Positions 1 to 63,791 of a stretch of 63,791 nt of DNA are shown piece by piece. The notes under the pieces were generated by a model, which saw nothing but the letters and a program-made list of their open reading frames with translations, was not told the DNA's origin and did not search any database. Made by a program: the position numbers and the translations under genes. The stretch comes from Robiginitomaculum sp. GTDB taxonomy: Bacteria; Pseudomonadota; Alphaproteobacteria; Caulobacterales; Maricaulaceae. Every line of letters begins with the position of its first letter. The first letter of the stretch is position 1. The stretch is taken from positions 1 through 63,791 of the forward strand of contig JALSYJ010000049.1 in the NCBI GenBank assembly GCA_027071965.1, given 5' to 3'.

Positions 1-1
1 A

Positions 2-750
2 TTAAATCCACCATATGACGATTGCGGCAAGGCAGATTGCAGAGAAGAAGGTATGAGCGCATCGGTCATATCGGGTTGAGATACGTCGCCAGTCTTTTAA
101 GCGTCCGAACATGTTTTCTACTTTATGCCGTTGTTTATAGAGGGTTTTGTCAAAATCTTCCGGGAAGTTTCGTCCCTTCCGGGGCGGGATGCAGGGCGTT
201 ATTCCCTTAGCGAGTAATGCTGCCCGAAATTCATCGCTGTCATACCCTTTATCGCCAAGCATTTGAGCTGGCCCTTCCGGTAATGCCGGATAAATCAGTT
301 TGGCGCCGATATGATCGCTCATCTGGCCTTCGCTAAGGCACAGGATGACCGGTCGTCCCAACCCATCACAAACCGCATGTAGTTTGGAGTTCAGTCCGCC
401 TTTGGTGCGTCCAATACATCTGGGAACATCCCCTTTTTTAGCAGGCTGGCTGCTGTTCGGTGGGCTTTGAGGTGAGTAGCATCAATCATCAACATTTCCG
501 GTGCGCCCGCTTCTGCGGTTAACCGACTGAATATTTTGTCAAAAACACCCATCCGGCTCCATCTAACAAACCGGTTGTACAGGGTCTTGTGGGGACCATA
601 CTCTGCTGGCGCATCACGCCAGCGAAGCCCGTTTCTGATCACAAAGATGATGCCTGAAACCACCCGACGATCATCCACACGCGGCACACCATGGGCCAGA
701 GGAAAGCAGGGCTTGATAATGGCTAATTGCGCTTCTGAAAGCCAAAACAA
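2..750 (-). CDS. IS5-family DDE transposase, OrfA-OrfB joined by a programmed -1 frameshift
   Basis: OrfA contains VVSGIIFVIRNGLRWRDAP...YNRFVRWSRMGVF. Shifting -1 at the A AAA AAG site gives ...KKGDVPRCIGRTKGGLNSKLHAVCDGLGRPVILCLSEGQMSD..., which runs straight into the OrfB frame (DKGYDSD...YKQRHKVENMFGRLKDWRRISTRYDR). These are typical IS5/IS427 transposase motifs. Confidence 0.8.
433..439 (-). promoter_or_regulatory. A AAA AAG slippery heptamer for the -1 ribosomal frameshift in the IS transposase
   Basis: The plus strand reads ctttttt at 433-439, which is AAAAAAG on the coding strand. It sits where the orfA and orfB frames overlap, and translation across it in the -1 frame restores a continuous transposase. 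Confidence 0.6.
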
Positions 751-895
751 ATCACTTATGACAAATCTCCTTTGCCATGATGAATCACAAATTACAACAA
801 ATGGGAATCCCTCGATTTAATAGGTCCTGAGCCTAGCCATCTGACATCAATAGCCTTTGTCTACTATCTATGTCAGCCCCTAATTAAGTAAAGTA

Positions 896-944
896 TGGTG
901 CGCCGAGGAAGATTCGAACTCCCGACCCCCAGATTCGTAGTACG
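896..944 (-). repeat. 3' half of a tRNA-Arg(ACG)-like gene (anticodon loop to CCA); att-type remnant, not a functional tRNA
   Basis: The reverse complement reads CTACGAA-TCTGG-GGGTC-GGGAG-TTCGAAT-CTTCC-TCGGCGC-A-CCA. That is anticodon loop, 3' anticodon stem, variable loop, T arm, 3' acceptor strand and CCA. No matching 5' acceptor strand, D arm or 5' anticodon stem follows. Confidence 0.65.
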
Positions 945-1422
945 AAATCAGGCAAATTCTGGTGATCAGAGAAATTTATTCTCTATATTTATCAATCGGT
1001 TGTCATGTTTCAAAATTTTTGATCACCATAAAGTACTACAAAAAACCATACTTTGCGTGTGAATTGCGTGTGAATAATGAGCACCAAACTAAATGAGCAG
1101 AAGTTTAGTTTTTAAGGGTTTCAATTTCTTCACCGATTTCCGATGCGAGCAAATCAGCCATCTGAATCATCCCAGTGAGGTGGAAAGGAAACTTTAGGCC
1201 CAAGGCCAGAAAATCATCAATACGACTATGCACAGCACACCCTGCCTAAGCCCTGAAGACCTGTGTGCCATAGCCAAGACCTTTCAAAACCCAAATATAC
1301 TTGCCAGCCCCAAGCTTTTAACGTGGTGGAATTGCGTCCGGCAAAAAAAGAACAAAAAATAAACATCCATGTATTGACATTCATCTTGGAATCCCCATTT
1401 AGGAGAAAACGCAGGATATCCA

Positions 1423-2682
1423 ATGACTAATACTCCACAGTTCCCATGGCGGGTAGAAGAAAATACAAAAGAAGCTGAACTTCTAATTATTGAAGTTGCG
1501 GCGAGACTACAACTTAGCCCTACCCAGGTTCAGCAAGCTGAGCAGAATTACCACGCGCTTGCGGATTATATTGATGCGCCTAAGTCGCCCTTGGAGGATC
1601 ATATTGAGACTGTCCATGCGTCTGGATCATTCGCGATTGGCGCACCCATTATGGGCAAATCACAAGAAACTCAACATGATGTGGATGCGGTTCTGGAATT
1701 AATTGGCTTTAAGGACGCCGATTCAGAAAGTATCTTGAAATTAGTTGAAGAAGCACTGCTACGGCCAGATTCAAACGGCAAAAGCCGGTACGAAGGGATG
1801 ATTGAAAGAAATTCCCGATGCGTAACTGTTACTTACCACGATGGTCGAACAGTTGACTTGATGCCTGTTCACCACATCACTGATAAAAATAGTTATAAGA
1901 AAAAGCTGTTTCATTTTAAAGAAGCGAGGAGCTACAAGCCAGAAGAAAGTTACAGGAAGAATGTAGCGCCTAGAGGTTTTAAAAAATGGTACCTAGATCA
2001 AGAAAAGTGTCTTTCAGGCCCCCCTCTTGTTCTCCAAAAACATTTTATAGAAACTAGAGAAAGTGCTTTTGAAAAACGACATATATTGCTTGAAAAAGCT
2101 GAAACAGAGGAATTTCCAGAACAAAAGTCCTTGCCGGAAAAAACCGCTCGTACTTTGGCTATTCAACTTCTGAAAAGAAATAGGGACATCCAATACGAGC
2201 GTCTAAGTGGGCGCAAACCCCCATCAGTTTTGTTAGCCACATTAGGAATGCAGTCATCTGGCTCTATGCAACCTTTGCTTATAGATGAACTTATTAATGT
2301 GGCAAAACATATCAGAAACACACTAACAGCCAATGTTAGGGCAGGTTCTAAGTTACACGTAACAAACCCTTGGTGGCATCAAGACGTAATTTCTGATCGC
2401 TGGAATTCGACTGAAGATCAAAATCTATATCTCGACCAACTAACAGGCCTAATTAATGATATGGAGGCCTTAAAGGTCGAGCCAAGACTTTCTGAAAGGA
2501 AGAGAATATTAGTTCGAAACTTTGGGGAAAACGTCACAGTATCCGTTTTGAAATCACTTGAGGAACAAAGAAGTCAGCAAAGGAAACAAGGGGCGACACG
2601 AGTAACGAGCACCGGTTCAATTGTTGCAACCACCCCTTCACTGGTTCGTGCCGAAACTAAGAAAACGCCATTTGGTGGTTAA
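1423..2682 (+). CDS. CD-NTase / cGAS-DncV-like nucleotidyltransferase (CBASS cyclase), C-terminus ...TPFGG
   Basis: Pol-beta NTase signature HASGSFAIGAP...(17 aa)...DVDAVLEL (GS ... DxD) and a third acidic residue in CVTVTYHDGRTVDLMPV. An AGGAG lies ~15 nt upstream of the ATG. The gene is followed by a patatin effector gene, and the protein ends in Gly-Gly. Confidence 0.7.
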   Translation: MTNTPQFPWRVEENTKEAELLIIEVAARLQLSPTQVQQAEQNYHALADYIDAPKSPLEDHIETVHASGSFAIGAPIMGKSQETQHDVDAVLELIGFKDADSESILKLVEEALLRPDSNGKSRYEGMIERNSRCVTVTYHDGRTVDLMPVHHITDKNSYKKKLFHFKEARSYKPEESYRKNVAPRGFKKWYLDQEKCLSGPPLVLQKHFIETRESAFEKRHILLEKAETEEFPEQKSLPEKTARTLAIQLLKRNRDIQYERLSGRKPPSVLLATLGMQSSGSMQPLLIDELINVAKHIRNTLTANVRAGSKLHVTNPWWHQDVISDRWNSTEDQNLYLDQLTGLINDMEALKVEPRLSERKRILVRNFGENVTVSVLKSLEEQRSQQRKQGATRVTSTGSIVATTPSLVRAETKKTPFGG

Positions 2683-3325
2683 GGAGGCTGTTTTTTCTTA
2701 TTTCCTCCAAGTTTATAATGATTTACAAAATAGATATGACGGTATTGGTGTAGTTTCCCCTGAACATCTCACATTTTGGCCTTTCCTATATAAACCGAAA
2801 GTTACGTTTACATGGTCTCCGATTGTTGATGGCGAAAGGGTACTACTTCGCGTACACTTGTTCCAGCTATCGCCCTTTAAGTCTCCTTTCGCACGCGTAT
2901 TTGCTCCTAGTGTAGAATTCACAGAGCCAAATTTATTTAACAAGAGTTTATTATATAGGAATGCAGTTCCGCACACTTACCCCGTTGACAGTCGAAAACT
3001 GGAACGTTTTTCATTGCCTCACCCGGCAGAAGGTCCGATTCAAAAATATCCTTGGGTTCAAGTGTGTTGGCACTTCCCGGGTAATTCTAATGATCCTTGG
3101 GCCGATTGGATAGATAAAGAATGGAATTATGGAGAAGGTTTGATACCCGTTTTTGAAGAATGTTGTGATTGGGTCAGGGGCTATATCGGGTGGAGAGAAT
3201 TAGGTGAGTGGTTTTATGGCGGAATAAACCATAAACCAGATTATGGAAGGATTGCATATGACCGTAAAACGTTCAGACGGAACAATTTATCATCAACGTG
3301 CGCAGCAAGCTTGGCCAGACGATAA
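2621..3325 (+). CDS. Hypothetical protein between cyclase and effector; possible E2 (UBC)-like CBASS regulator; start unresolved
   Basis: Long ORF with no internal Met. The only ATG (2621) overlaps the cyclase by 62 nt, and in-frame TTG 2672 / GTG 2675 are alternatives. It contains LPHPAEGPIQKYPWVQVCWHFPG, an HP...C spacing loosely reminiscent of E2 active sites. The E2 assignment is inference from position plus this weak motif. Confidence 0.45.
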   Translation: MLQPPLHWFVPKLRKRHLVVKEAVFSYFLQVYNDLQNRYDGIGVVSPEHLTFWPFLYKPKVTFTWSPIVDGERVLLRVHLFQLSPFKSPFARVFAPSVEFTEPNLFNKSLLYRNAVPHTYPVDSRKLERFSLPHPAEGPIQKYPWVQVCWHFPGNSNDPWADWIDKEWNYGEGLIPVFEECCDWVRGYIGWRELGEWFYGGINHKPDYGRIAYDRKTFRRNNLSSTCAASLARR

Positions 3326-4256
3326 ACAATTCAAAATTCTTAGTATTGATGGCGGCGGGATCAAGGGAATTCTACCTGCCTCAATTTTGAAGGAGATAGA
3401 AGCCGAGCTCTGTAACGGGAAACCAATAAGCTCGTATTTTGATATGTTTGCAGGCACTTCGACAGGAGGAATTTTGGCAATTGGCCTAGCAGCCAAGAAA
3501 CCAGCAAGAGAACTATACGAAGTATATACTGATCCGCAAAAGGGTGGAAAAATTTTCAAAAAACCAAAAGACCCTAGATTGGCTATCGGGACTCTACATG
3601 ACAGAAAACCATTGGATGAAATGGTAAAAAATATTTTGGGCGAACGATTGTTTGGTGAGGCGGCCACAAGGGTGGTTGTCCCTGCTGTAAATCAAGATGG
3701 TGAACCCTCAATGTACAAAACGGACCACCATGGTGACTACAAACGGGATCATTCTGAATACATGTCACGAATTGCTCTGGATACGTCTGCAGCACCAGTG
3801 TTTTTGGGCGGAAACATAACAGGTGAAGAAGTTTGTATTGATGGTGGTTTATTTATGAACAACCCAATCATGGGAGCCGTCGTAGATGCCATTTCCTGTT
3901 ATGCAATACCACGTAGTAATATTCAGGTTCTTTCAATTGGTTGTGGAAAAAATTCGAAAGAAATCACTATTAAGAAAGCAAGCGGTGGCACTTTCAAATG
4001 GCTTGATACCTTGGAATATGTTGGCCAGCTACAGTCTCACAATGCAATCGGGCAAGCAGGTTTGCTCATTGGGCGGCAAAATATCGTACGCCTCAATCCT
4101 GAGTTAAGCTCCGATATACAAATGGATAACTTTTCAGAATCAGAAAAAACCTTGCCAGAACTGGGCAAAACGACATTCAAACGATTCAGGGAAGATATAA
4201 GGCACTTTTTTGAACAAGAAGTAGAACCGTGGGAACATCACTATTCTTCGCCATGA
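3243..4256 (+). CDS. capV: Patatin-like phospholipase (CapV-like CBASS effector)
   Basis: Oxyanion motif ILSIDGGGIKG, nucleophile elbow GTSTG (GxSxG) and catalytic Asp motif CIDGGLFMNNP. It overlaps the preceding ORF by 68-83 nt depending on the start (ATG 3243 or 3258). Confidence 0.8.
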   Translation: MEGLHMTVKRSDGTIYHQRAQQAWPDDKQFKILSIDGGGIKGILPASILKEIEAELCNGKPISSYFDMFAGTSTGGILAIGLAAKKPARELYEVYTDPQKGGKIFKKPKDPRLAIGTLHDRKPLDEMVKNILGERLFGEAATRVVVPAVNQDGEPSMYKTDHHGDYKRDHSEYMSRIALDTSAAPVFLGGNITGEEVCIDGGLFMNNPIMGAVVDAISCYAIPRSNIQVLSIGCGKNSKEITIKKASGGTFKWLDTLEYVGQLQSHNAIGQAGLLIGRQNIVRLNPELSSDIQMDNFSESEKTLPELGKTTFKRFREDIRHFFEQEVEPWEHHYSSP

Positions 4257-4498
4257 TTCCATGTAACGAACTCGCCGAAAGCATCAAGAAAAAAGCCACG
4301 CTCGACTGGACCCAGCGCGAAACCGTTCGGGCAGATATGCGCAGAACGGTTCGTAGGCTATTGGCCAAATACGGCTACCCACCAGACGCGCAGGAAACAG
4401 CAACCCAATTGGTAATCAAACAAGCTGAGTTGATGGCAATTGGCAGATTTGAAATGGAAGCAAAACGCATGAATAAGACTGTATACAAAAAAAATTGA
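4229..4498 (+). pseudogene. C-terminal remnant of a type I restriction R subunit (HsdR, DUF3387-type tail)
   Basis: The translation ...ATLDWTQRETVRADMRRTVRRLLAKYGYPPDAQETATQLVIKQAELMA matches the conserved extreme C-terminus of EcoR124-like HsdR proteins (KYGYPPD motif). No helicase or nuclease body precedes it. It differs from the intact hsdR at 11449-14502. Confidence 0.6.
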
Positions 4499-6722
4499 TT
4501 ATGACCTTCATGGGCTTATTTCAGATATTAAAAATGGCGAGATAGCACTTCCAGAACTCCAACGTCCATTTGTTTGGAAAAATGCTAAAGTAAGAAATCT
4601 GTTTGATTCAATGTATCGTGGCTATCCTGTAGGATTTTTCCTTTTTTGGGAGCCTTCAGTGGTTGAGGGTTCAAGGGATATAGGGACGGACGGCAAGCAA
4701 AAAACTCCCCGCTTGTTAGTAGTGGATGGGCAGCAAAGATTAACATCGCTTTATGCTGTCATGACTGGAACACCCGTTATTCGCGAGGGGTACAAAGCTG
4801 AGAAAATCGAAATCAGTTTCAATCCGTTACTAGAGAAATTCGAAGTTGCTGACGCTACGACCCGGAATAACAGACAGTTTCTTCCTGATATATCCATAAT
4901 CTGGGACCCAGCAGAAGATTTTGACGATATCAAAGAAGACTATTTCAACCGCCTAGCGGAGGTGCAATCTGTAACCGATGAGGTTCGAAAAGATGCTCGA
5001 CGGGCGCTTAATCGACTTGAAAAACTTAGCAACTATCCGTTCACCGCACTTGAATTAACTGCAAATGTAGATGAAGAGCAGGTTTCGGAAGTTTTTGTGC
5101 GGATCAACTCAGAAGGTAAAAAGCTCAATCAAGCTGACTTTATCCTAACTCTTATGTCTGTATTTTGGGACAAAGGTCGGGCGGAACTCGAAAAGTTTTG
5201 CCGTGATGCAAAACAACCATCTCAATCTACCGCGTCTCCTTTTAATCACCTGATACAACCAGAACCCGACCAGCTCCTACGTGTTTCTGTTGGGTTGGCA
5301 TTTCGGCGGGCTAGATTACAGTACGTGTATTCGATACTTCGAGGAAAAGACCTTGAAACAGAAGTTTTCAGTGATGAGTTACGCGAAAAGCAATTTGCAA
5401 CGCTTAAGGATGCTCAGTCAAGAGTATTGAACCTACAATACTGGCATGATTTTTTGAAAGCAATTCGTTTGGCTGGATACAAAAGCCATAAAATGATAAG
5501 CTCAAAAAATGCCGTGATATTTTCCTATATTTTATACCTATTAGGTAGAACAGAGCTTGGCTTTGAAGAAAGGGAGTTGCGCAAGCTAATCGCAAAATGG
5601 TTCTTCGTTAATTCAATGACTGGGCGAATTACAAGTTCCCCAGAATCAAAAATGGAGGCTGATCTTGCTCGTCTGAGGGATGTAGATAGCAGAGAAGAAT
5701 TTAAGGCAATTCTTGATCAAATATGCGATTCAATTGTTACTAGAGATTATTGGAAAATAACACTCCCAACGGACTTAGCTACATCATCAGGAAGAAGCCC
5801 GTCGATGTTTGCATATTTTGCTTCATTGGTACGGCTAGAGGCAAATGTCTTATTCTCCGAACAAAAGGTATATGAGCTTCTCGATGCGTCAACTAAAGAA
5901 CCGCGTTCACCAATTGAACGTCATCATATTTTTCCCAAAGGTTATCTTGAAACTATTGGAATTACCGGGAATACGCAAAAGAATCAAATTGCAAACTTTG
6001 CCCTCGTTGAATGGGGCGACAACGCGAAAATTCGTGATAAGGCCCCATCAGAGTATATTACCCATTTTGCGGAGCGCTTCTCGCAAAAAGACCTCGAAAA
6101 GATGTTTTACTGGCATGCACTACCTGACGGTTGGACCGAAATGGAATACAGCGAGTTTTTGCGCAAAAGGCGCGAAATGATTGCCGCTGTCATTCAGGAA
6201 TCTTACGAGGCATTTGAATCAGGCAACATAAAAAGCAAAACCTCAGAGCAAAAAAACATTCGTGAACTAGTCAAAGAGGGAGAGAATTCCGCAACTGAAT
6301 TCAAAGCAACGCTCCGTAAAAATCTTCACACCGGGCAAAACGATGACCGAATGGAAAAAGAGGTACTTAGAACCATTGTTGGTTTTCTTAATTCTAAAGG
6401 TGGCGGTACACTGTTAATTGGCGTTACGGATGATGGAGAGGCTTTGGGGGTAGATGCCGATTCATTTGCCAATGAAGACAAAATGTATCTGCACCTAAAT
6501 AACCTTATCAAGGACCGGATAGGTTCAAAGCAAATGTTGTATATTCATCCGCATATGGATGAATTTGACGAAAAACGGGTTCTAATCGTCGAGTGTCAAC
6601 CTTCGCGTTCACCGGTGTACTTAAAGGACGGTAAGGAACAGCGCTTTTACGTACGCTCCGTTGCAGCTACCGCCGAACTCAAAGGCGGTGAGGCACAAGA
6701 CTATATTTCACACCGATTTTGA
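4473..6722 (+). CDS. GmrSD-family type IV restriction enzyme (DUF262 + DUF1524) with a C-terminal AlbA_2/Schlafen-like domain; no canonical start codon
   Basis: The frame is open from 4473 and encodes conserved DUF262 N-terminal residues (IALPELQRPFVWKNAKVRNLFDSMYRGYPVG) upstream of the first ATG (4611). It also has LVVDGQQRLTSL, the DUF1524 His-Me motif PIERHHIFPKGYL...NFALVEWGDN, and a C-terminal AlbA_2-like segment (LRTIVGFLNSKGGGTLLIGVTDDGEALGV...FYVRS). Only CTG 4479 and ATT 4494 are available as upstream starts. Confidence 0.75.
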   Translation: MRLYTKKIDYDLHGLISDIKNGEIALPELQRPFVWKNAKVRNLFDSMYRGYPVGFFLFWEPSVVEGSRDIGTDGKQKTPRLLVVDGQQRLTSLYAVMTGTPVIREGYKAEKIEISFNPLLEKFEVADATTRNNRQFLPDISIIWDPAEDFDDIKEDYFNRLAEVQSVTDEVRKDARRALNRLEKLSNYPFTALELTANVDEEQVSEVFVRINSEGKKLNQADFILTLMSVFWDKGRAELEKFCRDAKQPSQSTASPFNHLIQPEPDQLLRVSVGLAFRRARLQYVYSILRGKDLETEVFSDELREKQFATLKDAQSRVLNLQYWHDFLKAIRLAGYKSHKMISSKNAVIFSYILYLLGRTELGFEERELRKLIAKWFFVNSMTGRITSSPESKMEADLARLRDVDSREEFKAILDQICDSIVTRDYWKITLPTDLATSSGRSPSMFAYFASLVRLEANVLFSEQKVYELLDASTKEPRSPIERHHIFPKGYLETIGITGNTQKNQIANFALVEWGDNAKIRDKAPSEYITHFAERFSQKDLEKMFYWHALPDGWTEMEYSEFLRKRREMIAAVIQESYEAFESGNIKSKTSEQKNIRELVKEGENSATEFKATLRKNLHTGQNDDRMEKEVLRTIVGFLNSKGGGTLLIGVTDDGEALGVDADSFANEDKMYLHLNNLIKDRIGSKQMLYIHPHMDEFDEKRVLIVECQPSRSPVYLKDGKEQRFYVRSVAATAELKGGEAQDYISHRF

Positions 6723-6795
6723 TAGACCGTGCTGCCCCGGTGTTGCCCAGAGCCAAATCAACAAATCGTCAATTCTACTAACCCATTGAAATATT

Positions 6796-6840
6796 TGGTG
6801 CACCCGACAGGATTCGAACCTGTGACCTCTGCCTTCGGAG
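6796..6840 (-). repeat. 45-nt copy of the 3' half of tRNA-Arg(CCG) (att repeat)
   Basis: tggtgcacccgacaggattcgaacctgtgacctctgccttcggag matches 58319-58363 of the intact tRNA at 45 of 45 positions. Identity stops at the anticodon loop. Confidence 0.9.
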
Positions 6841-7082
6841 CGGGTAAAATAGAAGCTAATTAATTGTAATTATTGTATATTAACGGAGCCGAGTGGCGCG
6901 CAAAAGAGCATAAAAGGGCCTATTTTGACTGATTTGCGCGCCAGTTGCGCGCCACCCATTTTATTGCAAGGCCCCGTGCCAATGATCGTTCTTGTGGAAT
7001 CCCCTCAGGCGTGTATCTTGGGTGGCAGACATATTCACTAACCTACACTCAAAAACCTACACTCAAAATACAACAGGACAAT

Positions 7083-9266
7083 ATGAGCAACGAGCAAGGT
7101 GCCAATTTGATTGGCTTTATCTGGAATATCGCCAATAAATTGCGCGGCCCTTACCGCCCGCCCCAATACCGGCGGGTTATGTTGCCCATGACTGTGTTGC
7201 GCCGAATGGATTGCGTGCTGGCACCCGAAAAAGAAAAGGTGCTGAAACAGTATGACAAACTCATAGCTCAAGGTCACTCGGAAGAAGCCATTCAAAAAAT
7301 CCTGGGGGAAGCCGCAACCAAAGACCGTGATCAACCCCTCTATAATATCAGCCCCTTTGACTTTCAAAAACTGCTTGGCGATCCGGATAATATCGCTCGC
7401 AATCTGGTATCCTACATCAATGGATTTTCCCCCAAGGCCCGTGAAATTTTTGACAAATTTGGCTTTGAACAGGAAATCGAAAAACTGGACAATGCCAACC
7501 GGCTATTCCTGATCATCAAGGAATTTGCGGCCATCAACCTGCACCCGGACCAAATCAACAATATGGAGATGGGCCGTATATTTGAAGAGTTGGTGCGCAA
7601 ATTCAACGAGCAAGCCAACGAAGAGGCCGGAGATCACTTCACCCCGCGTGAGGTCATCCGCCTGATGGCTCATCTGGTCTATACCGAAGAAGAAGACGTT
7701 TACACCCCCGGCATTTCGCGCACGGTTTATGACCCGACCTGCGGAACGGGTGGCATGTTGTCGGTCTCTGAAGAATATGTGCACGAGCAAAACCCCCAAG
7801 CAAACCTTCACCTCTACGGTCAAGAATACAATCCGGAATCTTACGCCATTTGTGGTTCTGATCTGCTGATCAAGGATGAGCCGATTGATAATATCGTGTT
7901 TGGCGACACGCTGGGCGATGGCAAAACGGAAGATGGTCACCCGGACAAGAAATTTCATTACATGCTGGCCAATCCGCCCTTTGGCGTTGAATGGAAAGCC
8001 CAGCAACATATTGTCACCAAGGAGCATGAACAGCTAGGCTTTGCCGGGCGCTTTGGCCCCGGCACGCCGCGCATCAATGACGGGGCCTTTTTGTTCCTCA
8101 TGCATATGATGAGTAAAATGCACCGGCCACCTGACAAAGGCGGTGAAGGTTCAAAAATAGCCATTGTCTTTAATGGTTCGCCACTTTTTACCGGCGATGC
8201 CGGATCGGGCGAGAGCAATATCCGCCGCTGGATCATTGAAAATGACTGGCTGGATTCCATTATCGCTCTGCCAGATCAAATGTTCTACAACACCGGGATT
8301 TTCACCTATATTTGGCTGGTCTCAAATCGCAAACGCAACGGGCGCAAGGGCAAAGTCCAACTTGTCGATGCCACCAAGCACTTTCAAAAAATGCGCAAGA
8401 GTTTGGGTAATAAGCGCAATGAATTATCTGATAAACACATCAATGAGATCACCCGGCTGTATGCCGATTTTACACACGACAACACCTCAAAGGTAAAGGT
8501 GAAAGTAGACGGCAAAGAGGTAGAACAGGACCGCATCTGTGCCAAGATTTTTGATAATCGCGATTTTGGTTTTCTCAAAATTACCGTGGAACGCCCGCTG
8601 CAACTGAATTTTCAAGCCAGCGCCGAGCGGATTGAAAAGCTGAAAACCGAACGCGCCTTTATTGGGTTGGCGGTCAGCAAAAAGCGCAAAGATGCGACCA
8701 TTATTGCCGCCGAGGAAACGGCGGGTAAAGCCCAACAAGAGGCCATTTTGGAGGTGCTGACCCAAATGGATGGGCAAATACTGTACAAGAACCGGGATGA
8801 ATTTACCAAAACGCTAAACGCCGCCTTCAAGCAGGCCGGCATCAATCTGGAAACCGCAATCCGCAAAGCTATCTTGAATGCCTTGTCGGAGCGCGATGAA
8901 ACCGCCGACATTTGCACCAAAGCCAAGGGACGGCCGGAGCCGGACCCGACTTTGCGCGATACCGAGCTGGTACCCCTGCCCAAGGATATTGACCTGCCCA
9001 AGCTGAACGCCGGTGAAGGCGAGATAAGTGATGCGGACCTGCCAGAACTGGTCCGGGAGCATGTGGAAAGCTATCTGGCCCGCGAAGTCCTGCCCCATGT
9101 GCCCAAGGCCTGGGCGGATCACAGCAAGACCAAGATGGGGTATGAAATCCCCCTCAACCGGCATTTTTATGTCTATGAACCACCGCGCCTGCTGGAAGAA
9201 ATTGCAACTGATATTAAGGCGCTGGAAGGCGAGATCATGGATTTGCTCAAAGGCATCACCGCATGA
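7083..9266 (+). CDS. hsdM: Type I restriction-modification methyltransferase subunit M
   Basis: HsdM_N-like start MSNEQGANLIGFIWNIANKLRGPYRPPQYRRVMLPMTVLRRMDCVL, AdoMet motif YDPTCGTGGML and catalytic LANPPFG. It has an ATGA overlap with hsdS. The upstream in-frame extension (6945-7082) was rejected. Confidence 0.9.
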   Translation: MSNEQGANLIGFIWNIANKLRGPYRPPQYRRVMLPMTVLRRMDCVLAPEKEKVLKQYDKLIAQGHSEEAIQKILGEAATKDRDQPLYNISPFDFQKLLGDPDNIARNLVSYINGFSPKAREIFDKFGFEQEIEKLDNANRLFLIIKEFAAINLHPDQINNMEMGRIFEELVRKFNEQANEEAGDHFTPREVIRLMAHLVYTEEEDVYTPGISRTVYDPTCGTGGMLSVSEEYVHEQNPQANLHLYGQEYNPESYAICGSDLLIKDEPIDNIVFGDTLGDGKTEDGHPDKKFHYMLANPPFGVEWKAQQHIVTKEHEQLGFAGRFGPGTPRINDGAFLFLMHMMSKMHRPPDKGGEGSKIAIVFNGSPLFTGDAGSGESNIRRWIIENDWLDSIIALPDQMFYNTGIFTYIWLVSNRKRNGRKGKVQLVDATKHFQKMRKSLGNKRNELSDKHINEITRLYADFTHDNTSKVKVKVDGKEVEQDRICAKIFDNRDFGFLKITVERPLQLNFQASAERIEKLKTERAFIGLAVSKKRKDATIIAAEETAGKAQQEAILEVLTQMDGQILYKNRDEFTKTLNAAFKQAGINLETAIRKAILNALSERDETADICTKAKGRPEPDPTLRDTELVPLPKDIDLPKLNAGEGEISDADLPELVREHVESYLAREVLPHVPKAWADHSKTKMGYEIPLNRHFYVYEPPRLLEEIATDIKALEGEIMDLLKGITA

Positions 9267-10588
9267 GTTACGCGACCTACCCGGTTATGAAGGATAGCGG
9301 CGTGCCTTGGCTGGGGCAGGTTCCTGTGGGGTGGGAGGTAAAGCGATCGCGATTTGTGCTGACGACAAATCCTCCTGCTTCAAAATTTTCACCTCCCCCT
9401 GACCTACCAGTGTCCTTTGTGGTCATGGATGCTGTAGGGGAATATGGAGGATTGCGCTTAGATGTTGATAAGCCAGTGAGCGAGATAGGAAGTGGTTATA
9501 CTCCTTTTTCCAATAATGATGTGGTTGTCGCAAAAATAACGCCATGTTTTGAAAACGGAAAAGGAGCACTTGCAGACAATCTCACAAATGGCATGGCCTA
9601 CGGCACTACAGAACTTCACGTTCTGAGATCATCTGAAGGGCTGTTTCCGCAATTCCTATTTTATCTCACTATCACCTATCCATTTCGCAAGATTGGTGAG
9701 TCAAATATGTATGGGGCTGGAGGACAAAAACGAATTTCAGAAGGTTTTATAAAAGATTTCAAAACTGCTTTTCCACCCATAGCTGAGCAAGAAGCCATTG
9801 CCGAATATCTTGATAAAAAAACCGGACAGATTGATAAGCTGATTGCCAAAAAACAGGCTTTGCTGAAATTGCTGGCCGAGCAACGCACCGCCCTCATCAC
9901 CCACGCCGTCACCAAAGGCCTCAACCCCGCCGCCCCCATGAAAGACAGCGGCATAGAATGGCTGGGAGAAGTGCCTAAGGAGTGGAATGTGAAGCGCGTT
10001 AGCCATGTCACGAATTTTAGAGGGGGATCAACTCCCTCAAAAAACAATGATGATTTTTGGATTGGCGGTTCTACTCCTTGGGTATCGCCAAAAGATATGA
10101 AGTGCAAAGAAATTTATGAAACTAAAGACCATCTAACAGACTTAGGGGTCTCGGAAAGTTCAAGTGGAATAATTGATCCGGGCCAAGTTCTCATGGTTGT
10201 TCGTTCCGGAATACTCAGACACTCAATACCTGTTGCAATCAATAGAGTACCTGTCACAGTCAATCAAGATATGAGGGTTTTTAAACCATCTAATAAACTT
10301 CTGCCTGACTACATCTACTGGTTTATTGAAGGGCTTCAAAAAACTTTAATCGAATTTTGGACCAAACCTGGAACAACCGTTGAGTCGTTAGAATCTGAAT
10401 ATGTAAGTTCATCAAAAATACTACTTCCAAGCATCGTAGAACAAAAAGCCATCACCGCTTTTCTCGATAAAAAAACTGCTGAGATTGATGCCATCAAATC
10501 CAAGACCGAACAAGCCATTGAGCGCCTGAAAGAATACCGCACCGCCCTGATCACCAATGCGGTAACCGGTAAAATAAAGGTAGGCTGA
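9263..10588 (+). CDS. hsdS: Type I R-M specificity subunit S (two target-recognition domains)
   Basis: Central and C-terminal conserved helices (LIAKKQALLKLLAEQRTALITHAVTKGLNP and AIERLKEYRTALITNAVTGKIKV) separate two variable domains. It is positioned between hsdM and hsdR. Confidence 0.9.
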   Translation: MSYATYPVMKDSGVPWLGQVPVGWEVKRSRFVLTTNPPASKFSPPPDLPVSFVVMDAVGEYGGLRLDVDKPVSEIGSGYTPFSNNDVVVAKITPCFENGKGALADNLTNGMAYGTTELHVLRSSEGLFPQFLFYLTITYPFRKIGESNMYGAGGQKRISEGFIKDFKTAFPPIAEQEAIAEYLDKKTGQIDKLIAKKQALLKLLAEQRTALITHAVTKGLNPAAPMKDSGIEWLGEVPKEWNVKRVSHVTNFRGGSTPSKNNDDFWIGGSTPWVSPKDMKCKEIYETKDHLTDLGVSESSSGIIDPGQVLMVVRSGILRHSIPVAINRVPVTVNQDMRVFKPSNKLLPDYIYWFIEGLQKTLIEFWTKPGTTVESLESEYVSSSKILLPSIVEQKAITAFLDKKTAEIDAIKSKTEQAIERLKEYRTALITNAVTGKIKVG

Positions 10589-10589
10589 A

Positions 10590-11444
10590 ATGACAACCAG
10601 AGGAAATCCTTGGGATGACCCAAACTGGAAACCGCTCAAACGAGAAGCGACATTGATTCGTCAACTTCTTGGTTCCGGCGTGACTTCAATTGGCAAGGCT
10701 AGTTATGCCGATGGACTGGGAAACTATTATAATGCATTTTTTGGCTTGAGCATTGGGCTGGAACGGTTGGCGAAGTTGATTTGCGTATGCGATCACGCGA
10801 TTAGCCATAAGGGAAAATTCCCATCTCCAAAAATATTAAAAACACAATATGGACATGATATTCCAAAATTGTTTGATGCGATTGAAGCAATCACAGAAAA
10901 GCATAAATTAAAACTCAGTCATGGCCGCCCTGCTGGAATAATTGAAAGAGGAATTGTGTCCCGTTTATCTTCTTTCGCAAATGCTGCGGAGGGTCGATAC
11001 AATAATTTCGACATTCTGGATAATTCCAAAACAAGAATACAATTTGAGCCATTACAAAAATGGTGGGATGAAGTCGCTGAACCTATTTTATCAAAGCACT
11101 ATATTGGAAAACCAATTCAAATTCGAAAAGAAGCCAAGGCGAGAACCATTGTAGCGATGATGGGTGGAAATGCTTCAGTCCTATATTTTAATGAACGAGG
11201 TGATTTAATGAATACCTTATATGCGGCATCTCTACACACAGGACAAACCGAAATTGTGCAGAAATTTTCAAGATTTTATACACTTACTGTCATACGCTGG
11301 CTTGCCGATGTTTTCTATGAAATATCTAACAAGGCTTGTTACGAAAAAGAACTGGACAGCTTTTTTGGGCACTATGAATTTTTCAGTTGTTACAGAGTAG
11401 ATGACAGTTTTCTAAAAACCCGTAAGGTATGGCCATTGCCGTAA
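10590..11444 (+). CDS. Hypothetical 284-aa protein embedded in the type I R-M operon
   Basis: The ATG is 1 nt after the hsdS stop, and the stop is 4 nt before the hsdR start. I recognise no family. Motifs seen are GLSIGLERLAKLI and QYGHDIPKLF. Confidence 0.7.
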   Translation: MTTRGNPWDDPNWKPLKREATLIRQLLGSGVTSIGKASYADGLGNYYNAFFGLSIGLERLAKLICVCDHAISHKGKFPSPKILKTQYGHDIPKLFDAIEAITEKHKLKLSHGRPAGIIERGIVSRLSSFANAAEGRYNNFDILDNSKTRIQFEPLQKWWDEVAEPILSKHYIGKPIQIRKEAKARTIVAMMGGNASVLYFNERGDLMNTLYAASLHTGQTEIVQKFSRFYTLTVIRWLADVFYEISNKACYEKELDSFFGHYEFFSCYRVDDSFLKTRKVWPLP

Positions 11445-11448
11445 TAAA

Positions 11449-14400
11449 ATGAACACACACAAAGAAATCAAGTTTGAAGACGCCATTGAACACAGCCTGA
11501 GCAAAGAGGGTGGCGGTGGCTATGAGGTGGGTGACCCCAAGACTTTTGATGCTGAACGCGGGTTGTTCCCGTCTGAGGTGGTGGACTTCATAAAACGCAG
11601 CCAGCCCAAGCGCTGGCAGGCGCTGGTTGATTTTCATGGGGAACGGGCCGAGGCGACCTTGCTGGATGCTTTGGGCAAAGAGCTGGCGGCCAAGGGCAGT
11701 TTGCATGTGTTGCGCCATGGCTTCAAATGCTTTGGCAAGACATTCCGGCTGGCCTATTTTCTGCCCAATAGCGGTTTGAACCCGGATGCTTGGGCGGATT
11801 ATGAGAAAAACCGGCTGACGGTAACGCGCCAAGTTCATTTTGATCCCAAGGCCCCGGCTGAATCGCTGGATATGGTTTTGGCAGTCAATGGCTTGCCGGT
11901 GGTGACCATGGAGCTGAAAAACCAGTTTACCCACCAAACAGTGGAAGATTCAAAAAAACAATATCGCCATGATCGTGATCCGTGTTGCCCGATATTTATA
12001 TTCAAAGAACGAGCCTTGGTGCATTTTGCAGTGGATACCGATTTGGCTTTTATGACTACCAAACTGGCTGGGGCCAAGACATTTTTTCTGCCCTTCAACA
12101 AGGGGCAGGGTTTTGGCGGGGGCAATCCACCTTGCAAGGACAATTATCGCACCGCCTACCTTTGGGAAGAGGTGCTGACCAAAGATAGCCTAATGGATAT
12201 CCTTGCCCGGTTCATGCATTTGGAAATTGACGTAAAGCAGGTTCCGACCAAGCGCGGGATAAAAACCATCCCCAAGGAAACCATGATTTTCCCGCGCTAT
12301 CACCAATTGGACGCCGTGCGAAAACTGGTGACCGATGCACGAGCCAAGGGGCCAAGCCATAACTATTTGATCCAGCACTCGGCGGGTTCAGGCAAATCAA
12401 ACTCTATTGCGTGGCTGGCGCACCGGCTGGCCAGCTTGCATGATGAGCAAGACAATAAGGTATTCAGCACCATTGTGGTGATCACAGATCGCCGGGTGCT
12501 TGACCAGCAATTGCAGGACACCATCTATCAATTTGAGCACAAGGATGGGGTGGTTCAGAAAATTGATGAAAACACCCAGCAATTGGCCAAGGCGCTTTCC
12601 GGCGGCGTGCCGATTGTCATTACCACCATTCAAAAATTTCCATTCATTGCACAGGCATTGGATACGCTCGGCAAAAAGGGCGAAGGGGTTGATATAGATA
12701 CCAGCGGGCGCACCTTCGCGGTGATTGTTGATGAGGCGCATTCTTCGCAGAGCGGCGAAACCGCCATGGAATTGCGCAAAATTTTGAACCAAGAAGGCAT
12801 TGCCGCCACCATTGCCTCACAAATGATCGATGATGAGGAAGAAGCGCTTTCCGAAACGGCCCAAAAAGAGCTGTTCAAGGACATGCTGAAACGGCCAACC
12901 CAGCCCAATATCAGCTTTTTTGCTTTTACGGCCACGCCAAAATTCAAAACCTTGGCGGTGTTCAACGAGCCGGGGCCAAACAAGAAACCACCCTTTCATC
13001 ATTATTCCATGCGCCAAGCCATTGAAGAAGGCTTTATCATGGATGTGCTGCGCAATTACACCACCTACAAGGCCTATTACGGACTGGCCAAAGCGGTAGA
13101 GGATGACCCGGAAGTGCCGCGCAAAAAGGCGGCACGTCAGATGGCTCGGTTCATGAGCCTGCACCCGCACAATATTTCGCAAAAAGTTGAAGTGATTATT
13201 GAGCATTTTCGCCGCCACACCAGTCACAAGATCGGCGGGCGGGCCAAAGCCATGGTAGTCACCGGCTCGCGCTTGCACGCGGTGCGCTATAAACTGGCAT
13301 TTGATAAATACATCAAGGACAATGGCTATAAAGACATCAAGGCTTTGGTGGCATTTTCCGGCTCGGTCAAGGACCCGGATATACCGGGAACAGAATTTAC
13401 CGAAGTGGGAATGAATAACGGGATCAAGGAATCCCAACTGCCTGAAAAATTTAATAGTGAAGAATATCAGGTTTTGTTGGTGGCGGAAAAATATCAAACC
13501 GGGTTCGATCAACCCCTACTGCACACCATGTATGTGGATCGGCGCTTGTCGGGCATACAGGCCGTGCAAACGCTCTCGCGGCTCAACCGGCGTGCACCGG
13601 GCAAAGAGGATACATTTGTGCTCGATTTTGTGAATGAGCGCGACGAGATTTTTCAATCTTTCAAGGATTATTACGAGTTTACCGAGCTTGGCGATGCGCC
13701 GGATGCGCACCAACTTTACCAACTGCAACATGAAATTGAGGAATGGCGGGTTTTCACGAGTGAAGAGGTCAATGCAGTTTGTGAAATATGGTTCAAGAGC
13801 CGCAAAGAACCGACGCCCTCTGATCACCAGCTATTAAATGCCACGGTTGATTTGGCGGTTGAGCGTTTTGAGGCCTTGGAAAGTGAAGATCGAGAACTTT
13901 TCCGGGGCAAGGTGACCAGCTTTCGCAATCTCTACACTTTCCTTTCTCAAATTATTCCCTATCAGGATTCCGGTCAGGAAAAACTTTATACCTATTTGCG
14001 GCTGATGCTGCCCAAATTGCCCCGGCGAGCCGATGACAATCCGTATGAGCTTGGCGATGAAGTTGATCTTCAATTCTATCGACTGCAAAAAATTAGCGAA
14101 GGCTCCATTGATCTTGGCTCAGGCGAAGCCGATCCTTTGAAAGGGCCGACTGAAGTTGGTTCTAAAACGGCTACGGATGAAGAGGTTCAGCTAAGTTTGC
14201 TGGTGGACAAGCTGAATGAGCGGTTCGGGACAGATTTTGATAAAGCCGATGAGTTGTTTTTTGATCAGGTGGTGGAATCTGCGACCGGAAAGGACAAACT
14301 ATTGGAGGCCGCGAAAGCCAATACCTTTGAAAATTTCAATCTGGTCTTTGGTAAAATGCTCGAAGGGCTCTTCATTGAGCGAATGGAAGGCAATGAAGAA

Positions 14401-14502
14401 ATTTTTGCCAAGGTCATGAATGATGATGCCTTCCGTAAAGCGGCGGCGGATCATTTGGGCCGAACCACTTATCAAAAATTGCGCTCAGACGACGAGAGTT
14501 AA
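11449..14502 (+). CDS. hsdR: Type I restriction endonuclease subunit R
   Basis: The N-terminal nuclease region precedes SF2 helicase motifs: LIQHSAGSGKSNS (Walker A), VIVDEAHSSQSG (DEAH) and AEKYQTGFDQPLL. Its size (1017 aa) and operon context fit HsdR. Confidence 0.9.
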   Translation: MNTHKEIKFEDAIEHSLSKEGGGGYEVGDPKTFDAERGLFPSEVVDFIKRSQPKRWQALVDFHGERAEATLLDALGKELAAKGSLHVLRHGFKCFGKTFRLAYFLPNSGLNPDAWADYEKNRLTVTRQVHFDPKAPAESLDMVLAVNGLPVVTMELKNQFTHQTVEDSKKQYRHDRDPCCPIFIFKERALVHFAVDTDLAFMTTKLAGAKTFFLPFNKGQGFGGGNPPCKDNYRTAYLWEEVLTKDSLMDILARFMHLEIDVKQVPTKRGIKTIPKETMIFPRYHQLDAVRKLVTDARAKGPSHNYLIQHSAGSGKSNSIAWLAHRLASLHDEQDNKVFSTIVVITDRRVLDQQLQDTIYQFEHKDGVVQKIDENTQQLAKALSGGVPIVITTIQKFPFIAQALDTLGKKGEGVDIDTSGRTFAVIVDEAHSSQSGETAMELRKILNQEGIAATIASQMIDDEEEALSETAQKELFKDMLKRPTQPNISFFAFTATPKFKTLAVFNEPGPNKKPPFHHYSMRQAIEEGFIMDVLRNYTTYKAYYGLAKAVEDDPEVPRKKAARQMARFMSLHPHNISQKVEVIIEHFRRHTSHKIGGRAKAMVVTGSRLHAVRYKLAFDKYIKDNGYKDIKALVAFSGSVKDPDIPGTEFTEVGMNNGIKESQLPEKFNSEEYQVLLVAEKYQTGFDQPLLHTMYVDRRLSGIQAVQTLSRLNRRAPGKEDTFVLDFVNERDEIFQSFKDYYEFTELGDAPDAHQLYQLQHEIEEWRVFTSEEVNAVCEIWFKSRKEPTPSDHQLLNATVDLAVERFEALESEDRELFRGKVTSFRNLYTFLSQIIPYQDSGQEKLYTYLRLMLPKLPRRADDNPYELGDEVDLQFYRLQKISEGSIDLGSGEADPLKGPTEVGSKTATDEEVQLSLLVDKLNERFGTDFDKADELFFDQVVESATGKDKLLEAAKANTFENFNLVFGKMLEGLFIERMEGNEEIFAKVMNDDAFRKAAADHLGRTTYQKLRSDDES

Positions 14503-14558
14503 ACCCGACTCGACTCTTTCCCCCAAATTCGTATCGTTGAGGTCTAATCCCCTTCAAC

Positions 14559-16258
14559 ATGAAGCTGGCCATAGCCCTCTTGCGTGTATCGACGGACAAA
14601 CAGTTTCATCATGGCGATTCATTAGATACCCAAAAGACACGGGTGGACCAAGCCGCTGAGCGCGATGGCGCGTCTATTATAAGCTATTTCACGGAGCACT
14701 ATTCCGGACGGAAAACCAACCGGGTCGTCATTGAAGACATGCTGGCCTTTCTGGACGAACACGCGGGTGAAATTCAGGTGGTCTATATCGTCCAGATCGA
14801 CCGTTTCACGCGGGCCGGTAGTGAGATGTATCTCTACTTGAAACGGCAATTGCACAAACGTGGTGTCGATCTACGCGATGCTATGGGGATCATTCAAAAA
14901 TCAATTAATACGCTAGAGCATGTGGGCTTTGAGTATGATTGGTCCGTACCTCTCCCAGCCAGACGGCGGAGGTCATGCAGGCCGAATATGCCAATCAGGA
15001 GGTCAATCAGATTTTGACCCGAACCATTGGGCAGCAAATCAAACTGGCCCAAGAGGGGTATCAAACCAGAAGCGCCGAGATGGGCTTTCGGAATGTCAAA
15101 ATCACTCGGCAAAACGGGCGCAAGGCCACCGTCATGGAGCCGCTGGAGCCGGAAGCCAGTTGGATACGGGCCATATTTGAATTACGCGCCGCTGGAGCGC
15201 TTTCTGATGAAGCCATCTGCGATAAAATCAACGCCATGGGCTATAAAAGCCGGATTATGCACCGCCGGGATAAGAACACCGGTGAAGTTATCGCCATAAC
15301 CGGGGCTAAACCGCTGACGCCCAAACAATTGCAACGCTTGGTCGCCAAACCAATTTATTGCGGCGTTCGGGTGGGTAAATGGACCCATGGCCAGCCGGTA
15401 AAGGCCCCCTTTGATGGCTTGGTATCCATATCGCTTTTCAATCGAGCCAATCATGGGGCGGTGGTTATTTCGGGTTCAAAAGGGGGTGATCTAAGCATTG
15501 AATACGGGCAATCACGTAAACACGCTACGCACCTCAATAACCCGGACTTTTTATTGCGGCATGTGGTGATGTGCCCAAAATGTGGAAAACCTTTTTGGGC
15601 TTCCAAGTCGCGGGGCAAGAGCGGCCAGTACTTTGGCTACTTCCATTGCGCCCGTTCGCACAAATCTGTCAGCATATCCCAATCAGAGTTCCAAGAGACA
15701 ATTGGCTGTTATCTCGACAAGCTGGAAGCCAAGCCGGGTTTTTTGGGCCTATTCAAAGAGGTAGTACGAGAAACTTGGGTTGCCAAAAACAAGAGCCGCC
15801 AAGAAGAATTTGAAGCCATCGATAAGCACATCAAAACACTGGAATTGCGTCAGGAAAATATTCTGGATCGCATCACCGTTTCTGGTTCAACCTTGGTCCA
15901 GAAAAAGCTTGAACAAGAGATTGAGGAACTTGAAGGCACGATCAAATCCGCCAAAAAAGAACGCTCCGGGGTAGCTCTGGTTGAAGACCAAATCGAGCAG
16001 TATTTTCAGCGAGCAAAATTCAGACTGGAACACCCCAAAGATTATGGACTAGCTGCCAGTACAAAGGGCGAAACTGTCAAAACTTGGCAAACAATTTTCG
16101 CTCACCCGCCGACCTTTGATGATTTGAAGTCTGGAACACCTCAGTTGACGCTCCTATACCGGCTTAACCACCACATTGGTTGTGACAAAAAACAGATGGC
16201 TGCGCACCTGTCCGCAAACTGGAACACCTTTGTGGAGGAAGTTTCGTTATTTTTATAG
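14559..16258 (+). pseudogene. Large serine recombinase interrupted by a frameshift near 14940-14955
   Basis: The resolvase catalytic domain (LLRVSTDKQ...VVYIVQIDRFTRAG) is in frame 14559-15017. The alpha-E helix, recombinase domain and zinc ribbon (CPKCGKPFW...FHCARSH) continue in the overlapping frame 14939-16258. A single-base indel would join them. Confidence 0.75.
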
Positions 16259-16309
16259 AGGTAAGAATGCAGCTGATACGACATAATTGGCAATGCCGCA
16301 TGTGTCATT

Positions 16310-16666
16310 TTATAAAATTGCCCCAATAAAGAAAACATATTCCGTTGGTGATTTTTCTTCTAATGTAACGCCTTGAAACGGAGCGAACCCCATTATTGTA
16401 TGCACACCTCTTACATCGGAATATCCACTCGATTCCAAAAATTTTTTTAACTCAATTGAAAACTCCATTAGTTCACTCCCACTCCCACCTTGAAGTGATA
16501 CATGGATAACAATACCCGATTTGTTATTTAGTTTTTCTGTAATAAAAGTTTTATCATTTTCAGATAATATCACTTTCCGTTTTTTGAATATATTTACTAT
16601 ACCAGCGGTAATGCCGCCCTGTTGATTTTCAGAACTAACATTAATCGTATTATTTGAATTTTTCAT
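16310..16666 (-). CDS. Hypothetical protein (118 aa)
   Basis: Isolated ORF in AT-rich DNA downstream of the DUF3892-like gene. No family recognised. Confidence 0.45.
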   Translation of the reverse strand: MKNSNNTINVSSENQQGGITAGIVNIFKKRKVILSENDKTFITEKLNNKSGIVIHVSLQGGSGSELMEFSIELKKFLESSGYSDVRGVHTIMGFAPFQGVTLEEKSPTEYVFFIGAIL

Positions 16667-16729
16667 TGAATGCAGTTACCTCAATAGCGATATTATATCA
16701 AACACCAACATACATCAAAAAAAGTAAAC

Positions 16730-16942
16730 TCACTTGTTTCTATTAACGTTGTCTGATTTTGAGTGGTCTGGATTATCCCGTACATATTTTTGTCTATTTA
16801 TTTTTACGATGTGGGCATCAGGATGTTTACCCGCTTCTACTTCTTTAACAGCGTCTTCGCGTTTAACATTTTTCCGAGCCCCGATCTTGTAGGTCTCATT
16901 TCTGCCGCCGGGCCCGTCGTTGTTTCCAATGATTTTAGTCAT
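16730..16942 (-). CDS. Small protein, possibly DUF3892-like
   Basis: 70 aa. The segment EVEAGKHPDAHIVKINRQKYVRDNPDHSKSDNV resembles the DUF3892 pattern (yvRt.pD....DNL). This is a weak by-eye assignment. Confidence 0.4.
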   Translation of the reverse strand: MTKIIGNNDGPGGRNETYKIGARKNVKREDAVKEVEAGKHPDAHIVKINRQKYVRDNPDHSKSDNVNRNK

Positions 16943-17145
16943 GAGGATCCCCCCTAAAAAATTCTATGCGGTTTGAGTTTAACATATTTGGCGTTCTATT
17001 CCCCATGCTTTTTATTAAATCTTTGAAGCCGGACTCTGTCATGCGTATTACCTGAAGTTCCATCAGTTTTGTATTTTTCGAGATTACGGAATCGCATGGA
17101 CCAATTATAGCACCTATTCCCCGTGTATCTGAGAATATAAAAAAC

Positions 17146-20100
17146 TTAGTAAGGAATTCTACTTTGCACTATTGCTTCCGTATCGTAATTTTTCGCCTCC
17201 GAGAGATACCGATCCGCCATCTGATTCAATACGCCTGAAACCACTGGATGGGTGCTCCGAAGTTTGGTCGCCCAATCCCGATATTGCTTTTCCAGAACAC
17301 GTTCTTGGTCTCCACCTTCGCCACGGCACACTACGCCCCTTTGATTATACTTTCCCACCCTAAATCCTTCAATCATTGAATCGGTAGCTAACTCTTCAAG
17401 TGCATCTCTAACTGGTTCGCAAGGCCATACACCATCTTCTCCTACGGGGGCCTTGGACAACAAGTGTCCGATTTCACTGTCGCCGGGTTTACTCCTTGCC
17501 AGTTCCCGACAGCTCTGGCGAACGTCCTTGATCCATTTGATTAGATATTTCGTCTGATCGTCACCTTTCTCATGACTCCCAGGAATTGTTTTAAGTCGAT
17601 TAAAAAAATGAAACATCAATGACGCATAATCCTGAGCGATTTTGTCATCAACATTGAGCCAATCAGGATCAACACCGTCATCTGAGCGCCTATAACTGTA
17701 AGCAACGGCCTCGACAAACTGTGCTGGATTATCAACAATCTCATTTTCAAGATTTGGTATGCCATAATCAGAATTTTCTAACACCCGCAAGTAGCGAAAC
17801 TCTAGCTGAGCCAAATCCTTTTTTGAAATATTGCTGTCTGCGTCTAGCAGCTTGAAAGCTTCACTAATGTGGTATTGTCTCATTTGGTTCACATCTTGGC
17901 TGTCCTCCTTACTCTTAGTTAAGGTGTCCAGTATTTGGAATATTTTTCGCGGCTGTATATGCTCCATCCTTGATCCGGCCAAGTTGAGTGCCGCTAGAGG
18001 ACGGCTATGATCCAACAAGTGGCGTACCGCTTGAGCTACATGATCTTCATGAGCCCAACCAGCTGTTACGTTTTCCCAGTACGCACTGTTTCTAGCAGGG
18101 GTAGATTCTGCTTTCGACCATGTGATCGGAGCAAATGGCGCAAGTCGTAAAAAACGATCAAATTGTTGAGCTGTCAGCTCTTTCTCTGCGAGGTTTAGCA
18201 TCTCCTCCAAGGTTGCCTCTGAAACTGAGCACATAACTCCAATAATCAGGTTATCGTGGTCTTCGTCAGAGAGTGAATTTTCTTCACCAATATCTTGGAT
18301 AAATGCAATTGATTTTGATGGACTACCTAATGCTTTAACCATCAATTGTCCGATCAAGGTCTTAGCACCGGCGATTTTTGTTAGATGAAAGATTCCCTTT
18401 TTGCCTAATTTTTGGAAAATCAGCTTTAGAGCTTCTACTCTCTGTTTTTCCACTAGTGCTTGTCGTGCATTGTAATCATCTTCCTCACTATCTGAATCAT
18501 ATATGGTTTCAAGGAGCCAGAAATCGCGAAATAGCCATTCGTGCTCCCAAACCAAATCATCAGGTTTTAGGCAGTTATAAACCGCCTTCACTTCTGCCGG
18601 GTCAAATGGGTAGTTATTATCACCCTTGGCTCGCAGAGTGGCCCGGCGTGAATATGCCGTTACGCGTACTTTTTCTCGTAGTATGGACTTTTCTTCGTTG
18701 GTGGCTTTTTCCGCCCAAGCTTTAATCTTATCCCAAATGCGAGCTTGGTACTCATTTGGTAAACCATCAGTTTGCTCAATTAGCGCGGATAAATGTTTCA
18801 GCCCGTACTTTTTCCAATTAAGGCAAGCCTCCAAACAATGAACAACAAATAATCTACGCTCTTCATAACTCACGGGCTCTCCATGCCCGTAGCCATAATC
18901 TCTCCACTTTGGTTTTTCACTATAATGTCCCATTCTGGACATGTTATTGAATTGCTCCACAGCTATTTCCCAAGCCACTTCTGGGAACTTTTTCGTAAGA
19001 TAATCAAAGGCTTTCTTTCTTTGTTCCAAGTCAGCAGATGTTTGCGGCATCCAAGCACGGAAAATAGCCATAAGCGAATTTATGGGTTTATTGGCTAAAT
19101 TGTCCTCTAGCTTTTTACCGCTCAGTGTCGCCAATACGTTTACCGTGCGTAGAAAATATTTTTCTGACCACGCCAACTTTTCGAGCGCCCAAAGCAAGCC
19201 AGTTCGAGCATGGTGCCCGCCAAAAATCCCCGTATCTTCCGGTTTAATGACCTGTAAGCAAGCTGATTTTTGACCGGATTTTAGATCGTCTTCCAGAATC
19301 GACAAAAAGGTATCGGGCGCTATTTCAGCATAATGAGGTAGGTCGGAGTTGTGGGCTTCCAGCACTCTGACGGTCAGTGGAAATATCAAGCTGCGAACAA
19401 GGTTATTTGCTTTGGCCTCAATATCTATCCCTGTTCGTTGCTGAAAGAGATTGTTCCCATGCACTGCCAAGAGCACAGCCATTTCAGCCAGCGCCTTACG
19501 TAGGCCGCCAGATATTTCGCGTGTTTTGCCATACATACTCGCTGCCCATTGATCTTCTTTAGGAAGGTCAAGGGATGGATCATCCTCCGAGAGTACCAAT
19601 TCACAACAGTCAAAAAAACGGTTTAGGTCTTGCGCTGTTATCGAAGAAGCAATGGCGTATAACGAATCAATTTTTGATATGACACCTCGATATTGTCCAA
19701 CAGACCAGACTGGCGCATCATCAAGCATCAAAAGTTGATTTAGAGACTGTTCGATCTCGGCATAATTGGTGGTGTCTGCAAGGCAGGCAACAATCGCTTG
19801 ATCAGAAGTGTTTTTGGCACTCCAAGTTCCCGCCAGCGCTATTTTGCCCAGAGACCGTGCAAGTGATGCATTAGTAGTCCATTCCGGGCGCTTTACCGCC
19901 TCAAGCTGCGATAACCGTCTGCGAAGGACCGTTAAGGAGCGGCCAGATTCCAAAGATAAACGATCTATATAATCCCGGTTGCACCCCATTTTCTCTAGTG
20001 CACTCCGAAACGCTTCGCACCCTAGCGGGTCAAGCGAAATGTCAGCATCTCGAGGGAAAGCATTCCTAGGGTATACGATGATGGATTTTAGGTGCTTGGA

Positions 20101-21207
20101 AAAATTGGCAAATGTGCGTTCTGCTTCCGCTCCATGGATTACGGGAATAATCCGAGAATTTTTTGTCAAAAGCGCTTTAAGCATGTCGCCACTGGAAAAA
20201 ACCAAGGCCCGTTCAGAATAACCTAGTATGTTATCATCATTGATGCTGTCCAATACGACCTTGATGAACGCCAATCCCTCAATCACAGAATCTGCTACGA
20301 TCACCAGTGGAGACTTCTCAGGCTTTTTGGCCCAATTTAGAATTATTGGATCAGCAGATATAATTGCTTGATCAAACAATTGAGGGCCAAGTTCAGGCTC
20401 ACTGTCCGCTGTCCATGTTTCCCACACTTCATCCAGACAAGACACCCCATTAGTAGGCCTGCCCGTTTCGTGAGAAAACCATTCTTGTGCTGCAATTGAC
20501 TGCTCAATCCACTGTTCAAAATCGGATGCATCGTAGGCCCGTACCTCCTTCCACTCACCTTCGGCATTCTTGTCCTTTACCCAATCTGTCTTACCTGCCC
20601 AACTTTGCGGCGTCACAAAAATAAATGTCGTATCTTTTCGCTCCTTTGAGTCAGTTCCATCTGTGCGATTTTTATAATCGCTGTTCGCTTTGCCACCCAC
20701 CTTTTTTGTACATCCAAACTCCCAGCCTGATTTTCCTTTTGGAACCCAAGATGAGGCTTCAGCGGAATCCAAAAAACCATCCCAGCCAGGCTTTTCCCCA
20801 GAATCGTTGCCAGGAAAATCTATGGTAATAATTTCTCTCGAAGTAGAATGTATGAGTGTGCGAAGAAGTACTGGAAGTCGGGTTCTGGCGTTTATCGCAT
20901 TTCCCCATGCCGATATCTCACGTCCAAGAACTTGCTGATGTATGGGTGAATATGGAGTAGGTGTCATAATGGATGACGTCCGAGCGGAGAGCGCGTCGTA
21001 TTCCGCCTGCATTTTAAGCAACTTTTCCGATGATGTCCCCCAAAGTGCTTCTATCTTCTCAGCCAGTTCAGGCGAGAGTGCGGCTTTTCCGTTTAACATT
21101 CGTGACAGCGCTGGACGGCCAATTTTCAACCTCTCTGCAGCTTCAGCATTGGTCATGCCTTCAGGAATAACTTTATTTTTAATGTAAGGGCCGGGGTGTT
21201 TGTTCAT
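17146..21207 (-). CDS. 1353-aa protein: N-terminal HigA/VapI-type XRE HTH fused to a large uncharacterised body
   Basis: The N-terminus HPGPYIKNKVIPEGMTNAEAAERLKIGRPALSRMLNGKAALSPELAEKIEALWGTSSEKLLKMQAEYD matches the HigA-family antitoxin HTH. It is followed by GWDGFLD...SGWEFGCTKK...FIFVTPQSW...ASDFEQWI (possibly nuclease-like) and ~1000 aa with no P-loop or other motif I recognise. Confidence 0.8.
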   Translation of the reverse strand: MNKHPGPYIKNKVIPEGMTNAEAAERLKIGRPALSRMLNGKAALSPELAEKIEALWGTSSEKLLKMQAEYDALSARTSSIMTPTPYSPIHQQVLGREISAWGNAINARTRLPVLLRTLIHSTSREIITIDFPGNDSGEKPGWDGFLDSAEASSWVPKGKSGWEFGCTKKVGGKANSDYKNRTDGTDSKERKDTTFIFVTPQSWAGKTDWVKDKNAEGEWKEVRAYDASDFEQWIEQSIAAQEWFSHETGRPTNGVSCLDEVWETWTADSEPELGPQLFDQAIISADPIILNWAKKPEKSPLVIVADSVIEGLAFIKVVLDSINDDNILGYSERALVFSSGDMLKALLTKNSRIIPVIHGAEAERTFANFSKHLKSIIVYPRNAFPRDADISLDPLGCEAFRSALEKMGCNRDYIDRLSLESGRSLTVLRRRLSQLEAVKRPEWTTNASLARSLGKIALAGTWSAKNTSDQAIVACLADTTNYAEIEQSLNQLLMLDDAPVWSVGQYRGVISKIDSLYAIASSITAQDLNRFFDCCELVLSEDDPSLDLPKEDQWAASMYGKTREISGGLRKALAEMAVLLAVHGNNLFQQRTGIDIEAKANNLVRSLIFPLTVRVLEAHNSDLPHYAEIAPDTFLSILEDDLKSGQKSACLQVIKPEDTGIFGGHHARTGLLWALEKLAWSEKYFLRTVNVLATLSGKKLEDNLANKPINSLMAIFRAWMPQTSADLEQRKKAFDYLTKKFPEVAWEIAVEQFNNMSRMGHYSEKPKWRDYGYGHGEPVSYEERRLFVVHCLEACLNWKKYGLKHLSALIEQTDGLPNEYQARIWDKIKAWAEKATNEEKSILREKVRVTAYSRRATLRAKGDNNYPFDPAEVKAVYNCLKPDDLVWEHEWLFRDFWLLETIYDSDSEEDDYNARQALVEKQRVEALKLIFQKLGKKGIFHLTKIAGAKTLIGQLMVKALGSPSKSIAFIQDIGEENSLSDEDHDNLIIGVMCSVSEATLEEMLNLAEKELTAQQFDRFLRLAPFAPITWSKAESTPARNSAYWENVTAGWAHEDHVAQAVRHLLDHSRPLAALNLAGSRMEHIQPRKIFQILDTLTKSKEDSQDVNQMRQYHISEAFKLLDADSNISKKDLAQLEFRYLRVLENSDYGIPNLENEIVDNPAQFVEAVAYSYRRSDDGVDPDWLNVDDKIAQDYASLMFHFFNRLKTIPGSHEKGDDQTKYLIKWIKDVRQSCRELARSKPGDSEIGHLLSKAPVGEDGVWPCEPVRDALEELATDSMIEGFRVGKYNQRGVVCRGEGGDQERVLEKQYRDWATKLRSTHPVVSGVLNQMADRYLSEAKNYDTEAIVQSRIPY

Positions 21208-21469
21208 TCTAATTTTCTCCTATTTGCCGCCATTGTAACATATTGTTGAGCAATACGCAAATAATGTATTGTTACGGGATACGATTTAGTCATATTGCCA
21301 CGGGTTACGCATTGGTTATAGGCGTCTAGGAAAATTATTTGGGAATAGTTGTATGTCGCCGACCTCATAAAAACCGTCGCTTTGGTGAAGCTCACTAGAT
21401 TTACTCTAGTAATAATCTAAATAAATAGATTCAAAGTGCTGCAAAATCGGTAGCAGAAGGCGCTCTAGG

Positions 21470-21673
21470 TTATTCCCCGTCTAACCCATCCTCATACGCC
21501 AACTCTGCTATTTCACGCATGAGCCGGAGGATTTCTGCAATGTCCCCATCTGAATAATTTCCGCCGATCATGCCCAAGGCTTTGCGGGCTTGGAGCAGGG
21601 TCAAACGTGTGCCGGTTTTGGTTTTTTGTTTTTGCATAAAGCCATGATCGGTAGAGCATGGCTGGGGGCGCAA
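21470..21673 (-). CDS. Hypothetical small protein (67 aa)
   Basis: ORF only. It lies between the DUF3768 gene and the promoter region of the giant gene. Confidence 0.35.
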   Translation of the reverse strand: MRPQPCSTDHGFMQKQKTKTGTRLTLLQARKALGMIGGNYSDGDIAEILRLMREIAELAYEDGLDGE

Positions 21674-21691
21674 GGGGTTTGCCGGGCTGGT

Positions 21692-22024
21692 TTAGTATTC
21701 GTCGGCCCGCATGATCGTCAAAACCCGCCGGGTGACGTTTGGATCAGCCGTGTCGGGCGATAATCCTTTGTAAGCAGTGTCGTAGTAATCCACTTTGAAA
21801 AAGTAATTCACGCCATCCAGCGTTACCCGACCAAAATCGTGTTCACCATGGGGATCATTGTCTTCGCTGAAATCAGAAAATTCCCGGATGGCCGACAAGA
21901 CATTGGCGCGGACGCTATGGCTGAGGTTTTGCACCCCTAAAGTTAGCAGAATATCGCCGCCAATACCTTCCGTTCTAAGCGTATCATTGAGACGCGCCAC
22001 CGTGGCCGATTTAGAATTTTCCAT
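21692..22024 (-). CDS. DUF3768 domain protein (common on plasmids and integrative elements)
   Basis: FSEDNDPHGEHDFGRVTLDGVNYFFKVDYYD...SPDTADPNVTRRVLTIMRADEY matches the characteristic DUF3768 pattern. Confidence 0.8.
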   Translation of the reverse strand: MENSKSATVARLNDTLRTEGIGGDILLTLGVQNLSHSVRANVLSAIREFSDFSEDNDPHGEHDFGRVTLDGVNYFFKVDYYDTAYKGLSPDTADPNVTRRVLTIMRADEY

Positions 22025-22093
22025 GGAGGATCATATTACATAACCCCCCATTTCTGCGTCAAAATTTGTCTCCGATGTTTGCTTTTCATCGAA

Positions 22094-23173
22094 TCAATTT
22101 GTGTCAATTTGGCGTAACAACTTGTCCAATGCCGCCACGGATTTTTTCATATGATCCGGGCTGTACGGCGCATAGCGTTCGGTCATGCTAAATTCGCGAG
22201 AAGAGTGCCCCAATTGCGCCGATACATCCCACGCCGGAACGCCCTCTTTACGCATCCAGCGGGCCGCTGTGTGGCGTAAGCTGTATGGATTGACCTGCAT
22301 ATCCAATTTGACCTTGGCGCGGGTTCTGCGCCATGCGGTTCGTATCGTTGATACTTCTTTTCCGTTATAGCTGATAACCGGGCCCGTTTTTGGGTAATCC
22401 CCATTGTTCCAATAGCGCTCTTTAAGGGATGGCGGGAGCTTTACCGTCGGGCGGTGTTTCTTGTTTTGCTTTCGCCCAAGCGGATTCAGCAGGATTATAT
22501 TATTCTCAAAATCCACTTGCTCCCAAGTCATATCGGTAATCGCTTCCGGGCGCGCCGCCGTGCCCAGCATCCAGTAAATAAAATCCACCAAATGCGTTGA
22601 GGTGGCCCCTTCGGTCATTTTGCGGATTTCAGAAGGCTCCAAAGGGCGACCTTTGGGGTCGGCACTCCCCTTTTCCAGCATGGCGATATGGGGGCAACTG
22701 GTTATCTCGCCGCGCTTCCAAGATCGATTGATCGCGGCGCGACCGACGGACAAATTTCGATTGATGGTCGTGTTGACCTGCCCTCTGGCCCGGAGCCATT
22801 GATGAAAACCCTCTTGCAAGGGAACGGAGGCCAGATCGCCCACACTACTATCACCAAAAAAATCGAGCCAGTACCGGATAGCCAGACGGATGCGCTGTTC
22901 CGTTCGGATATGCTTCCCGTGGTACTCATAATAGGCGCTGAGCACACTGGCCAAGGAAACTTCGGCTGGTGCGGCTTGTTCCGGGCGTTGGTGGTTGATG
23001 AACCAAGCGGTTAAGAGCTCTTTGGCTTGCTCATAGTCCGAAGTGCCGAGCGAAGCGCGGTGGGTCCGTCTATTTTGTTTGTCGATCCAAGTGCGGTAGT
23101 AGGCCGGTGACCCACTTCGCTGGCTAAGCCAGACGTCTCCAAGTTGGAATCGTCGTTTTGAGTAGCGTGACAT
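22094..23173 (-). CDS. Tyrosine integrase
   Basis: N-terminus RFQLGDVWLSQRSGSPAYYRTWIDKQNRRTHRASLGT. The C-terminal catalytic residues lie in YSLRHTAARWM...LGHSSREFSMTERYAPY (R..H..R..Y). Confidence 0.85.
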   Translation of the reverse strand: MSRYSKRRFQLGDVWLSQRSGSPAYYRTWIDKQNRRTHRASLGTSDYEQAKELLTAWFINHQRPEQAAPAEVSLASVLSAYYEYHGKHIRTEQRIRLAIRYWLDFFGDSSVGDLASVPLQEGFHQWLRARGQVNTTINRNLSVGRAAINRSWKRGEITSCPHIAMLEKGSADPKGRPLEPSEIRKMTEGATSTHLVDFIYWMLGTAARPEAITDMTWEQVDFENNIILLNPLGRKQNKKHRPTVKLPPSLKERYWNNGDYPKTGPVISYNGKEVSTIRTAWRRTRAKVKLDMQVNPYSLRHTAARWMRKEGVPAWDVSAQLGHSSREFSMTERYAPYSPDHMKKSVAALDKLLRQIDTN

Positions 23174-23439
23174 GATTGTATTTGCGTGATGAGGTAGGTG
23201 GCAATTTGATACCCAAAATAAGCAACGCGCCTTTGTCCAAGTCGCACAAATGGGAGTTTTCCTTTTAAGCGAAGCTTTTTGAGCGTGGCCGGGTGAATCC
23301 CGATGATTTTGGCCGCTTGCGCTTCGCTATAGTGCCGGTAAAGTTGAAAACATTGGTCCATAGCGATGGCTTGCAACAGGTTTTCATTGGCCGGAATCCG
23401 ATTTTGTGCTGCCGTGGGCAGAGAAGTGTCGCCTTTCAT
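23011..23439 (-). CDS. Excisionase/MerR-like HTH protein upstream of the integrase
   Basis: YSEAQAAKIIGIHPATLKKLRLKGKLPFVRLGQRRVAYFGYQIATYL is an HTH_17/excisionase-like motif. The start is taken at the Met of MKGDTS. The ORF tail overlaps the integrase start by 163 nt, so the C-terminus is uncertain. Confidence 0.55.
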   Translation of the reverse strand: MKGDTSLPTAAQNRIPANENLLQAIAMDQCFQLYRHYSEAQAAKIIGIHPATLKKLRLKGKLPFVRLGQRRVAYFGYQIATYLITQIQSCHATQNDDSNLETSGLASEVGHRPTTALGSTNKIDGPTALRSALRTMSKPKSS

Positions 23440-23661
23440 GAGGGGTAAAGTTAATGCCCCTTGATAGTACTTGCTTTTTATATAAGCGCCACCAAAACCA
23501 CCTTGACGCTCAGGCGGTTTATGTTCTTTTTCCTTTGTGGGGCAGTCGAGCATGTTTGGTCCATTTTCGCTTGTGGACGCGGCTTAAACTATTAAAATAG
23601 CCTTGCTTTTATAAAAAGCGTCACTGGCCGCTGGCTGGTCCTACTTTACCCCCATTATTTC

Positions 23662-24420
23662 ATGAAGTTAGCCAATAATCCTTGGAACAAAGGGCGTAGT
23701 GTTGGTCCCCGTCAGGGGCTCACTTCTGAGCAAGTACGCCAAGTCCGCGCCCACCTCTCAAAACAAAAATCCAGCCATGATACTTGTCTGTTTTCGGTCG
23801 CCATTGATACCATGTTGCGGGCGTCTGATTTGATGGCTTTGCGGGTGCGCGATGTGATTTTACCCACCGGCCATATCCGTGAGACCTTCCCTTGGAAACA
23901 AAAAAAGACCTCCGGCGGCGTATCCCCTGTCCTGACACCGCAATCTCAAAAAACGCTCCGGGCTTGGCTGATAGAAAGCCAAAAACGCCCGGAGCATTTT
24001 CTGTTTACCCGCGAAAAGCCAATTGATGGCCCCCCGATCACCGTTGGATTCTATCGGCAACTGGTGAAGCGTTGGGTGAAAGCCATTGGTTTGTCACCCC
24101 ACCATTACAGCGCTCATTCCCTTCGCCGCTCCAAGGCCATTTTTATGTATGAGCGCGGGGTGTCCGTCGAGATAATCGGGCGCTTGCTCGGTCATCAAAG
24201 CCCGGCTTCCACTATTCACTATTTGGGAATTGATGAAAATGCGGCCCGCGTCTTGGCGCAAAGTCACGATATTTTTTCTGCCAAGCCAGTTCCAAAGTCC
24301 AAACCAATTCCACGATTTTCTTCTGAGGAATTGGACATTATCAGCGAGAAAATATGGGTTCGACTGGCTCAGAAACTCACCGATTTATTTGACGAAACTA
24401 GCAAAAAAGGTAGAGACTAA
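23662..24420 (+). CDS. Small tyrosine recombinase (catalytic-domain type, 252 aa)
   Basis: LRASDLMALRVRDV...YSAHSLRRSKAIFMYERGVSVEIIGRLLGHQSPASTIHYLG carries the R, H-x-x-R and Y catalytic signature. It is divergent from the 22094 integrase module. Confidence 0.8.
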   Translation: MKLANNPWNKGRSVGPRQGLTSEQVRQVRAHLSKQKSSHDTCLFSVAIDTMLRASDLMALRVRDVILPTGHIRETFPWKQKKTSGGVSPVLTPQSQKTLRAWLIESQKRPEHFLFTREKPIDGPPITVGFYRQLVKRWVKAIGLSPHHYSAHSLRRSKAIFMYERGVSVEIIGRLLGHQSPASTIHYLGIDENAARVLAQSHDIFSAKPVPKSKPIPRFSSEELDIISEKIWVRLAQKLTDLFDETSKKGRD

Positions 24421-24890
24421 TGATAACTAATCATCATTTTATGGGAAACACAGAAAACGGCTCTCAGGAAGAATTGGAGCAAAGCTGCAATGACAGCTCT
24501 CCCGGAAGCGGTTCAGAAGGGGTTTCACCCGCTGGTGGAAATGGAATTCGCAAGAAGCTCATCATGCTTGGAGCGGCTCTGGGTTTAGCCTCTTGCGGAG
24601 CGGAAGCGGCGGACAAAGCAAAATCACCCGAGCCAGTAAAAATGGCCGCTGTGGAACGAGTGGTGGCTCAGACTAGCATTCAGTGTCTAGCTTTGGGAAC
24701 TAAAGCAGAAAAAATGGATTGTTTGCGCGAACTCAATACACGAGCGGATGCTGAAATCGCTGCGATTGATAAAGCAACTGAAACAGAAAGAAAGGCCAAC
24801 GATCAGCGACGCACAATAAATGAAGTATTAAGTAACGAGGTAGAGGGGCTAAAGAAGGTTGTTGCTATGCAAGAGGAACCGACACGGTAA
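24420..24890 (+). CDS. Putative lipoprotein
   Basis: Internal signal-like segment RKKLIMLGAALGLASCGAEA with lipobox LASC. The start overlaps the recombinase stop by 1 nt. The true start may be an internal Met. Confidence 0.5.
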   Translation: MITNHHFMGNTENGSQEELEQSCNDSSPGSGSEGVSPAGGNGIRKKLIMLGAALGLASCGAEAADKAKSPEPVKMAAVERVVAQTSIQCLALGTKAEKMDCLRELNTRADAEIAAIDKATETERKANDQRRTINEVLSNEVEGLKKVVAMQEEPTR

Positions 24891-24944
24891 GGCTGGCCAA
24901 GGATTTGATCGTAATGTTGTTTTCTGTTATAATAGTGGGAAATC

Positions 24945-26450
24945 ATGTCTTTTGCAGAAACCGCTCCCGAGTTACAGGCGTCACGCGATACAGGCCGTGA
25001 GCAAGTCGAACAAGCAAAAGAGCAAACCCAAACAGAACTAGAAAGCCTCAAGCAAGATATTGTTTGGGGAGCAATCCCGCCAACCGCACAAGCTTACCTA
25101 TCAGCGCAATCCAAGCCAGCCAACCTAACTCTAGCGATTGCTGAAGCCCAAGCCCTTTTGGTCGAAGACCCGACGGCTTTAGACGATCCTGATCTAGCCC
25201 CTATGTTGCTAGACAAGTGTATCAAAGACGCTGAAACCGCCGCAAAAAGAGATGGACTTGAAACAGAAAGAGCTACTGGCCAACAGCTTGACACAACCAA
25301 TGAAGGTTTAAGTAAGGAATCTGCTGCATTACAAGAACGGATTGCCGGAAACCTAACAGGTGAGGATAAGGCGGGGCAATTGGCTGACTTGATCCAGCAG
25401 GTAAAAACGGTGCCAGACTTTCCAAAGGAAGAGCGCGAAGCGGCCTTAAAGCAATTAGGCATGATTGCCGCCACTCTCAACCAAATGACGGCTTTGGTTA
25501 GCGATCCGGAGGAAGCCAAAGCGTTTAACCTCATTATTGCCAATAGTTCGCTTGATCTATCTGGTACCACAAATGTTGCTGTATTCAGCGATGTCATGGC
25601 TCAAGTAAGTAGCTCAAGCGGTATTTCCGAAAAAACAAAGGCCAAAATCCAGTTGGAAGTGTTTGGTGTTCAGCCGATTAAAAACGCAACCGATATGTTG
25701 GACACGCTTCAGCAAGTACGAGCCAATGACGGCAAGTTCCTGAATGCCGATGGCCAGTTGGTAGATTTTAATGAAAAGAATGGTGTTCCAGTCGGACGGT
25801 TCATGGTCTACCCAGACCCGAATGATGCACAGGATTTTGTGGCTAAAGCCACGGTTGGTGGCAGAACCCTAAGTTTTCCTTTTAGCCCAAACGAAAACCC
25901 CAGTGATTTGCAGCGAGAAATGAAAGCGGCCATGATTGGGGAGATTTTGGTGCAACGAGACTTGCAAGGCGTGACCCGTGAAATTTTTGGCAGTTCTGGT
26001 TTGGCGGCTCAAGGCTATTCAAGGATAGATTTAAAACCGGAAGAAGTGGCCCGGGCAGAACGATTGTATGGGGCGTTTATGGGTTTGGGTACGATAGTTT
26101 CATCAGAGTTCCCGACGGAGGAAAACCTAAACAGTTTCAAATGGCGATTACAGGCCACCCATATTGATGGCGATGCCAAAACCAACGACAATACTGGTCG
26201 TGGCGATCTCAGTTGGCAGAAGATTGGCATGCTTGATAAGACCGGAAAACTAGACATGCAACGGGTTACAGAAGTAGGAGCATTTATGAACACAAAATCC
26301 GCCGCTTTGCCGAAGTTTGAAGAGTTAGTGGAAAAATTTGGTGACGGTGAAGACATGCCTTTGCAAGAGGAGAACGCTCCTTACGATCCCATGGCTGATT
26401 TCAAAAAAATTTCCAAACTTGTAAACAATACCTATCAAGCGGGCCAGTAA
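24945..26450 (+). CDS. Hypothetical protein (501 aa)
   Basis: Long ORF co-directional with its neighbours. It is acidic and helical in the N-terminal half. No family recognised. Confidence 0.6.
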   Translation: MSFAETAPELQASRDTGREQVEQAKEQTQTELESLKQDIVWGAIPPTAQAYLSAQSKPANLTLAIAEAQALLVEDPTALDDPDLAPMLLDKCIKDAETAAKRDGLETERATGQQLDTTNEGLSKESAALQERIAGNLTGEDKAGQLADLIQQVKTVPDFPKEEREAALKQLGMIAATLNQMTALVSDPEEAKAFNLIIANSSLDLSGTTNVAVFSDVMAQVSSSSGISEKTKAKIQLEVFGVQPIKNATDMLDTLQQVRANDGKFLNADGQLVDFNEKNGVPVGRFMVYPDPNDAQDFVAKATVGGRTLSFPFSPNENPSDLQREMKAAMIGEILVQRDLQGVTREIFGSSGLAAQGYSRIDLKPEEVARAERLYGAFMGLGTIVSSEFPTEENLNSFKWRLQATHIDGDAKTNDNTGRGDLSWQKIGMLDKTGKLDMQRVTEVGAFMNTKSAALPKFEELVEKFGDGEDMPLQEENAPYDPMADFKKISKLVNNTYQAGQ

Positions 26451-26501
26451 GGACGGATAAGTTTATTTGGCCGCCGAATGAAGCTGAGTATCATGTTTTA
26501 G

Positions 26502-27596
26502 ATGCTTCCTTTTAATGACCCTCAACAACCAAAAAAGAACATCACTTTGAGCGACGAGCAGGCGCAAAGAATGATGGAAATTTATAGCCATTACAGCGAA
26601 GCCATCCGGCCACCTGAATTAAAACTTAGTTCTAGTGATGCTTTGGATGACCCAGTAATTGATTATGCTTGTGTTTTTGCGTGTTGGACACGGCGAGCCC
26701 CTCGCTATCACCCCCTGTTTAGTACCCCGAATGAATGCCTAAAGGATGTCGAGTTTATGGGGTTTGATCCGCACAATTGGCCGGTCGTGACGTTCGGCCT
26801 TGATGGCCATCGCGATAACCTCATTAAGAAATCAAGCGCCGGTGATGCCATCGTGTTTGTGGGTACGCAGGGAGAACCAACCACTGAAAAAGATCAGGGC
26901 CGGTTATTGGGTGTTGCGCAGTTTGGTCGTGACCCGGTGGATACGCTCGAAATCATTCCAGAAGAAGTTCTTCGCCCGGAACAATATGATGAGCGCGGGG
27001 GCTTCCTTTGGCCCAAAGCCTTGATCATGACTCGCGTGTGGGAATTCACCGACGCCCCCAAACCGCTGTTGCTGGACGTGCTGGAAGAACAGCTCACCTA
27101 TCAAGCGACCATTCAGGCAGTGGAGCTGAATAAGCGTGACACGCAGGCCGTTTTTGATCTACCTGCCAAGGAAATTGCGCTGCCCGAAAACAAGGTGTTG
27201 GCCCACTACCACCGTTTGAACATTGCCTTGACCGGTGGCAAGCCAACCAAGGGCGTTGTTCCCTCTGCGTGGTCGGGAAAGGCAGGGCGAACGCTTGGCA
27301 ATGAAAGCGTCACCTATGCCTTGCGCTTTGGGACCACCAATTGTTGGAAAGTTGGCCACACCACCGACTTTAAGCGGCGGCTTGGTGAGATCAACAAGCA
27401 CATCCCAACAGAAGTTTTGAATGCCGAATGGAAACCTTTCATGCAGCAAAAATGGCCCGACGAAAACATGGCTTTTGATATGGAACAACGGGTGCTCAAC
27501 ACGCTGGATAAGTACCGCTCCATTGGCGAACGCATCACATGCACACAAGCAGAACTTGAAAGTGCATGGATAAAGGCTCTACATAGTAGAAAGTAA
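26502..27596 (+). CDS. T5orf172 / MUG113 (GIY-YIG-superfamily) domain protein
   Basis: The C-terminal third, VTYALRFGTTNCWKVGHTTDFKRRLGEINKHIP...AFDMEQRVLNTLDKYRSIGERITC, fits the T5orf172 pattern (KIG.T.d...R...l......E..lH..l...r..gE.F). The N-terminal 250 aa are unassigned. Confidence 0.6.
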   Translation: MLPFNDPQQPKKNITLSDEQAQRMMEIYSHYSEAIRPPELKLSSSDALDDPVIDYACVFACWTRRAPRYHPLFSTPNECLKDVEFMGFDPHNWPVVTFGLDGHRDNLIKKSSAGDAIVFVGTQGEPTTEKDQGRLLGVAQFGRDPVDTLEIIPEEVLRPEQYDERGGFLWPKALIMTRVWEFTDAPKPLLLDVLEEQLTYQATIQAVELNKRDTQAVFDLPAKEIALPENKVLAHYHRLNIALTGGKPTKGVVPSAWSGKAGRTLGNESVTYALRFGTTNCWKVGHTTDFKRRLGEINKHIPTEVLNAEWKPFMQQKWPDENMAFDMEQRVLNTLDKYRSIGERITCTQAELESAWIKALHSRK

Positions 27597-27620
27597 CATA
27601 GATGAATCGTAGTTATATGA

Positions 27621-28151
27621 GTGCATATGCCCAATCTTAAAGGTCCAAAATTTGTTCAATACTTCCAACCTGTCATAAACGGGCTGCGTGATCTTGGTTC
27701 TTCTGCCAAGCCCAAAGAAGTGTATGGCTGGATTGCTGAACATCACGACATTCCCAAAGCGGAAATCGAGGGCACAACGAAGGGCGGGCAATCCAAGTTT
27801 GAGAATAAAGTTGGGTGGGCGCGGTTTTATTTGGCCAAGGCCGGATTGATCGACACAGAACAACGCGGCGTGTGGGTGCTAACCGAACAAGGGCGCAAGG
27901 CTAATCTTTCGCATGATGACGCCTATCAGATGTTCCGCAAAATTCATGATGGCTTCCCCAAGCCAGATAAACAAACCGGCAAGCCCGAGCGGGCGGAACC
28001 CGTTGCCGATGAAGACGCCAGAGAAAACACAACAGCTATCGAACTTGTCGATATCGACCGGTTGTTGGAATTATTGATTGATGAAGGCTTGGGCGTGCCG
28101 GAAACCAAAGCGCTTACAATTGAACACGGATTTTTTGAACCGTATATGTGA
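27621..28151 (+). CDS. Stand-alone Mrr_N-type winged-helix protein (no Mrr catalytic domain)
   Basis: FVQYFQPVINGLRDLGSSAKPKEVYGWIAEH...GGQSKFENKVGWARFYLAKAGLIDTEQRGVWVLTEQG matches the Mrr N-terminal winged-helix pattern. The protein ends after a short acidic tail. Confidence 0.65.
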   Translation: MHMPNLKGPKFVQYFQPVINGLRDLGSSAKPKEVYGWIAEHHDIPKAEIEGTTKGGQSKFENKVGWARFYLAKAGLIDTEQRGVWVLTEQGRKANLSHDDAYQMFRKIHDGFPKPDKQTGKPERAEPVADEDARENTTAIELVDIDRLLELLIDEGLGVPETKALTIEHGFFEPYM

Positions 28152-28184
28152 TTAGGGCGTGCGGAACTTATAGAGGTAGCAACC

Positions 28185-30626
28185 ATGAAATGTTTTCTTT
28201 CCCATAGTAGTGCTGACAAAGGACGCTATGTGTCTATCGTTGCATCCAAACTTGGCCCGTACGCTGAATATGATGAGAAAACTTTTGAAGAGGGTATGGG
28301 TAACCTTGAAGAAATAATGAATGCAATGAACCGGTCACAAATTTTTGTCTTATTTATTTCGGATCATTCGTTGAACTCAAAATGGGTAAAAACGGAAATA
28401 ACTGAAGCAAAAAGGCTGTTAGTAAATGGCGATTTGAAGCGTTTTTTTCCGCTAATTATCGATAAATCCATTACGCATGAAGATAGTCGTTTACCTGAAT
28501 GGATAAGGCAAAATTATAATTTGAGGCCAATCACTCGACCGGTTGTGGCTGCCAAGAGAATTCGCGAAAGAATGATAGAAGCTTCGTGGAAGTCTCACCC
28601 CATGTTGAAAGAGCGGGATCAAATTTTTGTTGGGAGAAACGCGCAAATTGCAGGTTTCGAACAGAGAATAGACGATTTCAATAAAAGGCAACCTCTAGTC
28701 GTTTTTGCCTCGGGTCTTAGGGAGATTGGCAGAAAGGCCACTATGCGTTACTCATTGCGCAAATCAAATATTGTAAGAGACACTTACGACCCCGCTCGCA
28801 TAGACCTGACACAAGAAGACGGTATCGAAGGTTTTATTACAAAGCTCAATGATTTGGGGTTTTCTGAGGCAATAGACATTTCAAATATGATGGTCCGCAA
28901 ACAGCATGAGAAAGCTATTCTCTGCGCCCAATTATTATCTGATTTATTTGATGCAAAGGAGATAATAATTATTGAAGATCATTACTGTATCGTTCGGTTC
29001 GATAGGGATATTGCGCCTTGGTTTTTGCAGGTCATTGACAACCTTGAAAATGAATCTTTGGGACTCTGTATTGCTACTTCCTCAAAGGCTGCAAAATACA
29101 AATACGTACGGGATGACAGATTCTATTTTATGGAAATACCCGAGTTGGAAAGGACAGAAAGAGACGGGTTGTTTAAGCGTTATTCAGAGTATTTGAAACT
29201 TGAGTTATCTCTTGAAGATTTCAGGAATTTTTCCCCGCTCTTAAATGGGTTTCCTGAGCAGGTTACCTATGCCGCAAGCTTGATCGAAAGCCTTGGGAAA
29301 AAAGACGCGTTCGACAAGGCGGATGAGATAGTTTCATTTTCTACATACAAGGCTAGCATTTTTATCAAAAAATACGAAGAAAATGAAGAAATTATATCCT
29401 TCCTTCGATTTATTTCTTCCTTCGAGTTCATATCGCTAGATTTTATTACTTCTATTGAGAGAAAGTTGAGTAAATCACTCAATGAAATTCTTGATCGTTT
29501 ATTGGCTGACAGCGTTTGTGAACCAATTGGAAATGCTGGTCAGTATTTTAGAGTAAACGAAGTTATTAGAGATGCAATCGTTAGAGACAGGACTCGGCTA
29601 ACGGAGGAGTATAGAACTGCCCTGAGATCGTTTGTTGAAAAATTTTCACATGACTATGACGCCGAATACTATGATATTTCTGAATATCATATTGCGATAA
29701 AAGAAGCGCTCACTTCTGGCATAGAGCTTCCAGAGAGCATGCTTATACCTGCCCATTTTCTGAAAACTATGAAGGATTTGTACAATAAAGGAAGCTATCG
29801 CGAAGTTGTTGCGCTAGCAGATAGAGTGCTGCTTAAAGAGGCTTACTACGACAAGCATACATCGCAGGACATTAGGTACTATCTGTGTCAATCATTGGCG
29901 CGCATGCATAATGTTAGATTTACATCTGAGGTCCAGAAAATCAAAGGTCCAGAGCATGATTTTCTATTTGGATTTTATTATCGCTTAAAGGGAAGATATG
30001 ATGACGCGATAGAGCGATATAAGTCTGCAATGAAAGAACAGCGGACGGAGCAGAGGGCGCGACGAGAGTACGTATTTGTTTTGACAACAGTTGAAGCCTA
30101 TGAAGATGCACTATCTTTGGCAAGGGAGAATTACGAGCGGTACCCTTCAAATCCATTCTTAGTGCAAGCATATTTTAATTGCTTGCTTCATACGTCCATT
30201 GACCCGAATTGTGCTGAAAAGTTGCAGGACGTCTTGGATTCACTAAAAAATATACGAGGTGCGCGTGCCAATGAAATGCTTGATACTTTGACGGCTCGAT
30301 ATGAATTTCAGTTTGGGAATAAAGAACTTTCATTTCAGATGATAAACGCAGCGATAGAGATACATACTAACGTAGTGTATCCCATACTAACAAAACTGGA
30401 TATGGCAATACATGACATGCAGCATGATACAATATCGTCATGTGTAAGAAGGCTCGAAAGTGGACGTATTAGTGCAGGTCACAAAGTGGCCATTTTAAAG
30501 GCAAAGGTAATATTGACAGCCATTGAGGGCGACAAACCAAGGGCCTTGAGAATGATTGATAAAGACCTTGGTCATTTGAATGAGAAAGCAAGAGAGAAAC
30601 TTCAATTGCGTGTTCATGCTGCATGA
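28185..30626 (+). CDS. TIR domain - STAND-like NTPase (degenerate Walker A) - TPR protein (813 aa)
   Basis: N-terminal TIR: KCFLSHSSADK...IFVLFISDHSLNSKWVKTEITEA, with a candidate catalytic Glu. Next comes FVGRNAQIAGFEQRI...PLVVFASGLREIGRKAT, which is STAND-like, but GLREIGRK deviates from GxxxxGK[ST]. The C-terminal third has TPR-like repeats (YYRLKGRYDDAIERYKSAMK...). Confidence 0.75.
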   Translation: MKCFLSHSSADKGRYVSIVASKLGPYAEYDEKTFEEGMGNLEEIMNAMNRSQIFVLFISDHSLNSKWVKTEITEAKRLLVNGDLKRFFPLIIDKSITHEDSRLPEWIRQNYNLRPITRPVVAAKRIRERMIEASWKSHPMLKERDQIFVGRNAQIAGFEQRIDDFNKRQPLVVFASGLREIGRKATMRYSLRKSNIVRDTYDPARIDLTQEDGIEGFITKLNDLGFSEAIDISNMMVRKQHEKAILCAQLLSDLFDAKEIIIIEDHYCIVRFDRDIAPWFLQVIDNLENESLGLCIATSSKAAKYKYVRDDRFYFMEIPELERTERDGLFKRYSEYLKLELSLEDFRNFSPLLNGFPEQVTYAASLIESLGKKDAFDKADEIVSFSTYKASIFIKKYEENEEIISFLRFISSFEFISLDFITSIERKLSKSLNEILDRLLADSVCEPIGNAGQYFRVNEVIRDAIVRDRTRLTEEYRTALRSFVEKFSHDYDAEYYDISEYHIAIKEALTSGIELPESMLIPAHFLKTMKDLYNKGSYREVVALADRVLLKEAYYDKHTSQDIRYYLCQSLARMHNVRFTSEVQKIKGPEHDFLFGFYYRLKGRYDDAIERYKSAMKEQRTEQRARREYVFVLTTVEAYEDALSLARENYERYPSNPFLVQAYFNCLLHTSIDPNCAEKLQDVLDSLKNIRGARANEMLDTLTARYEFQFGNKELSFQMINAAIEIHTNVVYPILTKLDMAIHDMQHDTISSCVRRLESGRISAGHKVAILKAKVILTAIEGDKPRALRMIDKDLGHLNEKAREKLQLRVHAA

Positions 30627-30717
30627 CGGTAGCTGACAGTGTTGTTCCGCGTGCTGCCCCGGTGCTGCCCAGAGCAAATTTGGTAAAACGCAAAAGCCAC
30701 TAACCTATTGATTTTAT

Positions 30718-30762
30718 TGGCGCACCCGGCGAGATTCGAACTCACGACCTCTGCCTTCGGAG
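30718..30762 (-). repeat. Diverged copy of the tRNA-Arg(CCG) 3' half (att repeat)
   Basis: tggcgcacccggcgagattcgaactcacgacctctgccttcggag has the same architecture and breakpoint as 6796-6840. The last 17 nt (gacctctgccttcggag) and the T loop are identical to the intact tRNA. The acceptor and T stems carry compensatory-looking differences. Confidence 0.8.
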
Positions 30763-30900
30763 TTTTCTCAGAGGTTGTATTTTGTGTTTCCTCTAGTGGT
30801 AGGAAATCATATTTATTGCACAATAACAGTATGTTAATGGAATTTTGGAATAATTATTATTATCCCCACTTTCCCTGAATATCCCGAAATGTTATATATT

Positions 30901-30922
30901 TTGGTACCCTCTAGGTACCCCG
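30901..30922 (+). repeat. Left copy of a perfect 22-bp direct repeat, ttggtaccctctaggtaccccg
   Basis: It is identical to 58233-58254, and the flanks on both sides are unrelated. It lies 76 nt upstream of the integrase start. Confidence 0.9.
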
Positions 30923-30998
30923 AAGAACGGGCAATGTGAAAGATTGACCCCTGCCTTCAGATGCCTTTAGGGCAGAGGTCACGATCTGGGGTACCAAA

Positions 30999-32249
30999 AT
31001 GCCTAAAAAATCGCAACAGAAGCTCACCAAGAAGGTTATGGACAACCTCTCTGTAATTCCCGGAAAGGACTACTCTGTTTGGGATAGTGAGCTTGCCGGA
31101 TTTGGCGTTCGGATCAAACCATCTGGCAAGAAGTCATTTCAAATCAAATACCGGACGGAAAGCGGTCGCCAGCGTAAAACAACTTTGGGAAGCTATGGGC
31201 GGCTCACCGTTGAGCAAGCAAAAAAGCTGGCGCGGATCGAGCTTGGGTTAGTTGCTGCCGGTGAAGATCCCGCAGCCGTTCGCATTCGAAAGAAGCAGGC
31301 ACAAAGCGTGGCTGAGCTTTGTGATAAATATTATTCTGATGCCGTTTCTGGCAAAATTCTTTATCGTGGAAAAACTAAGAGCCAATCGACGTTGGCTATA
31401 GATAAGGGGCGCATCAATAGACACATCAAACCTCTTTTGGGAGCCAGAAAATTTGCGGACCTAACACGCGCTGATATTGAGAACTTTATGTTCGCTGTTC
31501 GTGACGGCAAAACAGCCTTGCGAGAGAAAACGGGGCCGCGTGGTTTGGCTCGTGTAAAGGGTGGGATGGGGACAGCAAAAAAGGCAGTTTCTCTTTTGTC
31601 GTCCATTTACAGGTATGCAATCCGTGAAGGATTGATCGAGCACAACCCCTGCCAATATGTCGAATTGCCAGCCGACAATAAACGCACAAGATTTTTGAAT
31701 GAAGACGAATATGGGCACTTTGGGCAAGCTCTCCAAAATGTTCGACAAACCACCACCTATGATCTGGCTTGTCAGGCAATTTTGGTTCTGGCCCTAACCG
31801 GCTGTCGCAGGAGTGAAATTCTGAACCTAAAGCGTGAAGAAGTGGATTTCAAAGGCAGATGCTTGCGATTGCAAAGCACCAAAACCGGCCCACAAATCCG
31901 GCCCTGTGGAAAGGCTGCGCTCGACATATTGAGAAAATTATTGACGCACCATAAAAGCTATTTCGTGTTTCCATCCGGTCGAGGTGATGGCCCTATAACC
32001 AATATCAGATCGCCCATGGTGATGATTGTTCGTCAAGCTGAGTTGGAAGATGTGACGCCACATACATTGCGCCATAGCTATGCCACGGTGGCGCACGAGC
32101 TTGGGTATAGCGAGCTGACCATTGCTGGTTTACTTGGCCACAGTGCTGCCAGTGTCACCAGTCGTTACGCGCACCATGTGGATCATGTGCTCGCAGATGC
32201 GGCAGATAAGGTATCGGCGTTGATTTTGGGTCGCCTCAATTCAGAATAA
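30999..32249 (+). CDS. P4-like tyrosine integrase with a DUF4102 arm-binding N-terminus
   Basis: VWDSELAGFGVRIKPSGKKSFQIKYRTESGRQRKTTLGSYGRLTVEQAKKLA is DUF4102-like. The catalytic C-terminus is HTLRHSYATVAHELGYSELTIAGLLGHSAASVTSRYAH. Confidence 0.9.
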   Translation: MPKKSQQKLTKKVMDNLSVIPGKDYSVWDSELAGFGVRIKPSGKKSFQIKYRTESGRQRKTTLGSYGRLTVEQAKKLARIELGLVAAGEDPAAVRIRKKQAQSVAELCDKYYSDAVSGKILYRGKTKSQSTLAIDKGRINRHIKPLLGARKFADLTRADIENFMFAVRDGKTALREKTGPRGLARVKGGMGTAKKAVSLLSSIYRYAIREGLIEHNPCQYVELPADNKRTRFLNEDEYGHFGQALQNVRQTTTYDLACQAILVLALTGCRRSEILNLKREEVDFKGRCLRLQSTKTGPQIRPCGKAALDILRKLLTHHKSYFVFPSGRGDGPITNIRSPMVMIVRQAELEDVTPHTLRHSYATVAHELGYSELTIAGLLGHSAASVTSRYAHHVDHVLADAADKVSALILGRLNSE

Positions 32250-32331
32250 AACTATTCGTTGCCCAGATTTGCATCACATCTTGTTTTGTGACACAATAGG
32301 ACTACATTATTAGAATAATGATTCACGGAAT

Positions 32332-32625
32332 ATGGCTATGAGCAAAACAGAATATGTCAGGGCGCGTATCCAGCCAGAGATAAAAGATCAGGCGGGTGCA
32401 ATTTTAAGTGAACTTGGTCTTTCCATGTCCGAGGCGATTTCCCTGTACATGAACCAGATTGTCAAACATCGTGGCATTCCGTTTCCGGTCAAATTGCCAA
32501 ATGACGAATTGCTTGCATCATTTCAGCAAAAAGAAAATGGTGAGTTAGAGGAAATTGATGATTTTGAGGCCTATACAGAATCGCTTATAATGGAAGCCGA
32601 TGAAGAGCGTAAAGCAAACCAGTAA
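32332..32625 (+). CDS. dinJ: RelB/DinJ-family antitoxin
   Basis: VRARIQPEIKDQAGAILSELGLSMSEAISLYMNQIVKHRGIPFPVKLPN is a typical DinJ ribbon-helix-helix. It overlaps the toxin gene. Confidence 0.85.
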   Translation: MAMSKTEYVRARIQPEIKDQAGAILSELGLSMSEAISLYMNQIVKHRGIPFPVKLPNDELLASFQQKENGELEEIDDFEAYTESLIMEADEERKANQ

Positions 32626-32869
32626 GTTCAAAAGACAATACAAAACCTGTATCAAGCGTGGTTGTGATCTTCCCAAATTTCTTGCAATTCTAAATTTGCT
32701 ACGCGCAGACAAACCGCTTCCTGTGCGGTGCCGGCCTCATAAACTTGGTGGCAATTACAAAGACAAATGGGAATGTCACATCGAACCTGACTGGCTCCTC
32801 ATCTATGAATTTGATGAGGAAACCGTATATTTGCTTGGTACCGGCACCCATTCTGACCTTTTTCGATAG
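32600..32869 (+). CDS. yafQ: YafQ/RelE-family mRNA interferase toxin
   Basis: FKRQYKTCIKRGCDLPKF...LPVRCRPHKLGGNYKDKWECHIEPDWLLIYEFDEETVYLLGTGTHSDLF matches YafQ-family toxins. It overlaps the dinJ end by 26 nt. Confidence 0.85.
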   Translation: MKSVKQTSKFKRQYKTCIKRGCDLPKFLAILNLLRADKPLPVRCRPHKLGGNYKDKWECHIEPDWLLIYEFDEETVYLLGTGTHSDLFR

Positions 32870-32941
32870 CGTCAGGAAGCTACGGAGCGGCCCCTGCTAT
32901 AGAGCTGTCTTAACACTGAAAGGTTTACACAGGCCGTCTGG

Positions 32942-33202
32942 TTATTGAAATTTTGCGTCCACCTGCGCTTTGAGTGTATCGAAATGCGCATCAATGTCTT
33001 TACGCGAAGAAAGGCGGGTGCCAAGCCCTCGCTCTTTCTGCTTCATAGAAGAAGACACAAGGGCACCGATCTGCGTTTGAGTGTAACCGGGCAGAGAATT
33101 GCTTTCATCATCAACCGCAACGGTGACGAAGGCATCACTGGAAATATCCCCACGCAATTCTGCAGGCAATTTAGAGGCTGGGAAGTTGTACACCGTGTTC
33201 AT
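32942..33202 (-). CDS. Hypothetical small protein
   Basis: ORF only, with the start taken at the Met of MNTVYNF. No family recognised. Confidence 0.35.
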   Translation of the reverse strand: MNTVYNFPASKLPAELRGDISSDAFVTVAVDDESNSLPGYTQTQIGALVSSSMKQKERGLGTRLSSRKDIDAHFDTLKAQVDAKFQ

Positions 33203-33394
33203 GGACCCATCGTAGCAAAAAAAATGCAAAGGAAAAGGGCGTTCCCACTCCCATTAAGCACCAAATTTACTTGGGAATATTTTCCTATTTAAATGCTGAC
33301 TTAATTCAGAAATCAGATTGATTGCAACGATATGATGTAGGGGCAAATTCCCTATTAAGTTGATTGGTATAAATAATTCGATACAAAGATATGC

Positions 33395-35698
33395 ATGAAA
33401 ACAGGCGAATCAAAAATACTGGAGTCGTTAGCTATTACTCAAGCCGCTAGGCAACGTGAATTTGGCAAAAGACGAAAATCTTACGATGAACAGAGATTTG
33501 AGTTCTCTTTGGTACAAGATCGAGAATCTGAAGGCTGGATTTCAACCCGCTCTTTGAAGACGGGTATGAAAATGCGTCGTTCCAAGTCTTTTGATGAAAT
33601 TCTAGAAAACAGGTTTTGGTGCGTTTTGTATAAGTTCGGATACGCCGAACTGAATGTAGGTCGAAAATTTACGGTGCCAATTAAAAATCGGGAAAAACAA
33701 ATTTCAAAGCAAATCGACGTTTTTGCCAAGGATGATGAAACCGTAGTTGTTGCTGAATGCAAGGCTTCGAAAACACTTAGAAAAAGGTCAATGCTCAAAG
33801 ACCTTGGCGAATTTGATGCGAATAAAAAATCAATAGCCGACGCAATAAAAAAGCATTATGGGAAAGATTTCAAACCAAAGATATTATGGTTTTTCGTGAC
33901 CGATAATATTCGCTGGTCTGATAATGATTTAGCTCGTGCTAAGGAAAATAAAATCAATGTCGTGCGTGCACGAGAATTGCTTTATTTTGAAGAATTCGCA
34001 AATAAGATGGGGAAAGCTTCAAAATATCAATTCCATGCTGAATATCTTGCGGGCCAATCAATTCCGGCATTATCCGGGAGAAAAATCCCTGCTGTTGCTA
34101 CTAAACTAGGAGGTAAAAGGGCATATATTTTCTCGGCTCGAGCCGTCGATATTCTTAGAATCGCGTTCGTAAATCATCGAGATCTGCGTGACCCAAGTGG
34201 AGCGCCCTCTTACCAAAGATTGGTGAATCCAAATAGACTAAAACAAATAGGAAAATTTTTAGATGAGGGTGGGTATTTTCCAAATACCATTTTACTGAAT
34301 TTTCATACAAAACCTCGGTTTGATAAAGTCGGGAAAGATAGTCAAAGCTCATTACAGTTTGGGGAAATTTACTTACCAGATAAATACAAAAGTTGTTGGG
34401 TGGTTGATGGCCAACACAGATTATATGGGTGCACATCTGCAGAAAACATGGAAACCATTCCCAATCTTTTTTTTATTGCCTTTGAGGGAATATCAGCAGT
34501 TGAAGAAGCAAATACATTTGTCACTATCAACGATAAACAAACAAAAGTTCCCAAAAAACTTATTGCAGAACTTGATGGCGACATAAAATGGGATTCGAAA
34601 AACCCGAATGAAAGACTTTTGGCAATTGCATCGCGAGCTGTCGATCTGCTGAACACTAAAGGCGGTAGCCCTTTTGAAAACAAAGTTGTTACTCCAGGAG
34701 TTACCGCATCAACTACACAACCCCTAAACTTGCCTCAAATGCAACAAGCAATTTGCCAATCAAAATTGATTGGAAGCGTTTGTCGAAGGACTGGAGAAAT
34801 ATTGCCAGGCCCGTGTTGGGACAGTGACTCTGAAGGGAGCCTTCATCGTCTAGTGAAATTACTATGTTGGCATTTTGAAAATATCGAAGAAGCTAATCCG
34901 GAGAGATGGAATGCTGGAAAAACTGAATATCTTTGCTCCAATTTTGGAGTAGCTAGCCATATTCGGTTAATAGCAGAATTGATTGAATATATTTCAAAAA
35001 AGGAGCATTTCAATTCAGTTGAATGTAGTTTAACTGAAATTCAAGATGCTCTAAAATGCTACTTTAAGCCAGTAATTGATTATATTTCAACAGCAGAAAA
35101 CAAGGATTTTGAAGAACGATTCAAAGTTCCTTTCGGCTCAGGTGGTTTACCTCGATATTATTTTAAATTGGTGGAATTGGTTCGAAAAAAATATCCTGAT
35201 TGGGAACCTGAGGGCTATGAAGACTACATTCAAACAATTTCTGACGAAGAAGCAATTCAAGCGGATAATGATGTAAAATGGGTACAAAACAGGGTACAAA
35301 AATATGTTGTTGACGAATTAAAGAAAAAATATGGTAAAAGTTTTTTTGAACGTGGTGTGCCAAAGCACATTCAAAAAGAATGTCAGAGTAAGAGAATTGA
35401 AGATGATCCAGATAAACAATACTCAGTAGAAACATATCTCGAATGGATCAACATCAAGCAAATTGTGGAGCAAAAAAATGAGAAGGAATTTTTTACAAAA
35501 TCCTTGAGTATTCGACTTCCTGACGAAGGCCGTAAATTGTTTTTTCACACAAAATGGTTTGACGTGTTCAATGAAACAAGACGCATTCAAGCTCATCCAG
35601 TGGGTAGCCGTCACTATCGAGAAAACGATCTTGCTTTTCTCAAGTTAATCACTGAGGAACTGAAGAAAAAACTTTCCAAAACCCAAGGAGATGCGTAG
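33395..35698 (+). CDS. 767-aa fusion: PD-(D/E)xK nuclease-like N-domain + DGQHR (DndB/ParB-like) domain + C-terminal Swt1-type HEPN-like domain
   Basis: N-domain: IDVFAKDDETVVVAECKAS (D...E-x-K). Middle: SYQRLVNPNRLKQIGKFLDEGGYFPNTILLNF...CWVVDGQHRLYG...ANTFVTINDKQTKVPKKLI (DGQHR/DndB pattern). C-terminus: YLEWINIKQIVEQKNEKEFF...WFDVFNETRRIQAHPVG, carrying an Rx4H HEPN motif. Confidence 0.75.
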   Translation: MKTGESKILESLAITQAARQREFGKRRKSYDEQRFEFSLVQDRESEGWISTRSLKTGMKMRRSKSFDEILENRFWCVLYKFGYAELNVGRKFTVPIKNREKQISKQIDVFAKDDETVVVAECKASKTLRKRSMLKDLGEFDANKKSIADAIKKHYGKDFKPKILWFFVTDNIRWSDNDLARAKENKINVVRARELLYFEEFANKMGKASKYQFHAEYLAGQSIPALSGRKIPAVATKLGGKRAYIFSARAVDILRIAFVNHRDLRDPSGAPSYQRLVNPNRLKQIGKFLDEGGYFPNTILLNFHTKPRFDKVGKDSQSSLQFGEIYLPDKYKSCWVVDGQHRLYGCTSAENMETIPNLFFIAFEGISAVEEANTFVTINDKQTKVPKKLIAELDGDIKWDSKNPNERLLAIASRAVDLLNTKGGSPFENKVVTPGVTASTTQPLNLPQMQQAICQSKLIGSVCRRTGEILPGPCWDSDSEGSLHRLVKLLCWHFENIEEANPERWNAGKTEYLCSNFGVASHIRLIAELIEYISKKEHFNSVECSLTEIQDALKCYFKPVIDYISTAENKDFEERFKVPFGSGGLPRYYFKLVELVRKKYPDWEPEGYEDYIQTISDEEAIQADNDVKWVQNRVQKYVVDELKKKYGKSFFERGVPKHIQKECQSKRIEDDPDKQYSVETYLEWINIKQIVEQKNEKEFFTKSLSIRLPDEGRKLFFHTKWFDVFNETRRIQAHPVGSRHYRENDLAFLKLITEELKKKLSKTQGDA

Positions 35699-36573
35699 TG
35701 CAACCGTTCCTAAAATGGGCGGGTGGAAAACGATGGTTGGTTCAGCAAATCCCTCAAATTTTCCCGTTTGAATATAATACATATCTTGAACCCTTCTTGG
35801 GCTCAGCTGCATGTTTCTTTTACTTGGAACCTGAACGTTCGATATTGTCTGATACAAATGGCAAGCTAATTGAGACATACCTAGCTCTAAAAAAATCCCA
35901 CGCCAAAGTTCATGATTTGCTTAAATATCACGCAAGAAATCATTCTGAAGCACATTATTATAAAGTGCGCGCTCAAAAATTGAACGCCCTTCATACAAAG
36001 TCTGCCCAGTTCATTTACTTGAATAGAACCTGTTACAACGGCCTTTACCGTGAAAATAAAAAAGGCATATTTAATGTGCCAAAGGGCACAAAAACAAGCG
36101 TGATTTTATCAACTGATGATTTTAACAAAACAGCCGGTTTGTTGAAGCACTCTGAACTTTGCCATTGTGATTTTGAAGATACAATTGATCGTGCAAATGA
36201 AGGTGATTTAATTTTTGCTGATCCACCATATACCACTGCTCACAACTTAAATGGGTTTGTTAAATACAATCAGAATATATTCAGTTGGAAAGATCAAGAA
36301 CGCTTGAAAGAGGCTCTCGTTAGGGCTGATATGCGGGGCGTGAAAATTCTCGTCACTAATGCAGCCCATCAATCAATTCTAGAGCTTTATTCAGATTTTG
36401 GAAATATTTTTGTATTGAACCGAAGAAGCGTGATCTCAGGACTGAATAAAGGTAGGAGCGATACTTCTGAGTTCCTGATCTCAAATTATAAACTCCCATG
36501 TACGGATATTGAGGAGCTGAAACTTAAAATGCCTCTTTCAAAAGAATATCAAAATTTCGATGCCAGCCCCTAA
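35698..36573 (+). CDS. Dam-family (D12 class) N6-adenine DNA methyltransferase
   Basis: QPFLKWAGGKRWL (motif X/I region), EPFLGSAACFF and catalytic IFADPPYTT. The GTG start shares one nucleotide with the TAG stop of the upstream gene (taGtg). Confidence 0.85.
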   Translation: MQPFLKWAGGKRWLVQQIPQIFPFEYNTYLEPFLGSAACFFYLEPERSILSDTNGKLIETYLALKKSHAKVHDLLKYHARNHSEAHYYKVRAQKLNALHTKSAQFIYLNRTCYNGLYRENKKGIFNVPKGTKTSVILSTDDFNKTAGLLKHSELCHCDFEDTIDRANEGDLIFADPPYTTAHNLNGFVKYNQNIFSWKDQERLKEALVRADMRGVKILVTNAAHQSILELYSDFGNIFVLNRRSVISGLNKGRSDTSEFLISNYKLPCTDIEELKLKMPLSKEYQNFDASP

Positions 36574-36610
36574 TTATAAGGGCTATTCGTGTATATGATA
36601 CACTCCGTCA

Positions 36611-37405
36611 TTAGTTCCAAATTATCAACTCTCCAGCCGTCTTTCTTTTGGCCTCGGCAATGGAATAGGTGACGTTTACTTCTTCCATCTGGAACGCCTG
36701 AAAATTCTCCCGAATTGCCGGACAGTCATTCAGTGAGAGAATGAAGCGGCCTCTGATGCTGGCCAACAGGTCGGCAATTTTCTCAAAGTCAGATTTGCTG
36801 AACAATTGAGAGCCATATTCGCCCTCAGTCCCCCAGTACGGTGGATCAAGATAGAATAGCGTTGATGGTTTGTCATAACGCTTGATACATTCCTCATAGC
36901 TCAGGTTTTCGATAACAACGCCAGACAGACGTTCATGTAATTTTTCGACAATGGGGCCGACCTTGAGGCTGTTGAACCGTGCTGTGGTTTCAGGGGCAAC
37001 GCCAAACGCACGTCTTTCCAGACGCCCACCAAAAGCATTTTTCTGTAAATACAAAAATCTTGCGGCGCGTTCCAAATCCGTTAGCGTAGCTGGGTCAGTC
37101 ATTTTAAGCCGCATAAAATCCTGACGGTTGGTGAGCATAAAGCGCATCATATCCATGAACGGGCCGTAATGGCGTTGCAGGATACGAAACAGGTTTGTCA
37201 CCTCGCCATTATAGTCATTGATGACCTCGCATGGCGGTCGGTGATCACGGCGAAAGAACACACCGCCCATGCCACAAAACGGCTCCACATAGGTCTTGTG
37301 CGAAACGGCATTGATCCGCTTAATCAGGGTGGCGGCAAGGTTTCTTTTGCCGCCAATATAGGGTGCCGGTGGTTTGGCCGGGGATACTTTTGCCAACTGG
37401 TTCAT
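36611..37405 (-). CDS. Second D12-class N6-adenine DNA methyltransferase (orphan, phage/MGE type)
   Basis: APYIGGKRNLA, VEPFCGMGGVFF and LFYLDPPYWGTEG. It is convergent with the first methylase and has an ATGA overlap with the AlpA-like gene upstream. Confidence 0.85.
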   Translation of the reverse strand: MNQLAKVSPAKPPAPYIGGKRNLAATLIKRINAVSHKTYVEPFCGMGGVFFRRDHRPPCEVINDYNGEVTNLFRILQRHYGPFMDMMRFMLTNRQDFMRLKMTDPATLTDLERAARFLYLQKNAFGGRLERRAFGVAPETTARFNSLKVGPIVEKLHERLSGVVIENLSYEECIKRYDKPSTLFYLDPPYWGTEGEYGSQLFSKSDFEKIADLLASIRGRFILSLNDCPAIRENFQAFQMEEVNVTYSIAEAKRKTAGELIIWN

Positions 37406-37632
37406 AATCCTGCCTCCTGAACGAATGTGGTTGAAGTGGCTTTTCTACCCAGCATAAAAGCTTCCAAGTCCTCTTGCCGATAGCGGACGGCCCGGCCCAT
37501 TTTAATGAATACCGGGCCACCGCCATGGCAGCGCCATTTATTTAATGTCGAGACGGCCAAGCCCAGATAAAGGGCGGCTTGGCGAACGCTCATGACTATT
37601 GTGGCCGGGTTTTCTTTTGTCGTGATGTGCAT
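37402..37632 (-). CDS. AlpA/excisionase-family HTH regulator
   Basis: MSVRQAALYLGLAVSTLNKWRCHGGGPVFIKMGRAVRYRQEDLEAFM. The start may be the internal Met at 37593. Confidence 0.7.
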   Translation of the reverse strand: MHITTKENPATIVMSVRQAALYLGLAVSTLNKWRCHGGGPVFIKMGRAVRYRQEDLEAFMLGRKATSTTFVQEAGL

Positions 37633-37829
37633 TTTCTTTCTCCTGAATGTGTATGCGACAGGAGAAGAAAGGCAGGAAATTCAATGCGTTGCAGTAACCA
37701 CAAGGCAATGTGTTTTATTGTTGGATTGGTTTTTCGTTTTGCTATGGCTTTGCCTGATGGCAGACCGCTTGTGCCAGTGTGGTTGTGGTCCGGATAGCTC
37801 AGGGAAATATGAACCTTTGTTGTTATAGT

Positions 37830-38462
37830 TTAATCGAGAGCAACAAGGAAAAGCGTTACCTTGTTGCTCTCGATTTCTATGCGCTTGGTGGTGGCTTCGA
37901 GTATGTCCCGTTTGGTTGAAAGGGACAGAGTTGCCCATTTGGAATAAAGGTTATCAAAGGGAGAGCGGCTTTTGGTTTGATAATATTGTGATTTTAATTG
38001 TTCAATAAAGATGGCTTCCAAATCTGCTTTATGGATTTTAGCTTTGCAGGTTCGGCAAACATATTTGTGACTGCCCGAAGGCACATACATTTTATCACCG
38101 CACTGACAAAACAATAGCCCGGCAAAAAGGTGTGCAGGTTTTCGTTTTGCGCCGCCCTTTTGGGATTTCAATATGTCTTGGCATTTTCGGAATAGAGCAC
38201 GCGGGATCAGCGCTTCGACCTTGCCGGTTTCGCCGGTGACTTTTTCATCATTAAGCAAGCGCCCAACGGTCTGGCCGGTGAAGTAGGCATCATTTCTGGT
38301 TTTGAATCCTTCGGCGTTCAGTATCTCAGCCACGGTTTTTTTACGTCGATGTTCCAGAAAAAGCTCGAACAGTCGTTTGCGAATTGGGGCTTCTTTTCCA
38401 TCGAGCACCAGCTTGTCGCCGTCTCTTTTGTATCCAAAACTGGTGGGGCCAGAGCGCGCCAT
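37830..38462 (-). CDS. Serine-recombinase 'recombinase + zinc-ribbon' domains without the N-terminal catalytic resolvase domain
   Basis: The protein begins MARSGPTSFGYKRDGDKLVLDGKEAPIRKRLFELF...AEILNAEGFKTRNDAYFTGQTVGRLL (recombinase domain) and continues with FCQCGDKMYV...YVCRTCKAKI (zinc ribbon). No S-containing resolvase domain precedes it. The start is 1 nt after the stop of the 862-aa gene. Confidence 0.65.
   Translation of the reverse strand: MARSGPTSFGYKRDGDKLVLDGKEAPIRKRLFELFLEHRRKKTVAEILNAEGFKTRNDAYFTGQTVGRLLNDEKVTGETGKVEALIPRALFRKCQDILKSQKGGAKRKPAHLFAGLLFCQCGDKMYVPSGSHKYVCRTCKAKIHKADLEAIFIEQLKSQYYQTKSRSPFDNLYSKWATLSLSTKRDILEATTKRIEIESNKVTLFLVALD
37832..37875. repeat. Perfect 17-bp inverted repeat (aatcgagagcaacaagg / ccttgttgctctcgatt) with a 10-nt loop
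   Basis: The arms are at 37832-37848 and 37859-37875. The palindrome encodes the last ~15 codons of the 37830-38462 ORF. No T-run follows on either strand. Confidence 0.85.
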
Positions 38463-38463
38463 A

Positions 38464-41052
38464 TCATTCAGCCGATTTCAGGACACGGGCCAGTTGTTCC
38501 CGGCGCATTTCAAGGTCGGCATCGGTGGCGTAGGCCATTTTGATGGCTACAGAATAGCCCCGAACGGTGCTGCCTTCCTCGCTGTGTAAATCGCTTCTGG
38601 CTTCGATCTCGGCGGGTAAATTATCCGGTGTGAAGAACTTTACCTCAGAGCGCCCAGCAATCATTTTTTCGATCTCTTGGAGCTTGGTTATGTCTTCTGA
38701 AATCACCCAGACTTCATCGGCCCCGGCGGCAAGGCATTTCTCGATATTCTGCACCTCATAGTCATTGGGCGTAGTGACAGTGATCTCACAGGCGATACAA
38801 AGCCCGGCACGGCTCATCCATACGTCAATCGCCCCATCTGCCACCTGATATTCCAGATCAGCCTTCCAGCCATACTGGTTGGCCAGACTTTTGACCATGT
38901 TCTGAATTCGGGTGTGCTCCTTGCCACCGCGCCCGGTGATTTCCGGCTGTCCCTCAGGCTGGCTTTGCAGCTTGGTTGGAAGCAGCATATCCGCGTGAGC
39001 TACTTGCTCGAGCTTGGCTTTACCCATGCCCGGAAAGACGATGTTTTGCGCACTGTCTTGCGGTTCATATTTCCAGCAATAGGATTTACGATTTTGCGTG
39101 AGCATCTTCTCAAAAGAAACCTGATCCATCTGCTTTTGGCTTTCAAGCAACCCAAATATTACGGAAACTCTGATGGCTTCTGGAACATCATGTCTAATCC
39201 AAAAGGCAAAGTCGGTATCCCATTTGCTCTTGGACATAGATTGCAGAAAATCACTTGAGGTGCGCATTTCCTGCGCCAGCAACCAGGCATCTTTGGCATT
39301 CACGCCGCCGCAAGCCTTTATGCTGGTGTTGGCCAGCACACTGGCACGCTCAGATGTGCTCAACTGGTCGGTATGCTGATGGGCTAGTATCAGCCCAATT
39401 TTTCGTTTGCGGCCTTGCGCCAGAAGAACCTCAATCGTTTCGTCAAAATAGTCCTGGCATTCATCCACATAAAGATAAGTCGGTGTGCGTTCGCCTTCCG
39501 GGATCACGGCGCGCTCCATGATGGCCTGCCCAATCATGGAGAGGAAAAAACGGCCATAAAGGGACGCGCCGTCTTGTTTCAGCAAGTCCTTGGCGGTGTT
39601 GATGAGAATAATGCTGCCGTCATTGAGCTTGGAATAAAGGTCAATCTTGTTTTCCTGTGATGAAAACAACCGCTCAAAGGCCGGGGTGGAAAGTACGCCC
39701 CAAAGCCGTTTGGAGATTTGGCGTTTGGTCTGGTTAAAGCTTTTGTCTAAAAACTCTCTGGCAAAGAAAACCCGCGCACTGCCCGTGAGTTTATCCATAT
39801 AGGGGATGAAGGGTTTGGGGTCGTCCATTAAATCGCGCAAGGTAAGAATGGTGGCGTTTGGAATTTCCAGCATCAGCCGGGCCAGATATTTGAACACCAC
39901 CCCTTGTTTAGCGGTTAGCTCTGCACCCAAAAGCTCGCCAAAGAAATGCTCATAAAGCGCAATGGCCGAGTTTTGCACCTTTTCCCGCTCAACGGCCCCG
40001 TATGAATTCAACCTCTTTTCATCCAGCGCAAACATGTTGATTGCCGCCGGGTAAAGAACATCGGTCGGGTCGATCATCACCAGTTTGTCTTTTAAGGCTC
40101 CATGATCGGGGTGAAAAACATCCAGCCGTGATATTTTCTGGATCATATCGCCTTGGCTATCGACCACCACAACAGAGCGTTTCTCACGCACCGCTACACC
40201 CAAATCCCGGAGTATCCATTTTTGCAAGAATTGCGTTTTACCGTGCCCGGTGCCACCCATAATATGGGTATGTTCAAACCGCGCCGCATCATTTACCGCA
40301 AGTGGTAATTCCATATTGAAGAATTGCCGAAAAGGCGTGCCGACAAGATAAGTATCGACCAGTTCTTGCGCATCCAGTCCGACCGCCTTTTTGGGCGTAA
40401 CGAAGCGATGATGGTTGGAAGGCACGTTCCTTGGATCAATTTTTGAGGCTCGAAAGAGGTTAGCTTCCAGCCGATGACGAAGCGGATCAAGCAAATTGAA
40501 GTGGATAAGTTCCTCATCAAAGGAATTGCCCATCACGTTTTCAACCGCGTCGGCAGCATCATCGACAATGCTGGCAAAGCGAATGCGAAAAAAGGCATCA
40601 TGCGCATTTTCTTCCAGTGCGTAGCCCGGAATAAGGTCCAGCAAATATCGACAGATAAAAGTGAGATGGCTTTGCAATTCGGCCATAGCCGGGTCATAGT
40701 TTTCTATAAACCGGATTTGCCGCCGCAGATATTCGCGTACTTCCATTGCGTCCCGGCTATCGGGCCGAAGGGCAAGCACATTTTCACCAAGTGGGGCCAA
40801 AGCCTCGTCCGCGTAAAAGGCTTTGCACAGGTCAATCAGGGCATAGACGATGGGCGTTGAAAGCTCATACTCTAACCCGACTATGGCTGGCGCAAGAACC
40901 TCACCGGCAAAGGCTGTGTCGTCCAGTTCAGCAAGAGGAGAACTGGCCCGAAGACGCGCAGCCTGTTCCCATACCTCTTTGGTGTTGCCAAGTGCGCCTG
41001 TGTTTTTCCTGATGCCAAGCGAAAAGGGTTTTAATGCCCAAAAGCCCGACAT
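38464..41052 (-). CDS. 862-aa T4CP/FtsK-HerA-superfamily ATPase with a C-terminal PD-(D/E)xK-like domain
   Basis: Walker A IMGGTGHGKTQFL, Walker B TYLYVDECQDYF and LILAHQHTDQL. The C-terminal ~130 aa (GGKEHTRIQNMVKSLANQYGW...AIDVWMSRAGLCIACEITV...ADEVWVIS) look restriction-endonuclease-fold-like. Confidence 0.7.
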   Translation of the reverse strand: MSGFWALKPFSLGIRKNTGALGNTKEVWEQAARLRASSPLAELDDTAFAGEVLAPAIVGLEYELSTPIVYALIDLCKAFYADEALAPLGENVLALRPDSRDAMEVREYLRRQIRFIENYDPAMAELQSHLTFICRYLLDLIPGYALEENAHDAFFRIRFASIVDDAADAVENVMGNSFDEELIHFNLLDPLRHRLEANLFRASKIDPRNVPSNHHRFVTPKKAVGLDAQELVDTYLVGTPFRQFFNMELPLAVNDAARFEHTHIMGGTGHGKTQFLQKWILRDLGVAVREKRSVVVVDSQGDMIQKISRLDVFHPDHGALKDKLVMIDPTDVLYPAAINMFALDEKRLNSYGAVEREKVQNSAIALYEHFFGELLGAELTAKQGVVFKYLARLMLEIPNATILTLRDLMDDPKPFIPYMDKLTGSARVFFAREFLDKSFNQTKRQISKRLWGVLSTPAFERLFSSQENKIDLYSKLNDGSIILINTAKDLLKQDGASLYGRFFLSMIGQAIMERAVIPEGERTPTYLYVDECQDYFDETIEVLLAQGRKRKIGLILAHQHTDQLSTSERASVLANTSIKACGGVNAKDAWLLAQEMRTSSDFLQSMSKSKWDTDFAFWIRHDVPEAIRVSVIFGLLESQKQMDQVSFEKMLTQNRKSYCWKYEPQDSAQNIVFPGMGKAKLEQVAHADMLLPTKLQSQPEGQPEITGRGGKEHTRIQNMVKSLANQYGWKADLEYQVADGAIDVWMSRAGLCIACEITVTTPNDYEVQNIEKCLAAGADEVWVISEDITKLQEIEKMIAGRSEVKFFTPDNLPAEIEARSDLHSEEGSTVRGYSVAIKMAYATDADLEMRREQLARVLKSAE

Positions 41053-41055
41053 GGA

Positions 41056-41445
41056 TCAGTATTCGATGATCTCTTCGCCTTCAAACCCGGAACAGGCGTC
41101 AAGCATACCTTTCAATCCTTTGCAGGCTTCTCTGATACTTTCTTCGGCATCAATGATTTCGAGAATGTCCTTGCATTCAATGGTGCGTCCAGTCACCAGA
41201 TCATTGACACTGATTTTAAGATTAAGCGCAAGCGCAGACAAATTGCGCATAATGCCTTTGGCGCTGGCATAGTCATCACGTTCAACTTGAACCCGCTCTT
41301 TTGAATAGACAATTTCCTTGCCCATTTTGTAGCGGTTCACATAGTCCTGTTCCTGCGCCGAAAGGTCGACCTGTGCGCCAAGGGTAAAGACCACCTTTTT
41401 GGCAAGACCTGCTGTACGTTGTGATTTGTTGAGTCTGAGTTTCAT
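41056..41445 (-). CDS. Hypothetical 129-aa protein between the two ATPase genes
   Basis: An ATG preceded by GGGGGAAATT (RBS) opens MKLRLNKSQRTAG.... The stop is 3 nt before the 862-aa gene start. No family recognised. Confidence 0.6.
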   Translation of the reverse strand: MKLRLNKSQRTAGLAKKVVFTLGAQVDLSAQEQDYVNRYKMGKEIVYSKERVQVERDDYASAKGIMRNLSALALNLKISVNDLVTGRTIECKDILEIIDAEESIREACKGLKGMLDACSGFEGEEIIEY

Positions 41446-41509
41446 AATTTCCCCCACCAAGAGTATATTTAAGATAATAGACTCGCATAGGTTGTATTAT
41501 TTACCTCAT

Positions 41510-42679
41510 TTAGGCAAGGGTTTTCCCGCTAAAGGGACGTGACGGCGCACCATCAATCATTAGTTTCAGGTCTATGTGGTAATTGGGAAGGGTGATTAAA
41601 TCCAGCTCACAAAACCTTGGGGCAAACTCTCTGGCAATACTGCCAGCGTCCTTGGCGCTTAGGCGAAAGGATATGAGCGTGCCGCTATTGCCAAGAATGG
41701 CATCGCGTATCTCCGGCTCTATCTGGTTCAGATATTGATGGGAAAGAACCAATGAGAGATGGAATTTGCGTAACTCCGAAGCCATCTCTGCAATGGAAAG
41801 CGTGGTGAAGTTTTGAAACTCATCCATATAGAGGTGAAAGTTAGCGCGTTGGTCTTCTGGTATGTCCTGCCGTGAATACGCAGCCAGTGCCATGGTGGTG
41901 ACAAGCAGGCCCCCTAGCAAACCGGCAGCATCTTCCCCGATTTGCCCTTTGGCGAGATTGACCAGAAGGATTTGTCGCTCATCCATAATCTGGCGAAACG
42001 ATAAGTCCTTTTTTGGCGCAATGAGAATTCGTCTTACATTCGGATCAGTCAGAAATGCTCCCACCTTGTTTTGAATGGGAGCGATGGCGTTTAGGCGAAA
42101 GGGTTCGGAATATTTTGCATATTCCTGCGCCCAGAAATATTTGACCTGCTTATTTTGCAAGCTCCGAGCAATACGGTTTCTGTAGGTCTTGTTGGTAAGC
42201 AATTTCAGGATGTCGGACAGGTCGGAACCTCGCACTTCCATCAGGGTCAAAATGCAATTGCGCAAGATGTGCTCCATTCGTGCGCCCCAGCTATCTCCCC
42301 ACAGCTTCTTAAACACCTCCAGCACACCCGATGCCGCCAAACTGCGCTTGTCCTCGCGTACAAAGCGAAGCGGATTGTATCCGTAGACTTGGTGGACTTC
42401 GGGGACGTTTAGATAGGTCACTTCATCTTTTCGGTGTTCCGGTATGTCGGCATAAATGCTTTCCACCAGATCGCCATGGGGGTCAATCAGGCACACGCCG
42501 CGCCCGGCCTCTATATCCTGCAAGATCATGTTTTTCAGCAAGGTGGACTTGCCGGTGCCGGTTTTACCGATGATATAGGTATGCGAAAGTCGGTCGGCCT
42601 GCCTGATGCCAAATTTCCTGTATGGCAACCGGCCATTGGTTTGTGCAAGATAGGTGATTTCGTTGGGTATGTGGGGCAT
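41510..42679 (-). CDS. 389-aa T4CP-like (TraD/TrwB/DUF87-type) P-loop ATPase lacking a transmembrane anchor
   Basis: Walker A IIGKTGTGKSTLL, CLIDPHGDL, Walker B FHLYMDEFQNF, and LVLSHQYLNQI...GNSGTLISFRL. No hydrophobic N-terminal helices are present. Confidence 0.7.
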   Translation of the reverse strand: MPHIPNEITYLAQTNGRLPYRKFGIRQADRLSHTYIIGKTGTGKSTLLKNMILQDIEAGRGVCLIDPHGDLVESIYADIPEHRKDEVTYLNVPEVHQVYGYNPLRFVREDKRSLAASGVLEVFKKLWGDSWGARMEHILRNCILTLMEVRGSDLSDILKLLTNKTYRNRIARSLQNKQVKYFWAQEYAKYSEPFRLNAIAPIQNKVGAFLTDPNVRRILIAPKKDLSFRQIMDERQILLVNLAKGQIGEDAAGLLGGLLVTTMALAAYSRQDIPEDQRANFHLYMDEFQNFTTLSIAEMASELRKFHLSLVLSHQYLNQIEPEIRDAILGNSGTLISFRLSAKDAGSIAREFAPRFCELDLITLPNYHIDLKLMIDGAPSRPFSGKTLA

Positions 42680-42697
42680 TCACCCATAATGCCAGAG

Positions 42698-44299
42698 CTA
42701 GTGTGGTTTTGTAGGGGGCGGAATATATCGGTTGGATATATTTGTCTGAAAATCTTGCGTGGCTGGATCTGAAAAATACTTTATCAGCTCATTGATTGTG
42801 CTCTTTGCCCAGGCATCCATCTCCTTTTTTGATAACTTTTTTGTCCGAGGTATGTCCCGATGAGGTGCACTAAGAGGAACGCCAGTTCCATTTATGAACA
42901 GTGACCACGGTAAATCGACAGGAATATCAACGTTTTTGGGTGATATAGTCGGGTTCGAGGTTATGGATTTGAGCAAATCGCCTCTAAAGTCATTTGGCGT
43001 GGTTTTATAGCCAAGGATAAGGCTTTTAGCCTGTTCAAGGAATTGTGCAACACGGGTCATGACTTGTCCAATATGGGCGGTTGGGTTGATCAACTGGTCT
43101 TCTAATTTGACCACAGATTCTTGCAAGGCTTCCTGTTTTTTATCAAAAGCAGATTTCGTAATTTTCCCATCAATGAAAAGGTCCATCAGGCGCTCAAGGC
43201 GGGTTTTGGCATTAGCGAGTTGTAACTCAATTGCCTCGGTCTGTGATCGCTCGATTTGGTCCGCTTTTGATTTGGCTAATTCAAGACCATGGCACAAAGC
43301 TGTAACCAAATTATCGGTAAATTGTACGCCTTTTAGGACGCGGTCTATTTCATCAACCAGTTTGTCTTCCCGGATGGATTTCATGGCACAAGAGGTCGTG
43401 TGACACCGGTAATAGACATGTCCCTTTTGCCGTTCAGCTATGAGGCTGTACTGACAGGTTTGGCATTTGAATGTGCGCTGAAACGCAAACAAGCGTTTCT
43501 GAGGGTTTTTACGAGCCTTTCCCGTCAACACCGCCTGCACCCGGTTAAAGAGTTCTTTGGTGATGAGGGGCTCGTGTTTGCCTTTATAGGTTTCCCCGGT
43601 CGTCCGTATGAAAATTTTTCCATAGTAAAATGGGTTGTTGAGGATGCGGGAAAAGCCGTTCTTTCCCAGATTACCCCCGGCGTTTGATCGAAGGCCGCTC
43701 CGGTACATTTCCTTGCCAAGGGTAATGAGGCCATAGTTATTTGTTGCATAAAGCTCGAAGGCCATTTTCACCAACGGGCCATAAACTGGATCAATGGTCT
43801 TTAGCTCGCCGCCGCCATTGTCCTGATAGCCTACAGGCGCTTTTAAGGGGTATATGCCCAGCTTCAGTCGTCCCCGCATACCCTTGAGGCACTCTTCGCG
43901 CAGATTGCGGATATAATCAGCAGCAATGACCGCCTGAATGTCCGCCGATAGCCTGCCGCCCCTGCTGGAGAGGTCATAGTTTTCGGCAGATACCTGAACA
44001 TCAATGCCGGCATCAATCAGTTCGCCCAAAGCGGCCCAGTCTTTTAAGTTTCGGGCGCTTCGATCAATCTTGTGAATAATTAAACCGTCCGCCTCACCCT
44101 TGCGCAAACGCTTCATGATGTTGGTGAAAATGGCTCGCCCGGTTTTGGCGGCGGTGACGGTCTCTTCAAACCATTCGACAATCTCAAGCCCATGCCTTTG
44201 AGCGTGGAATTCAATGGCAGATTTTTGTTCAACCAAGGAGACGCCTTTGACGCCTTGCTTCACCGTTGAGACGCGGGTGTAGGCAAAGTATTTTTTCAT
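42698..44299 (-). CDS. Large serine recombinase (intact, 533 aa)
   Basis: YFAYTRVSTVKQ...GLIIHKIDRSARN (resolvase domain), a recombinase domain and the zinc ribbon FKCQTCQYS...YYRCHTTSC. It lies 18 nt upstream of the 389-aa ATPase gene. Confidence 0.9.
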   Translation of the reverse strand: MKKYFAYTRVSTVKQGVKGVSLVEQKSAIEFHAQRHGLEIVEWFEETVTAAKTGRAIFTNIMKRLRKGEADGLIIHKIDRSARNLKDWAALGELIDAGIDVQVSAENYDLSSRGGRLSADIQAVIAADYIRNLREECLKGMRGRLKLGIYPLKAPVGYQDNGGGELKTIDPVYGPLVKMAFELYATNNYGLITLGKEMYRSGLRSNAGGNLGKNGFSRILNNPFYYGKIFIRTTGETYKGKHEPLITKELFNRVQAVLTGKARKNPQKRLFAFQRTFKCQTCQYSLIAERQKGHVYYRCHTTSCAMKSIREDKLVDEIDRVLKGVQFTDNLVTALCHGLELAKSKADQIERSQTEAIELQLANAKTRLERLMDLFIDGKITKSAFDKKQEALQESVVKLEDQLINPTAHIGQVMTRVAQFLEQAKSLILGYKTTPNDFRGDLLKSITSNPTISPKNVDIPVDLPWSLFINGTGVPLSAPHRDIPRTKKLSKKEMDAWAKSTINELIKYFSDPATQDFQTNISNRYIPPPTKPH

Positions 44300-44332
44300 G
44301 AAAGTAAGTGCGTCTATTTTACAAAACCCCGG

Positions 44333-44515
44333 CTAAAGAGTCGAATCTGGCATCCGTGGTAAGTCATCTCTGGCTTTGGGTTTTTCGTTATGCTCCATGA
44401 TTGCCAGCAGAACCCTGACAAAGGCAAGTAAGTTGGTGCAACAGGTATCTAGCTCTTCATCGGTCAAATGCGGGTAGTTTTCTTTGAAAAACGTTCGCAG
44501 GTCGGAATTTTCCAT
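44333..44515 (-). CDS. Hypothetical small protein (60 aa)
   Basis: ORF immediately upstream of the serine recombinase and co-directional with it. Confidence 0.4.
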   Translation of the reverse strand: MENSDLRTFFKENYPHLTDEELDTCCTNLLAFVRVLLAIMEHNEKPKARDDLPRMPDSTL

Positions 44516-44518
44516 GGG

Positions 44519-44749
44519 CTATTCGATTGAACTATTGCCCAAGTCCTCGTCCTCATACATTGGCCATGGGAATGAACCATTGGCTCGGTCTTGCAAAAAC
44601 TGCGCCCGGCAGGTTTCCAGATACTCATCAAGCGTTTGGTCAAAATCCTCGATCTCTTCATAAATCAGATCAAGGCTGTCTTCGGATAATGGTTGTTCTT
44701 TTTTTGCGGATTTATTTTTATTGGTCATACTAGGTGAAGTGTATTTCAC
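44519..44749 (-). CDS. Hypothetical small acidic protein (76 aa)
   Basis: ORF 3 nt upstream of the 60-aa ORF. It is strongly acidic (DLIYEEIEDFDQTLDEYLE). Confidence 0.4.
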   Translation of the reverse strand: MKYTSPSMTNKNKSAKKEQPLSEDSLDLIYEEIEDFDQTLDEYLETCRAQFLQDRANGSFPWPMYEDEDLGNSSIE

Positions 44750-44837
44750 CTGCCAATTTTTGGTAGTGGCCGGATTATAACGTGTGAGAATATTTCACCC
44801 TCTTGGAAATTTTGCGCCAAGACGTAGGCTTGGGGGT

Positions 44838-46163
44838 ATGAGCACACCAACACCTGAACCAAGCCCAACCAAAAAGAAAACAACCACAGAGACAGTCGTA
44901 TCGCGCATTCTTGGCCCGCAATCCTTTGTGGAATTGCTGTATGATCCAGTGCAGGAAAAAACCTCTTTGGCCGTATGGAAAGACGGCACGTTTGAGGTTG
45001 TAGCCAAGTATGCTGTGACGGAGACAAAACAGCTTGTACCGGTCAGCGCCAACAACAATCTCATTAAACATGATGTCCTGTTATTGCCATCCTCGGCAAA
45101 GGAGTATGGCGAGGAAAGCGATCTCATTGCGTCCATTCAATCCTTTATCCATCGTTATTGTGATCTGGGCGAGCGCTTTGAGATTGTCGCGATTTATTAC
45201 GTCTTGCTAAGCTGGGTATATGATCGCTTCCGAGAATTACCGTATTTGCGAATGCAGGGTGATTATGGCACCGGTAAAACAAGGTTCCTGCAAGTGGTCG
45301 GCTCGCTTTGCTACAAGCCGCTCTTTGCCAGTGGCGCATCCACCATCTCACCCATTTTTCACACACTGAACACGTTTAGGGGAACTTTGGTGATGGATGA
45401 GGCGGATTTTCGTTTTAGTGATGAAAAGGCTGACATCATCAAAATTCTGAACAATGGAAATATGAAAGGCTTTCCATTATTGCGCTCCAAGGTGAGCCGC
45501 GCTGGAACCTATAACCCCAAAGCCTTTAATGTGTTTGGACCAAAGGTCCTGGCCACGCGAGGCGCATATCAAGACCCGGCGCTGGAAAGCCGTATCATCA
45601 CCTTGCGCGCCGGGACGGGCAATATCAGGGCGGATATACCGCTCACCTTGCCAGAGAGTTTTGAGCTAGAGGCGTGCACATTACGCAACAAGTTGCTCAT
45701 GTACCGGTTCAAAAACTGGCATACAATGAAAACCAAACGGAGCGAAGCCCCAGAGCAAACATCATTGAGAGTTTCGCAAATCTTCCGGCCACTTCTGGCA
45801 GTAGCAAAGGATCAGCAGGCACGATCTATAATTTGCCAATACGCATCTGAATCTGATGTGATCCTCAAATCTTCGCTTGCCCATACACCGCAAGAAAATC
45901 TGCTCAAAATCATCCGTGAATTGATGGATCAAAAAGCCTCACCACTTTCTATCAAAGCGATTGCTTGCGCCTATCAGATACGCCACGGCGCGGAACATAC
46001 CGCCCCCGTCACCAATAAATGGGTGGGCGGCGTCCTACGTGGCCGCCTGCACCTTGCCACAGTGAAGCGCAACGGCATCTATGTGATCCCAGAGACGGAA
46101 ATGCCGAGGCTAAGGGCTTTGTTCAAACGCTATGGCGTAGTTGAAGAAAAAGAGGCGGCTTAA
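44838..46163 (+). CDS. P-loop NTPase of a mobile-element replication/maintenance type (family not resolved)
   Basis: Walker A GDYGTGKTRFL and Walker B LVMDEADF. The ATG at 44838 is preceded by GGGGG. The upstream GTG extension is considered unlikely. Confidence 0.6.
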   Translation: MSTPTPEPSPTKKKTTTETVVSRILGPQSFVELLYDPVQEKTSLAVWKDGTFEVVAKYAVTETKQLVPVSANNNLIKHDVLLLPSSAKEYGEESDLIASIQSFIHRYCDLGERFEIVAIYYVLLSWVYDRFRELPYLRMQGDYGTGKTRFLQVVGSLCYKPLFASGASTISPIFHTLNTFRGTLVMDEADFRFSDEKADIIKILNNGNMKGFPLLRSKVSRAGTYNPKAFNVFGPKVLATRGAYQDPALESRIITLRAGTGNIRADIPLTLPESFELEACTLRNKLLMYRFKNWHTMKTKRSEAPEQTSLRVSQIFRPLLAVAKDQQARSIICQYASESDVILKSSLAHTPQENLLKIIRELMDQKASPLSIKAIACAYQIRHGAEHTAPVTNKWVGGVLRGRLHLATVKRNGIYVIPETEMPRLRALFKRYGVVEEKEAA

Positions 46164-46165
46164 AA

Positions 46166-46678
46166 CTAGCCAAAGATATGCACCTCATCAAAACCAAGTT
46201 CGATGGCAAATATATCATTGATCACCAGATCAGCCGCCATTTTCTCATAATCCACATAGTATTGAAGCGGTTCGGGAATAGTGACAGATTGCTCAATCAT
46301 CTCTTCGGCATAATCAGTCACAGATTTGTATTCACCAAAATAGTGGTCTTCAATGGCGCGGGTTGCATCGCCCAGATTGCCAAAGTGCGCCACTAGCGCC
46401 CCGCCTAATTTGCCATGCTCGGATATAAAGGCGGCATATTTAGCGATTTGCTCAAGGCTTTCATATTCGTGAACTTCTATGCCTTCAAAACCTTCATAAT
46501 CATGCACGGCATATTCCTCTGCCCCTTCCATGGGTGAGGTTTTCAGCATGGCTCTGATTTCCTTTTGAATGCCGTCAATGCATTGGGCGGCATCGATCCA
46601 TTTTCCGTGTAAATGCCCGTTATTGTATGCGGCCAGACAGGCCACATAAATTCTAATTTCTCCTAGCTGTTTTTTCAT
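46166..46678 (-). CDS. ardA: Antirestriction protein ArdA
   Basis: IRIYVACLAAYNNGHLHGKWIDA...EEYAVHDYEGFEG...YVDYEKMAADLVINDIFAIE matches the ArdA (PF07275) pattern closely. Confidence 0.85.
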   Translation of the reverse strand: MKKQLGEIRIYVACLAAYNNGHLHGKWIDAAQCIDGIQKEIRAMLKTSPMEGAEEYAVHDYEGFEGIEVHEYESLEQIAKYAAFISEHGKLGGALVAHFGNLGDATRAIEDHYFGEYKSVTDYAEEMIEQSVTIPEPLQYYVDYEKMAADLVINDIFAIELGFDEVHIFG

Positions 46679-47075
46679 GTTCTCGTCCTCTCATTGGGTT
46701 TGGGTTGCGACAGCAACCCTTGCCCTTTGGCGAAAACGGGGTGTGCAAACGGAAAGACAAATCGATGCAAAGTGGTGCGGACGCAGCGCAGCGAGTCACG
46801 GTTTGCGTCTATTTTTCTTGTAGTGCGCCGAGGGGCAGTGCCCCTAAGCGCAATGTTGGTACTTGGCGTACGCTGGCAGGACTTGCCGCAAACCCATAAG
46901 TCTCTTTTCCAGCCGCGCCGTCAGGCAAGCGCGGCCCTTAATCCATCTGCTTGCAAATAGAAGTCCCCAATGTCCCTGAAGTCTTATGATCTTGCGCATC
47001 GACGAGCGGAGCGAGTCGTAAATATATCAAATAGATATAATCCGGCCCCTCACGCATCGGCGCTTATTGGCTAGG

Positions 47076-47480
47076 ATGAAGGCAATGCAACCGGGCCATC
47101 TTAGCATTGCTCATTTGCAACTAAAGCAATTGCCTATGTTCAATTACATCAAGGCCCATCGAAAAAACTGGGGACTGACCCAAAGAGAGCTGGGCTACAT
47201 CATCGGGTTTGATAACAACGTCCGCATTTGCCATCTTGAGCGGGGAAAGAAACGCCCAACCTTCAACGAAACCATCATTTTTGAATTGCTGTTTGACAAA
47301 GCGCCAGGCCGAATGTTCCCGGATATTTATCGCCAGATCACCAACGAGCTAAATGATCGGCTGATACCCTTGGAAGCGCATTTTAGAGAACTGGAGCGAA
47401 CCCAACAAACACAGGCAATCATCCAACGGCTTTATGAGGTCAGGCTGGGTATTGAGAAAGCTAAAAGTCATCGTAGATGA
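47076..47480 (+). CDS. XRE-family HTH protein
   Basis: IKAHRKNWGLTQRELGYIIGFDNNVRICHLERGKKRP is an HTH_3 motif. The start is ambiguous among TTG 47067, ATG 47076 and ATG 47136. Confidence 0.6.
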   Translation: MKAMQPGHLSIAHLQLKQLPMFNYIKAHRKNWGLTQRELGYIIGFDNNVRICHLERGKKRPTFNETIIFELLFDKAPGRMFPDIYRQITNELNDRLIPLEAHFRELERTQQTQAIIQRLYEVRLGIEKAKSHRR

Positions 47481-48214
47481 AAATATACGAAGGACGGCCA
47501 CCATGTGTTCTTGGCGTAGTGGTGCGTGGCAAAACGCTTGGGGTATTGTGTGCTGGATCCACCCGATTTTCTGCTGGACAGGGGTGTGAAGGAATTTCCT
47601 GATCGGCAGGTGAAAAAAAATGAGAAAATGGCACGAGGTAAATCTGCCGATATTAGTCGTTTTTCTTTGGAAAATATCAAAAAAACCTTGGTTCTGATAA
47701 ATATTTGAAATTTGGTGTGACACACAATGTCTTGGCTATAAATTTCTATTATTGTCTGATCGCATATCTACTGAACGCGAGTAATGGTATGAGAGGCATC
47801 ATTCCATGATTTTATTTATGACTATAGCATTGAGTTTTTTACAAAATTTTATCGACTCTAAACAATCAGAATTTTGAAACTTGTTTGTCCAATAAGAAAA
47901 TTATTGTGATCAGATCCGGCTTTGGTGGTAGCTAAAACAGGAGGCTGTTTATTTGCACAAACCAACGGATGCCTTTATGATAGAAAGCTCATTTTATGGT
48001 GAATCACATTCTACAAAACTACTCGCTCTAACGCGACCCTTGATAGACGAACACTTGACGAGGCGCTTTTCGAGAGTAATGAAATGAAGAAAGCGGCGTG
48101 ATAAATAAACCGAATACGCCTTAGCTCAGTCGCAAACTTATGTAGAAAAAGTGGCCGCATCAGGGCTTGACTAACAGAAACGATCTAATTTTTTGCCGGA
48201 GGGTGAGGATAAAT

Positions 48215-49501
48215 ATGGCGTATCAAGAAAACCTAATAAAATCTGCTAAGTGGCTGTGTAAAATACAAAATAACGATGGTGGTTGGGGATTAACCCCTAA
48301 ACAGGCCAGCTCATTAGTAAATACTTCAGAAGCATTATTTGTTCTACAACAAGCTAAGATGGGGGGTAGTAAAAACGCTCGGCTGGGATTGCAGTATATA
48401 AAGGAAAATTACAATTCACACTTAAAAACACGGGGTTCTAGAACACGTTTCGTTGCCTTTCCGCTATTAGTTATTAGTACTTATTATCCAAATTATGACA
48501 AACAATTACAAAATCGCTTTTTGAAGTGGCTCGTGTCATCAGTAAATAAAGACGGGGGGTGGGGTGATGAAAAGGATGCAGACAATTCTGATATTTACTC
48601 TACGTATTTATCCGTCATTGCAATCAATTCCATTGAACCAAACCATGATTGTTTGGCAGGGGCAAAAAATTGGATTTTGTCTGCTGGTTCAGAACGAGGT
48701 TGGGAATTTGATACAAAAAATGGACCGTCCTATTCTGCAACATCCTATGCGCTAATCGCTTTGAAGTATCTAGGTGAGACCAAACATAACTTAATCATTA
48801 AAGGTTTGGAATTTTTAACGACAATAACTCATTGGGGGGATGAAGATGCCACTTTGTCGGGCACTTTATGGAGACATTGCACTCATTCGAACGTTTTGTG
48901 TGCCTTAGCTCTTTATGAAGAAGATTTATTTGCAAGCACAATGGCAGAAGGAATAAGGCATTCGAATCACTTACTTTCTTCAAGTGGCGGTTGGATGGAA
49001 ACAAAAGGTAGTATAGAAAATCGATCAGTCCGTTCGCAATATTGGGCTGTAGCATACTCTGATAAAATTATTCGTAATTTTGACCCATCAAAATTTATTC
49101 CAAGAATAGATGCTGAAAGACAGAGCAAAACACTCAAACAACCTGATTTTCAATCCTTCTTAGTCTCCACAAAATGGGCGACTGTAATTCCTACGCGAGT
49201 GTATAGAGTAATTGTATACGGCATTCTTGTTTTAGCATCTTCATTGGCACTATCAGTCCTACCATTATTACCAATATGGAGTCCAAAAACACTACAAACT
49301 GTAGGTCTATTTCTACTTATTTTCTCTGTTTTTCTCATGAATAAAAGGAAGACGGTTTTCCCAAATCTGGCAAAATATGCTCCATATGTTATTGTTGTCA
49401 TGGGGACTCTGAATTTATTATTAGGCATCACTGTACGTTCTGCAATCGACTCAATTAAAGAATGTGCTAGTTTTATTTTCGGATTATTACAATACTTATG
49501 A
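48215..49501 (+). CDS. Membrane-anchored protein with prenyltransferase / squalene-hopene-cyclase-like (alpha/alpha toroid) repeats
   Basis: Four QW-like repeats: AKWLCKIQNNDGGWG, FLKWLVSSVNKDGGWG, AKNWILSAGSERGWEF and SNHLLSSSGGWME. The C-terminal ~110 aa form about three hydrophobic helices. A strong RBS, GGAGGGTGAGG, precedes the ATG at 48215. Confidence 0.65.
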   Translation: MAYQENLIKSAKWLCKIQNNDGGWGLTPKQASSLVNTSEALFVLQQAKMGGSKNARLGLQYIKENYNSHLKTRGSRTRFVAFPLLVISTYYPNYDKQLQNRFLKWLVSSVNKDGGWGDEKDADNSDIYSTYLSVIAINSIEPNHDCLAGAKNWILSAGSERGWEFDTKNGPSYSATSYALIALKYLGETKHNLIIKGLEFLTTITHWGDEDATLSGTLWRHCTHSNVLCALALYEEDLFASTMAEGIRHSNHLLSSSGGWMETKGSIENRSVRSQYWAVAYSDKIIRNFDPSKFIPRIDAERQSKTLKQPDFQSFLVSTKWATVIPTRVYRVIVYGILVLASSLALSVLPLLPIWSPKTLQTVGLFLLIFSVFLMNKRKTVFPNLAKYAPYVIVVMGTLNLLLGITVRSAIDSIKECASFIFGLLQYL

Positions 49502-50310
49502 ATAATTTACATATATCTCTATCATATGCTGCAGGGTTTTATACCCTCCCTTTCGAAACTTTGTGCGAATATGCCGCTAAACATAACTATTACGGCGTTC
49601 AACTAATACCGGACCAAAGCCCAAATCTATATTTTGAAATAAATAGCGCCCGTGCAAAAAAAATAAATACTATTCTAAAGGAAAATGGGCTGACAGCTTC
49701 CTTACATAACGTATTTTATGACATCAATCTAACTTCGTTGATTCCAGACGTTCAACACAATTCTATAAATATTACAAAGAAAGTAATACGGCTATCAAAG
49801 AAACTTGGCGCGAAACATTTAACCGTGCATCCTGGCTATATTTACCCGGGCTGGAGGAGCGATCCGAAACAGGAAACTCGCTATTGGGAAGCAGCAAAAA
49901 AGGGGATATCTGAAATTGTTGGTTATGCAGAAAAACAAAAAATAAAGCTTTTATTCGAAAATGGTTCTTATCATTTAACATCAAAAAATTCACCTAAAAG
50001 CATAGCTTTTCACATTGGTATAGATATTGAAGAGTTTAGACGAATTTTAGATTTTGGATGTGGAAAAATTGGTGTCTGTTTTGATATTGGAAAAGCACGA
50101 GCGTCAGGCATAAAATTTGAAGATTTTATTATTGAGTTCGGCAATGATATTGAGCAGGTGCAATTCTCATCAATTGAATCATTGGAGGAATTTTCAGAAA
50201 CATCAAAAAAAAATGGCCTAGACTTGGAAAAAATTGATTTTGTATACGAAGGAAAGCTTGTTATTGAACGAAAAAAAATAGAGAAACTGTTGAAGCATGG
50301 CCCGTGTTAA
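49498..50310 (+). CDS. Xylose-isomerase-like TIM-barrel protein (AP_endonuc_2 family: sugar-phosphate isomerase/epimerase or endonuclease IV-like)
   Basis: GAKHLTVHPGY and IKLLFENGSYH are typical metal-ligand strands of this fold. It has an ATGA overlap with the upstream gene. Confidence 0.55.
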   Translation: MNNLHISLSYAAGFYTLPFETLCEYAAKHNYYGVQLIPDQSPNLYFEINSARAKKINTILKENGLTASLHNVFYDINLTSLIPDVQHNSINITKKVIRLSKKLGAKHLTVHPGYIYPGWRSDPKQETRYWEAAKKGISEIVGYAEKQKIKLLFENGSYHLTSKNSPKSIAFHIGIDIEEFRRILDFGCGKIGVCFDIGKARASGIKFEDFIIEFGNDIEQVQFSSIESLEEFSETSKKNGLDLEKIDFVYEGKLVIERKKIEKLLKHGPC

Positions 50311-50314
50311 CAAT

Positions 50315-51241
50315 TTAAAAAGAAAAATGCACCTCTTCTGACGCAGATGTACTCTTTATAGCATTGGTAATAAATTGTTCTGTGGCATTAAACAGTTGGC
50401 ATGGAGATGAATTTTTGTCTTTCAAAAGCTCGCAACACACTCCTGCAAAAAAAGCATCCCCAGTTCCTAAAGTGTTTTCATTCTTGACATCAATTTTAAA
50501 GGCGGAAAATTTTTGAATGCCGTGTTTGTTATAAAACACAACTCCATCTTTTCCTAATGTAACTACAAGTAAATTTGTTTTTGCTAAAGAGAGCATTTCT
50601 TCCGAACTCAATTCAAAAAACGCATCACCGAAAAAAACAACTGCCTCACGATGGTTCATGGCCAAAAAACTCAAAACGTGTGTCGAACATTTTTCCAATG
50701 CTGTTTTTAAGCGCAGAACTTTTGTCTCAGAAGCTATAGAGCAGAAAATAGGTAGCCCCCTCTCTTTAGCCAACATGCATACAAGTGAAATTTGTTCTGG
50801 GCGTAGATTTGTGTCTATTACTACAGCATTAGTGCCTTCAATTAAGTTGCAAATATCAATTAAAGAGAAAGAGCCGTTGTCGAATGGTGTGGTACTTACT
50901 GCCTGTATAGTTTTCCCTTCCTGAATGATGGCTACGTATCCACCTGAAATGTCATTATGTTCATCATAGACAAGAAACTTTGTTGAAATTCTATGCTTTG
51001 TAAATGCAGATTTTATTATAAAGTCCAATAGAGAATTTTGCTTTGTAACTGTTAAAAAATTCACTTTTATCCCGTATCGAGTCATATGTTGGGCAATATT
51101 GTACGCTACTCCCCCTACTGAATAGGAAATTCTTGTACCTTGAACATCAACAGGCATGGGCAGCGACGGAGAATAATTGGCAATGACGTCGAGGTGGCAA
51201 GAACCAATAATTGCTATTCCACCTTGATAGCCCTTTATCAC
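50315..51241 (-). CDS. PfkB-family (ribokinase-like) carbohydrate/nucleoside kinase
   Basis: PfkB signature 1, GGVAYNIAQHMTRYG, and signature 2, NTLGTGDAFFAG. It is convergent with the TIM-barrel gene, and the stop codons are 4 nt apart. Confidence 0.8.
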   Translation of the reverse strand: MIKGYQGGIAIIGSCHLDVIANYSPSLPMPVDVQGTRISYSVGGVAYNIAQHMTRYGIKVNFLTVTKQNSLLDFIIKSAFTKHRISTKFLVYDEHNDISGGYVAIIQEGKTIQAVSTTPFDNGSFSLIDICNLIEGTNAVVIDTNLRPEQISLVCMLAKERGLPIFCSIASETKVLRLKTALEKCSTHVLSFLAMNHREAVVFFGDAFFELSSEEMLSLAKTNLLVVTLGKDGVVFYNKHGIQKFSAFKIDVKNENTLGTGDAFFAGVCCELLKDKNSSPCQLFNATEQFITNAIKSTSASEEVHFSF

Positions 51242-51582
51242 AATTTATTACCTCTCTTAAAAGCAATTTAACAACATTTATATCACTTACGCAAAGTCAA
51301 AAATAAATCTGGTCTACCACTTTGCTCTAGGGAAAGTCCTAAACAATGCCGATTCTTTGTTATGATGGTGGCATGAGGATATACTAGATTATTTAGTCAA
51401 TGCAGTTAATAAAAATCTGTTTGTGCTCATACAAACATATACTCTCGGTTGCAGTACGTTTGGACGTGTAGTGTTTACCAATTTATTCTAGAATGCGGTC
51501 AGCGACAGTGCAGATAATAATATGTAGGTTTGAGTAAAATTATAAACATATAAATTTATGGAGAACGTAATATAAACCTATA

Positions 51583-51602
51583 TTTAAACACTATAGGGCA
51601 TA
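51583..51602. repeat. Left arm of a perfect 20-bp inverted repeat, tttaaacactatagggcata
   Basis: Its exact reverse complement is at 52279-52298. The two arms bracket only the small recombinase gene. Confidence 0.9.
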
Positions 51603-51631
51603 TTGTTTAATGAATTTGACTGCACGTCAAG

Positions 51632-52258
51632 ATGAAAGTAGCGATCCGTGTTTTCATTCATCCGGGCGTTACCATGAGTATGATTTACGACAACCAAGGC
51701 CGAAGAAAATACCTTACGTTATCTGAACGAGATCGGTTTTGTCGTGCCGCCATGAAATTACCGAGGGATGAGCGGACGTTTTGCCTAACGATTGCTTTCT
51801 CTGGTTGTCGTATATCAGAAGCCTTGCAACTGACTGGCAACCGAATTGATCTTGAAGAGCGTGTGCTCATCATCCGCACCTTAAAAAAGCGCCGTAATGA
51901 CATGTTTCGCGTAGTTCCGATGCCGGAATGGGTTTTGGACCTGATCCAAACTCACATAGGTTCAATTGAGGGACAATCAGAACGGTTGTTATGGCCATGG
52001 AGCCGGGCAAAGGGATGGATGGTCATTAAACGAGTGATGGCTGATGCGGGTGTCGCTGGTGGACATGCATGTCCCAAAGGGCTGCGTCATGCCTTTGGTA
52101 TTGCCGCAATTCAAAGGGGAATTCCGCTTAATCTAATCCAAAAGTGGCTGGGGCATTCTAAGATTGAGACTACAGCCATTTATACCAACGCCATGGGTGA
52201 TGAAGAACGACTGATTGCAGAGCGAATGTGGACGCCAATTACGGCTCTAACACCCTGA
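51632..52258 (+). CDS. FimB/FimE-sized tyrosine recombinase (catalytic domain only, ~195-208 aa)
   Basis: RRKYLTLSERDRF...AFSGCRISEALQLTGNRIDL...PKGLRHAFGIAAIQRGIPLNLIQKWLGHSKIETTAIYT carries the R, H-x-x-R and Y signature. The start may be ATG 51674. Confidence 0.8.
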   Translation: MKVAIRVFIHPGVTMSMIYDNQGRRKYLTLSERDRFCRAAMKLPRDERTFCLTIAFSGCRISEALQLTGNRIDLEERVLIIRTLKKRRNDMFRVVPMPEWVLDLIQTHIGSIEGQSERLLWPWSRAKGWMVIKRVMADAGVAGGHACPKGLRHAFGIAAIQRGIPLNLIQKWLGHSKIETTAIYTNAMGDEERLIAERMWTPITALTP

Positions 52259-52278
52259 TTTGAAGCCGTATTTTCCAC

Positions 52279-52298
52279 TATGCCCTATAGTGTTTAAA
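52279..52298. repeat. Right arm of the perfect 20-bp inverted repeat, tatgccctatagtgtttaaa
   Basis: It is the reverse complement of 51583-51602. It lies 20 nt after the recombinase stop and 14 nt before the next gene. Confidence 0.9.
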
Positions 52299-52312
52299 CG
52301 CTGGGGGCGTCC

Positions 52313-52996
52313 ATGACCAAGATAAATCTATTGCCAAGAGGCATATTGCTCTTTGGCACGACTGTGTTGCTTTCTGGGTGTGTCGCTGCGGCAGCGCCTC
52401 TAATACCGCTCTTTACGGCGGCAACTGTGGGCCTAACCGGTTTTACTGTTTACAAGACCGTGCAATCAGCAAATGGCGGGAGTATCGGGATTGCCTTCCC
52501 TTCTGTTGATGGCAAGGAAAGTCCTCCTGCACCCATCCCAAAAGGAAGGCGTGCCGCCATTTGGCCGGGTGATCCTGTTGAGGTGTATTTTGCACAGAAG
52601 CTTGAAGCGTCTGGTGGTTTCGACGTTACGCCACCCTCTCGTGTGTCAGCCGTGCTGCAAGGTGCAAAAATAACCAGCGATATAGAACAGCTAACAAAAG
52701 CTGAGCGGGTAGCTGCCTTTAAAGCTGTGTGCCGTGCCTCGAACGTTAACCTTGTCTTTGCGCGACAAAAGCTTGGTTCATCTTTTGATGCAGGGTTTTT
52801 CAAACTGTCTCGCTCAAACACAACCAATAAAAATAATCTTATGGGGTTTTCTTGCGCTCAAGGGTCAGTGGTTTGGCGCGAGCAAATGGCCATCATTGTT
52901 GAAGATTTAGGGCCAAAATCACCGGCTGCTGATGAAGTCAACAAAGCCGCCGGGGAGGGCTGGGCCGAACGTGTGATCAATGCTCCAAAAATGTAA
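52313..52996 (+). CDS. Putative lipoprotein (227 aa)
   Basis: The signal peptide carries the lipobox LLSGC (GILLFGTTVLLSGCVAAA). Confidence 0.65.
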   Translation: MTKINLLPRGILLFGTTVLLSGCVAAAAPLIPLFTAATVGLTGFTVYKTVQSANGGSIGIAFPSVDGKESPPAPIPKGRRAAIWPGDPVEVYFAQKLEASGGFDVTPPSRVSAVLQGAKITSDIEQLTKAERVAAFKAVCRASNVNLVFARQKLGSSFDAGFFKLSRSNTTNKNNLMGFSCAQGSVVWREQMAIIVEDLGPKSPAADEVNKAAGEGWAERVINAPKM

Positions 52997-53013
52997 CGAA
53001 AAGGAAAAATATA

Positions 53014-53430
53014 ATGGGATTGTTTGATGGATTAAAAAAGACAGCAAATGTGAATCTGACGTCTGAAGCTGCTCTACTCTTGGGCTGCCTAACCATGATT
53101 GCAGCGGATGGTGCCGTTGATAAGGATGAGCTCGCGATAGTTCGGCGCATTGATGGTCCGAATGATTCTGACCATTGGGTAATGGCTCTGAAAACATGGA
53201 AGCAACATGATTTTGCAACGTGTGCTGGTTATGTGTGCGATTTTATTGCCGAGGCACATATTTTGCCATTGTTCGCCAATTTGATTGACATTGCCATGGC
53301 TGATGGGGAGCTCGAAGGCGATGAGCAGGCCTTGCTAGAGGAATACGTTAATCACCTGAAACCTGATGCTAGCGCTCTACAGAAAATGGTGGAAGTCATC
53401 CAGATCAAAAACTCTGTGCGCACGGGCTAA
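53014..53430 (+). CDS. TerB-like (tellurite-resistance TerB fold) protein
   Basis: Two ADG-containing helices typical of TerB: LGCLTMIAADGAVDKDELAIV and LIDIAMADGELEGDEQALLEEY. Confidence 0.6.
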   Translation: MGLFDGLKKTANVNLTSEAALLLGCLTMIAADGAVDKDELAIVRRIDGPNDSDHWVMALKTWKQHDFATCAGYVCDFIAEAHILPLFANLIDIAMADGELEGDEQALLEEYVNHLKPDASALQKMVEVIQIKNSVRTG

Positions 53431-53484
53431 TACCGCTTTGCCGCGCCCCCTGCTCATTACGAACAATGCCGAGGAAAATGAGAC

Positions 53485-53862
53485 ATGAACACCGTAGACA
53501 CGCTTAGCAATATCGCATGGTTTGCCACAATTAAATTGGCGTTGGCTCGTGGATTTGCATCAGGATTGGTTCTAGCCGCTTTTTCAGCGACACAGGGAAA
53601 TTCCATTGCAGAGGTTATGGGCGTGCCCTTTATGTGGGCGATATTTTCATTGTTCATGTTTGGTCTGGTCTATCTACTTGCTAAGATTCTTTCCGGGGTA
53701 CTACCCCTTATAAATCTACTCCCTCTTCTCTTGTCTCTTATGATCATTGTTGGCGACCCCATTGTATATGTGTTCAACCGAATGTTTCCCAAAATATTAG
53801 ACCTAACCGATTTCAAAATATTGAATTTCAACGCCATTATCATCGTCTACCACCCGGAATGA
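53485..53862 (+). CDS. Small integral membrane protein (125 aa)
   Basis: Three to four hydrophobic helices (LVLAAFSATQG, FMWAIFSLFMFGLVYLLA, LPLLLSLMIIVG). Confidence 0.55.
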   Translation: MNTVDTLSNIAWFATIKLALARGFASGLVLAAFSATQGNSIAEVMGVPFMWAIFSLFMFGLVYLLAKILSGVLPLINLLPLLLSLMIIVGDPIVYVFNRMFPKILDLTDFKILNFNAIIIVYHPE

Positions 53863-54215
53863 CACTGCTAATGCTCAGGGCAGAAGATGTTGAATATACC
53901 GAAGAGTATTTCAATCTGGGAGGGCGGCTGATCGATAGAGAAAAGGTGCTCTATGCCTCGCATCAGCGCCGGTATTTTGTTTTTTCTCTGTTGCTGGCGA
54001 TCGAGTTACTGATCATTTTTCTGGCGGTAAAATACGGAGTTCAACCAATATTGATCGGCATATTTCTGTTTCTGCTTTTTGGTCTGCGCAGAGAGTGGAA
54101 AAGACGGGCTGTCGCCGTTTTGAATATTCTTGATGTGGGTCATGTTCAAATATACGGGCTGAACGATGAGGAAGCGCAGTCGTTGGTCGCACAATTGAAT
54201 GAGGCAAACCTTTAA
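53859..54215 (+). CDS. Small membrane protein (118 aa)
   Basis: ATGA overlap with the preceding gene. It has two adjacent hydrophobic helices (FVFSLLLAIELLIIFLAV, PILIGIFLFLLFGL). Confidence 0.55.
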   Translation: MTLLMLRAEDVEYTEEYFNLGGRLIDREKVLYASHQRRYFVFSLLLAIELLIIFLAVKYGVQPILIGIFLFLLFGLRREWKRRAVAVLNILDVGHVQIYGLNDEEAQSLVAQLNEANL

Positions 54216-54330
54216 CGAACCGATAGAGCTCGATACTCCACCATAGGGGCTGATGTGATCAACGCGAAAGGTGGCCAATGGCTTCAAGAAAAACCTGTCG
54301 GCCGTTAATCTGAATTGAGGAAATTGGAAA

Positions 54331-54498
54331 ATGTCAGATAAAAAGCTGGTTGAAACGATTTATGGGAAATATTCCAAATTTGACATTTATTGCAGTGATA
54401 GTTGGGGAGCGACAGACTTCTATCTCTATAAGGATGGGAAGCCTTGGAAAAGCTATTCAACATTAAGCGGAGCAGTCGCTGAGGCGAAGAAGCATTGA
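54331..54498 (+). CDS. Small ORF (55 aa), below the ORF-track cutoff
   Basis: The ATG is preceded by GAGGAAATTGGAAA. Translation: MSDKKLVETIYGKYSKFDIYCSDSWGATDFYLYKDGKPWKSYSTLSGAVAEAKKH. No family recognised. Confidence 0.4.
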   Translation: MSDKKLVETIYGKYSKFDIYCSDSWGATDFYLYKDGKPWKSYSTLSGAVAEAKKH

Positions 54499-54561
54499 TC
54501 AGCCGCTTCTCAATTAGTTTGAAAATTTGAAAGGTTCGTCGTTCTTTTCAATCCAAAAAAC

Positions 54562-55554
54562 TTATGACATGATGCAATAATCAATTACCTCATCAAAACT
54601 CGCTTCTTCACGGATAAGACGGGCTTCTAAGTCGTCCAGATGCGCGATCGATGGTAATTTATTAGTAGCCAAAATATCAATTTTGTAGTTTGGACAGTAG
54701 TTTTTCCCAACCCTTGAAAGCTGTTTGCTCAACTGATTGAGGGTGTGATCCCGGAGTTCCAGTTGAAGCCTGCGAAACAGGATCCACCGGTGGCAATCGA
54801 AGAAATCTGACTTTTTCGATGAATCATACTTTCGAGCACTCCAGCCGATTTTTTTGGTGGCTTTGAATAACACTAAGTCATGGATAGTATGCCATTTTTT
54901 GAATTCAAAATAGTTCCGTGGATTGGGATTATCATGAGTTACTTGAGATTGAAATTTCAGCGCTACCGAGCTGTCGTATTTGTCTAGGGTAGCCAACACC
55001 TTGTTTAGAGACATAATATTTCCACGAATTGAGGCAGGCCATCTGAAGTAAAGTATCTTTTGAGCATCCAGAAACCGCAACTCACGACCTGTCGTAACGT
55101 CTTCGCGGTCCCAGTTCCTATCTACCCTGTTAGGAATATACTGGATTGTTTTCCCAGCGAACCTGAAAATGCTTTCGGAGCTGTACGATACTATCTTTGT
55201 TTCATCTTTTTCATTGTCATCGTGGAGATAATAAAAGGCTCTCCCAAAATACATAAATGACTGGGCGATTTCTTCAATTAGATGAACTAAATTTTCATCT
55301 ATCGACCCAAAGTCGTATCGGGTCTGGACGTTGTTTAGAAGTCGGTGTGTGAGTTTGTAATTGTTGGTTTTGATGTCAAAGAGTTTTCCAGAACGGGGGG
55401 TGCCATGGAGAAAGATATTCAGAAAATCCTCTCTGAACATATTTTGGTTGAGCCCGCCCTCACGGTCATATGTCCTGACCAAAAGCCTGTCGATCCAGTT
55501 CAATCGCGTTTCGTGGTAACGTGACCTCATCGGTTCTGATTTTACAAACCTCAT
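54562..55554 (-). CDS. Hypothetical 330-aa protein, downstream partner of the 824-aa membrane protein
   Basis: A 4-nt overlap with the upstream gene suggests translational coupling. It has no TM segments and no motif I recognise. Confidence 0.65.
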   Translation of the reverse strand: MRFVKSEPMRSRYHETRLNWIDRLLVRTYDREGGLNQNMFREDFLNIFLHGTPRSGKLFDIKTNNYKLTHRLLNNVQTRYDFGSIDENLVHLIEEIAQSFMYFGRAFYYLHDDNEKDETKIVSYSSESIFRFAGKTIQYIPNRVDRNWDREDVTTGRELRFLDAQKILYFRWPASIRGNIMSLNKVLATLDKYDSSVALKFQSQVTHDNPNPRNYFEFKKWHTIHDLVLFKATKKIGWSARKYDSSKKSDFFDCHRWILFRRLQLELRDHTLNQLSKQLSRVGKNYCPNYKIDILATNKLPSIAHLDDLEARLIREEASFDEVIDYCIMS

Positions 55555-58025
55555 TGCACTGGCTCTTCGTTTTCGGCTAACCGTTGAGCAAGACTGGTGA
55601 TGTGGTAATCCAGCTCAAAATCAACGGGCTCAATCTCCGGCAGAACCTTAATTGCAAAAAACAGGTGTGCTGCGTCTGAATAGCTCTTGAGGAATGCATT
55701 TACGATCTTGCTGTTATGCTCTTTACCCCGGGTGTAACTCATTTGATCACCATATCCGTCATCTCTGGCCCGGCGCTCAAAAGCCTGCTTCCAGCTGATA
55801 CGAATTAAATCCCTAGGAGGTGCGTACAAACTGAATCTCCTCCAGTCTGCAAAGCGTAACATTCTGATCAAATACTCTTTTTTATCTGGAGACTTATCGA
55901 GCCAAGTGAACACTGCATCAAGTGCGGTCTTAGTTAAGATTGGGTTGTCGTAGTACTCGCCATAGAGAATGGCGAACCCCATCACCGATGCCAAATCTTT
56001 CACAACTGATGAAATCAGAGAAATACGAAACTCATCCCGCACAGGCAGGTTAGGGTCTGGGAATTTGGTATCAGCGGCCAGTATGGCGAGCGCTACAAAT
56101 GTGCGCACAACCTTCTCCAACTTCTCTGGCAGGTTCTCATCCAGCGCATGGATGCACTCTTCGGCCAAAAGATAATAAATTTGCCCAAAATAATCTGGCA
56201 AATCCTCGTCATAATTATCTGAGAAAATATGATCTACGAGCCCCGCACTTCCAAGCATCTCAATGGCCTTATCTCGAGCGTCCACAAATCCACTTACCAT
56301 TCCGCTCGCATCAATGCGCGGTAGAACATATTGTTTTTCATTATAGTGCTGATAGGTCTCGTACCTACCCATGAGTTGTGACAGGTCGTCAAACCAGCGC
56401 GGCAATTTCCAGAACGAATGCAAACTGACCAGAACGACTTGCGTTGCAGCTTCGGGATTTTCATTTTTGAGAAGTGTACGTGAAAATTCAAGAACCTGTT
56501 GTTGATAAAAATTACAAATAACCGGTAAGATTTTTTCATACTTTTTAAGTAGTTCCTGAACGACGAGTTGCTGAAGGTATTTTGGTTGCGACAAACGTAG
56601 CCCCTCAACGTCTTGCTCGAATTTGATCCGATTAATTATAAAGGCAGTATCTACTTGCAAAAATGAAGGTAAGTCGCGCATGGATTTTGCAGTCCATTCG
56701 TCCTTTTCAAAAAAATCTGCGAGTTCTGTTTCAAGTGTGAAAATACGCCGCAGCGTTTCAAGACAAAAGTTGCTTCCTAACGTCGCCCAAGTATCTGAAA
56801 TGGCAATGAGCATTTTCTTTTGATCTTTGTCTGCTGCCGCGTTTTCCTGCGAAGCCGCCGTTTCAATCAGACATCGAATCCCGTTTAGCTCGTTCATCCC
56901 AACATCAAAATGAAAACCAAGCGCGTACTCTGAAATTCGTGTAGACAATCGCCCAAGTAGCGTTAGTGCGAGTTCATAGTTGCGTTCCTTAAATGCAAGT
57001 TCAATATGGCTTTCTAGACGTTTTGTAATGTCATTTTCAAACCAGTTCATATCTGGCTTTTCTTCAGGGTTCAGTTGTGTGCTTGTATTTAAAGCCATTG
57101 TTGTCGCGCTATCTCCGGCAAAAAACCATTGCCGATGCTTACGTCGGCGAGGAAACCAATAGCTGCTTTGATCGATCTCATGTTTCTTGTGCAGGTAGTG
57201 CAATAGAAGGCGTGAAAATTGCTCTGTAAGTGAAGGAAGGTTTTCCTCTAATGCTTTGGTGTCCTCCTTTATACTATCATCAATGTAAATAAGTTGACCT
57301 AACAGCCGCCTTGCCTCTTGTGAATGGTGGTTTGCAAGAGAATCTGAGTTTGTCGTGTTGGCCGCACCCTCAATGTGTTTTGCAATACTCGGAAGCAGTT
57401 CGCCTCCAACCAATGGTTTTAGATCAAAATAATTGAACAAACGCTGCCCCAATGGAAACAAGGTCAGCGACGTTACTAGCGTTAATAGCGTTCCAGTCAG
57501 GTATATTAGATAACCAGGCTCAAGCCCAAATAATGGCAACGAAGTCGCGGCCAGACAAAAAGATGCTGAGAAGACCAATATCCTAGAATATATGCTCCCC
57601 ACCTGTTCAGACGTTAGAAGCTGAATAATGTCTCGTCGCAGCTTGGTATAGCCCGCGCTCAAGATGATCCCGATTGTTGCAAAGTAGATTGAGAAAATCG
57701 CAGTTAAGATCTGAGCATACATCCTCAACTGGTCTATTAGATAGGATTTGTCAGCGTCACCAAGAGGCTTAAGTGTTCTGAGTTCATTAAGAGGAGAACT
57801 TTCAACATATGCAAGAAAGGATAGAAAAACAGCTACCCAAAAAAGGTTTTTAACTCCAAGGCCCAACAGGTTTGTTAGTATTACAGAATTTTCCCTAAAT
57901 TTTGCAAAGGCTTGTTTTTGCTTGTAGGTCTGAGCCTCAAGTTGAAATTTAATTTTACCGATACGGTTGCTGGACGACCAAAACCATCGCTTGGAAATCA
58001 TCCATATTGTTATTCGCTGGAACAA
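55551..58025 (-). CDS. Hypothetical 824-aa protein: four N-terminal transmembrane helices plus a ~630-aa soluble domain
   Basis: Hydrophobic helices LFWVAVFLSFLAYV, ILTAIFSIYFATIGIILSAGY, ILVFSASFCLAATSLPLFGL and YLIYLTGTLLTLVTSLTLF. The rest is helical with no P-loop or nuclease motif recognised. Confidence 0.7.
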   Translation of the reverse strand: MFQRITIWMISKRWFWSSSNRIGKIKFQLEAQTYKQKQAFAKFRENSVILTNLLGLGVKNLFWVAVFLSFLAYVESSPLNELRTLKPLGDADKSYLIDQLRMYAQILTAIFSIYFATIGIILSAGYTKLRRDIIQLLTSEQVGSIYSRILVFSASFCLAATSLPLFGLEPGYLIYLTGTLLTLVTSLTLFPLGQRLFNYFDLKPLVGGELLPSIAKHIEGAANTTNSDSLANHHSQEARRLLGQLIYIDDSIKEDTKALEENLPSLTEQFSRLLLHYLHKKHEIDQSSYWFPRRRKHRQWFFAGDSATTMALNTSTQLNPEEKPDMNWFENDITKRLESHIELAFKERNYELALTLLGRLSTRISEYALGFHFDVGMNELNGIRCLIETAASQENAAADKDQKKMLIAISDTWATLGSNFCLETLRRIFTLETELADFFEKDEWTAKSMRDLPSFLQVDTAFIINRIKFEQDVEGLRLSQPKYLQQLVVQELLKKYEKILPVICNFYQQQVLEFSRTLLKNENPEAATQVVLVSLHSFWKLPRWFDDLSQLMGRYETYQHYNEKQYVLPRIDASGMVSGFVDARDKAIEMLGSAGLVDHIFSDNYDEDLPDYFGQIYYLLAEECIHALDENLPEKLEKVVRTFVALAILAADTKFPDPNLPVRDEFRISLISSVVKDLASVMGFAILYGEYYDNPILTKTALDAVFTWLDKSPDKKEYLIRMLRFADWRRFSLYAPPRDLIRISWKQAFERRARDDGYGDQMSYTRGKEHNSKIVNAFLKSYSDAAHLFFAIKVLPEIEPVDFELDYHITSLAQRLAENEEPVQ

Positions 58026-58232
58026 TGAGCACCTACAGTAACTGCACTTTGCATTACATATAGAGGTTTCAAGTCGACTTTACGATATATTCCGCGGCAA
58101 TACTGGCTTATTTGTATTAGCAAAGGTTGAATTCACCCGGGCTGGTAGTACGAGAATTCCAGTTTCATAGACGTGAACAAGAATGCGTGCGTTATTTTAA
58201 ATTGTATTGGGTGTTACGCAGAAGGTCTTTCG

Positions 58233-58254
58233 TTGGTACCCTCTAGGTACCCCG
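58233..58254 (+). repeat. Right copy of the perfect 22-bp direct repeat, ttggtaccctctaggtaccccg
   Basis: It is identical to 30901-30922 and lies 64 nt from the 3' end of the intact tRNA-Arg. Confidence 0.9.
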
Positions 58255-58318
58255 CAAACATATTCAGAAAAATGTTTGCCGATGTTTAGGTGTAACGTAT
58301 TGAATTTATGGAAAGTTT

Positions 58319-58395
<77 letters not shown>

Positions 58396-58532
58396 AGATT
58401 TGCGGGGTATTCCTCGCATACTGGCGCGGAACCTAGCCGATGGCGCGCTGACAGGCAACGGCTGGTATGTAAAAGCTTTCAAAAGAATTCATGGTTTTTT
58501 GCAATTAGTTTTATCAGCTCCTTTATAAGCTC

Positions 58533-59540
58533 TTAGGTCTGTGCCTCCTTATCATTGACGACATCTTTGGTTAATTCTAGGAACACATCTTCTAGATCCG
58601 GCTCTTTGGTTTGCAGATCATCAATCCTTATACCGCAGGCGCGAACCTTCTCGATCAGGCTGGCTACGCCTTGTGCCGCGCTGTTATAGCGAATTATCAG
58701 TGCGCCATTCTCATTCAGAGCAATATCCATTTTTTGCAAATCTTTCGGGATTTTCTGCAGTGTCTCCTGTGGTTGGATGATCAGGGTTTTTTGGTCTATT
58801 CGCCCCAACAGGGATTCTTTGGCCTCGCAGGCCACTACCTCGCCATGGTTGATAATAGCAATTCTGTCGCATAGCTCCTGAGCTTCTTCGAGATAATGCG
58901 TGGTAAGAACAATAGTCGCGCCACGAGAGTTCAACTCCCTTACATAGTCCCAAAGCTGCCGCCGCAGATCAATATCAACACCAGCGGTTGGTTCATCCAG
59001 CACCAATACTGGCGGACTATGAACCAGCGCCTTGGCAATCAATAATCTGCGTTTCATGCCGCCTGATAGCGTCCGTACATAGGCTTTGGCTTTATCCTGC
59101 AGGCCCACTGCCTGTAATATTTCCTTGGTACGGCGTTGTGACTTTGGTACCCCGTAAAATCCAGCCTGATATTCCACGCTCTCAACAGGCGTGAAAAACG
59201 GATCCATATTGATCTCCTGTGGCACCACGCCGATGGCGGCCCGGGCCTGACGAGGGTTGTCGTCAATATCAACCCCCCATATTTCAGCGCGGCCAGCAGT
59301 TTTTTTCACAAGTCCGGCAAAAATATTTATCAATGTTGACTTCCCGGCACCATTGGGGCCAAGCAGCCCAAAAATCGAGCCTACCGGAATATCCAGATCA
59401 ACTCCTTTTAGGGCGTGTTTTGAAGCCAGCCCCTTTTGTGCCGGATAGGTTTTTTCCAAACCAAATGCGCGCAAGGCAAATTCTGGCTGGGATGGGCTGG
59501 AATTTGACAATTTAGACTCCTGAAGGCTGACAACCTGCAT
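58533..59540 (-). CDS. ABC transporter ATP-binding protein (ABC-2/DrrA-like)
   Basis: Walker [10 protein letters not shown], signature LSGGMKRRL and Walker [13 protein letters not shown]. Confidence 0.9.
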
Positions 59541-59607
59541 TGACCAACAGGTTTTGATGCATAACTATGCGCAATAAACCTCATTCACAAGCACACAGGC
59601 TGGATTT

Positions 59608-59802
59608 ATGAACAATACCCAAAACTACCCGCGCGGCGCGGCGCTGGATGAACTGGTAACAACCACACGAGTCTCATGTGCTGGAAATGGTTTATCCGGT
59701 CATCCCAAAGTTTATTATGATCTGAACGAAGATGGTGAGGCCTGGTGCTTTTACTGCTCCAAGCACTTTGTCCTAAAAGGCTCATCTGCTGACAACAGTT
59801 GA
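59608..59802 (+). CDS. zf-CHCC zinc-finger protein (NDUFS6-like small protein)
   Basis: GHPKVYYDLNEDGEAWCFYCSKHF matches the zf-CHCC pattern. Confidence 0.75.
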   Translation: MNNTQNYPRGAALDELVTTTRVSCAGNGLSGHPKVYYDLNEDGEAWCFYCSKHFVLKGSSADNS

Positions 59803-59932
59803 TACAGGTGCATTTGCCTGTTTCGCTAAATATCCGATGCAAATTGCTGTTGGCTGCAATTGTTTAAGCCTTGCCTAACAAAAAACAACTGCGCACAATC
59901 TAACACTCTAGAACCAGCAAGGCTGTATATCC

Positions 59933-62713
59933 ATGTCGATCACCCGCTCGCTTAATGCCGATAGTCACCTTATTCTTGTTGATGGATCAGCCTATATATT
60001 TCGGGCCTATCATGCCTTGCCACCCTTGACCCGCAAATCCGATGGCGCCCCGGTTGGGGCTGTTGCCGGGTTTTGCAATATGTTGTGGAAACTGACCGAG
60101 GAAACGAAAGACGAAGGGCGCGCAACTCATTTTGCAGTGGTCTTTGATGCCAAGGGCAAGACTTTCCGCAATGAAATTTATGAAGAATACAAAGCACACC
60201 GCCCCCCGGCGCCAGAAGATCTGGTGCCGCAATTTGCCATGGTTCGCAGTGCCGCCAGTGCATTTGGGCTGGCCAGTATTGAAGAGCCGGGCTTTGAAGC
60301 TGATGATTTGATAGCCACTTATGCGACACAGGCGGAAAAACTTGGCGCAACGGTGACTATTATTTCTTCGGACAAGGACCTTATGCAATTGGTCAGCGAC
60401 AAGGTACACATGCTTGACCCGATGAAAAACAGCCTGATTGAGGCCGAGCAGGTTAGGGCAAAATTTGGCGTTGGCCCTGATAAGGTTGTTGATGTGCAGG
60501 CTTTGGCCGGGGACAGTGCCGATAATATTCCAGGTGTCCCCGGTATCGGGGTAAAAACTGCTGCTGCCTTGGTACAGGAGTTTGGTGATCTGGAAGGTAT
60601 TTTGGAAAATGCACATACAATCAAGCAAAATAAGCGCCGTGAGAACTTGATTGAATTTGCCGATCAGGCCCGGCTTAGTCTGAAGCTGGTTACTTTACGC
60701 AAAGACACGCCTATGCCCGAACCACTTGAGGATATGGGCCACAATGATGTGCAAAGCGATGTATTATTATCATTTCTGGGCGAAATGGAGTTTTCAACAC
60801 TGACTAACCGGGTGCGCCGGGCTTTTAATGCGCCCGCAGACCCGGACGATTTTGAAGATCTTTCCGTTCCGGTAATTTCAGATGAAAATTATATTTGTAT
60901 TACGAACATGACAGATTTGCAGGACTGGATTGTCCGGGCAGAAAAAGCGCGAATAGTTGCCATTGATACGGAAACCGATCGACTTTCCAGCACTCATTCC
61001 AAATTGGTAGGCATTTCACTGTGTTACGCCCCCGGATATGCCTGTTATATTCCGGTTGGGCATACCGGCTCCGGCGACCTGATGGCAGAGATTCCAGAGC
61101 AATTGGACATTGATGAAGTAATTGCTGCATTGCGACCTCTGCTTACCGATGCCAGCGTGCTTAAAATCGGGCAAAATTTCAAATATGATTTAGGGGTGCT
61201 GCACCGTTATGGGATTGATGTCAGCCCGTTTGATGACACCATGTTGCTTTCTTATGCGCTTGATGGTGGCAAGCACAGGCACGGCATGGATGCGCTTTCT
61301 GATCATTACTTTAAGCATAAACCAATTCCGTTTAAGCAAGTCTGCGGAACAGGAAAATCAGAGATAAGTTTTGCGCAGGTTGATCTGGAGCCTGCAACCA
61401 GATACGCCGCGGAAGATGCTGATATTACCTTGCGATTGTGGAAGATATTAAAGCCGCGTCTGGCTCATGAACAAATGGCAAGTGTTTATGAGGTGCTGGA
61501 GCGGCCAATGCCGCAGATATTATCGACAATGGAGCTGGCTGGCATCAAGGTTGATCGGGCTGAACTGTCTCGATTGTCGCAAAAATTTGCGCAAAAAATG
61601 GCTGAGCTTGAGGATACTGCCACCAATATGGCGGGCCGCAGCTTCAATCTGGCATCCCCAAAACAATTAGGGGAAATCCTGTTCGATGAAATGCAATTGC
61701 CCGGCGGCAAAAAAACTAAAACCGGATCCTGGAAAACTGATGCTAAGGTGTTGGAACAATTGGCCGCAGAGGGACAGGAGCTGCCGCAGATAATTTTGGG
61801 TTGGCGGCAATTGCAAAAACTCAAAAGCACTTATACAGATGCGCTGGGCAAGGCTGCTGATTCTGAGACCTCCCGGGTGCATACGTCGTTCTTACTGGCG
61901 GCAACCACTACCGGCAGGCTGGCTTCTTCAGACCCTAATTTGATGAATATTCCGATCCGAACCGAAGAGGGGCGCAAAATCCGGGCGGCCTTTGTGCCTG
62001 AAGCCGGGAATTTACTGCTTAGTGCTGATTACAGTCAAATTGAGCTTAGGGTTCTGGCTCATATCGCGGATGTACCGGATTTGCGTCAAGCCTTTGCTGA
62101 TGGGCTTGATATTCATGCCATGACCGCCTCTGAGATGTTTGGCGTGCCAATAGCTGACATGGATCCGAATACAAGAAGGCAGGCCAAGGCTATTAATTTT
62201 GGAATTATTTACGGGATTTCAGCCTTTGGGCTGGCTGTGCAATTGGGTATCTCGCGCACTGAGGCTGCCGATTATATCAAGGCTTATTTTGAAAAATTTC
62301 CCGGCATAAAGGACTATATGGAAGCAACAAAGGAAATGGCCCGGCAACAAGGCTATGTCACGACCTTGTTCGGACGCAAATGCTGGTGCCAGCAGATTAA
62401 CGATAAAAACCCTATGAGCCGGGGTTTTGCGGAGCGACAGGCCATCAACGCTCCGATTCAGGGCACCGCGGCTGATATTATGCGCCGGGCGATGATAAAA
62501 ATGCCAACAGCATTAAAGCGCGCTGCTCTGGATGCAAAAATGTTATTACAGGTTCATGATGAACTGGTGTTTGAGGTGGCTGAAACCAGAGCCGATGAAC
62601 TTGCGGCTTTGGCTGGAGATGTGATGCAAAATGCCTGCGCCCCGGCCCTGAAACTTTCGGTGCCTTTAGTTGTAGACAGTGGTGCCGGCCCCAATTGGGA
62701 TGTGGCTCATTAA
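59933..62713 (+). CDS. polA: DNA polymerase I
   Basis: 5'-nuclease domain (LILVDGSAYIFRAYHAL), 3'-5' exonuclease region (VAIDTETD) and polymerase motifs DYSQIELRVLAH and QVHDELVFE. Length is 926 aa. Confidence 0.97.
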   Translation: MSITRSLNADSHLILVDGSAYIFRAYHALPPLTRKSDGAPVGAVAGFCNMLWKLTEETKDEGRATHFAVVFDAKGKTFRNEIYEEYKAHRPPAPEDLVPQFAMVRSAASAFGLASIEEPGFEADDLIATYATQAEKLGATVTIISSDKDLMQLVSDKVHMLDPMKNSLIEAEQVRAKFGVGPDKVVDVQALAGDSADNIPGVPGIGVKTAAALVQEFGDLEGILENAHTIKQNKRRENLIEFADQARLSLKLVTLRKDTPMPEPLEDMGHNDVQSDVLLSFLGEMEFSTLTNRVRRAFNAPADPDDFEDLSVPVISDENYICITNMTDLQDWIVRAEKARIVAIDTETDRLSSTHSKLVGISLCYAPGYACYIPVGHTGSGDLMAEIPEQLDIDEVIAALRPLLTDASVLKIGQNFKYDLGVLHRYGIDVSPFDDTMLLSYALDGGKHRHGMDALSDHYFKHKPIPFKQVCGTGKSEISFAQVDLEPATRYAAEDADITLRLWKILKPRLAHEQMASVYEVLERPMPQILSTMELAGIKVDRAELSRLSQKFAQKMAELEDTATNMAGRSFNLASPKQLGEILFDEMQLPGGKKTKTGSWKTDAKVLEQLAAEGQELPQIILGWRQLQKLKSTYTDALGKAADSETSRVHTSFLLAATTTGRLASSDPNLMNIPIRTEEGRKIRAAFVPEAGNLLLSADYSQIELRVLAHIADVPDLRQAFADGLDIHAMTASEMFGVPIADMDPNTRRQAKAINFGIIYGISAFGLAVQLGISRTEAADYIKAYFEKFPGIKDYMEATKEMARQQGYVTTLFGRKCWCQQINDKNPMSRGFAERQAINAPIQGTAADIMRRAMIKMPTALKRAALDAKMLLQVHDELVFEVAETRADELAALAGDVMQNACAPALKLSVPLVVDSGAGPNWDVAH

Positions 62714-63225
62714 GCACAAATTATCTGATGTGAATTTGACCTCTCAGTCATCTTCACCCATGTTTTTGTCTTCTGCCCAGTGCAGGACTGGATTTACGCC
62801 GCGTAAGTGACGGTTAGAGGTGAGGGTCACTCATAGGGTCAGCGCTAAGGGTCAGCGCGATTTTTGCTGTCCCTTGAGTGATACTTGAGAGACACTGTAA
62901 TCATACCCAAACAGCACTTTGTGCTAATAAACTTACCCTTAAATGACCCTTGGTCATACTAACTGACCCTTGGACTGCGGGGATAAGTGATAATGATGCC
63001 CGCCAACCTTAAACCCTGTTATAATTCAAGGGTTGGGGCAAAGCCCCGACAAATGCGCTCTTTGACAGGTAAATATTTCTTCAAAACCCAATAAGTAAAA
63101 GGGTTCTGTGCGTTTGCATTTCGCAGGCAGTCCTGACAGGCAGGCATACAAATGTGGATTTGCATTTGCCTCTTATCCAACGGGGAAATCAGGATAAGGT
63201 TTTTATGAGCATTTCATTCCTAAAA

Positions 63226-63291
63226 TAGAGAAGCGGTAGGAGAAACAGACTCCTCAAGTAGCGAAGCGGTAGGAGAAACAGACTCCTCAAG
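63226..63291. repeat. Tandem direct repeat, 2 x 33 bp (tagMgaagcggtaggagaaacagactcctcaag), plus a partial third unit
   Basis: The units at 63226-63258 and 63259-63291 differ at one position. Each contains an AGGAG...CTCCT 5-bp hairpin. Confidence 0.85.
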
Positions 63292-63439
63292 CAGCGAAAC
63301 AACAGCCGAATTATAACGCAGACCAAAATGATGCGGGTCGAAAGACCAAACCTGAACCGCACCCAAGGGCGCGACTGCGCCCCGGCGATCGTTCGCCGCC
63401 CCGTCGGAGGCGTTTCTTCACGCCGCGAGACAAAAGAAA

Positions 63440-63526
<87 letters not shown>

Positions 63527-63684
63527 ACTGGTGCGAAGGCTCCAATACCGATGATGCTGGCTGTGGTCAATAAGCTAAAGCAAATTACGGGTGCAAATGC
63601 CGCAAGTAATGAAATGCTCATGGACACGGAGCTATGGAGTATGTAATTTCAGTTGTAATGAATTGACTCGTTTACAAGGGCAAA

Positions 63685-63791
63685 ATGATGAGCAAGCTGG
63701 CTGTAGTATTTGGCGGATCCGGGTTTTTAGGCCGACACGTGGTGCGTGAATTATGCCGCAAGGGGTGGCGAGTGCGCATTGCCGTGCGCCG
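63685..63791 (+). CDS. 5' end of an NAD(P)-binding SDR / NDUFA9-like epimerase-family gene (continues beyond the window)
   Basis: The translation MMSKLAVVFGGSGFLGRHVVRELCRKGWRVRIAVR carries the Rossmann GxxGxxG motif. The ORF is open to the window end. Confidence 0.65.
   Translation, partial: MMSKLAVVFGGSGFLGRHVVRELCRKGWRVRIAVR

Follow-up and report, generated by a model that had tools for sequence, protein, structure and literature searches.

The window, the 63,791-nt stretch of Robiginitomaculum sp. DNA analyzed here (contig JALSYJ010000049.1), carries a module of two forward-strand genes (Table 1). The first encodes a 767-aa protein, called the effector after the role proposed for it, in which a PD-(D/E)xK nuclease domain, a DGQHR/ParB-like domain, a helical linker, and a HEPN domain follow one another. 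The second encodes a Dam/DpnM-like N6-adenine DNA methyltransferase (MTase). The two genes are translationally coupled. Their junction (AGGAGATGCGTAGTG) is a 1-nt overlap, with the G at position 35698 common to the TAG stop and the GTG start, exactly as read in the initial annotation (taGtg), and an AGGAG lies 7 nt 5' of this GTG. Short overlaps of a few nucleotides between effector and MTase genes are found in most related loci as well. Promoter and terminator scans retrieved no signal exceeding the shuffled expectation.

The module has a GC content of 0.38, versus 0.455 for the window and 0.43 and 0.49 in the 5-kb flanks, and is thus AT-rich as previously described. It is cargo of a mobile element integrated at tRNA-Arg. 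An exact pattern search gave no partner for the att site in the tRNA fragment, but this partner was detected as a 77%-identical repeat. The integrase and the toxin-antitoxin pair reported beside the module are both present, and a second, convergent D12-class methyltransferase gene that the initial annotation had missed begins 38 nt downstream. The window as a whole is a defence island that includes CBASS, Type I restriction-modification (R-M), TIR-NLR, and GmrSD_N-Schlafen systems. A megablast search with the module as query gave zero matches in E. coli genomes or plasmids.

This setting raises the alternative of a primarily selfish addiction cassette that stabilises the mobile element, in which loss of the pair would dilute methylation and thereby trigger the RNase or DNase. 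The location on an integrative element next to the RelB/YafQ addiction pair, the low GC content of the cargo, and the closest effector homolog, itself located on a mobilisable element, are in line with it. It is nevertheless compatible with a defence role, as many R-M systems do both, and the surrounding defence island favours immunity. This explanation appears very unlikely.

The 25 large ORFs of the window, scanned against PADLOC, contain no Dnd, Ssp, or Dpd components, in agreement with the earlier statement that such modification genes are missing from it; the sole match of this type is a sub-family DpdB-like similarity of the effector's own DGQHR domain. Membership of the module in the Dnd, Dpd, or Ssp systems was rejected, there being no partner genes in the window. 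MADS (mad1-8) was rejected too, since neither gene of the module has a mad match; mad-like matches in the window are those listed in Table 1.

Table 1. Positions of the module, its domains and motifs, and neighboring features in the window
Feature	Position	Strand	Details
Integrase	30999-32249		
RelB/YafQ pair	32332-32869		
Effector gene	33395-35698	+	767 aa, ATG start
Small N-terminal alpha/beta region	33395-33589	+	aa 1-65; model secondary structure, no family match
Card1/Hjc-like PD-(D/E)xK nuclease domain	33590-34009	+	aa 66-205; Foldseek vs PDB, PADLOC, Pfam clan matches
Putative catalytic D108 and E121-x-K123	33716-33763	+	
DGQHR (ParB/Srx-fold) domain	34091-34981	+	aa 233-529; TIGR03187
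NHRDLRDP	34172-34195	+	start of aa 260-275 stretch NHRDLRDP..YQR
YQR	34211-34219	+	Q274-R275
DGQHR	34406-34420	+	aa 338-342
FVTIN	34517-34531	+	aa 375-379 (F375..N379)
Helical linker region	34982-35242	+	aa 530-616; secondary structure of model
Swt1-like HEPN domain	35243-35695	+	aa 617-767; HEPN_Swt1 matches in family, motif; remote/transitive homology
W721..N726..R729-x4-H734	35555-35596	+	aa 721-734, WFDVFNETRRIQAH
Coupling junction	35686-35700	+	AGGAG 35686-35690, TAG 35696-35698, GTG 35698-35700
Dam/DpnM-like MTase gene	35698-36573	+	291 aa, GTG start
FLKWAGGK	35707-35730	+	window MTase
EPFLGSAA, AdoMet motif	35788-35811	+	MTase aa 31-38
DPPY catalytic motif	36220-36231	+	MTase aa 175-178
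Second D12-class methyltransferase gene	36611-37405	-	convergent
mad8-like matches to TraD/HerA-like ATPases	38464-41052 and 41510-42679		
mad3/mad8-like matches	58533-59540		

Domain architecture of the effector

The effector belongs to a family of 1222 homologs that are mostly full length (approximately 765 aa). The AlphaFold2 model of the window protein has a mean pLDDT of 83.6 and a pTM of 0.73. The three-module architecture of the initial annotation is supported for every domain, in the case of HEPN by remote and transitive homology only. Sequence-profile searches of the PDB with full-length and C-terminal profiles returned noise only (ferritin, a designed binder). The small region that precedes the nuclease domain presents four invariant columns (E22, R26, E32, and W48).

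The restriction-endonuclease-fold motif quoted earlier (aa 108 to 123, DVFAKDDETVVVAECK) contains all of the putative catalytic residues, D108 and E121-x-K123, and its assignment as PD-(D/E)xK is borne out by structural and family-wide profile matches. Foldseek against the PDB relates the domain to Cdn1, VC1899, Card1, Can2, AF1548, and EndoMS with probabilities of 0.94 to 1.0, although only one match has an E value of ≤0.001; the AF1548 match has a TM score of 0.47 and an RMSD of 3.0. Weaker matches were to McrC (probability of 0.41 to 0.63) and Hjc (0.51 to 0.54). The PADLOC model CARF_PDDEXK matches aa 83 to 197 (E = 0.0017), and among 49 family members the Pfam models Card1_endonuc and Hjc were retrieved in 33 and 25, respectively, all of these matches being weak (best E value, 6e-6).

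The central domain scores 126.5 bits with TIGR03187 (DGQHR), well above the curated cut-off of 58.85, over profile positions 1 to 275 of 276. It displays the QR pair, the DGQ(Q/H)R P-motif, and the FxxxN motif described for the ParB-fold domain (PMC4619093), and none of the 179 sequences differs at the Q, R, DGQHR, or N positions. Foldseek matches in BFVD are to DndB-like, DUF262, GmrSD_N, and ParB proteins, with E values as low as 3e-9. The proposed affiliation with the DndB family holds at the level of the domain but not of the protein, as scores with the equivalog models are far below their cut-offs. The effector was rejected as a DndB (TIGR04172, 61.4 bits versus a cut-off of 450; no linked dndCDE among the 25 large ORFs) and as a DpdB (NF041060, 74.5 bits versus 300; no linked dpdA/TGT or other Dpd partner). 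For PF14072 (DndB; cut-off, 29.1 bits), which many effector homologs carry, the window protein has no Pfam match at an E value of ≤0.1.

The homology of this domain to DndB and DpdB would suit a modification-only module, where the DGQHR protein controls or assists the methylase in a DndB- or DpdB-like manner with no restriction involved. The low equivalog scores argue against this. Moreover, Dam-family enzymes work without a partner protein, and a regulator would have no need for a pair of conserved nuclease-type domains whose catalytic motifs hardly vary. This reading is extremely improbable.

The C-terminal domain had been described as Swt1-type HEPN with an Rx4H motif. The motif stands: R729-RIQA-H734, with N726 ahead of it, is near-invariant in the family, the R being found in 178 and the H in 176 of 179 sequences. 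The assignment of the fold is less direct. With HEPN_Swt1 (PF18731) the window protein reaches 13.1 bits (E = 0.12), below the cut-off of 27.5, and a Foldseek search of the PDB with a dedicated C-terminal model, all-helical and with a pLDDT of 86.7, gave no match with an E value of <0.7, so that the HEPN fold was not recovered. HEPN_Swt1 is nonetheless the top recurrent match in the family (11 of 71 members; best E value, 1.7e-4), and one family fragment (P0244) reaches 34.7 bits with it, above the cut-off, while fitting the C-terminal profile at 2e-15. In a search of 1.84 billion representatives with this profile, the best 150 matches all belong to the same family, with no other architecture among them; those of 430 to 600 aa are N-terminally truncated fragments.

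The catalytic motifs are unequally conserved. The DGQHR, QR, and NH motifs and the N, R, and H of the HEPN motif are kept in 176 to 179 of 179 sequences, whereas the D/E/K triad of the nuclease domain is intact in 141 and altered in 38 (approximately 21%). Such erosion of the triad alongside fixed DGQHR and HEPN motifs was an unexpected result.

The methyltransferase and its pairing with the effector

The downstream gene is a Dam-family methyltransferase, as first assigned, with 218.9 bits for TIGR00571 (dam; cut-off, 114.85) and a PF02086 match at 8.7e-44. Its closest solved structure is DpnM (2dpm, 1.5e-43). The DNA-contact residues of E. coli Dam, which we take to be K9, Y119, N120, L122, R124, N126, N132, and P134, are identical at all eight positions in the window MTase. 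Among 68 Dam-like partners of effector homologs, R124, N126, N132, and P134 do not vary, N120 is kept in 67 and K9 in 60, an L or I occupies position 122 in 66, and position 119 is always aromatic; DPPY is kept in all 68. Judging from these residues, the target of the methylase is probably GATC. The observed/expected ratio of GATC is approximately 1 for the window and the module alike; there is no depletion, and the ratio is uninformative on the R-M reading.

The pair is found in hundreds of bacterial species. Of 77 assessable loci, which come from diverse phyla, 74 have an N6-adenine MTase directly adjoining the effector homolog; this upholds the expectation that the two genes are linked in other genomes. 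A Dam-like MTase lies immediately downstream on the same strand in 63 loci, upstream in 4, and fused in 1, and the partner is instead an MT-A70 enzyme in 2 loci and a divergent D12-class MTase in 4. Two loci (L005 and L017) have an effector with no detectable neighboring MTase. A third conserved gene was sought across 80 loci, and the search gave nothing but antisense shadow ORFs. The effector and its MTase have diverged together (Mantel r = 0.41, P = 0.001). The exchange of partners among three adenine-MTase lineages indicates that the conserved requirement is adenine methylation rather than one particular protein. In addition, at least eight triad-altered members retain an intact adjacent MTase, and the DNase site is therefore not the sole reason for retention of the methylase.

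The pairing can be read in two further ways. One is a plain Type II-like R-M system, in which an oversized restriction enzyme would cut unmethylated sites (probably GATC) through its PD-(D/E)xK domain, with DGQHR used for DNA binding or recognition only and the HEPN-like helical domain being structural or inactive. It would account for the tight R-M-style pairing and coupling, for the triad in the window copy and the other intact sequences, and for the sub-threshold HEPN score and unrecovered fold. A DNase-only enzyme would, however, be expected to show the opposite of what is seen, because here the HEPN and DGQHR motifs outlast the triad. Triad-disrupted members also still have an active-looking MTase. 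This alternative is considered unlikely. The other is a licensing scheme, where the ParB-like domain senses host N6-methyladenine and activates the effector against invaders, methylation being a cofactor and not a shield. SspE, whose ParB-like DUF262 NTPase domain is homologous and whose activity needs host phosphorothioate (PT) modification (PMC9646914), provides a precedent, and the position of the methylase after the effector and the swappable class of the partner MTase are consistent with it. SspE-type effectors, though, carry an HNH/DUF1524 nuclease that is absent from the 767-aa protein, and licensing of this kind seems quite unlikely.

Proposed mechanism and comparison with known systems

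The conserved linkage and the domain evidence support the initial proposal of a candidate non-canonical R-M-like system. The interpretation favored here, with somewhat better than even confidence, is a self-contained two-gene R-M-like defence module with a combined DNase/RNase effector. The MTase would place N6-methyladenine on host DNA, probably at GATC, and this mark would protect self. The ParB-fold DGQHR domain of the effector may bind DNA and a nucleotide triphosphate, acting as an NTP-dependent sensor and switch that, on unmarked DNA, would free the PD-(D/E)xK DNase and/or the HEPN RNase, either of which might be the killing activity. The predicted outcome is antiviral: invader DNA would be restricted, and the fused RNase would add a second response, in which cleavage of RNA brings about growth arrest or abortive infection. 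The R-then-M gene order counts against this interpretation, as it implies that the nuclease is not delayed once the pair has been transferred; the EcoRI genes are arranged likewise. The triad altered in 38 of 179 sequences, the unrecovered HEPN fold, and the two effector loci with no detectable neighboring MTase also count against it.

A bolder and unlikely proposal is a distinct class of modification-dependent immunity. Here the ParB-fold NTP switch would read adenine methylation, the HEPN RNase would be the indispensable output (methylation-gated abortive infection), and the DNase would be optional; the same chassis would be reused with a different partner module, made up of a small DGQHR protein, a B12-type radical SAM enzyme, and a GHKL ATPase, which may install another DNA modification.

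If the pair works as a two-gene R-M-like module, hundreds of bacterial species carry such a system, and a methylase now scored as ordinary Type II or orphan guards against a three-domain effector hitting DNA and RNA. The part that ParB-fold NTP switches play in immunity, known from modification-dependent Type IV enzymes, would then include a modification-protected system, and the effector would be a compact natural case of restriction and abortive infection in a single polypeptide. Should the methylase target be GATC, the effector might serve as a new methylation-sensitive enzyme at this site. That the DNase triad erodes next to fixed HEPN and DGQHR motifs yields a testable prediction on the activity against which the methylase protects.

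Searches of the literature on DGQHR, DndB- and ParB-like, HEPN, DUF262, Dam/GATC, and PD-lambda-5 proteins, including a 2025 ParB-fold survey and a 2025 R-M review, turned up neither a description nor a test of this pairing, in agreement with the initial claim that no characterised system has the architecture. That claim needs qualification in one respect, as the ParB-HEPN fusion, and only this, was catalogued in 2013. Anantharaman et al. list a ParB(DGQHR)-HEPN "Saro_3948" class, "mostly active," under Swt1-like HEPN (PMC3710099, Table 1) and report that REase and ParB nucleases from R-M systems occur in fusion with HEPN domains (PMC3710099). Like the effector, this class joins a HEPN of the Swt1/Abi2 clade to a ParB-fold domain; its one-line entry does not mention the N-terminal REase domain, the Dam pairing, or the spread of the family. 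A full-length, 30%-identical relative on N. aromaticivorans pNL1, which may or may not be Saro_3948, does not adjoin a methylase.

Functional precedents include GmrSD, BrxU, and SspE, in which a ParB-like NTPase domain controls the nuclease fused to it (PMC12707154, PMC9646914); these enzymes read the modification state of DNA with NTP-stimulated activity (PMC12707154). These proteins share with the effector a ParB-fold domain with DGQ(Q/H)R, QR, and FxxxN (PMC4619093) fused to a nuclease, but they have an HNH nuclease, no HEPN, and no pairing with an adenine methylase; GmrSD and BrxU attack modified DNA, and SspE depends on PT. Membership in the GmrSD/SspE Type IV group was rejected for want of a Pfam match to DUF262 or DUF1524, and BrxU is a low-probability Foldseek match only. 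DndB and DpdB share the DGQHR domain family (TIGR03187) and the tie to a DNA-modification enzyme. They differ in being approximately 350 to 380 aa, lacking the PD-(D/E)xK domain, and acting as a transcriptional regulator (DndB; PMC4507180) or an ATPase cofactor (DpdB; PMC12839542). Binding of both ATP and GTP is described for a DndB-like protein (PMC12704722).

The nuclease domain is of the same PD-(D/E)xK subtype as those of Hjc and the CARF nucleases Card1, Can2, and Cdn1, but the effector has neither the CARF domain nor the cyclic-oligoadenylate sensing context of the latter. The GATC-specific DpnII/MboI-type systems have the same two-gene R-M layout, with M.DpnII (DpnM) nearest to the window MTase, yet R.DpnII and R.MboI are unrelated to the 767-aa partner with its ParB-like and HEPN domains. 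The RM+Abi concept is shared with PD-lambda-5, a validated two-gene system that includes a methyltransferase and was described as a compacted "RM+Abi" (Vassallo et al. 2022, PMC9519451). Membership was rejected, as the effector has no PD-Lambda-5_A match and the methylase matches PD-Lambda-5_B at only 9.1e-8, versus 3.3e-99 for MTase_II. Finally, EcoprrI-PrrC (Type Ic R-M) backs up R-M with a coupled HEPN RNase (PMC3710099), as proposed for the module. PrrC is a separate latent anticodon nuclease with an ABC-type ATPase, restrained by the R-M complex, whereas in the module the putative RNase forms one polypeptide with the putative restriction subunit.

The two-gene module and its genomic setting

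The effector and the Dam-family methyltransferase are encoded by two same-strand ORFs at the positions proposed in the initial annotation. At their junction (AGGAGATGCGTAGTG), the predicted sharing of a nucleotide is present, with the TAG stop at 35696-35698 and the GTG start at 35698-35700 having one G in common. An AGGAG lies 7 nt 5' of this GTG, which is the sole in-frame start 5' of FLKWAGGK, the opening motif of Dam-family enzymes. The module is AT-rich, as claimed (38% GC versus 45.5% for the window and 43% and 49% for the 5-kb flanks), and the integrase and toxin-antitoxin pair said to adjoin it both lie upstream. Comparison of 25 large window ORFs with PADLOC returned no Dnd, Ssp, or Dpd component, in agreement with the annotation.

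Features of the module, the integrative element, and the surrounding window
Feature	Position	Strand	Remarks
CBASS-like pair	1423-4256		Oligonucleotide cyclase, PADLOC 2.7e-99; patatin-type phospholipase effector, 2.3e-90
GmrSD_N (DUF262, ParB-like)-Schlafen AlbA_2 fusion	4611-6722		703 aa; PADLOC HEC-05, 1.3e-19
Type I R-M, complete	6945-14502		hsdM 6945-9266, hsdS 9263-10588, hsdR 11449-14502
ORF between hsdS and hsdR	10590-11444		284 aa; no Pfam match
1353-aa ORF	17146-21207	-	N-terminal HTH_3 the only recognizable feature; no PADLOC match
Mrr_N-only protein, then TIR-NLR	27621-30626		176 aa and 813 aa; TIR-NLR, PADLOC 6.6e-190
tRNA 3' fragment	30706-30762		Beside integrase
22-nt repeat	30901-30922, 58233-58254		Exact
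Integrase	30999-32249
RelB/YafQ	32332-32869
Effector gene	33395-35698	+	767 aa
PD-(D/E)xK triad codons	33716-33763	+	D108/E121/K123
Dam-family methyltransferase gene	35698-36573	+	291 aa; GTG start
Second D12-class adenine methyltransferase	36611-37405	-	264 aa; PF02086, 5.4e-24; PADLOC MTase_II, 3.2e-65
HTH_17 (excisionase-like) gene, then recombinase lacking the catalytic N-terminal domain	37402-37632, 37830-38462	-	After second methyltransferase
Two TraD/TrwB/HerA-like ATPases	38464-41052, 41510-42679	-	Weak MADS mad8 match, ~1e-16
Region of the intact tRNA-Arg(CCG)	58307-58395
335-aa protein	58533-59540	-	Matches mad3 (9e-33) and AriA

An integrative element of ~27.6 kb, inserted at tRNA-Arg, carries the module. 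The element is bounded by the tRNA 3' fragment, which forms a direct repeat with the 3' part of the intact tRNA-Arg(CCG) at 58319-58395 (77% identity), and by the 22-nt repeat (TTGGTACCCTCTAGGTACCCCG) just inside both ends. Left of the element, CBASS, the GmrSD_N-Schlafen protein, which is a second ParB-fold defence protein of the window, Type I R-M, the Mrr_N protein, and the TIR-NLR form a further defence island. The window itself is a scaffold from a metagenome. The second D12-class methyltransferase (49% GC) is convergent with that of the module at a distance of 38 nt; since it is not conserved beside the module in other loci, it is probably part of a neighbouring unit or an orphan methylase. 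The mad-like proteins resemble ATPases that serve the element in conjugation or defence, rather than a MADS system around the module.

Domain architecture of the effector

The full-length AlphaFold2 model of the effector is confident (pLDDT 83.6, pTM 0.73). The restriction-endonuclease fold proposed for its N terminus is borne out by Foldseek matches in the PDB to Cdn1, VC1899, Card1, Can2, AF1548, and EndoMS/NucS, with probabilities of 0.94-1.0 and modest E-values; McrC and Hjc match less probably. When the first 195 residues of 49 members were compared with Pfam, Card1_endonuc matched 33 of them and Hjc matched 25, and HSDR_N_2, NERD, Mrr_cat, and Cas4 were also retrieved, all of the PD-(D/E)xK clan. 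In the predicted model, the putative catalytic D108 and E121-x-K123 lie on adjacent strands of a β-hairpin.

The central region (amino acids 233 to 529) passes the DGQHR model TIGR03187 (126.5 bits; cut-off, 58.85); in Pfam, the window copy has no hit. Compared with viral structures, the model matches DndB-like, DUF262/GmrSD-N, and ParB proteins, with E-values down to 3e-9. The DndB-type and DpdB equivalog models score far below their cut-offs (61.4 versus 450 bits and 74.5 versus 300 bits, respectively), so that the annotated DGQHR domain stands, whereas identity with DndB or DpdB is ruled out. A rival explanation, in which the effector is a DndB/DpdB-like regulator or cofactor, draws on the shared DGQHR domain, and these equivalog scores and the two conserved nuclease-type domains weigh against it.

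The Swt1-type HEPN domain with an Rx4H motif that had been assigned to the C terminus finds support in its motif and in remote homology, but not in the score of the window copy, which lies below the HEPN_Swt1 cut-off (13.1 versus 27.5 bits). Across 71 members, HEPN_Swt1 is the most recurrent C-terminal match (11 members, best E-value 1.7e-4); Abi_2, from the same clade, comes next. The C-terminal profile picks up the shortened homolog P0244 at 2e-15, and this protein itself exceeds the HEPN_Swt1 cut-off with 34.7 bits, and W721, N726, R729, and H734 (N..Rx4H) are near-invariant in the family. A dedicated model of amino acids 577 to 767 is all-helical (pLDDT 86.7). Since Foldseek gave it no significant PDB match, the putative HEPN assignment rests on the motif, transitive homology, and the published cataloguing of a ParB-HEPN fusion within the Swt1-like clade (PMC3710099).

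Pairing with adenine methyltransferases and uneven motif conservation

There are 1,222 detectable homologs of the effector, most of them full length at ~765 aa and all generically named. A scan with one genome per species placed relatives in at least 527 genomes from Alpha-, Beta-, and Gammaproteobacteria, Desulfobacterota, Acidobacteriota, Planctomycetota, Verrucomicrobiota, Gemmatimonadota, Nitrospirota, Actinomycetota, and others. Among 80 loci fetched, a Dam-like methyltransferase lies directly downstream on the same strand in 63, most often with an overlap of 4 or 8 nt, and directly upstream in 4; the neighbour is an MT-A70 adenine methyltransferase in 2 and a divergent D12-class enzyme of 375-455 aa in 4, and the effector is fused to a D12 methyltransferase in 1 (L073). 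No methyltransferase was detected near the effector in 2 loci (L005 and L017), the effector gene is degraded in 1 (L052), and 3 were left out with contig ends too near. An adenine methyltransferase thus adjoins or is fused to the effector in 74 of 77 assessable loci, and the pairwise identities of the two proteins are correlated (Mantel r = 0.41, P = 0.001), so the proposed linkage is conserved. No third conserved gene was found around the effector loci. Because the partners swap among three adenine methyltransferase lineages, the survey shows that the constant trait is adenine methylation itself. A rival reading of the pair as mainly a selfish addiction cassette would suit its place on an integrative element next to RelB/YafQ; the defence genes around it speak for immunity.

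In L073 (Methylocystis sp. H62, 7977-10766), a 929-aa ORF joins the first ~560 effector residues (nuclease and DGQHR) to the D12 methyltransferase and lacks the HEPN region. This ORF may represent a fusion of R and M that occurs naturally, or else have arisen by deletion. Distant REase-DGQHR-HEPN paralogs of ~30% identity occur without an adjacent methylase in L081 (N. aromaticivorans pNL1, 4863-11361) and L082 (Agrobacterium sp. S7/73 plasmid, 203-10097). In both, the adjacent genes form a conserved set of three, which encode a small DGQHR protein of ~340 aa, a radical SAM protein of the B12 type with ~540 aa, and a GHKL/HSP90-like ATPase of ~510-545 aa. None of the three is named by a curated family, and together they could be an uncharacterized DNA-modification module partnering the same effector.

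The window methyltransferase passes TIGR00571 (218.9 bits), carries DPPY and AdoMet motifs, and is most similar to DpnM (1.5e-43), followed by E. coli Dam. The residues that contact GATC in E. coli Dam (K9, Y119, N120, L122, R124, N126, N132, and P134) are all shared by the window enzyme, and the 68 partner enzymes show either no change or conservative replacements at these positions, making GATC the probable target. The frequency of GATC in the window is as expected and uninformative on this point.

Over 179 family sequences, the DGQHR, QR, and NH motifs are identical in all, and N726, R729, and H734 of the HEPN domain are kept in 177, 178, and 176, respectively. The PD-(D/E)xK triad is intact in 141 and altered in 38, with E121 replaced by K, R, I, or Q and K123 by R, Q, M, or W. 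The closest homolog (P0002, 71% identity) carries E121R and K123W beside a retained methyltransferase, and at least eight triad-altered members have one adjacent (L001, L008, L046, L057, L058, L060, L063, and P0002); all partner enzymes keep DPPY. This pattern argues that the methylase is kept for more than shielding DNA from the PD-(D/E)xK site and suggests that the essential core consists of the DGQHR and HEPN domains. The rival view of a plain DNA-only Type II-like enzyme would account for the nuclease fold and the Dam-like partner, and less readily for the altered triads and fixed HEPN residues. Loss of DNase activity in the altered members is not proven, since active-site migration is known in the PD-(D/E)xK superfamily and D113, E115, and C122 are nearly invariant.

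Proposed mechanism and relation to known systems

As the initial annotation supposed, no description of such a system was found in the literature: a 2013 table holds a single entry for a ParB-HEPN fusion, 'ParB (Saro_3948), mostly active' (PMC3710099), for which the full-length, 30%-identical relative on pNL1 is a candidate. No paper was found that describes the nuclease domain at the N terminus or the conserved pairing with adenine methylases, or that reports an experiment; a 2025 ParB-fold survey and a 2025 R-M review do not mention the pair, and, DpdB-like similarity apart, nothing in PADLOC v2 models the effector.

We rate the pair among R-M-like systems, and an R-M-like module is its best-supported reading. 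The methylase would mark self DNA, the ParB-fold domain would act as sensor and switch by binding DNA and NTP, and the DNase and RNase domains would be the outputs. NTP binding has a parallel in a DndB-like protein that binds ATP and GTP (PMC12704722). In GmrSD, BrxU, and SspE, a ParB-like NTPase homologous to the ParB-fold domain of the effector gates a fused nuclease by DNA modification (PMC4619093, PMC12707154, PMC9646914). SspE also supplies the model for a rival in which the host's own mark would license the effector. Further analogies for the R-M-like reading are that HEPN domains are often fused to R-M nucleases (PMC3710099) and that a compact 'RM+Abi' pair, PD-lambda-5, has been validated (PMC9519451).

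What the first reader, a model, noticed from the sequence alone, without database searches (positions are those of the whole stretch)
54562..58025. Translationally coupled pair of unknown proteins (824 aa with four TM helices + 330 aa soluble) occupying the tRNA-proximal end of the island
The two genes overlap by 4 nt and are AT-rich. They occupy the last 3.5 kb before the att region and tRNA-Arg, a typical hotspot for defence cargo. The large protein has four N-terminal transmembrane helices and a ~630-aa cytoplasmic domain without motifs I recognise. The partner is likewise unassignable. A membrane protein plus a soluble partner recalls two-gene defence systems such as Kiwa. However, sizes and TM layout do not match any system I know.
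Basis: partly seen in the sequence, partly recalled or inferred. Interest (0 to 1): 0.6.

Follow-up and report, generated by a model that had tools for sequence, protein, structure and literature searches.

The report
Membrane protein with portal-fold partner
A mobile two-gene operon pairs an inner-membrane protein with a partner predicted to fold like the DNA portal of tailed phages; it sits where anti-phage genes sit, so it is probably an untested immune module.

Summary
Two minus-strand genes (55551-58025, 824 aa; 54562-55554, 330 aa) overlap by ATGA. They lie at the tRNA-Arg end of an integrated island. The large protein has four N-terminal membrane helices and a roughly 630-aa helical-repeat domain with no enzyme signature.

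The partner follows the large gene in 38 of 38 related loci. The two proteins diverge in step (r = 0.96), and one protein on record is a natural fusion of both. Distant versions keep the pair on Paenibacillus and Burkholderia plasmids.

Nothing else in the flanks is conserved. The nearest neighbours match 306 PADLOC defence models, against 7 for a random control. One distant copy sits inside a BREX operon. In E. coli the same island slot alternatively carries GAPS6, an experimentally validated defence system.

No paper or defence database that I searched describes the pair. The defence role and the mechanism are inferred, not shown. This scan found the same family before on other DNA, with the same fold call.

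The parts
55551..58025 (-). Gene for the 824-aa inner-membrane protein. It has an N-terminal amphipathic basic segment, four TM helices and a roughly 630-aa acidic all-alpha helical-repeat cytoplasmic domain.
   Evidence: ORF, translation. More than 300 homologues at 55-66% identity. AF2 model has pLDDT 77.5 and is all-helical. Fold hits are only helical repeats.
57450..57884 (-). Membrane domain (residues about 48-192, four TM helices). Inferred topology is N-in/C-in.
   Evidence: Hydropathy windows and K/R distribution: 10 K/R in residues 1-50.
57588..57728 (-). TM2 plus the following cytoplasmic loop (residues 100-146). This is the most conserved stretch of the large protein.
   Evidence: Identity to the query across 30 homologues is 91% (TM2) and 83% (loop), against 54-65% in the cytoplasmic domain. 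A run of invariant columns spans Q99-G143.
54562..55554 (-). Gene for the 330-aa basic (pI 9.2) soluble partner with a predicted phage-portal fold.
54751..54846 (-). Partner residues 237-268 (GW..R loop and the start of the long helix). These are the best-conserved residues across the whole partner superfamily.
   Evidence: R241 is invariant, and G237, W238, R256 and R268 are nearly invariant, in 55 diverse partners. The loop lies between helices 218-235 and 250-283 of the model. Assigning it to the portal 'tunnel loop' is inference from the order of elements.
55551..55554 (-). ATGA stop/start overlap between the two genes (translational coupling).
   Evidence: Sequence read directly.
58026..58318 (-). 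Non-coding leader between the tRNA and the operon (GC 39.9%). The promoter is presumed here but was not found by consensus. It contains a 22-nt motif at 58233-58254 that recurs exactly at 30901-30922, so the motif lies near both ends of the island.
58319..58395 (-). tRNA-Arg(CCG), the integration target of the island array.
   Evidence: ARAGORN. Repeats of its 3' part at 30707-30762 and 6785-6840.
30999..32249 (+). Tyrosine integrase with an arm-DNA-binding domain, at the tRNA-distal end of the island that carries the pair.
   Evidence: Pfam Phage_integrase 3.3e-21 and Arm-DNA-bind_3 3.6e-16.

Best explanation
The two genes form a self-contained, horizontally mobile module that most likely protects the cell against tailed phages, or possibly other invading DNA.

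Shown here:
- The genes are translationally coupled and always adjacent.
- They diverge in step.
- They occur fused into one polypeptide in at least one protein on record.
- The large protein is anchored in the inner membrane by four helices, of which TM2 and the following loop are nearly invariant. It carries an acidic helical-repeat scaffold.
- The small basic partner is predicted to adopt the wing-stem-clip-crown architecture of a phage portal.
- Neither protein shows a recognisable enzymatic domain.

Inferred:
- The partner is held at the membrane by the helical-repeat domain.
- It acts as a portal look-alike that is engaged late in infection by phage proteins that normally dock on a portal. 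Candidates are the large terminase with DNA, scaffold or capsid protein, and head-completion proteins.
- This engagement is passed to the conserved membrane domain, which then compromises the membrane (abortive infection), or it simply diverts packaging or assembly.

My odds are about 0.6 that the module is a defence or exclusion system. They are about 0.3 that the portal-mimic sensing step is right.
For: Coupling of the two genes:
- ATGA overlap.
- The partner lies directly downstream in 38 of 38 loci where the DNA is present.
- Pairwise identities of the two proteins over 37 loci correlate at r = 0.96, with 0 of 2000 Mantel permutations reaching that value.
- P0330 (1145 aa) is a natural fusion. 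Residues 1-789 match the large-protein profile (hhalign 99.9%) and residues 852-1139 match the partner profile.
- The same architecture is kept at 20-26% identity on a Paenibacillus plasmid, on a Burkholderia conjugative plasmid and in genome G099.

Portal fold:
- The nearest named ESM Atlas clusters carry PF04860 Phage_portal on 35% and 51% of their members, at score 0.92. At this score and about 97 shared features this is a weak lead only.

Defence context:
- Only the two genes are shared between loci.
- The 133 nearest neighbours match 306 PADLOC models. These include type I and type IIG restriction enzymes, ThsB, PtuA, SngC and Upx at E < 1e-100.
- 133 proteins from random positions in related genomes match 7 models.
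- In G099 the pair lies inside a BREX operon, in the order BrxC, PglX, PDC-M25A/B, the pair, PglZ, BrxL.
- In E. coli the pair fills the cargo slot of a tRNA-Arg island in 148 of 5426 genomes. In other strains the same slot holds GapS6a/b. GAPS6 lowered plating efficiency 100- to 10,000-fold (bioRxiv 10.1101/2023.03.28.534373).
- The window itself carries SMODS, GmrSD-Schlafen, type I R-M and TIR genes.

Mobility:
- Found in 1-2 of 400 sampled species of the phylum, and in none of the searched genomes of the window's own family or order.
- The tree mixes Alpha-, Beta- and Gammaproteobacteria with Thermodesulfobacteriota.

Functional membrane domain: TM2 and loop 2 are the best-conserved part of the large protein.
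Against: - No phenotype was measured, and the whole functional claim rests on guilt by association.
- The PADLOC comparison counts models, not proteins. One protein can match 20 or more models. The control comes from five genomes of one order, not from the loci's own genomes.
- The portal similarity rests on a predicted monomer with low TM-scores (0.3-0.45). There is no sequence-level support: no Pfam portal hit in 55 members and no PDB portal by profile.
- Ring formation and complex formation were not tested.
- Real portals are usually acidic, whereas this protein has pI 9.2. It may therefore do something other than imitate a portal surface.
- Many flanking genes are ordinary metabolic genes.
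- Later checks on earlier reports of this family in this scan rated the defence reading as doubtful.
- The large gene is split or IS-disrupted in some E. coli strains.
Confidence: 0.5

Rival explanations
1. Assembly or packaging interference without cell suicide. The portal-fold partner co-assembles with, or competes against, the phage's own portal, or it sequesters terminase. Capsids are then not filled. The membrane protein only tethers and regulates the partner.
For: The portal fold is specific. Neither protein has an effector-type enzymatic domain. The two are tightly coupled and occur fused. Phage satellites are known to interfere with capsid assembly (general knowledge, not tested here).
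Against: A passive tether would not need the near-invariant TM2 and loop 2. The clip-equivalent segment (residues 195-217) is very short and modelled at low confidence. A basic pI is unlike real portals.
Confidence: 0.2
2. A selfish mobile-element function rather than phage defence. Possibilities are entry exclusion, competition between islands, plasmids or satellites, or an addiction (toxin-antitoxin-like) pair in which the membrane protein is toxic and the partner restrains it.
For: The pair rides on islands, plasmids and prophage- or satellite-like contigs. In Burkholderia it lies next to VapBC and between IS elements. Disrupted copies in E. coli suggest a fitness cost.
Against: It shares its slot with a validated anti-phage system and is embedded in BREX. 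A portal fold has no obvious role in plasmid exclusion or addiction.
Confidence: 0.15
3. A genuine virion or transfer-machine portal: a remnant or working part of a prophage, gene transfer agent or satellite packaging module, or a membrane DNA conduit.
For: The fold resembles portals of HK97-type phages and of RcGTA. Three IMG/VR contigs contain the pair.
Against: No terminase, capsid or any third gene is conserved with the pair. The pair was found on only 3 of 2.9 million viral contigs, each time at a contig end beside a repressor or integrase rather than in a head module. There is no match in 50,697 phage records. No sequence matches portal families. The obligatory partner is a membrane protein.
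Confidence: 0.04
4. An ordinary accessory membrane function unrelated to conflict, such as a stress or transport scaffold. The defence-like neighbourhood would then reflect only that both travel in variable regions.
For: No catalytic or sensing domain was recognised. Some neighbours are metabolic genes. Some databases label homologues DUF2254 or 'YagU-like' membrane proteins.
Against: The pair is rare and patchy, in 1-2 of 400 species genomes. Neighbours match 306 PADLOC models against 7 for the control. It is embedded in BREX. It shares a slot with GAPS6. The portal fold is otherwise known only from viruses and virus-derived particles.
Confidence: 0.08

Closest known systems
Portal proteins of tailed phages and gene transfer agents (HK97-type, e.g. 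HFTV1 8qqn, lambda gpB 8k38, 80alpha 8v8b, RcGTA 6tba, SPP1 gp6 2jes)
   Different: No detectable sequence similarity. The protein is smaller, 330 aa against mostly 360-690 aa in the matched chains. The clip-equivalent segment is minimal. The protein is basic. It is not encoded next to terminase or capsid genes, and is always encoded after a membrane protein. Ring assembly is untested.
Kiwa (KwaA membrane protein plus KwaB)
   Same: A two-gene operon with a multi-pass membrane protein and a soluble partner, found in defence islands. The architecture resemblance is as recalled from the literature.
   Different: No PADLOC Kiwa model and no DUF4868 hit. The membrane protein here is 824 aa with a large cytoplasmic helical-repeat domain, and the partner has a portal fold.
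Lambda RexAB exclusion system
   Same: A membrane protein with four TM helices plus a cytoplasmic partner, carried by mobile DNA. One homologous pair lies about 1.4 kb from a CI-like repressor on a prophage-like contig. The proposed logic is the same, with a soluble sensor and a membrane effector (general knowledge of RexAB, not tested here).
   Different: No sequence match to any defence model. The sizes and folds differ. The pair is not co-transcribed with the repressor, to which it is convergent.
GAPS6 (GapS6a/GapS6b) and other cargo of the E. coli tRNA-Arg island
   Same: It occupies exactly the same slot, between the replication gene and the serine recombinase of the same island backbone. 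It is also a two-gene operon of similar total size.
   Different: The proteins are unrelated. GapS6b is described as carrying TPR and PIN RNase domains. The resemblance is positional only.

Membership tests
Kiwa (KwaA/KwaB) | Proteins match the KwaA and KwaB models; KwaB carries DUF4868 | tested here: not met
   PADLOC-DB v2 gave 0 families for both proteins at E<=1. Pfam gave no DUF4868.
Phage portal protein | Portal fold (wing, stem, clip, crown) | tested here: met
Phage portal protein | Sequence membership in a portal family (PF04860, PF05133, PF05136 and others) | tested here: not met
   No Pfam or PHROG hit for the protein. No portal family among 55 diverse relatives at E<=1. No PDB portal by profile search. 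The ESM Atlas gives only a 0.92 lead.
Phage portal protein | Encoded in a head-morphogenesis module next to terminase and capsid genes | tested here: not met
   No third conserved gene in 38 loci. No match in phage records. Found in only 3 viral contigs, at contig ends beside a repressor or integrase.
Phage portal protein | Assembles into a dodecameric ring with a central channel | not testable with these tools
DUF2254 (PF10011) membrane proteins | Match to the PF10011 model | tested here: not met
   PF10011 does not appear in the Pfam scan at E<=1. Some UniRef entries for homologues carry the name. An ESM Atlas cluster where 14% of members carry PF10011 scores only 0.80.
RexAB-type exclusion | Homology to RexA/RexB | tested here: inconclusive
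   Neither protein matched any PADLOC model. I could not confirm which Rex models that release holds.
Defence-island cargo (operational definition of candidate defence systems) | Neighbourhood enriched in known defence genes compared with random genes | tested here: met
   306 PADLOC models matched by the 133 nearest neighbours, against 7 matched by 133 control proteins. The pair is embedded in BREX. It shares a slot with GAPS6. This is a crude count of models, not proteins.
Defence system (functional definition) | Lowers phage infection when expressed | not testable with these tools
   This needs a bench experiment. The papers searched contain no report of one.

The most novel reading that the evidence does not exclude
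A bacterial immune module built around a host-encoded copy of a viral structural fold. A minimal, basic portal look-alike is tethered to the inner membrane by a helical-repeat protein. It acts as bait for the phage packaging or head-assembly machinery, and on engagement it triggers the conserved four-helix membrane domain to abort the infection. This would be defence by structural mimicry of a virion part, a principle not described for any catalogued system.
Probability: 0.25. Interest if true: 0.85.

Novelty: new variant of a known kind. Interest (0 to 1): 0.62.

Why it matters
If the pair protects against phages, it would add a widespread family with an unusual ingredient. The partner alone has 716 clusters at 50% identity, and the pair spans Proteobacteria, Thermodesulfobacteriota and Bacillota.

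That ingredient is a cellular protein with the fold of the phage portal, which is otherwise known only from viruses and virus-derived particles. It would give a tractable case for two questions: whether bacteria use imitations of virion parts as bait, and how a signal from the cytoplasm reaches a membrane effector.

The E. coli version sits in a small island whose cargo slot also carries a validated system. The experiment is therefore simple to set up in a laboratory strain.

Tried and rejected
- Family scans (Pfam, PADLOC, NCBIfam, PHROGs) of both proteins found nothing meaningful.
- Profile searches of PDB sequences with A1, A2 and A4 found no significant hit. 'Dandelion' 9wwz at E 0.069 was not followed further, and no paper linked it to phage defence.
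- An ESM Atlas search with the cytoplasmic domain gave no named family above 0.87.
- The megablast of the locus against E. coli genomes found no match. The E. coli copies were reached through the Cedecea locus instead.
Contexts came from the search for related loci, the genome search and the annotated collections.
- Literature searches found no description of this pair. The terms tried were portal-like + defense system, portal fold + anti-phage, portal protein + decoy, DUF2254, the E. coli protein accessions, and DefensePredictor text and supplements.
- No RNA holder was listed for the stretch. The only full holder is a hydrothermal-vent metagenome run that may be the source.
- A consensus promoter and terminator scan found nothing convincing for the operon.
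- I rejected tRNA adjacency as a family property, since it holds in only 7 of 38 loci.
- I rejected a conserved third gene, since clustering of 722 flank ORFs found none.
Full report
**1. Observation**

The window is one whole 63.8-kb contig of a 77%-complete metagenome-assembled genome. The only run holding the whole stretch is a hydrothermal-vent metagenome.

Two minus-strand ORFs lie at 55551-58025 (824 aa, TTG start) and 54562-55554 (330 aa). They overlap by ATGA. The TTG start agrees with the conserved N-terminus of homologues.

The hydropathy scan gives four TM windows in residues about 48-190 of the large protein and none in the partner. The distribution of K/R suggests an N-in/C-in topology, which would put the 630-aa C-terminal domain in the cytoplasm.

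The pair is modestly AT-rich, at 43.1% GC against 49.1% in the core flank.

tRNA-Arg(CCG) lies at 58319-58395. Its 3' part is repeated at 30707-30762 and 6785-6840. The contig therefore holds a tandem array of islands at this tRNA. The pair is the tRNA-proximal cargo of the 30.8-58.3 kb island, whose integrase is at 30999-32249.

The rest of the contig is dense in conflict genes: SMODS, a GmrSD-Schlafen fusion, type I R-M and a TIR protein.

**2. What the proteins are**

Neither protein matches Pfam, PADLOC, NCBIfam or PHROGs, nor PDB sequences by profile.

*Large protein.* The AF2 model (pLDDT 77.5) is entirely helical. It matches only helical-repeat proteins at unspecific scores. I read it as a membrane-anchored helical-repeat scaffold with no recognisable enzyme domain. 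Its best-conserved part is not the cytoplasmic domain but TM2 and the loop after it, at 91% and 83% identity against 54-65%. This argues that the membrane domain does more than anchor.

*Partner.* The AF2 model is good (pLDDT 80.4, pTM 0.79).
- Foldseek against the PDB gives 45 hits at E <= 1e-3, and every listed row is a phage portal protein.
- The viral predicted-structure library gives 115 hits at E <= 1e-3, and the named rows listed are portal or phage-related proteins.
- A language-model search puts PF04860-bearing clusters as the nearest named neighbours, at score 0.92. This is a lead only.

No sequence-level link to portals exists, even with a profile of 55 diverse relatives.

From the order of elements in the model, the most conserved residues of the superfamily are G237, W238, R241, R256 and R268. 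They fall in the loop and helix start that would correspond to the portal tunnel loop and long wing helix. This assignment is inference.

The partner is basic (pI 9.2) and the large protein's cytoplasmic domain is acidic (pI 5.3).

**3. The two genes are one unit**

- Forty related loci were fetched from species-representative genomes. The partner gene lies directly downstream in all 38 where the DNA is present.
- Clustering all 722 flanking ORFs shows that nothing else is shared.
- Pairwise identities of the two proteins across 37 loci correlate at r = 0.96, with 0 of 2000 Mantel permutations as high.
- A profile search of 1.84 billion representatives finds 716 partner relatives at E <= 1e-3, and the full-length ones listed are mostly 270-345 aa. 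One is a 1145-aa protein whose residues 852-1139 match the partner. Its N-terminal 789 residues match the large protein (hhalign 99.9%). This is a natural fusion.
- At 20-26% identity the same two-gene layout recurs on a Paenibacillus lautus plasmid, on a Burkholderia glumae conjugative plasmid and in genome G099.

**4. Distribution**

The pair is rare and patchy. Among 400 sampled species genomes of the phylum, one has the close large protein and two have a partner. None of the searched genomes of the window's own family or order has either.

The protein tree interleaves Alpha-, Beta- and Gammaproteobacteria with Thermodesulfobacteriota. In E. coli it is present in 148 of 5426 complete genomes, always single-copy and chromosomal.

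**5. Context**

- The 133 nearest neighbour proteins (two on each side where available) match 306 PADLOC models at E <= 1e-5. Many matches are very strong, including type I and type IIG restriction enzymes, ThsB, PtuA, SngC and Upx.
- An equal-sized control from random positions in five complete genomes of the same order matches 7 models. The count is of models rather than proteins and the control is small, so it shows direction, not magnitude.
- The neighbours also include integrases, helicases and ordinary metabolic genes.
- In G099 a distant pair sits inside a type 1 BREX operon, between PglX and PglZ and next to the candidate system PDC-M25.
- In E. coli the pair fills the slot between a replication gene and a serine recombinase in a roughly 10-kb island at a tRNA-Arg gene.
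- That backbone is found in 221 genomes. In other strains the same slot holds GapS6a/b, a ParA-family gene, or a GTPase-domain gene plus a hypothetical.
- GAPS6 was shown experimentally to lower plating of several phages by two to four orders of magnitude (bioRxiv 10.1101/2023.03.28.534373).
- The pair is almost absent from viral collections. There is no hit in 50,697 phage records. Three hits among 2.9 million IMG/VR contigs all lie at contig ends, beside a CI-like repressor or an integrase rather than in a head module.

**6. Reading**

The shown facts are:
- an obligate, co-inherited, sometimes fused pair;
- a conserved membrane domain;
- a helical scaffold;
- a portal-fold partner;
- no enzyme domain;
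- mobile, defence-rich surroundings.

The most economical explanation is a two-component anti-phage or anti-invader module. In it, the portal look-alike is the part that meets the phage and the membrane protein is the anchor and probable effector.

I put about 0.6 on defence or exclusion, and about 0.25-0.3 on the specific portal-bait-plus-membrane-abortion mechanism. The rivals are interference without suicide, selfish element functions, a true virion portal, and an unrelated membrane role. They are listed with their tests.

Nothing here is a functional measurement. Later checks on earlier reports of this family in this scan rated the defence reading as doubtful. I keep the confidence moderate for that reason.

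**7. Comparison and novelty**

The pair is not Kiwa: there is no KwaA/KwaB model and no DUF4868. By sequence and context it is not a member of any portal family.

It resembles RexAB and Kiwa only in layout, with a membrane protein plus a soluble partner. No paper in the library searched describes a cellular portal-fold protein in defence or names this pair.

I class it as a new variant of a known kind, namely a two-gene defence-island cassette with a membrane component. If the mimicry idea holds, it would be a new principle.

This scan reported the same family before on other DNA, including the E. coli tRNA-Arg island, with the same fold call. I reached the fold independently before reading those notes. 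The additions here are:
- the natural fusion;
- the BREX-embedded copy;
- the GAPS6 slot-sharing;
- the control for neighbourhood enrichment;
- the co-divergence statistic;
- the distant plasmid-borne pairs.

Noticed in passing
window 6785-6840, 30707-30762, 58308-58363: There are three copies of the 3' part of tRNA-Arg(CCG). One is the gene itself. The other two are a copy at 95% identity over 56 nt that includes an exact 23-mer, and a copy at 79% identity. They mark a tandem array of at least two islands, about 23.9 kb and 27.6 kb, integrated at the same tRNA.
   Followed up: partly
window 30901-30922 and 58233-58254: An exact 22-nt direct repeat, TTGGTACCCTCTAGGTACCCCG, contains two GGTACC half-sites. 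It lies near both ends of the tRNA-proximal island and may be a recombinase-binding site.
   Followed up: no
window 1423-2682, 4611-6722, 28185-30626, 17146-21207: Other conflict-type genes on the contig are a SMODS-domain protein, a GmrSD_N plus Schlafen/AlbA_2 fusion, an 813-aa protein with an N-terminal TIR domain, and a 1353-aa protein whose only hit is an HTH domain.
   Followed up: no
L045 (G099:C1:1709000-1727000) 10722-12616: The candidate system PDC-M25A/B lies inside the same BREX operon, directly next to the distant pair. Two cassettes are therefore embedded between PglX and PglZ.
   Followed up: partly
L061 7200-8264; L063 4782-6059 (E. coli tRNA-Arg island slot): Two alternative cargos of the same island slot are unclassified here. 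One is a ParA-family protein. The other is a GTPase-domain protein followed by a 152-aa hypothetical. Both could be further candidate defence genes.
   Followed up: no
L060 8996-11462; hit H4 (NZ_OZ501684.1): The large gene is annotated as split into two ORFs in E. coli F5446. The pair is interrupted by IS1 in another strain. This points to occasional inactivation.
   Followed up: no
L022 4105-4181 and 13763-13836: In a Roseibium genome the pair lies between two tRNA-Arg(CCG) genes about 9.6 kb apart. This is the same tRNA species as in this window.
   Followed up: no
L056 1094-7433: A compact element beside the pair carries a small terminase subunit, a replication initiator, a CI-like repressor and an integrase. 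It looks like a phage satellite or a small prophage.
   Followed up: no
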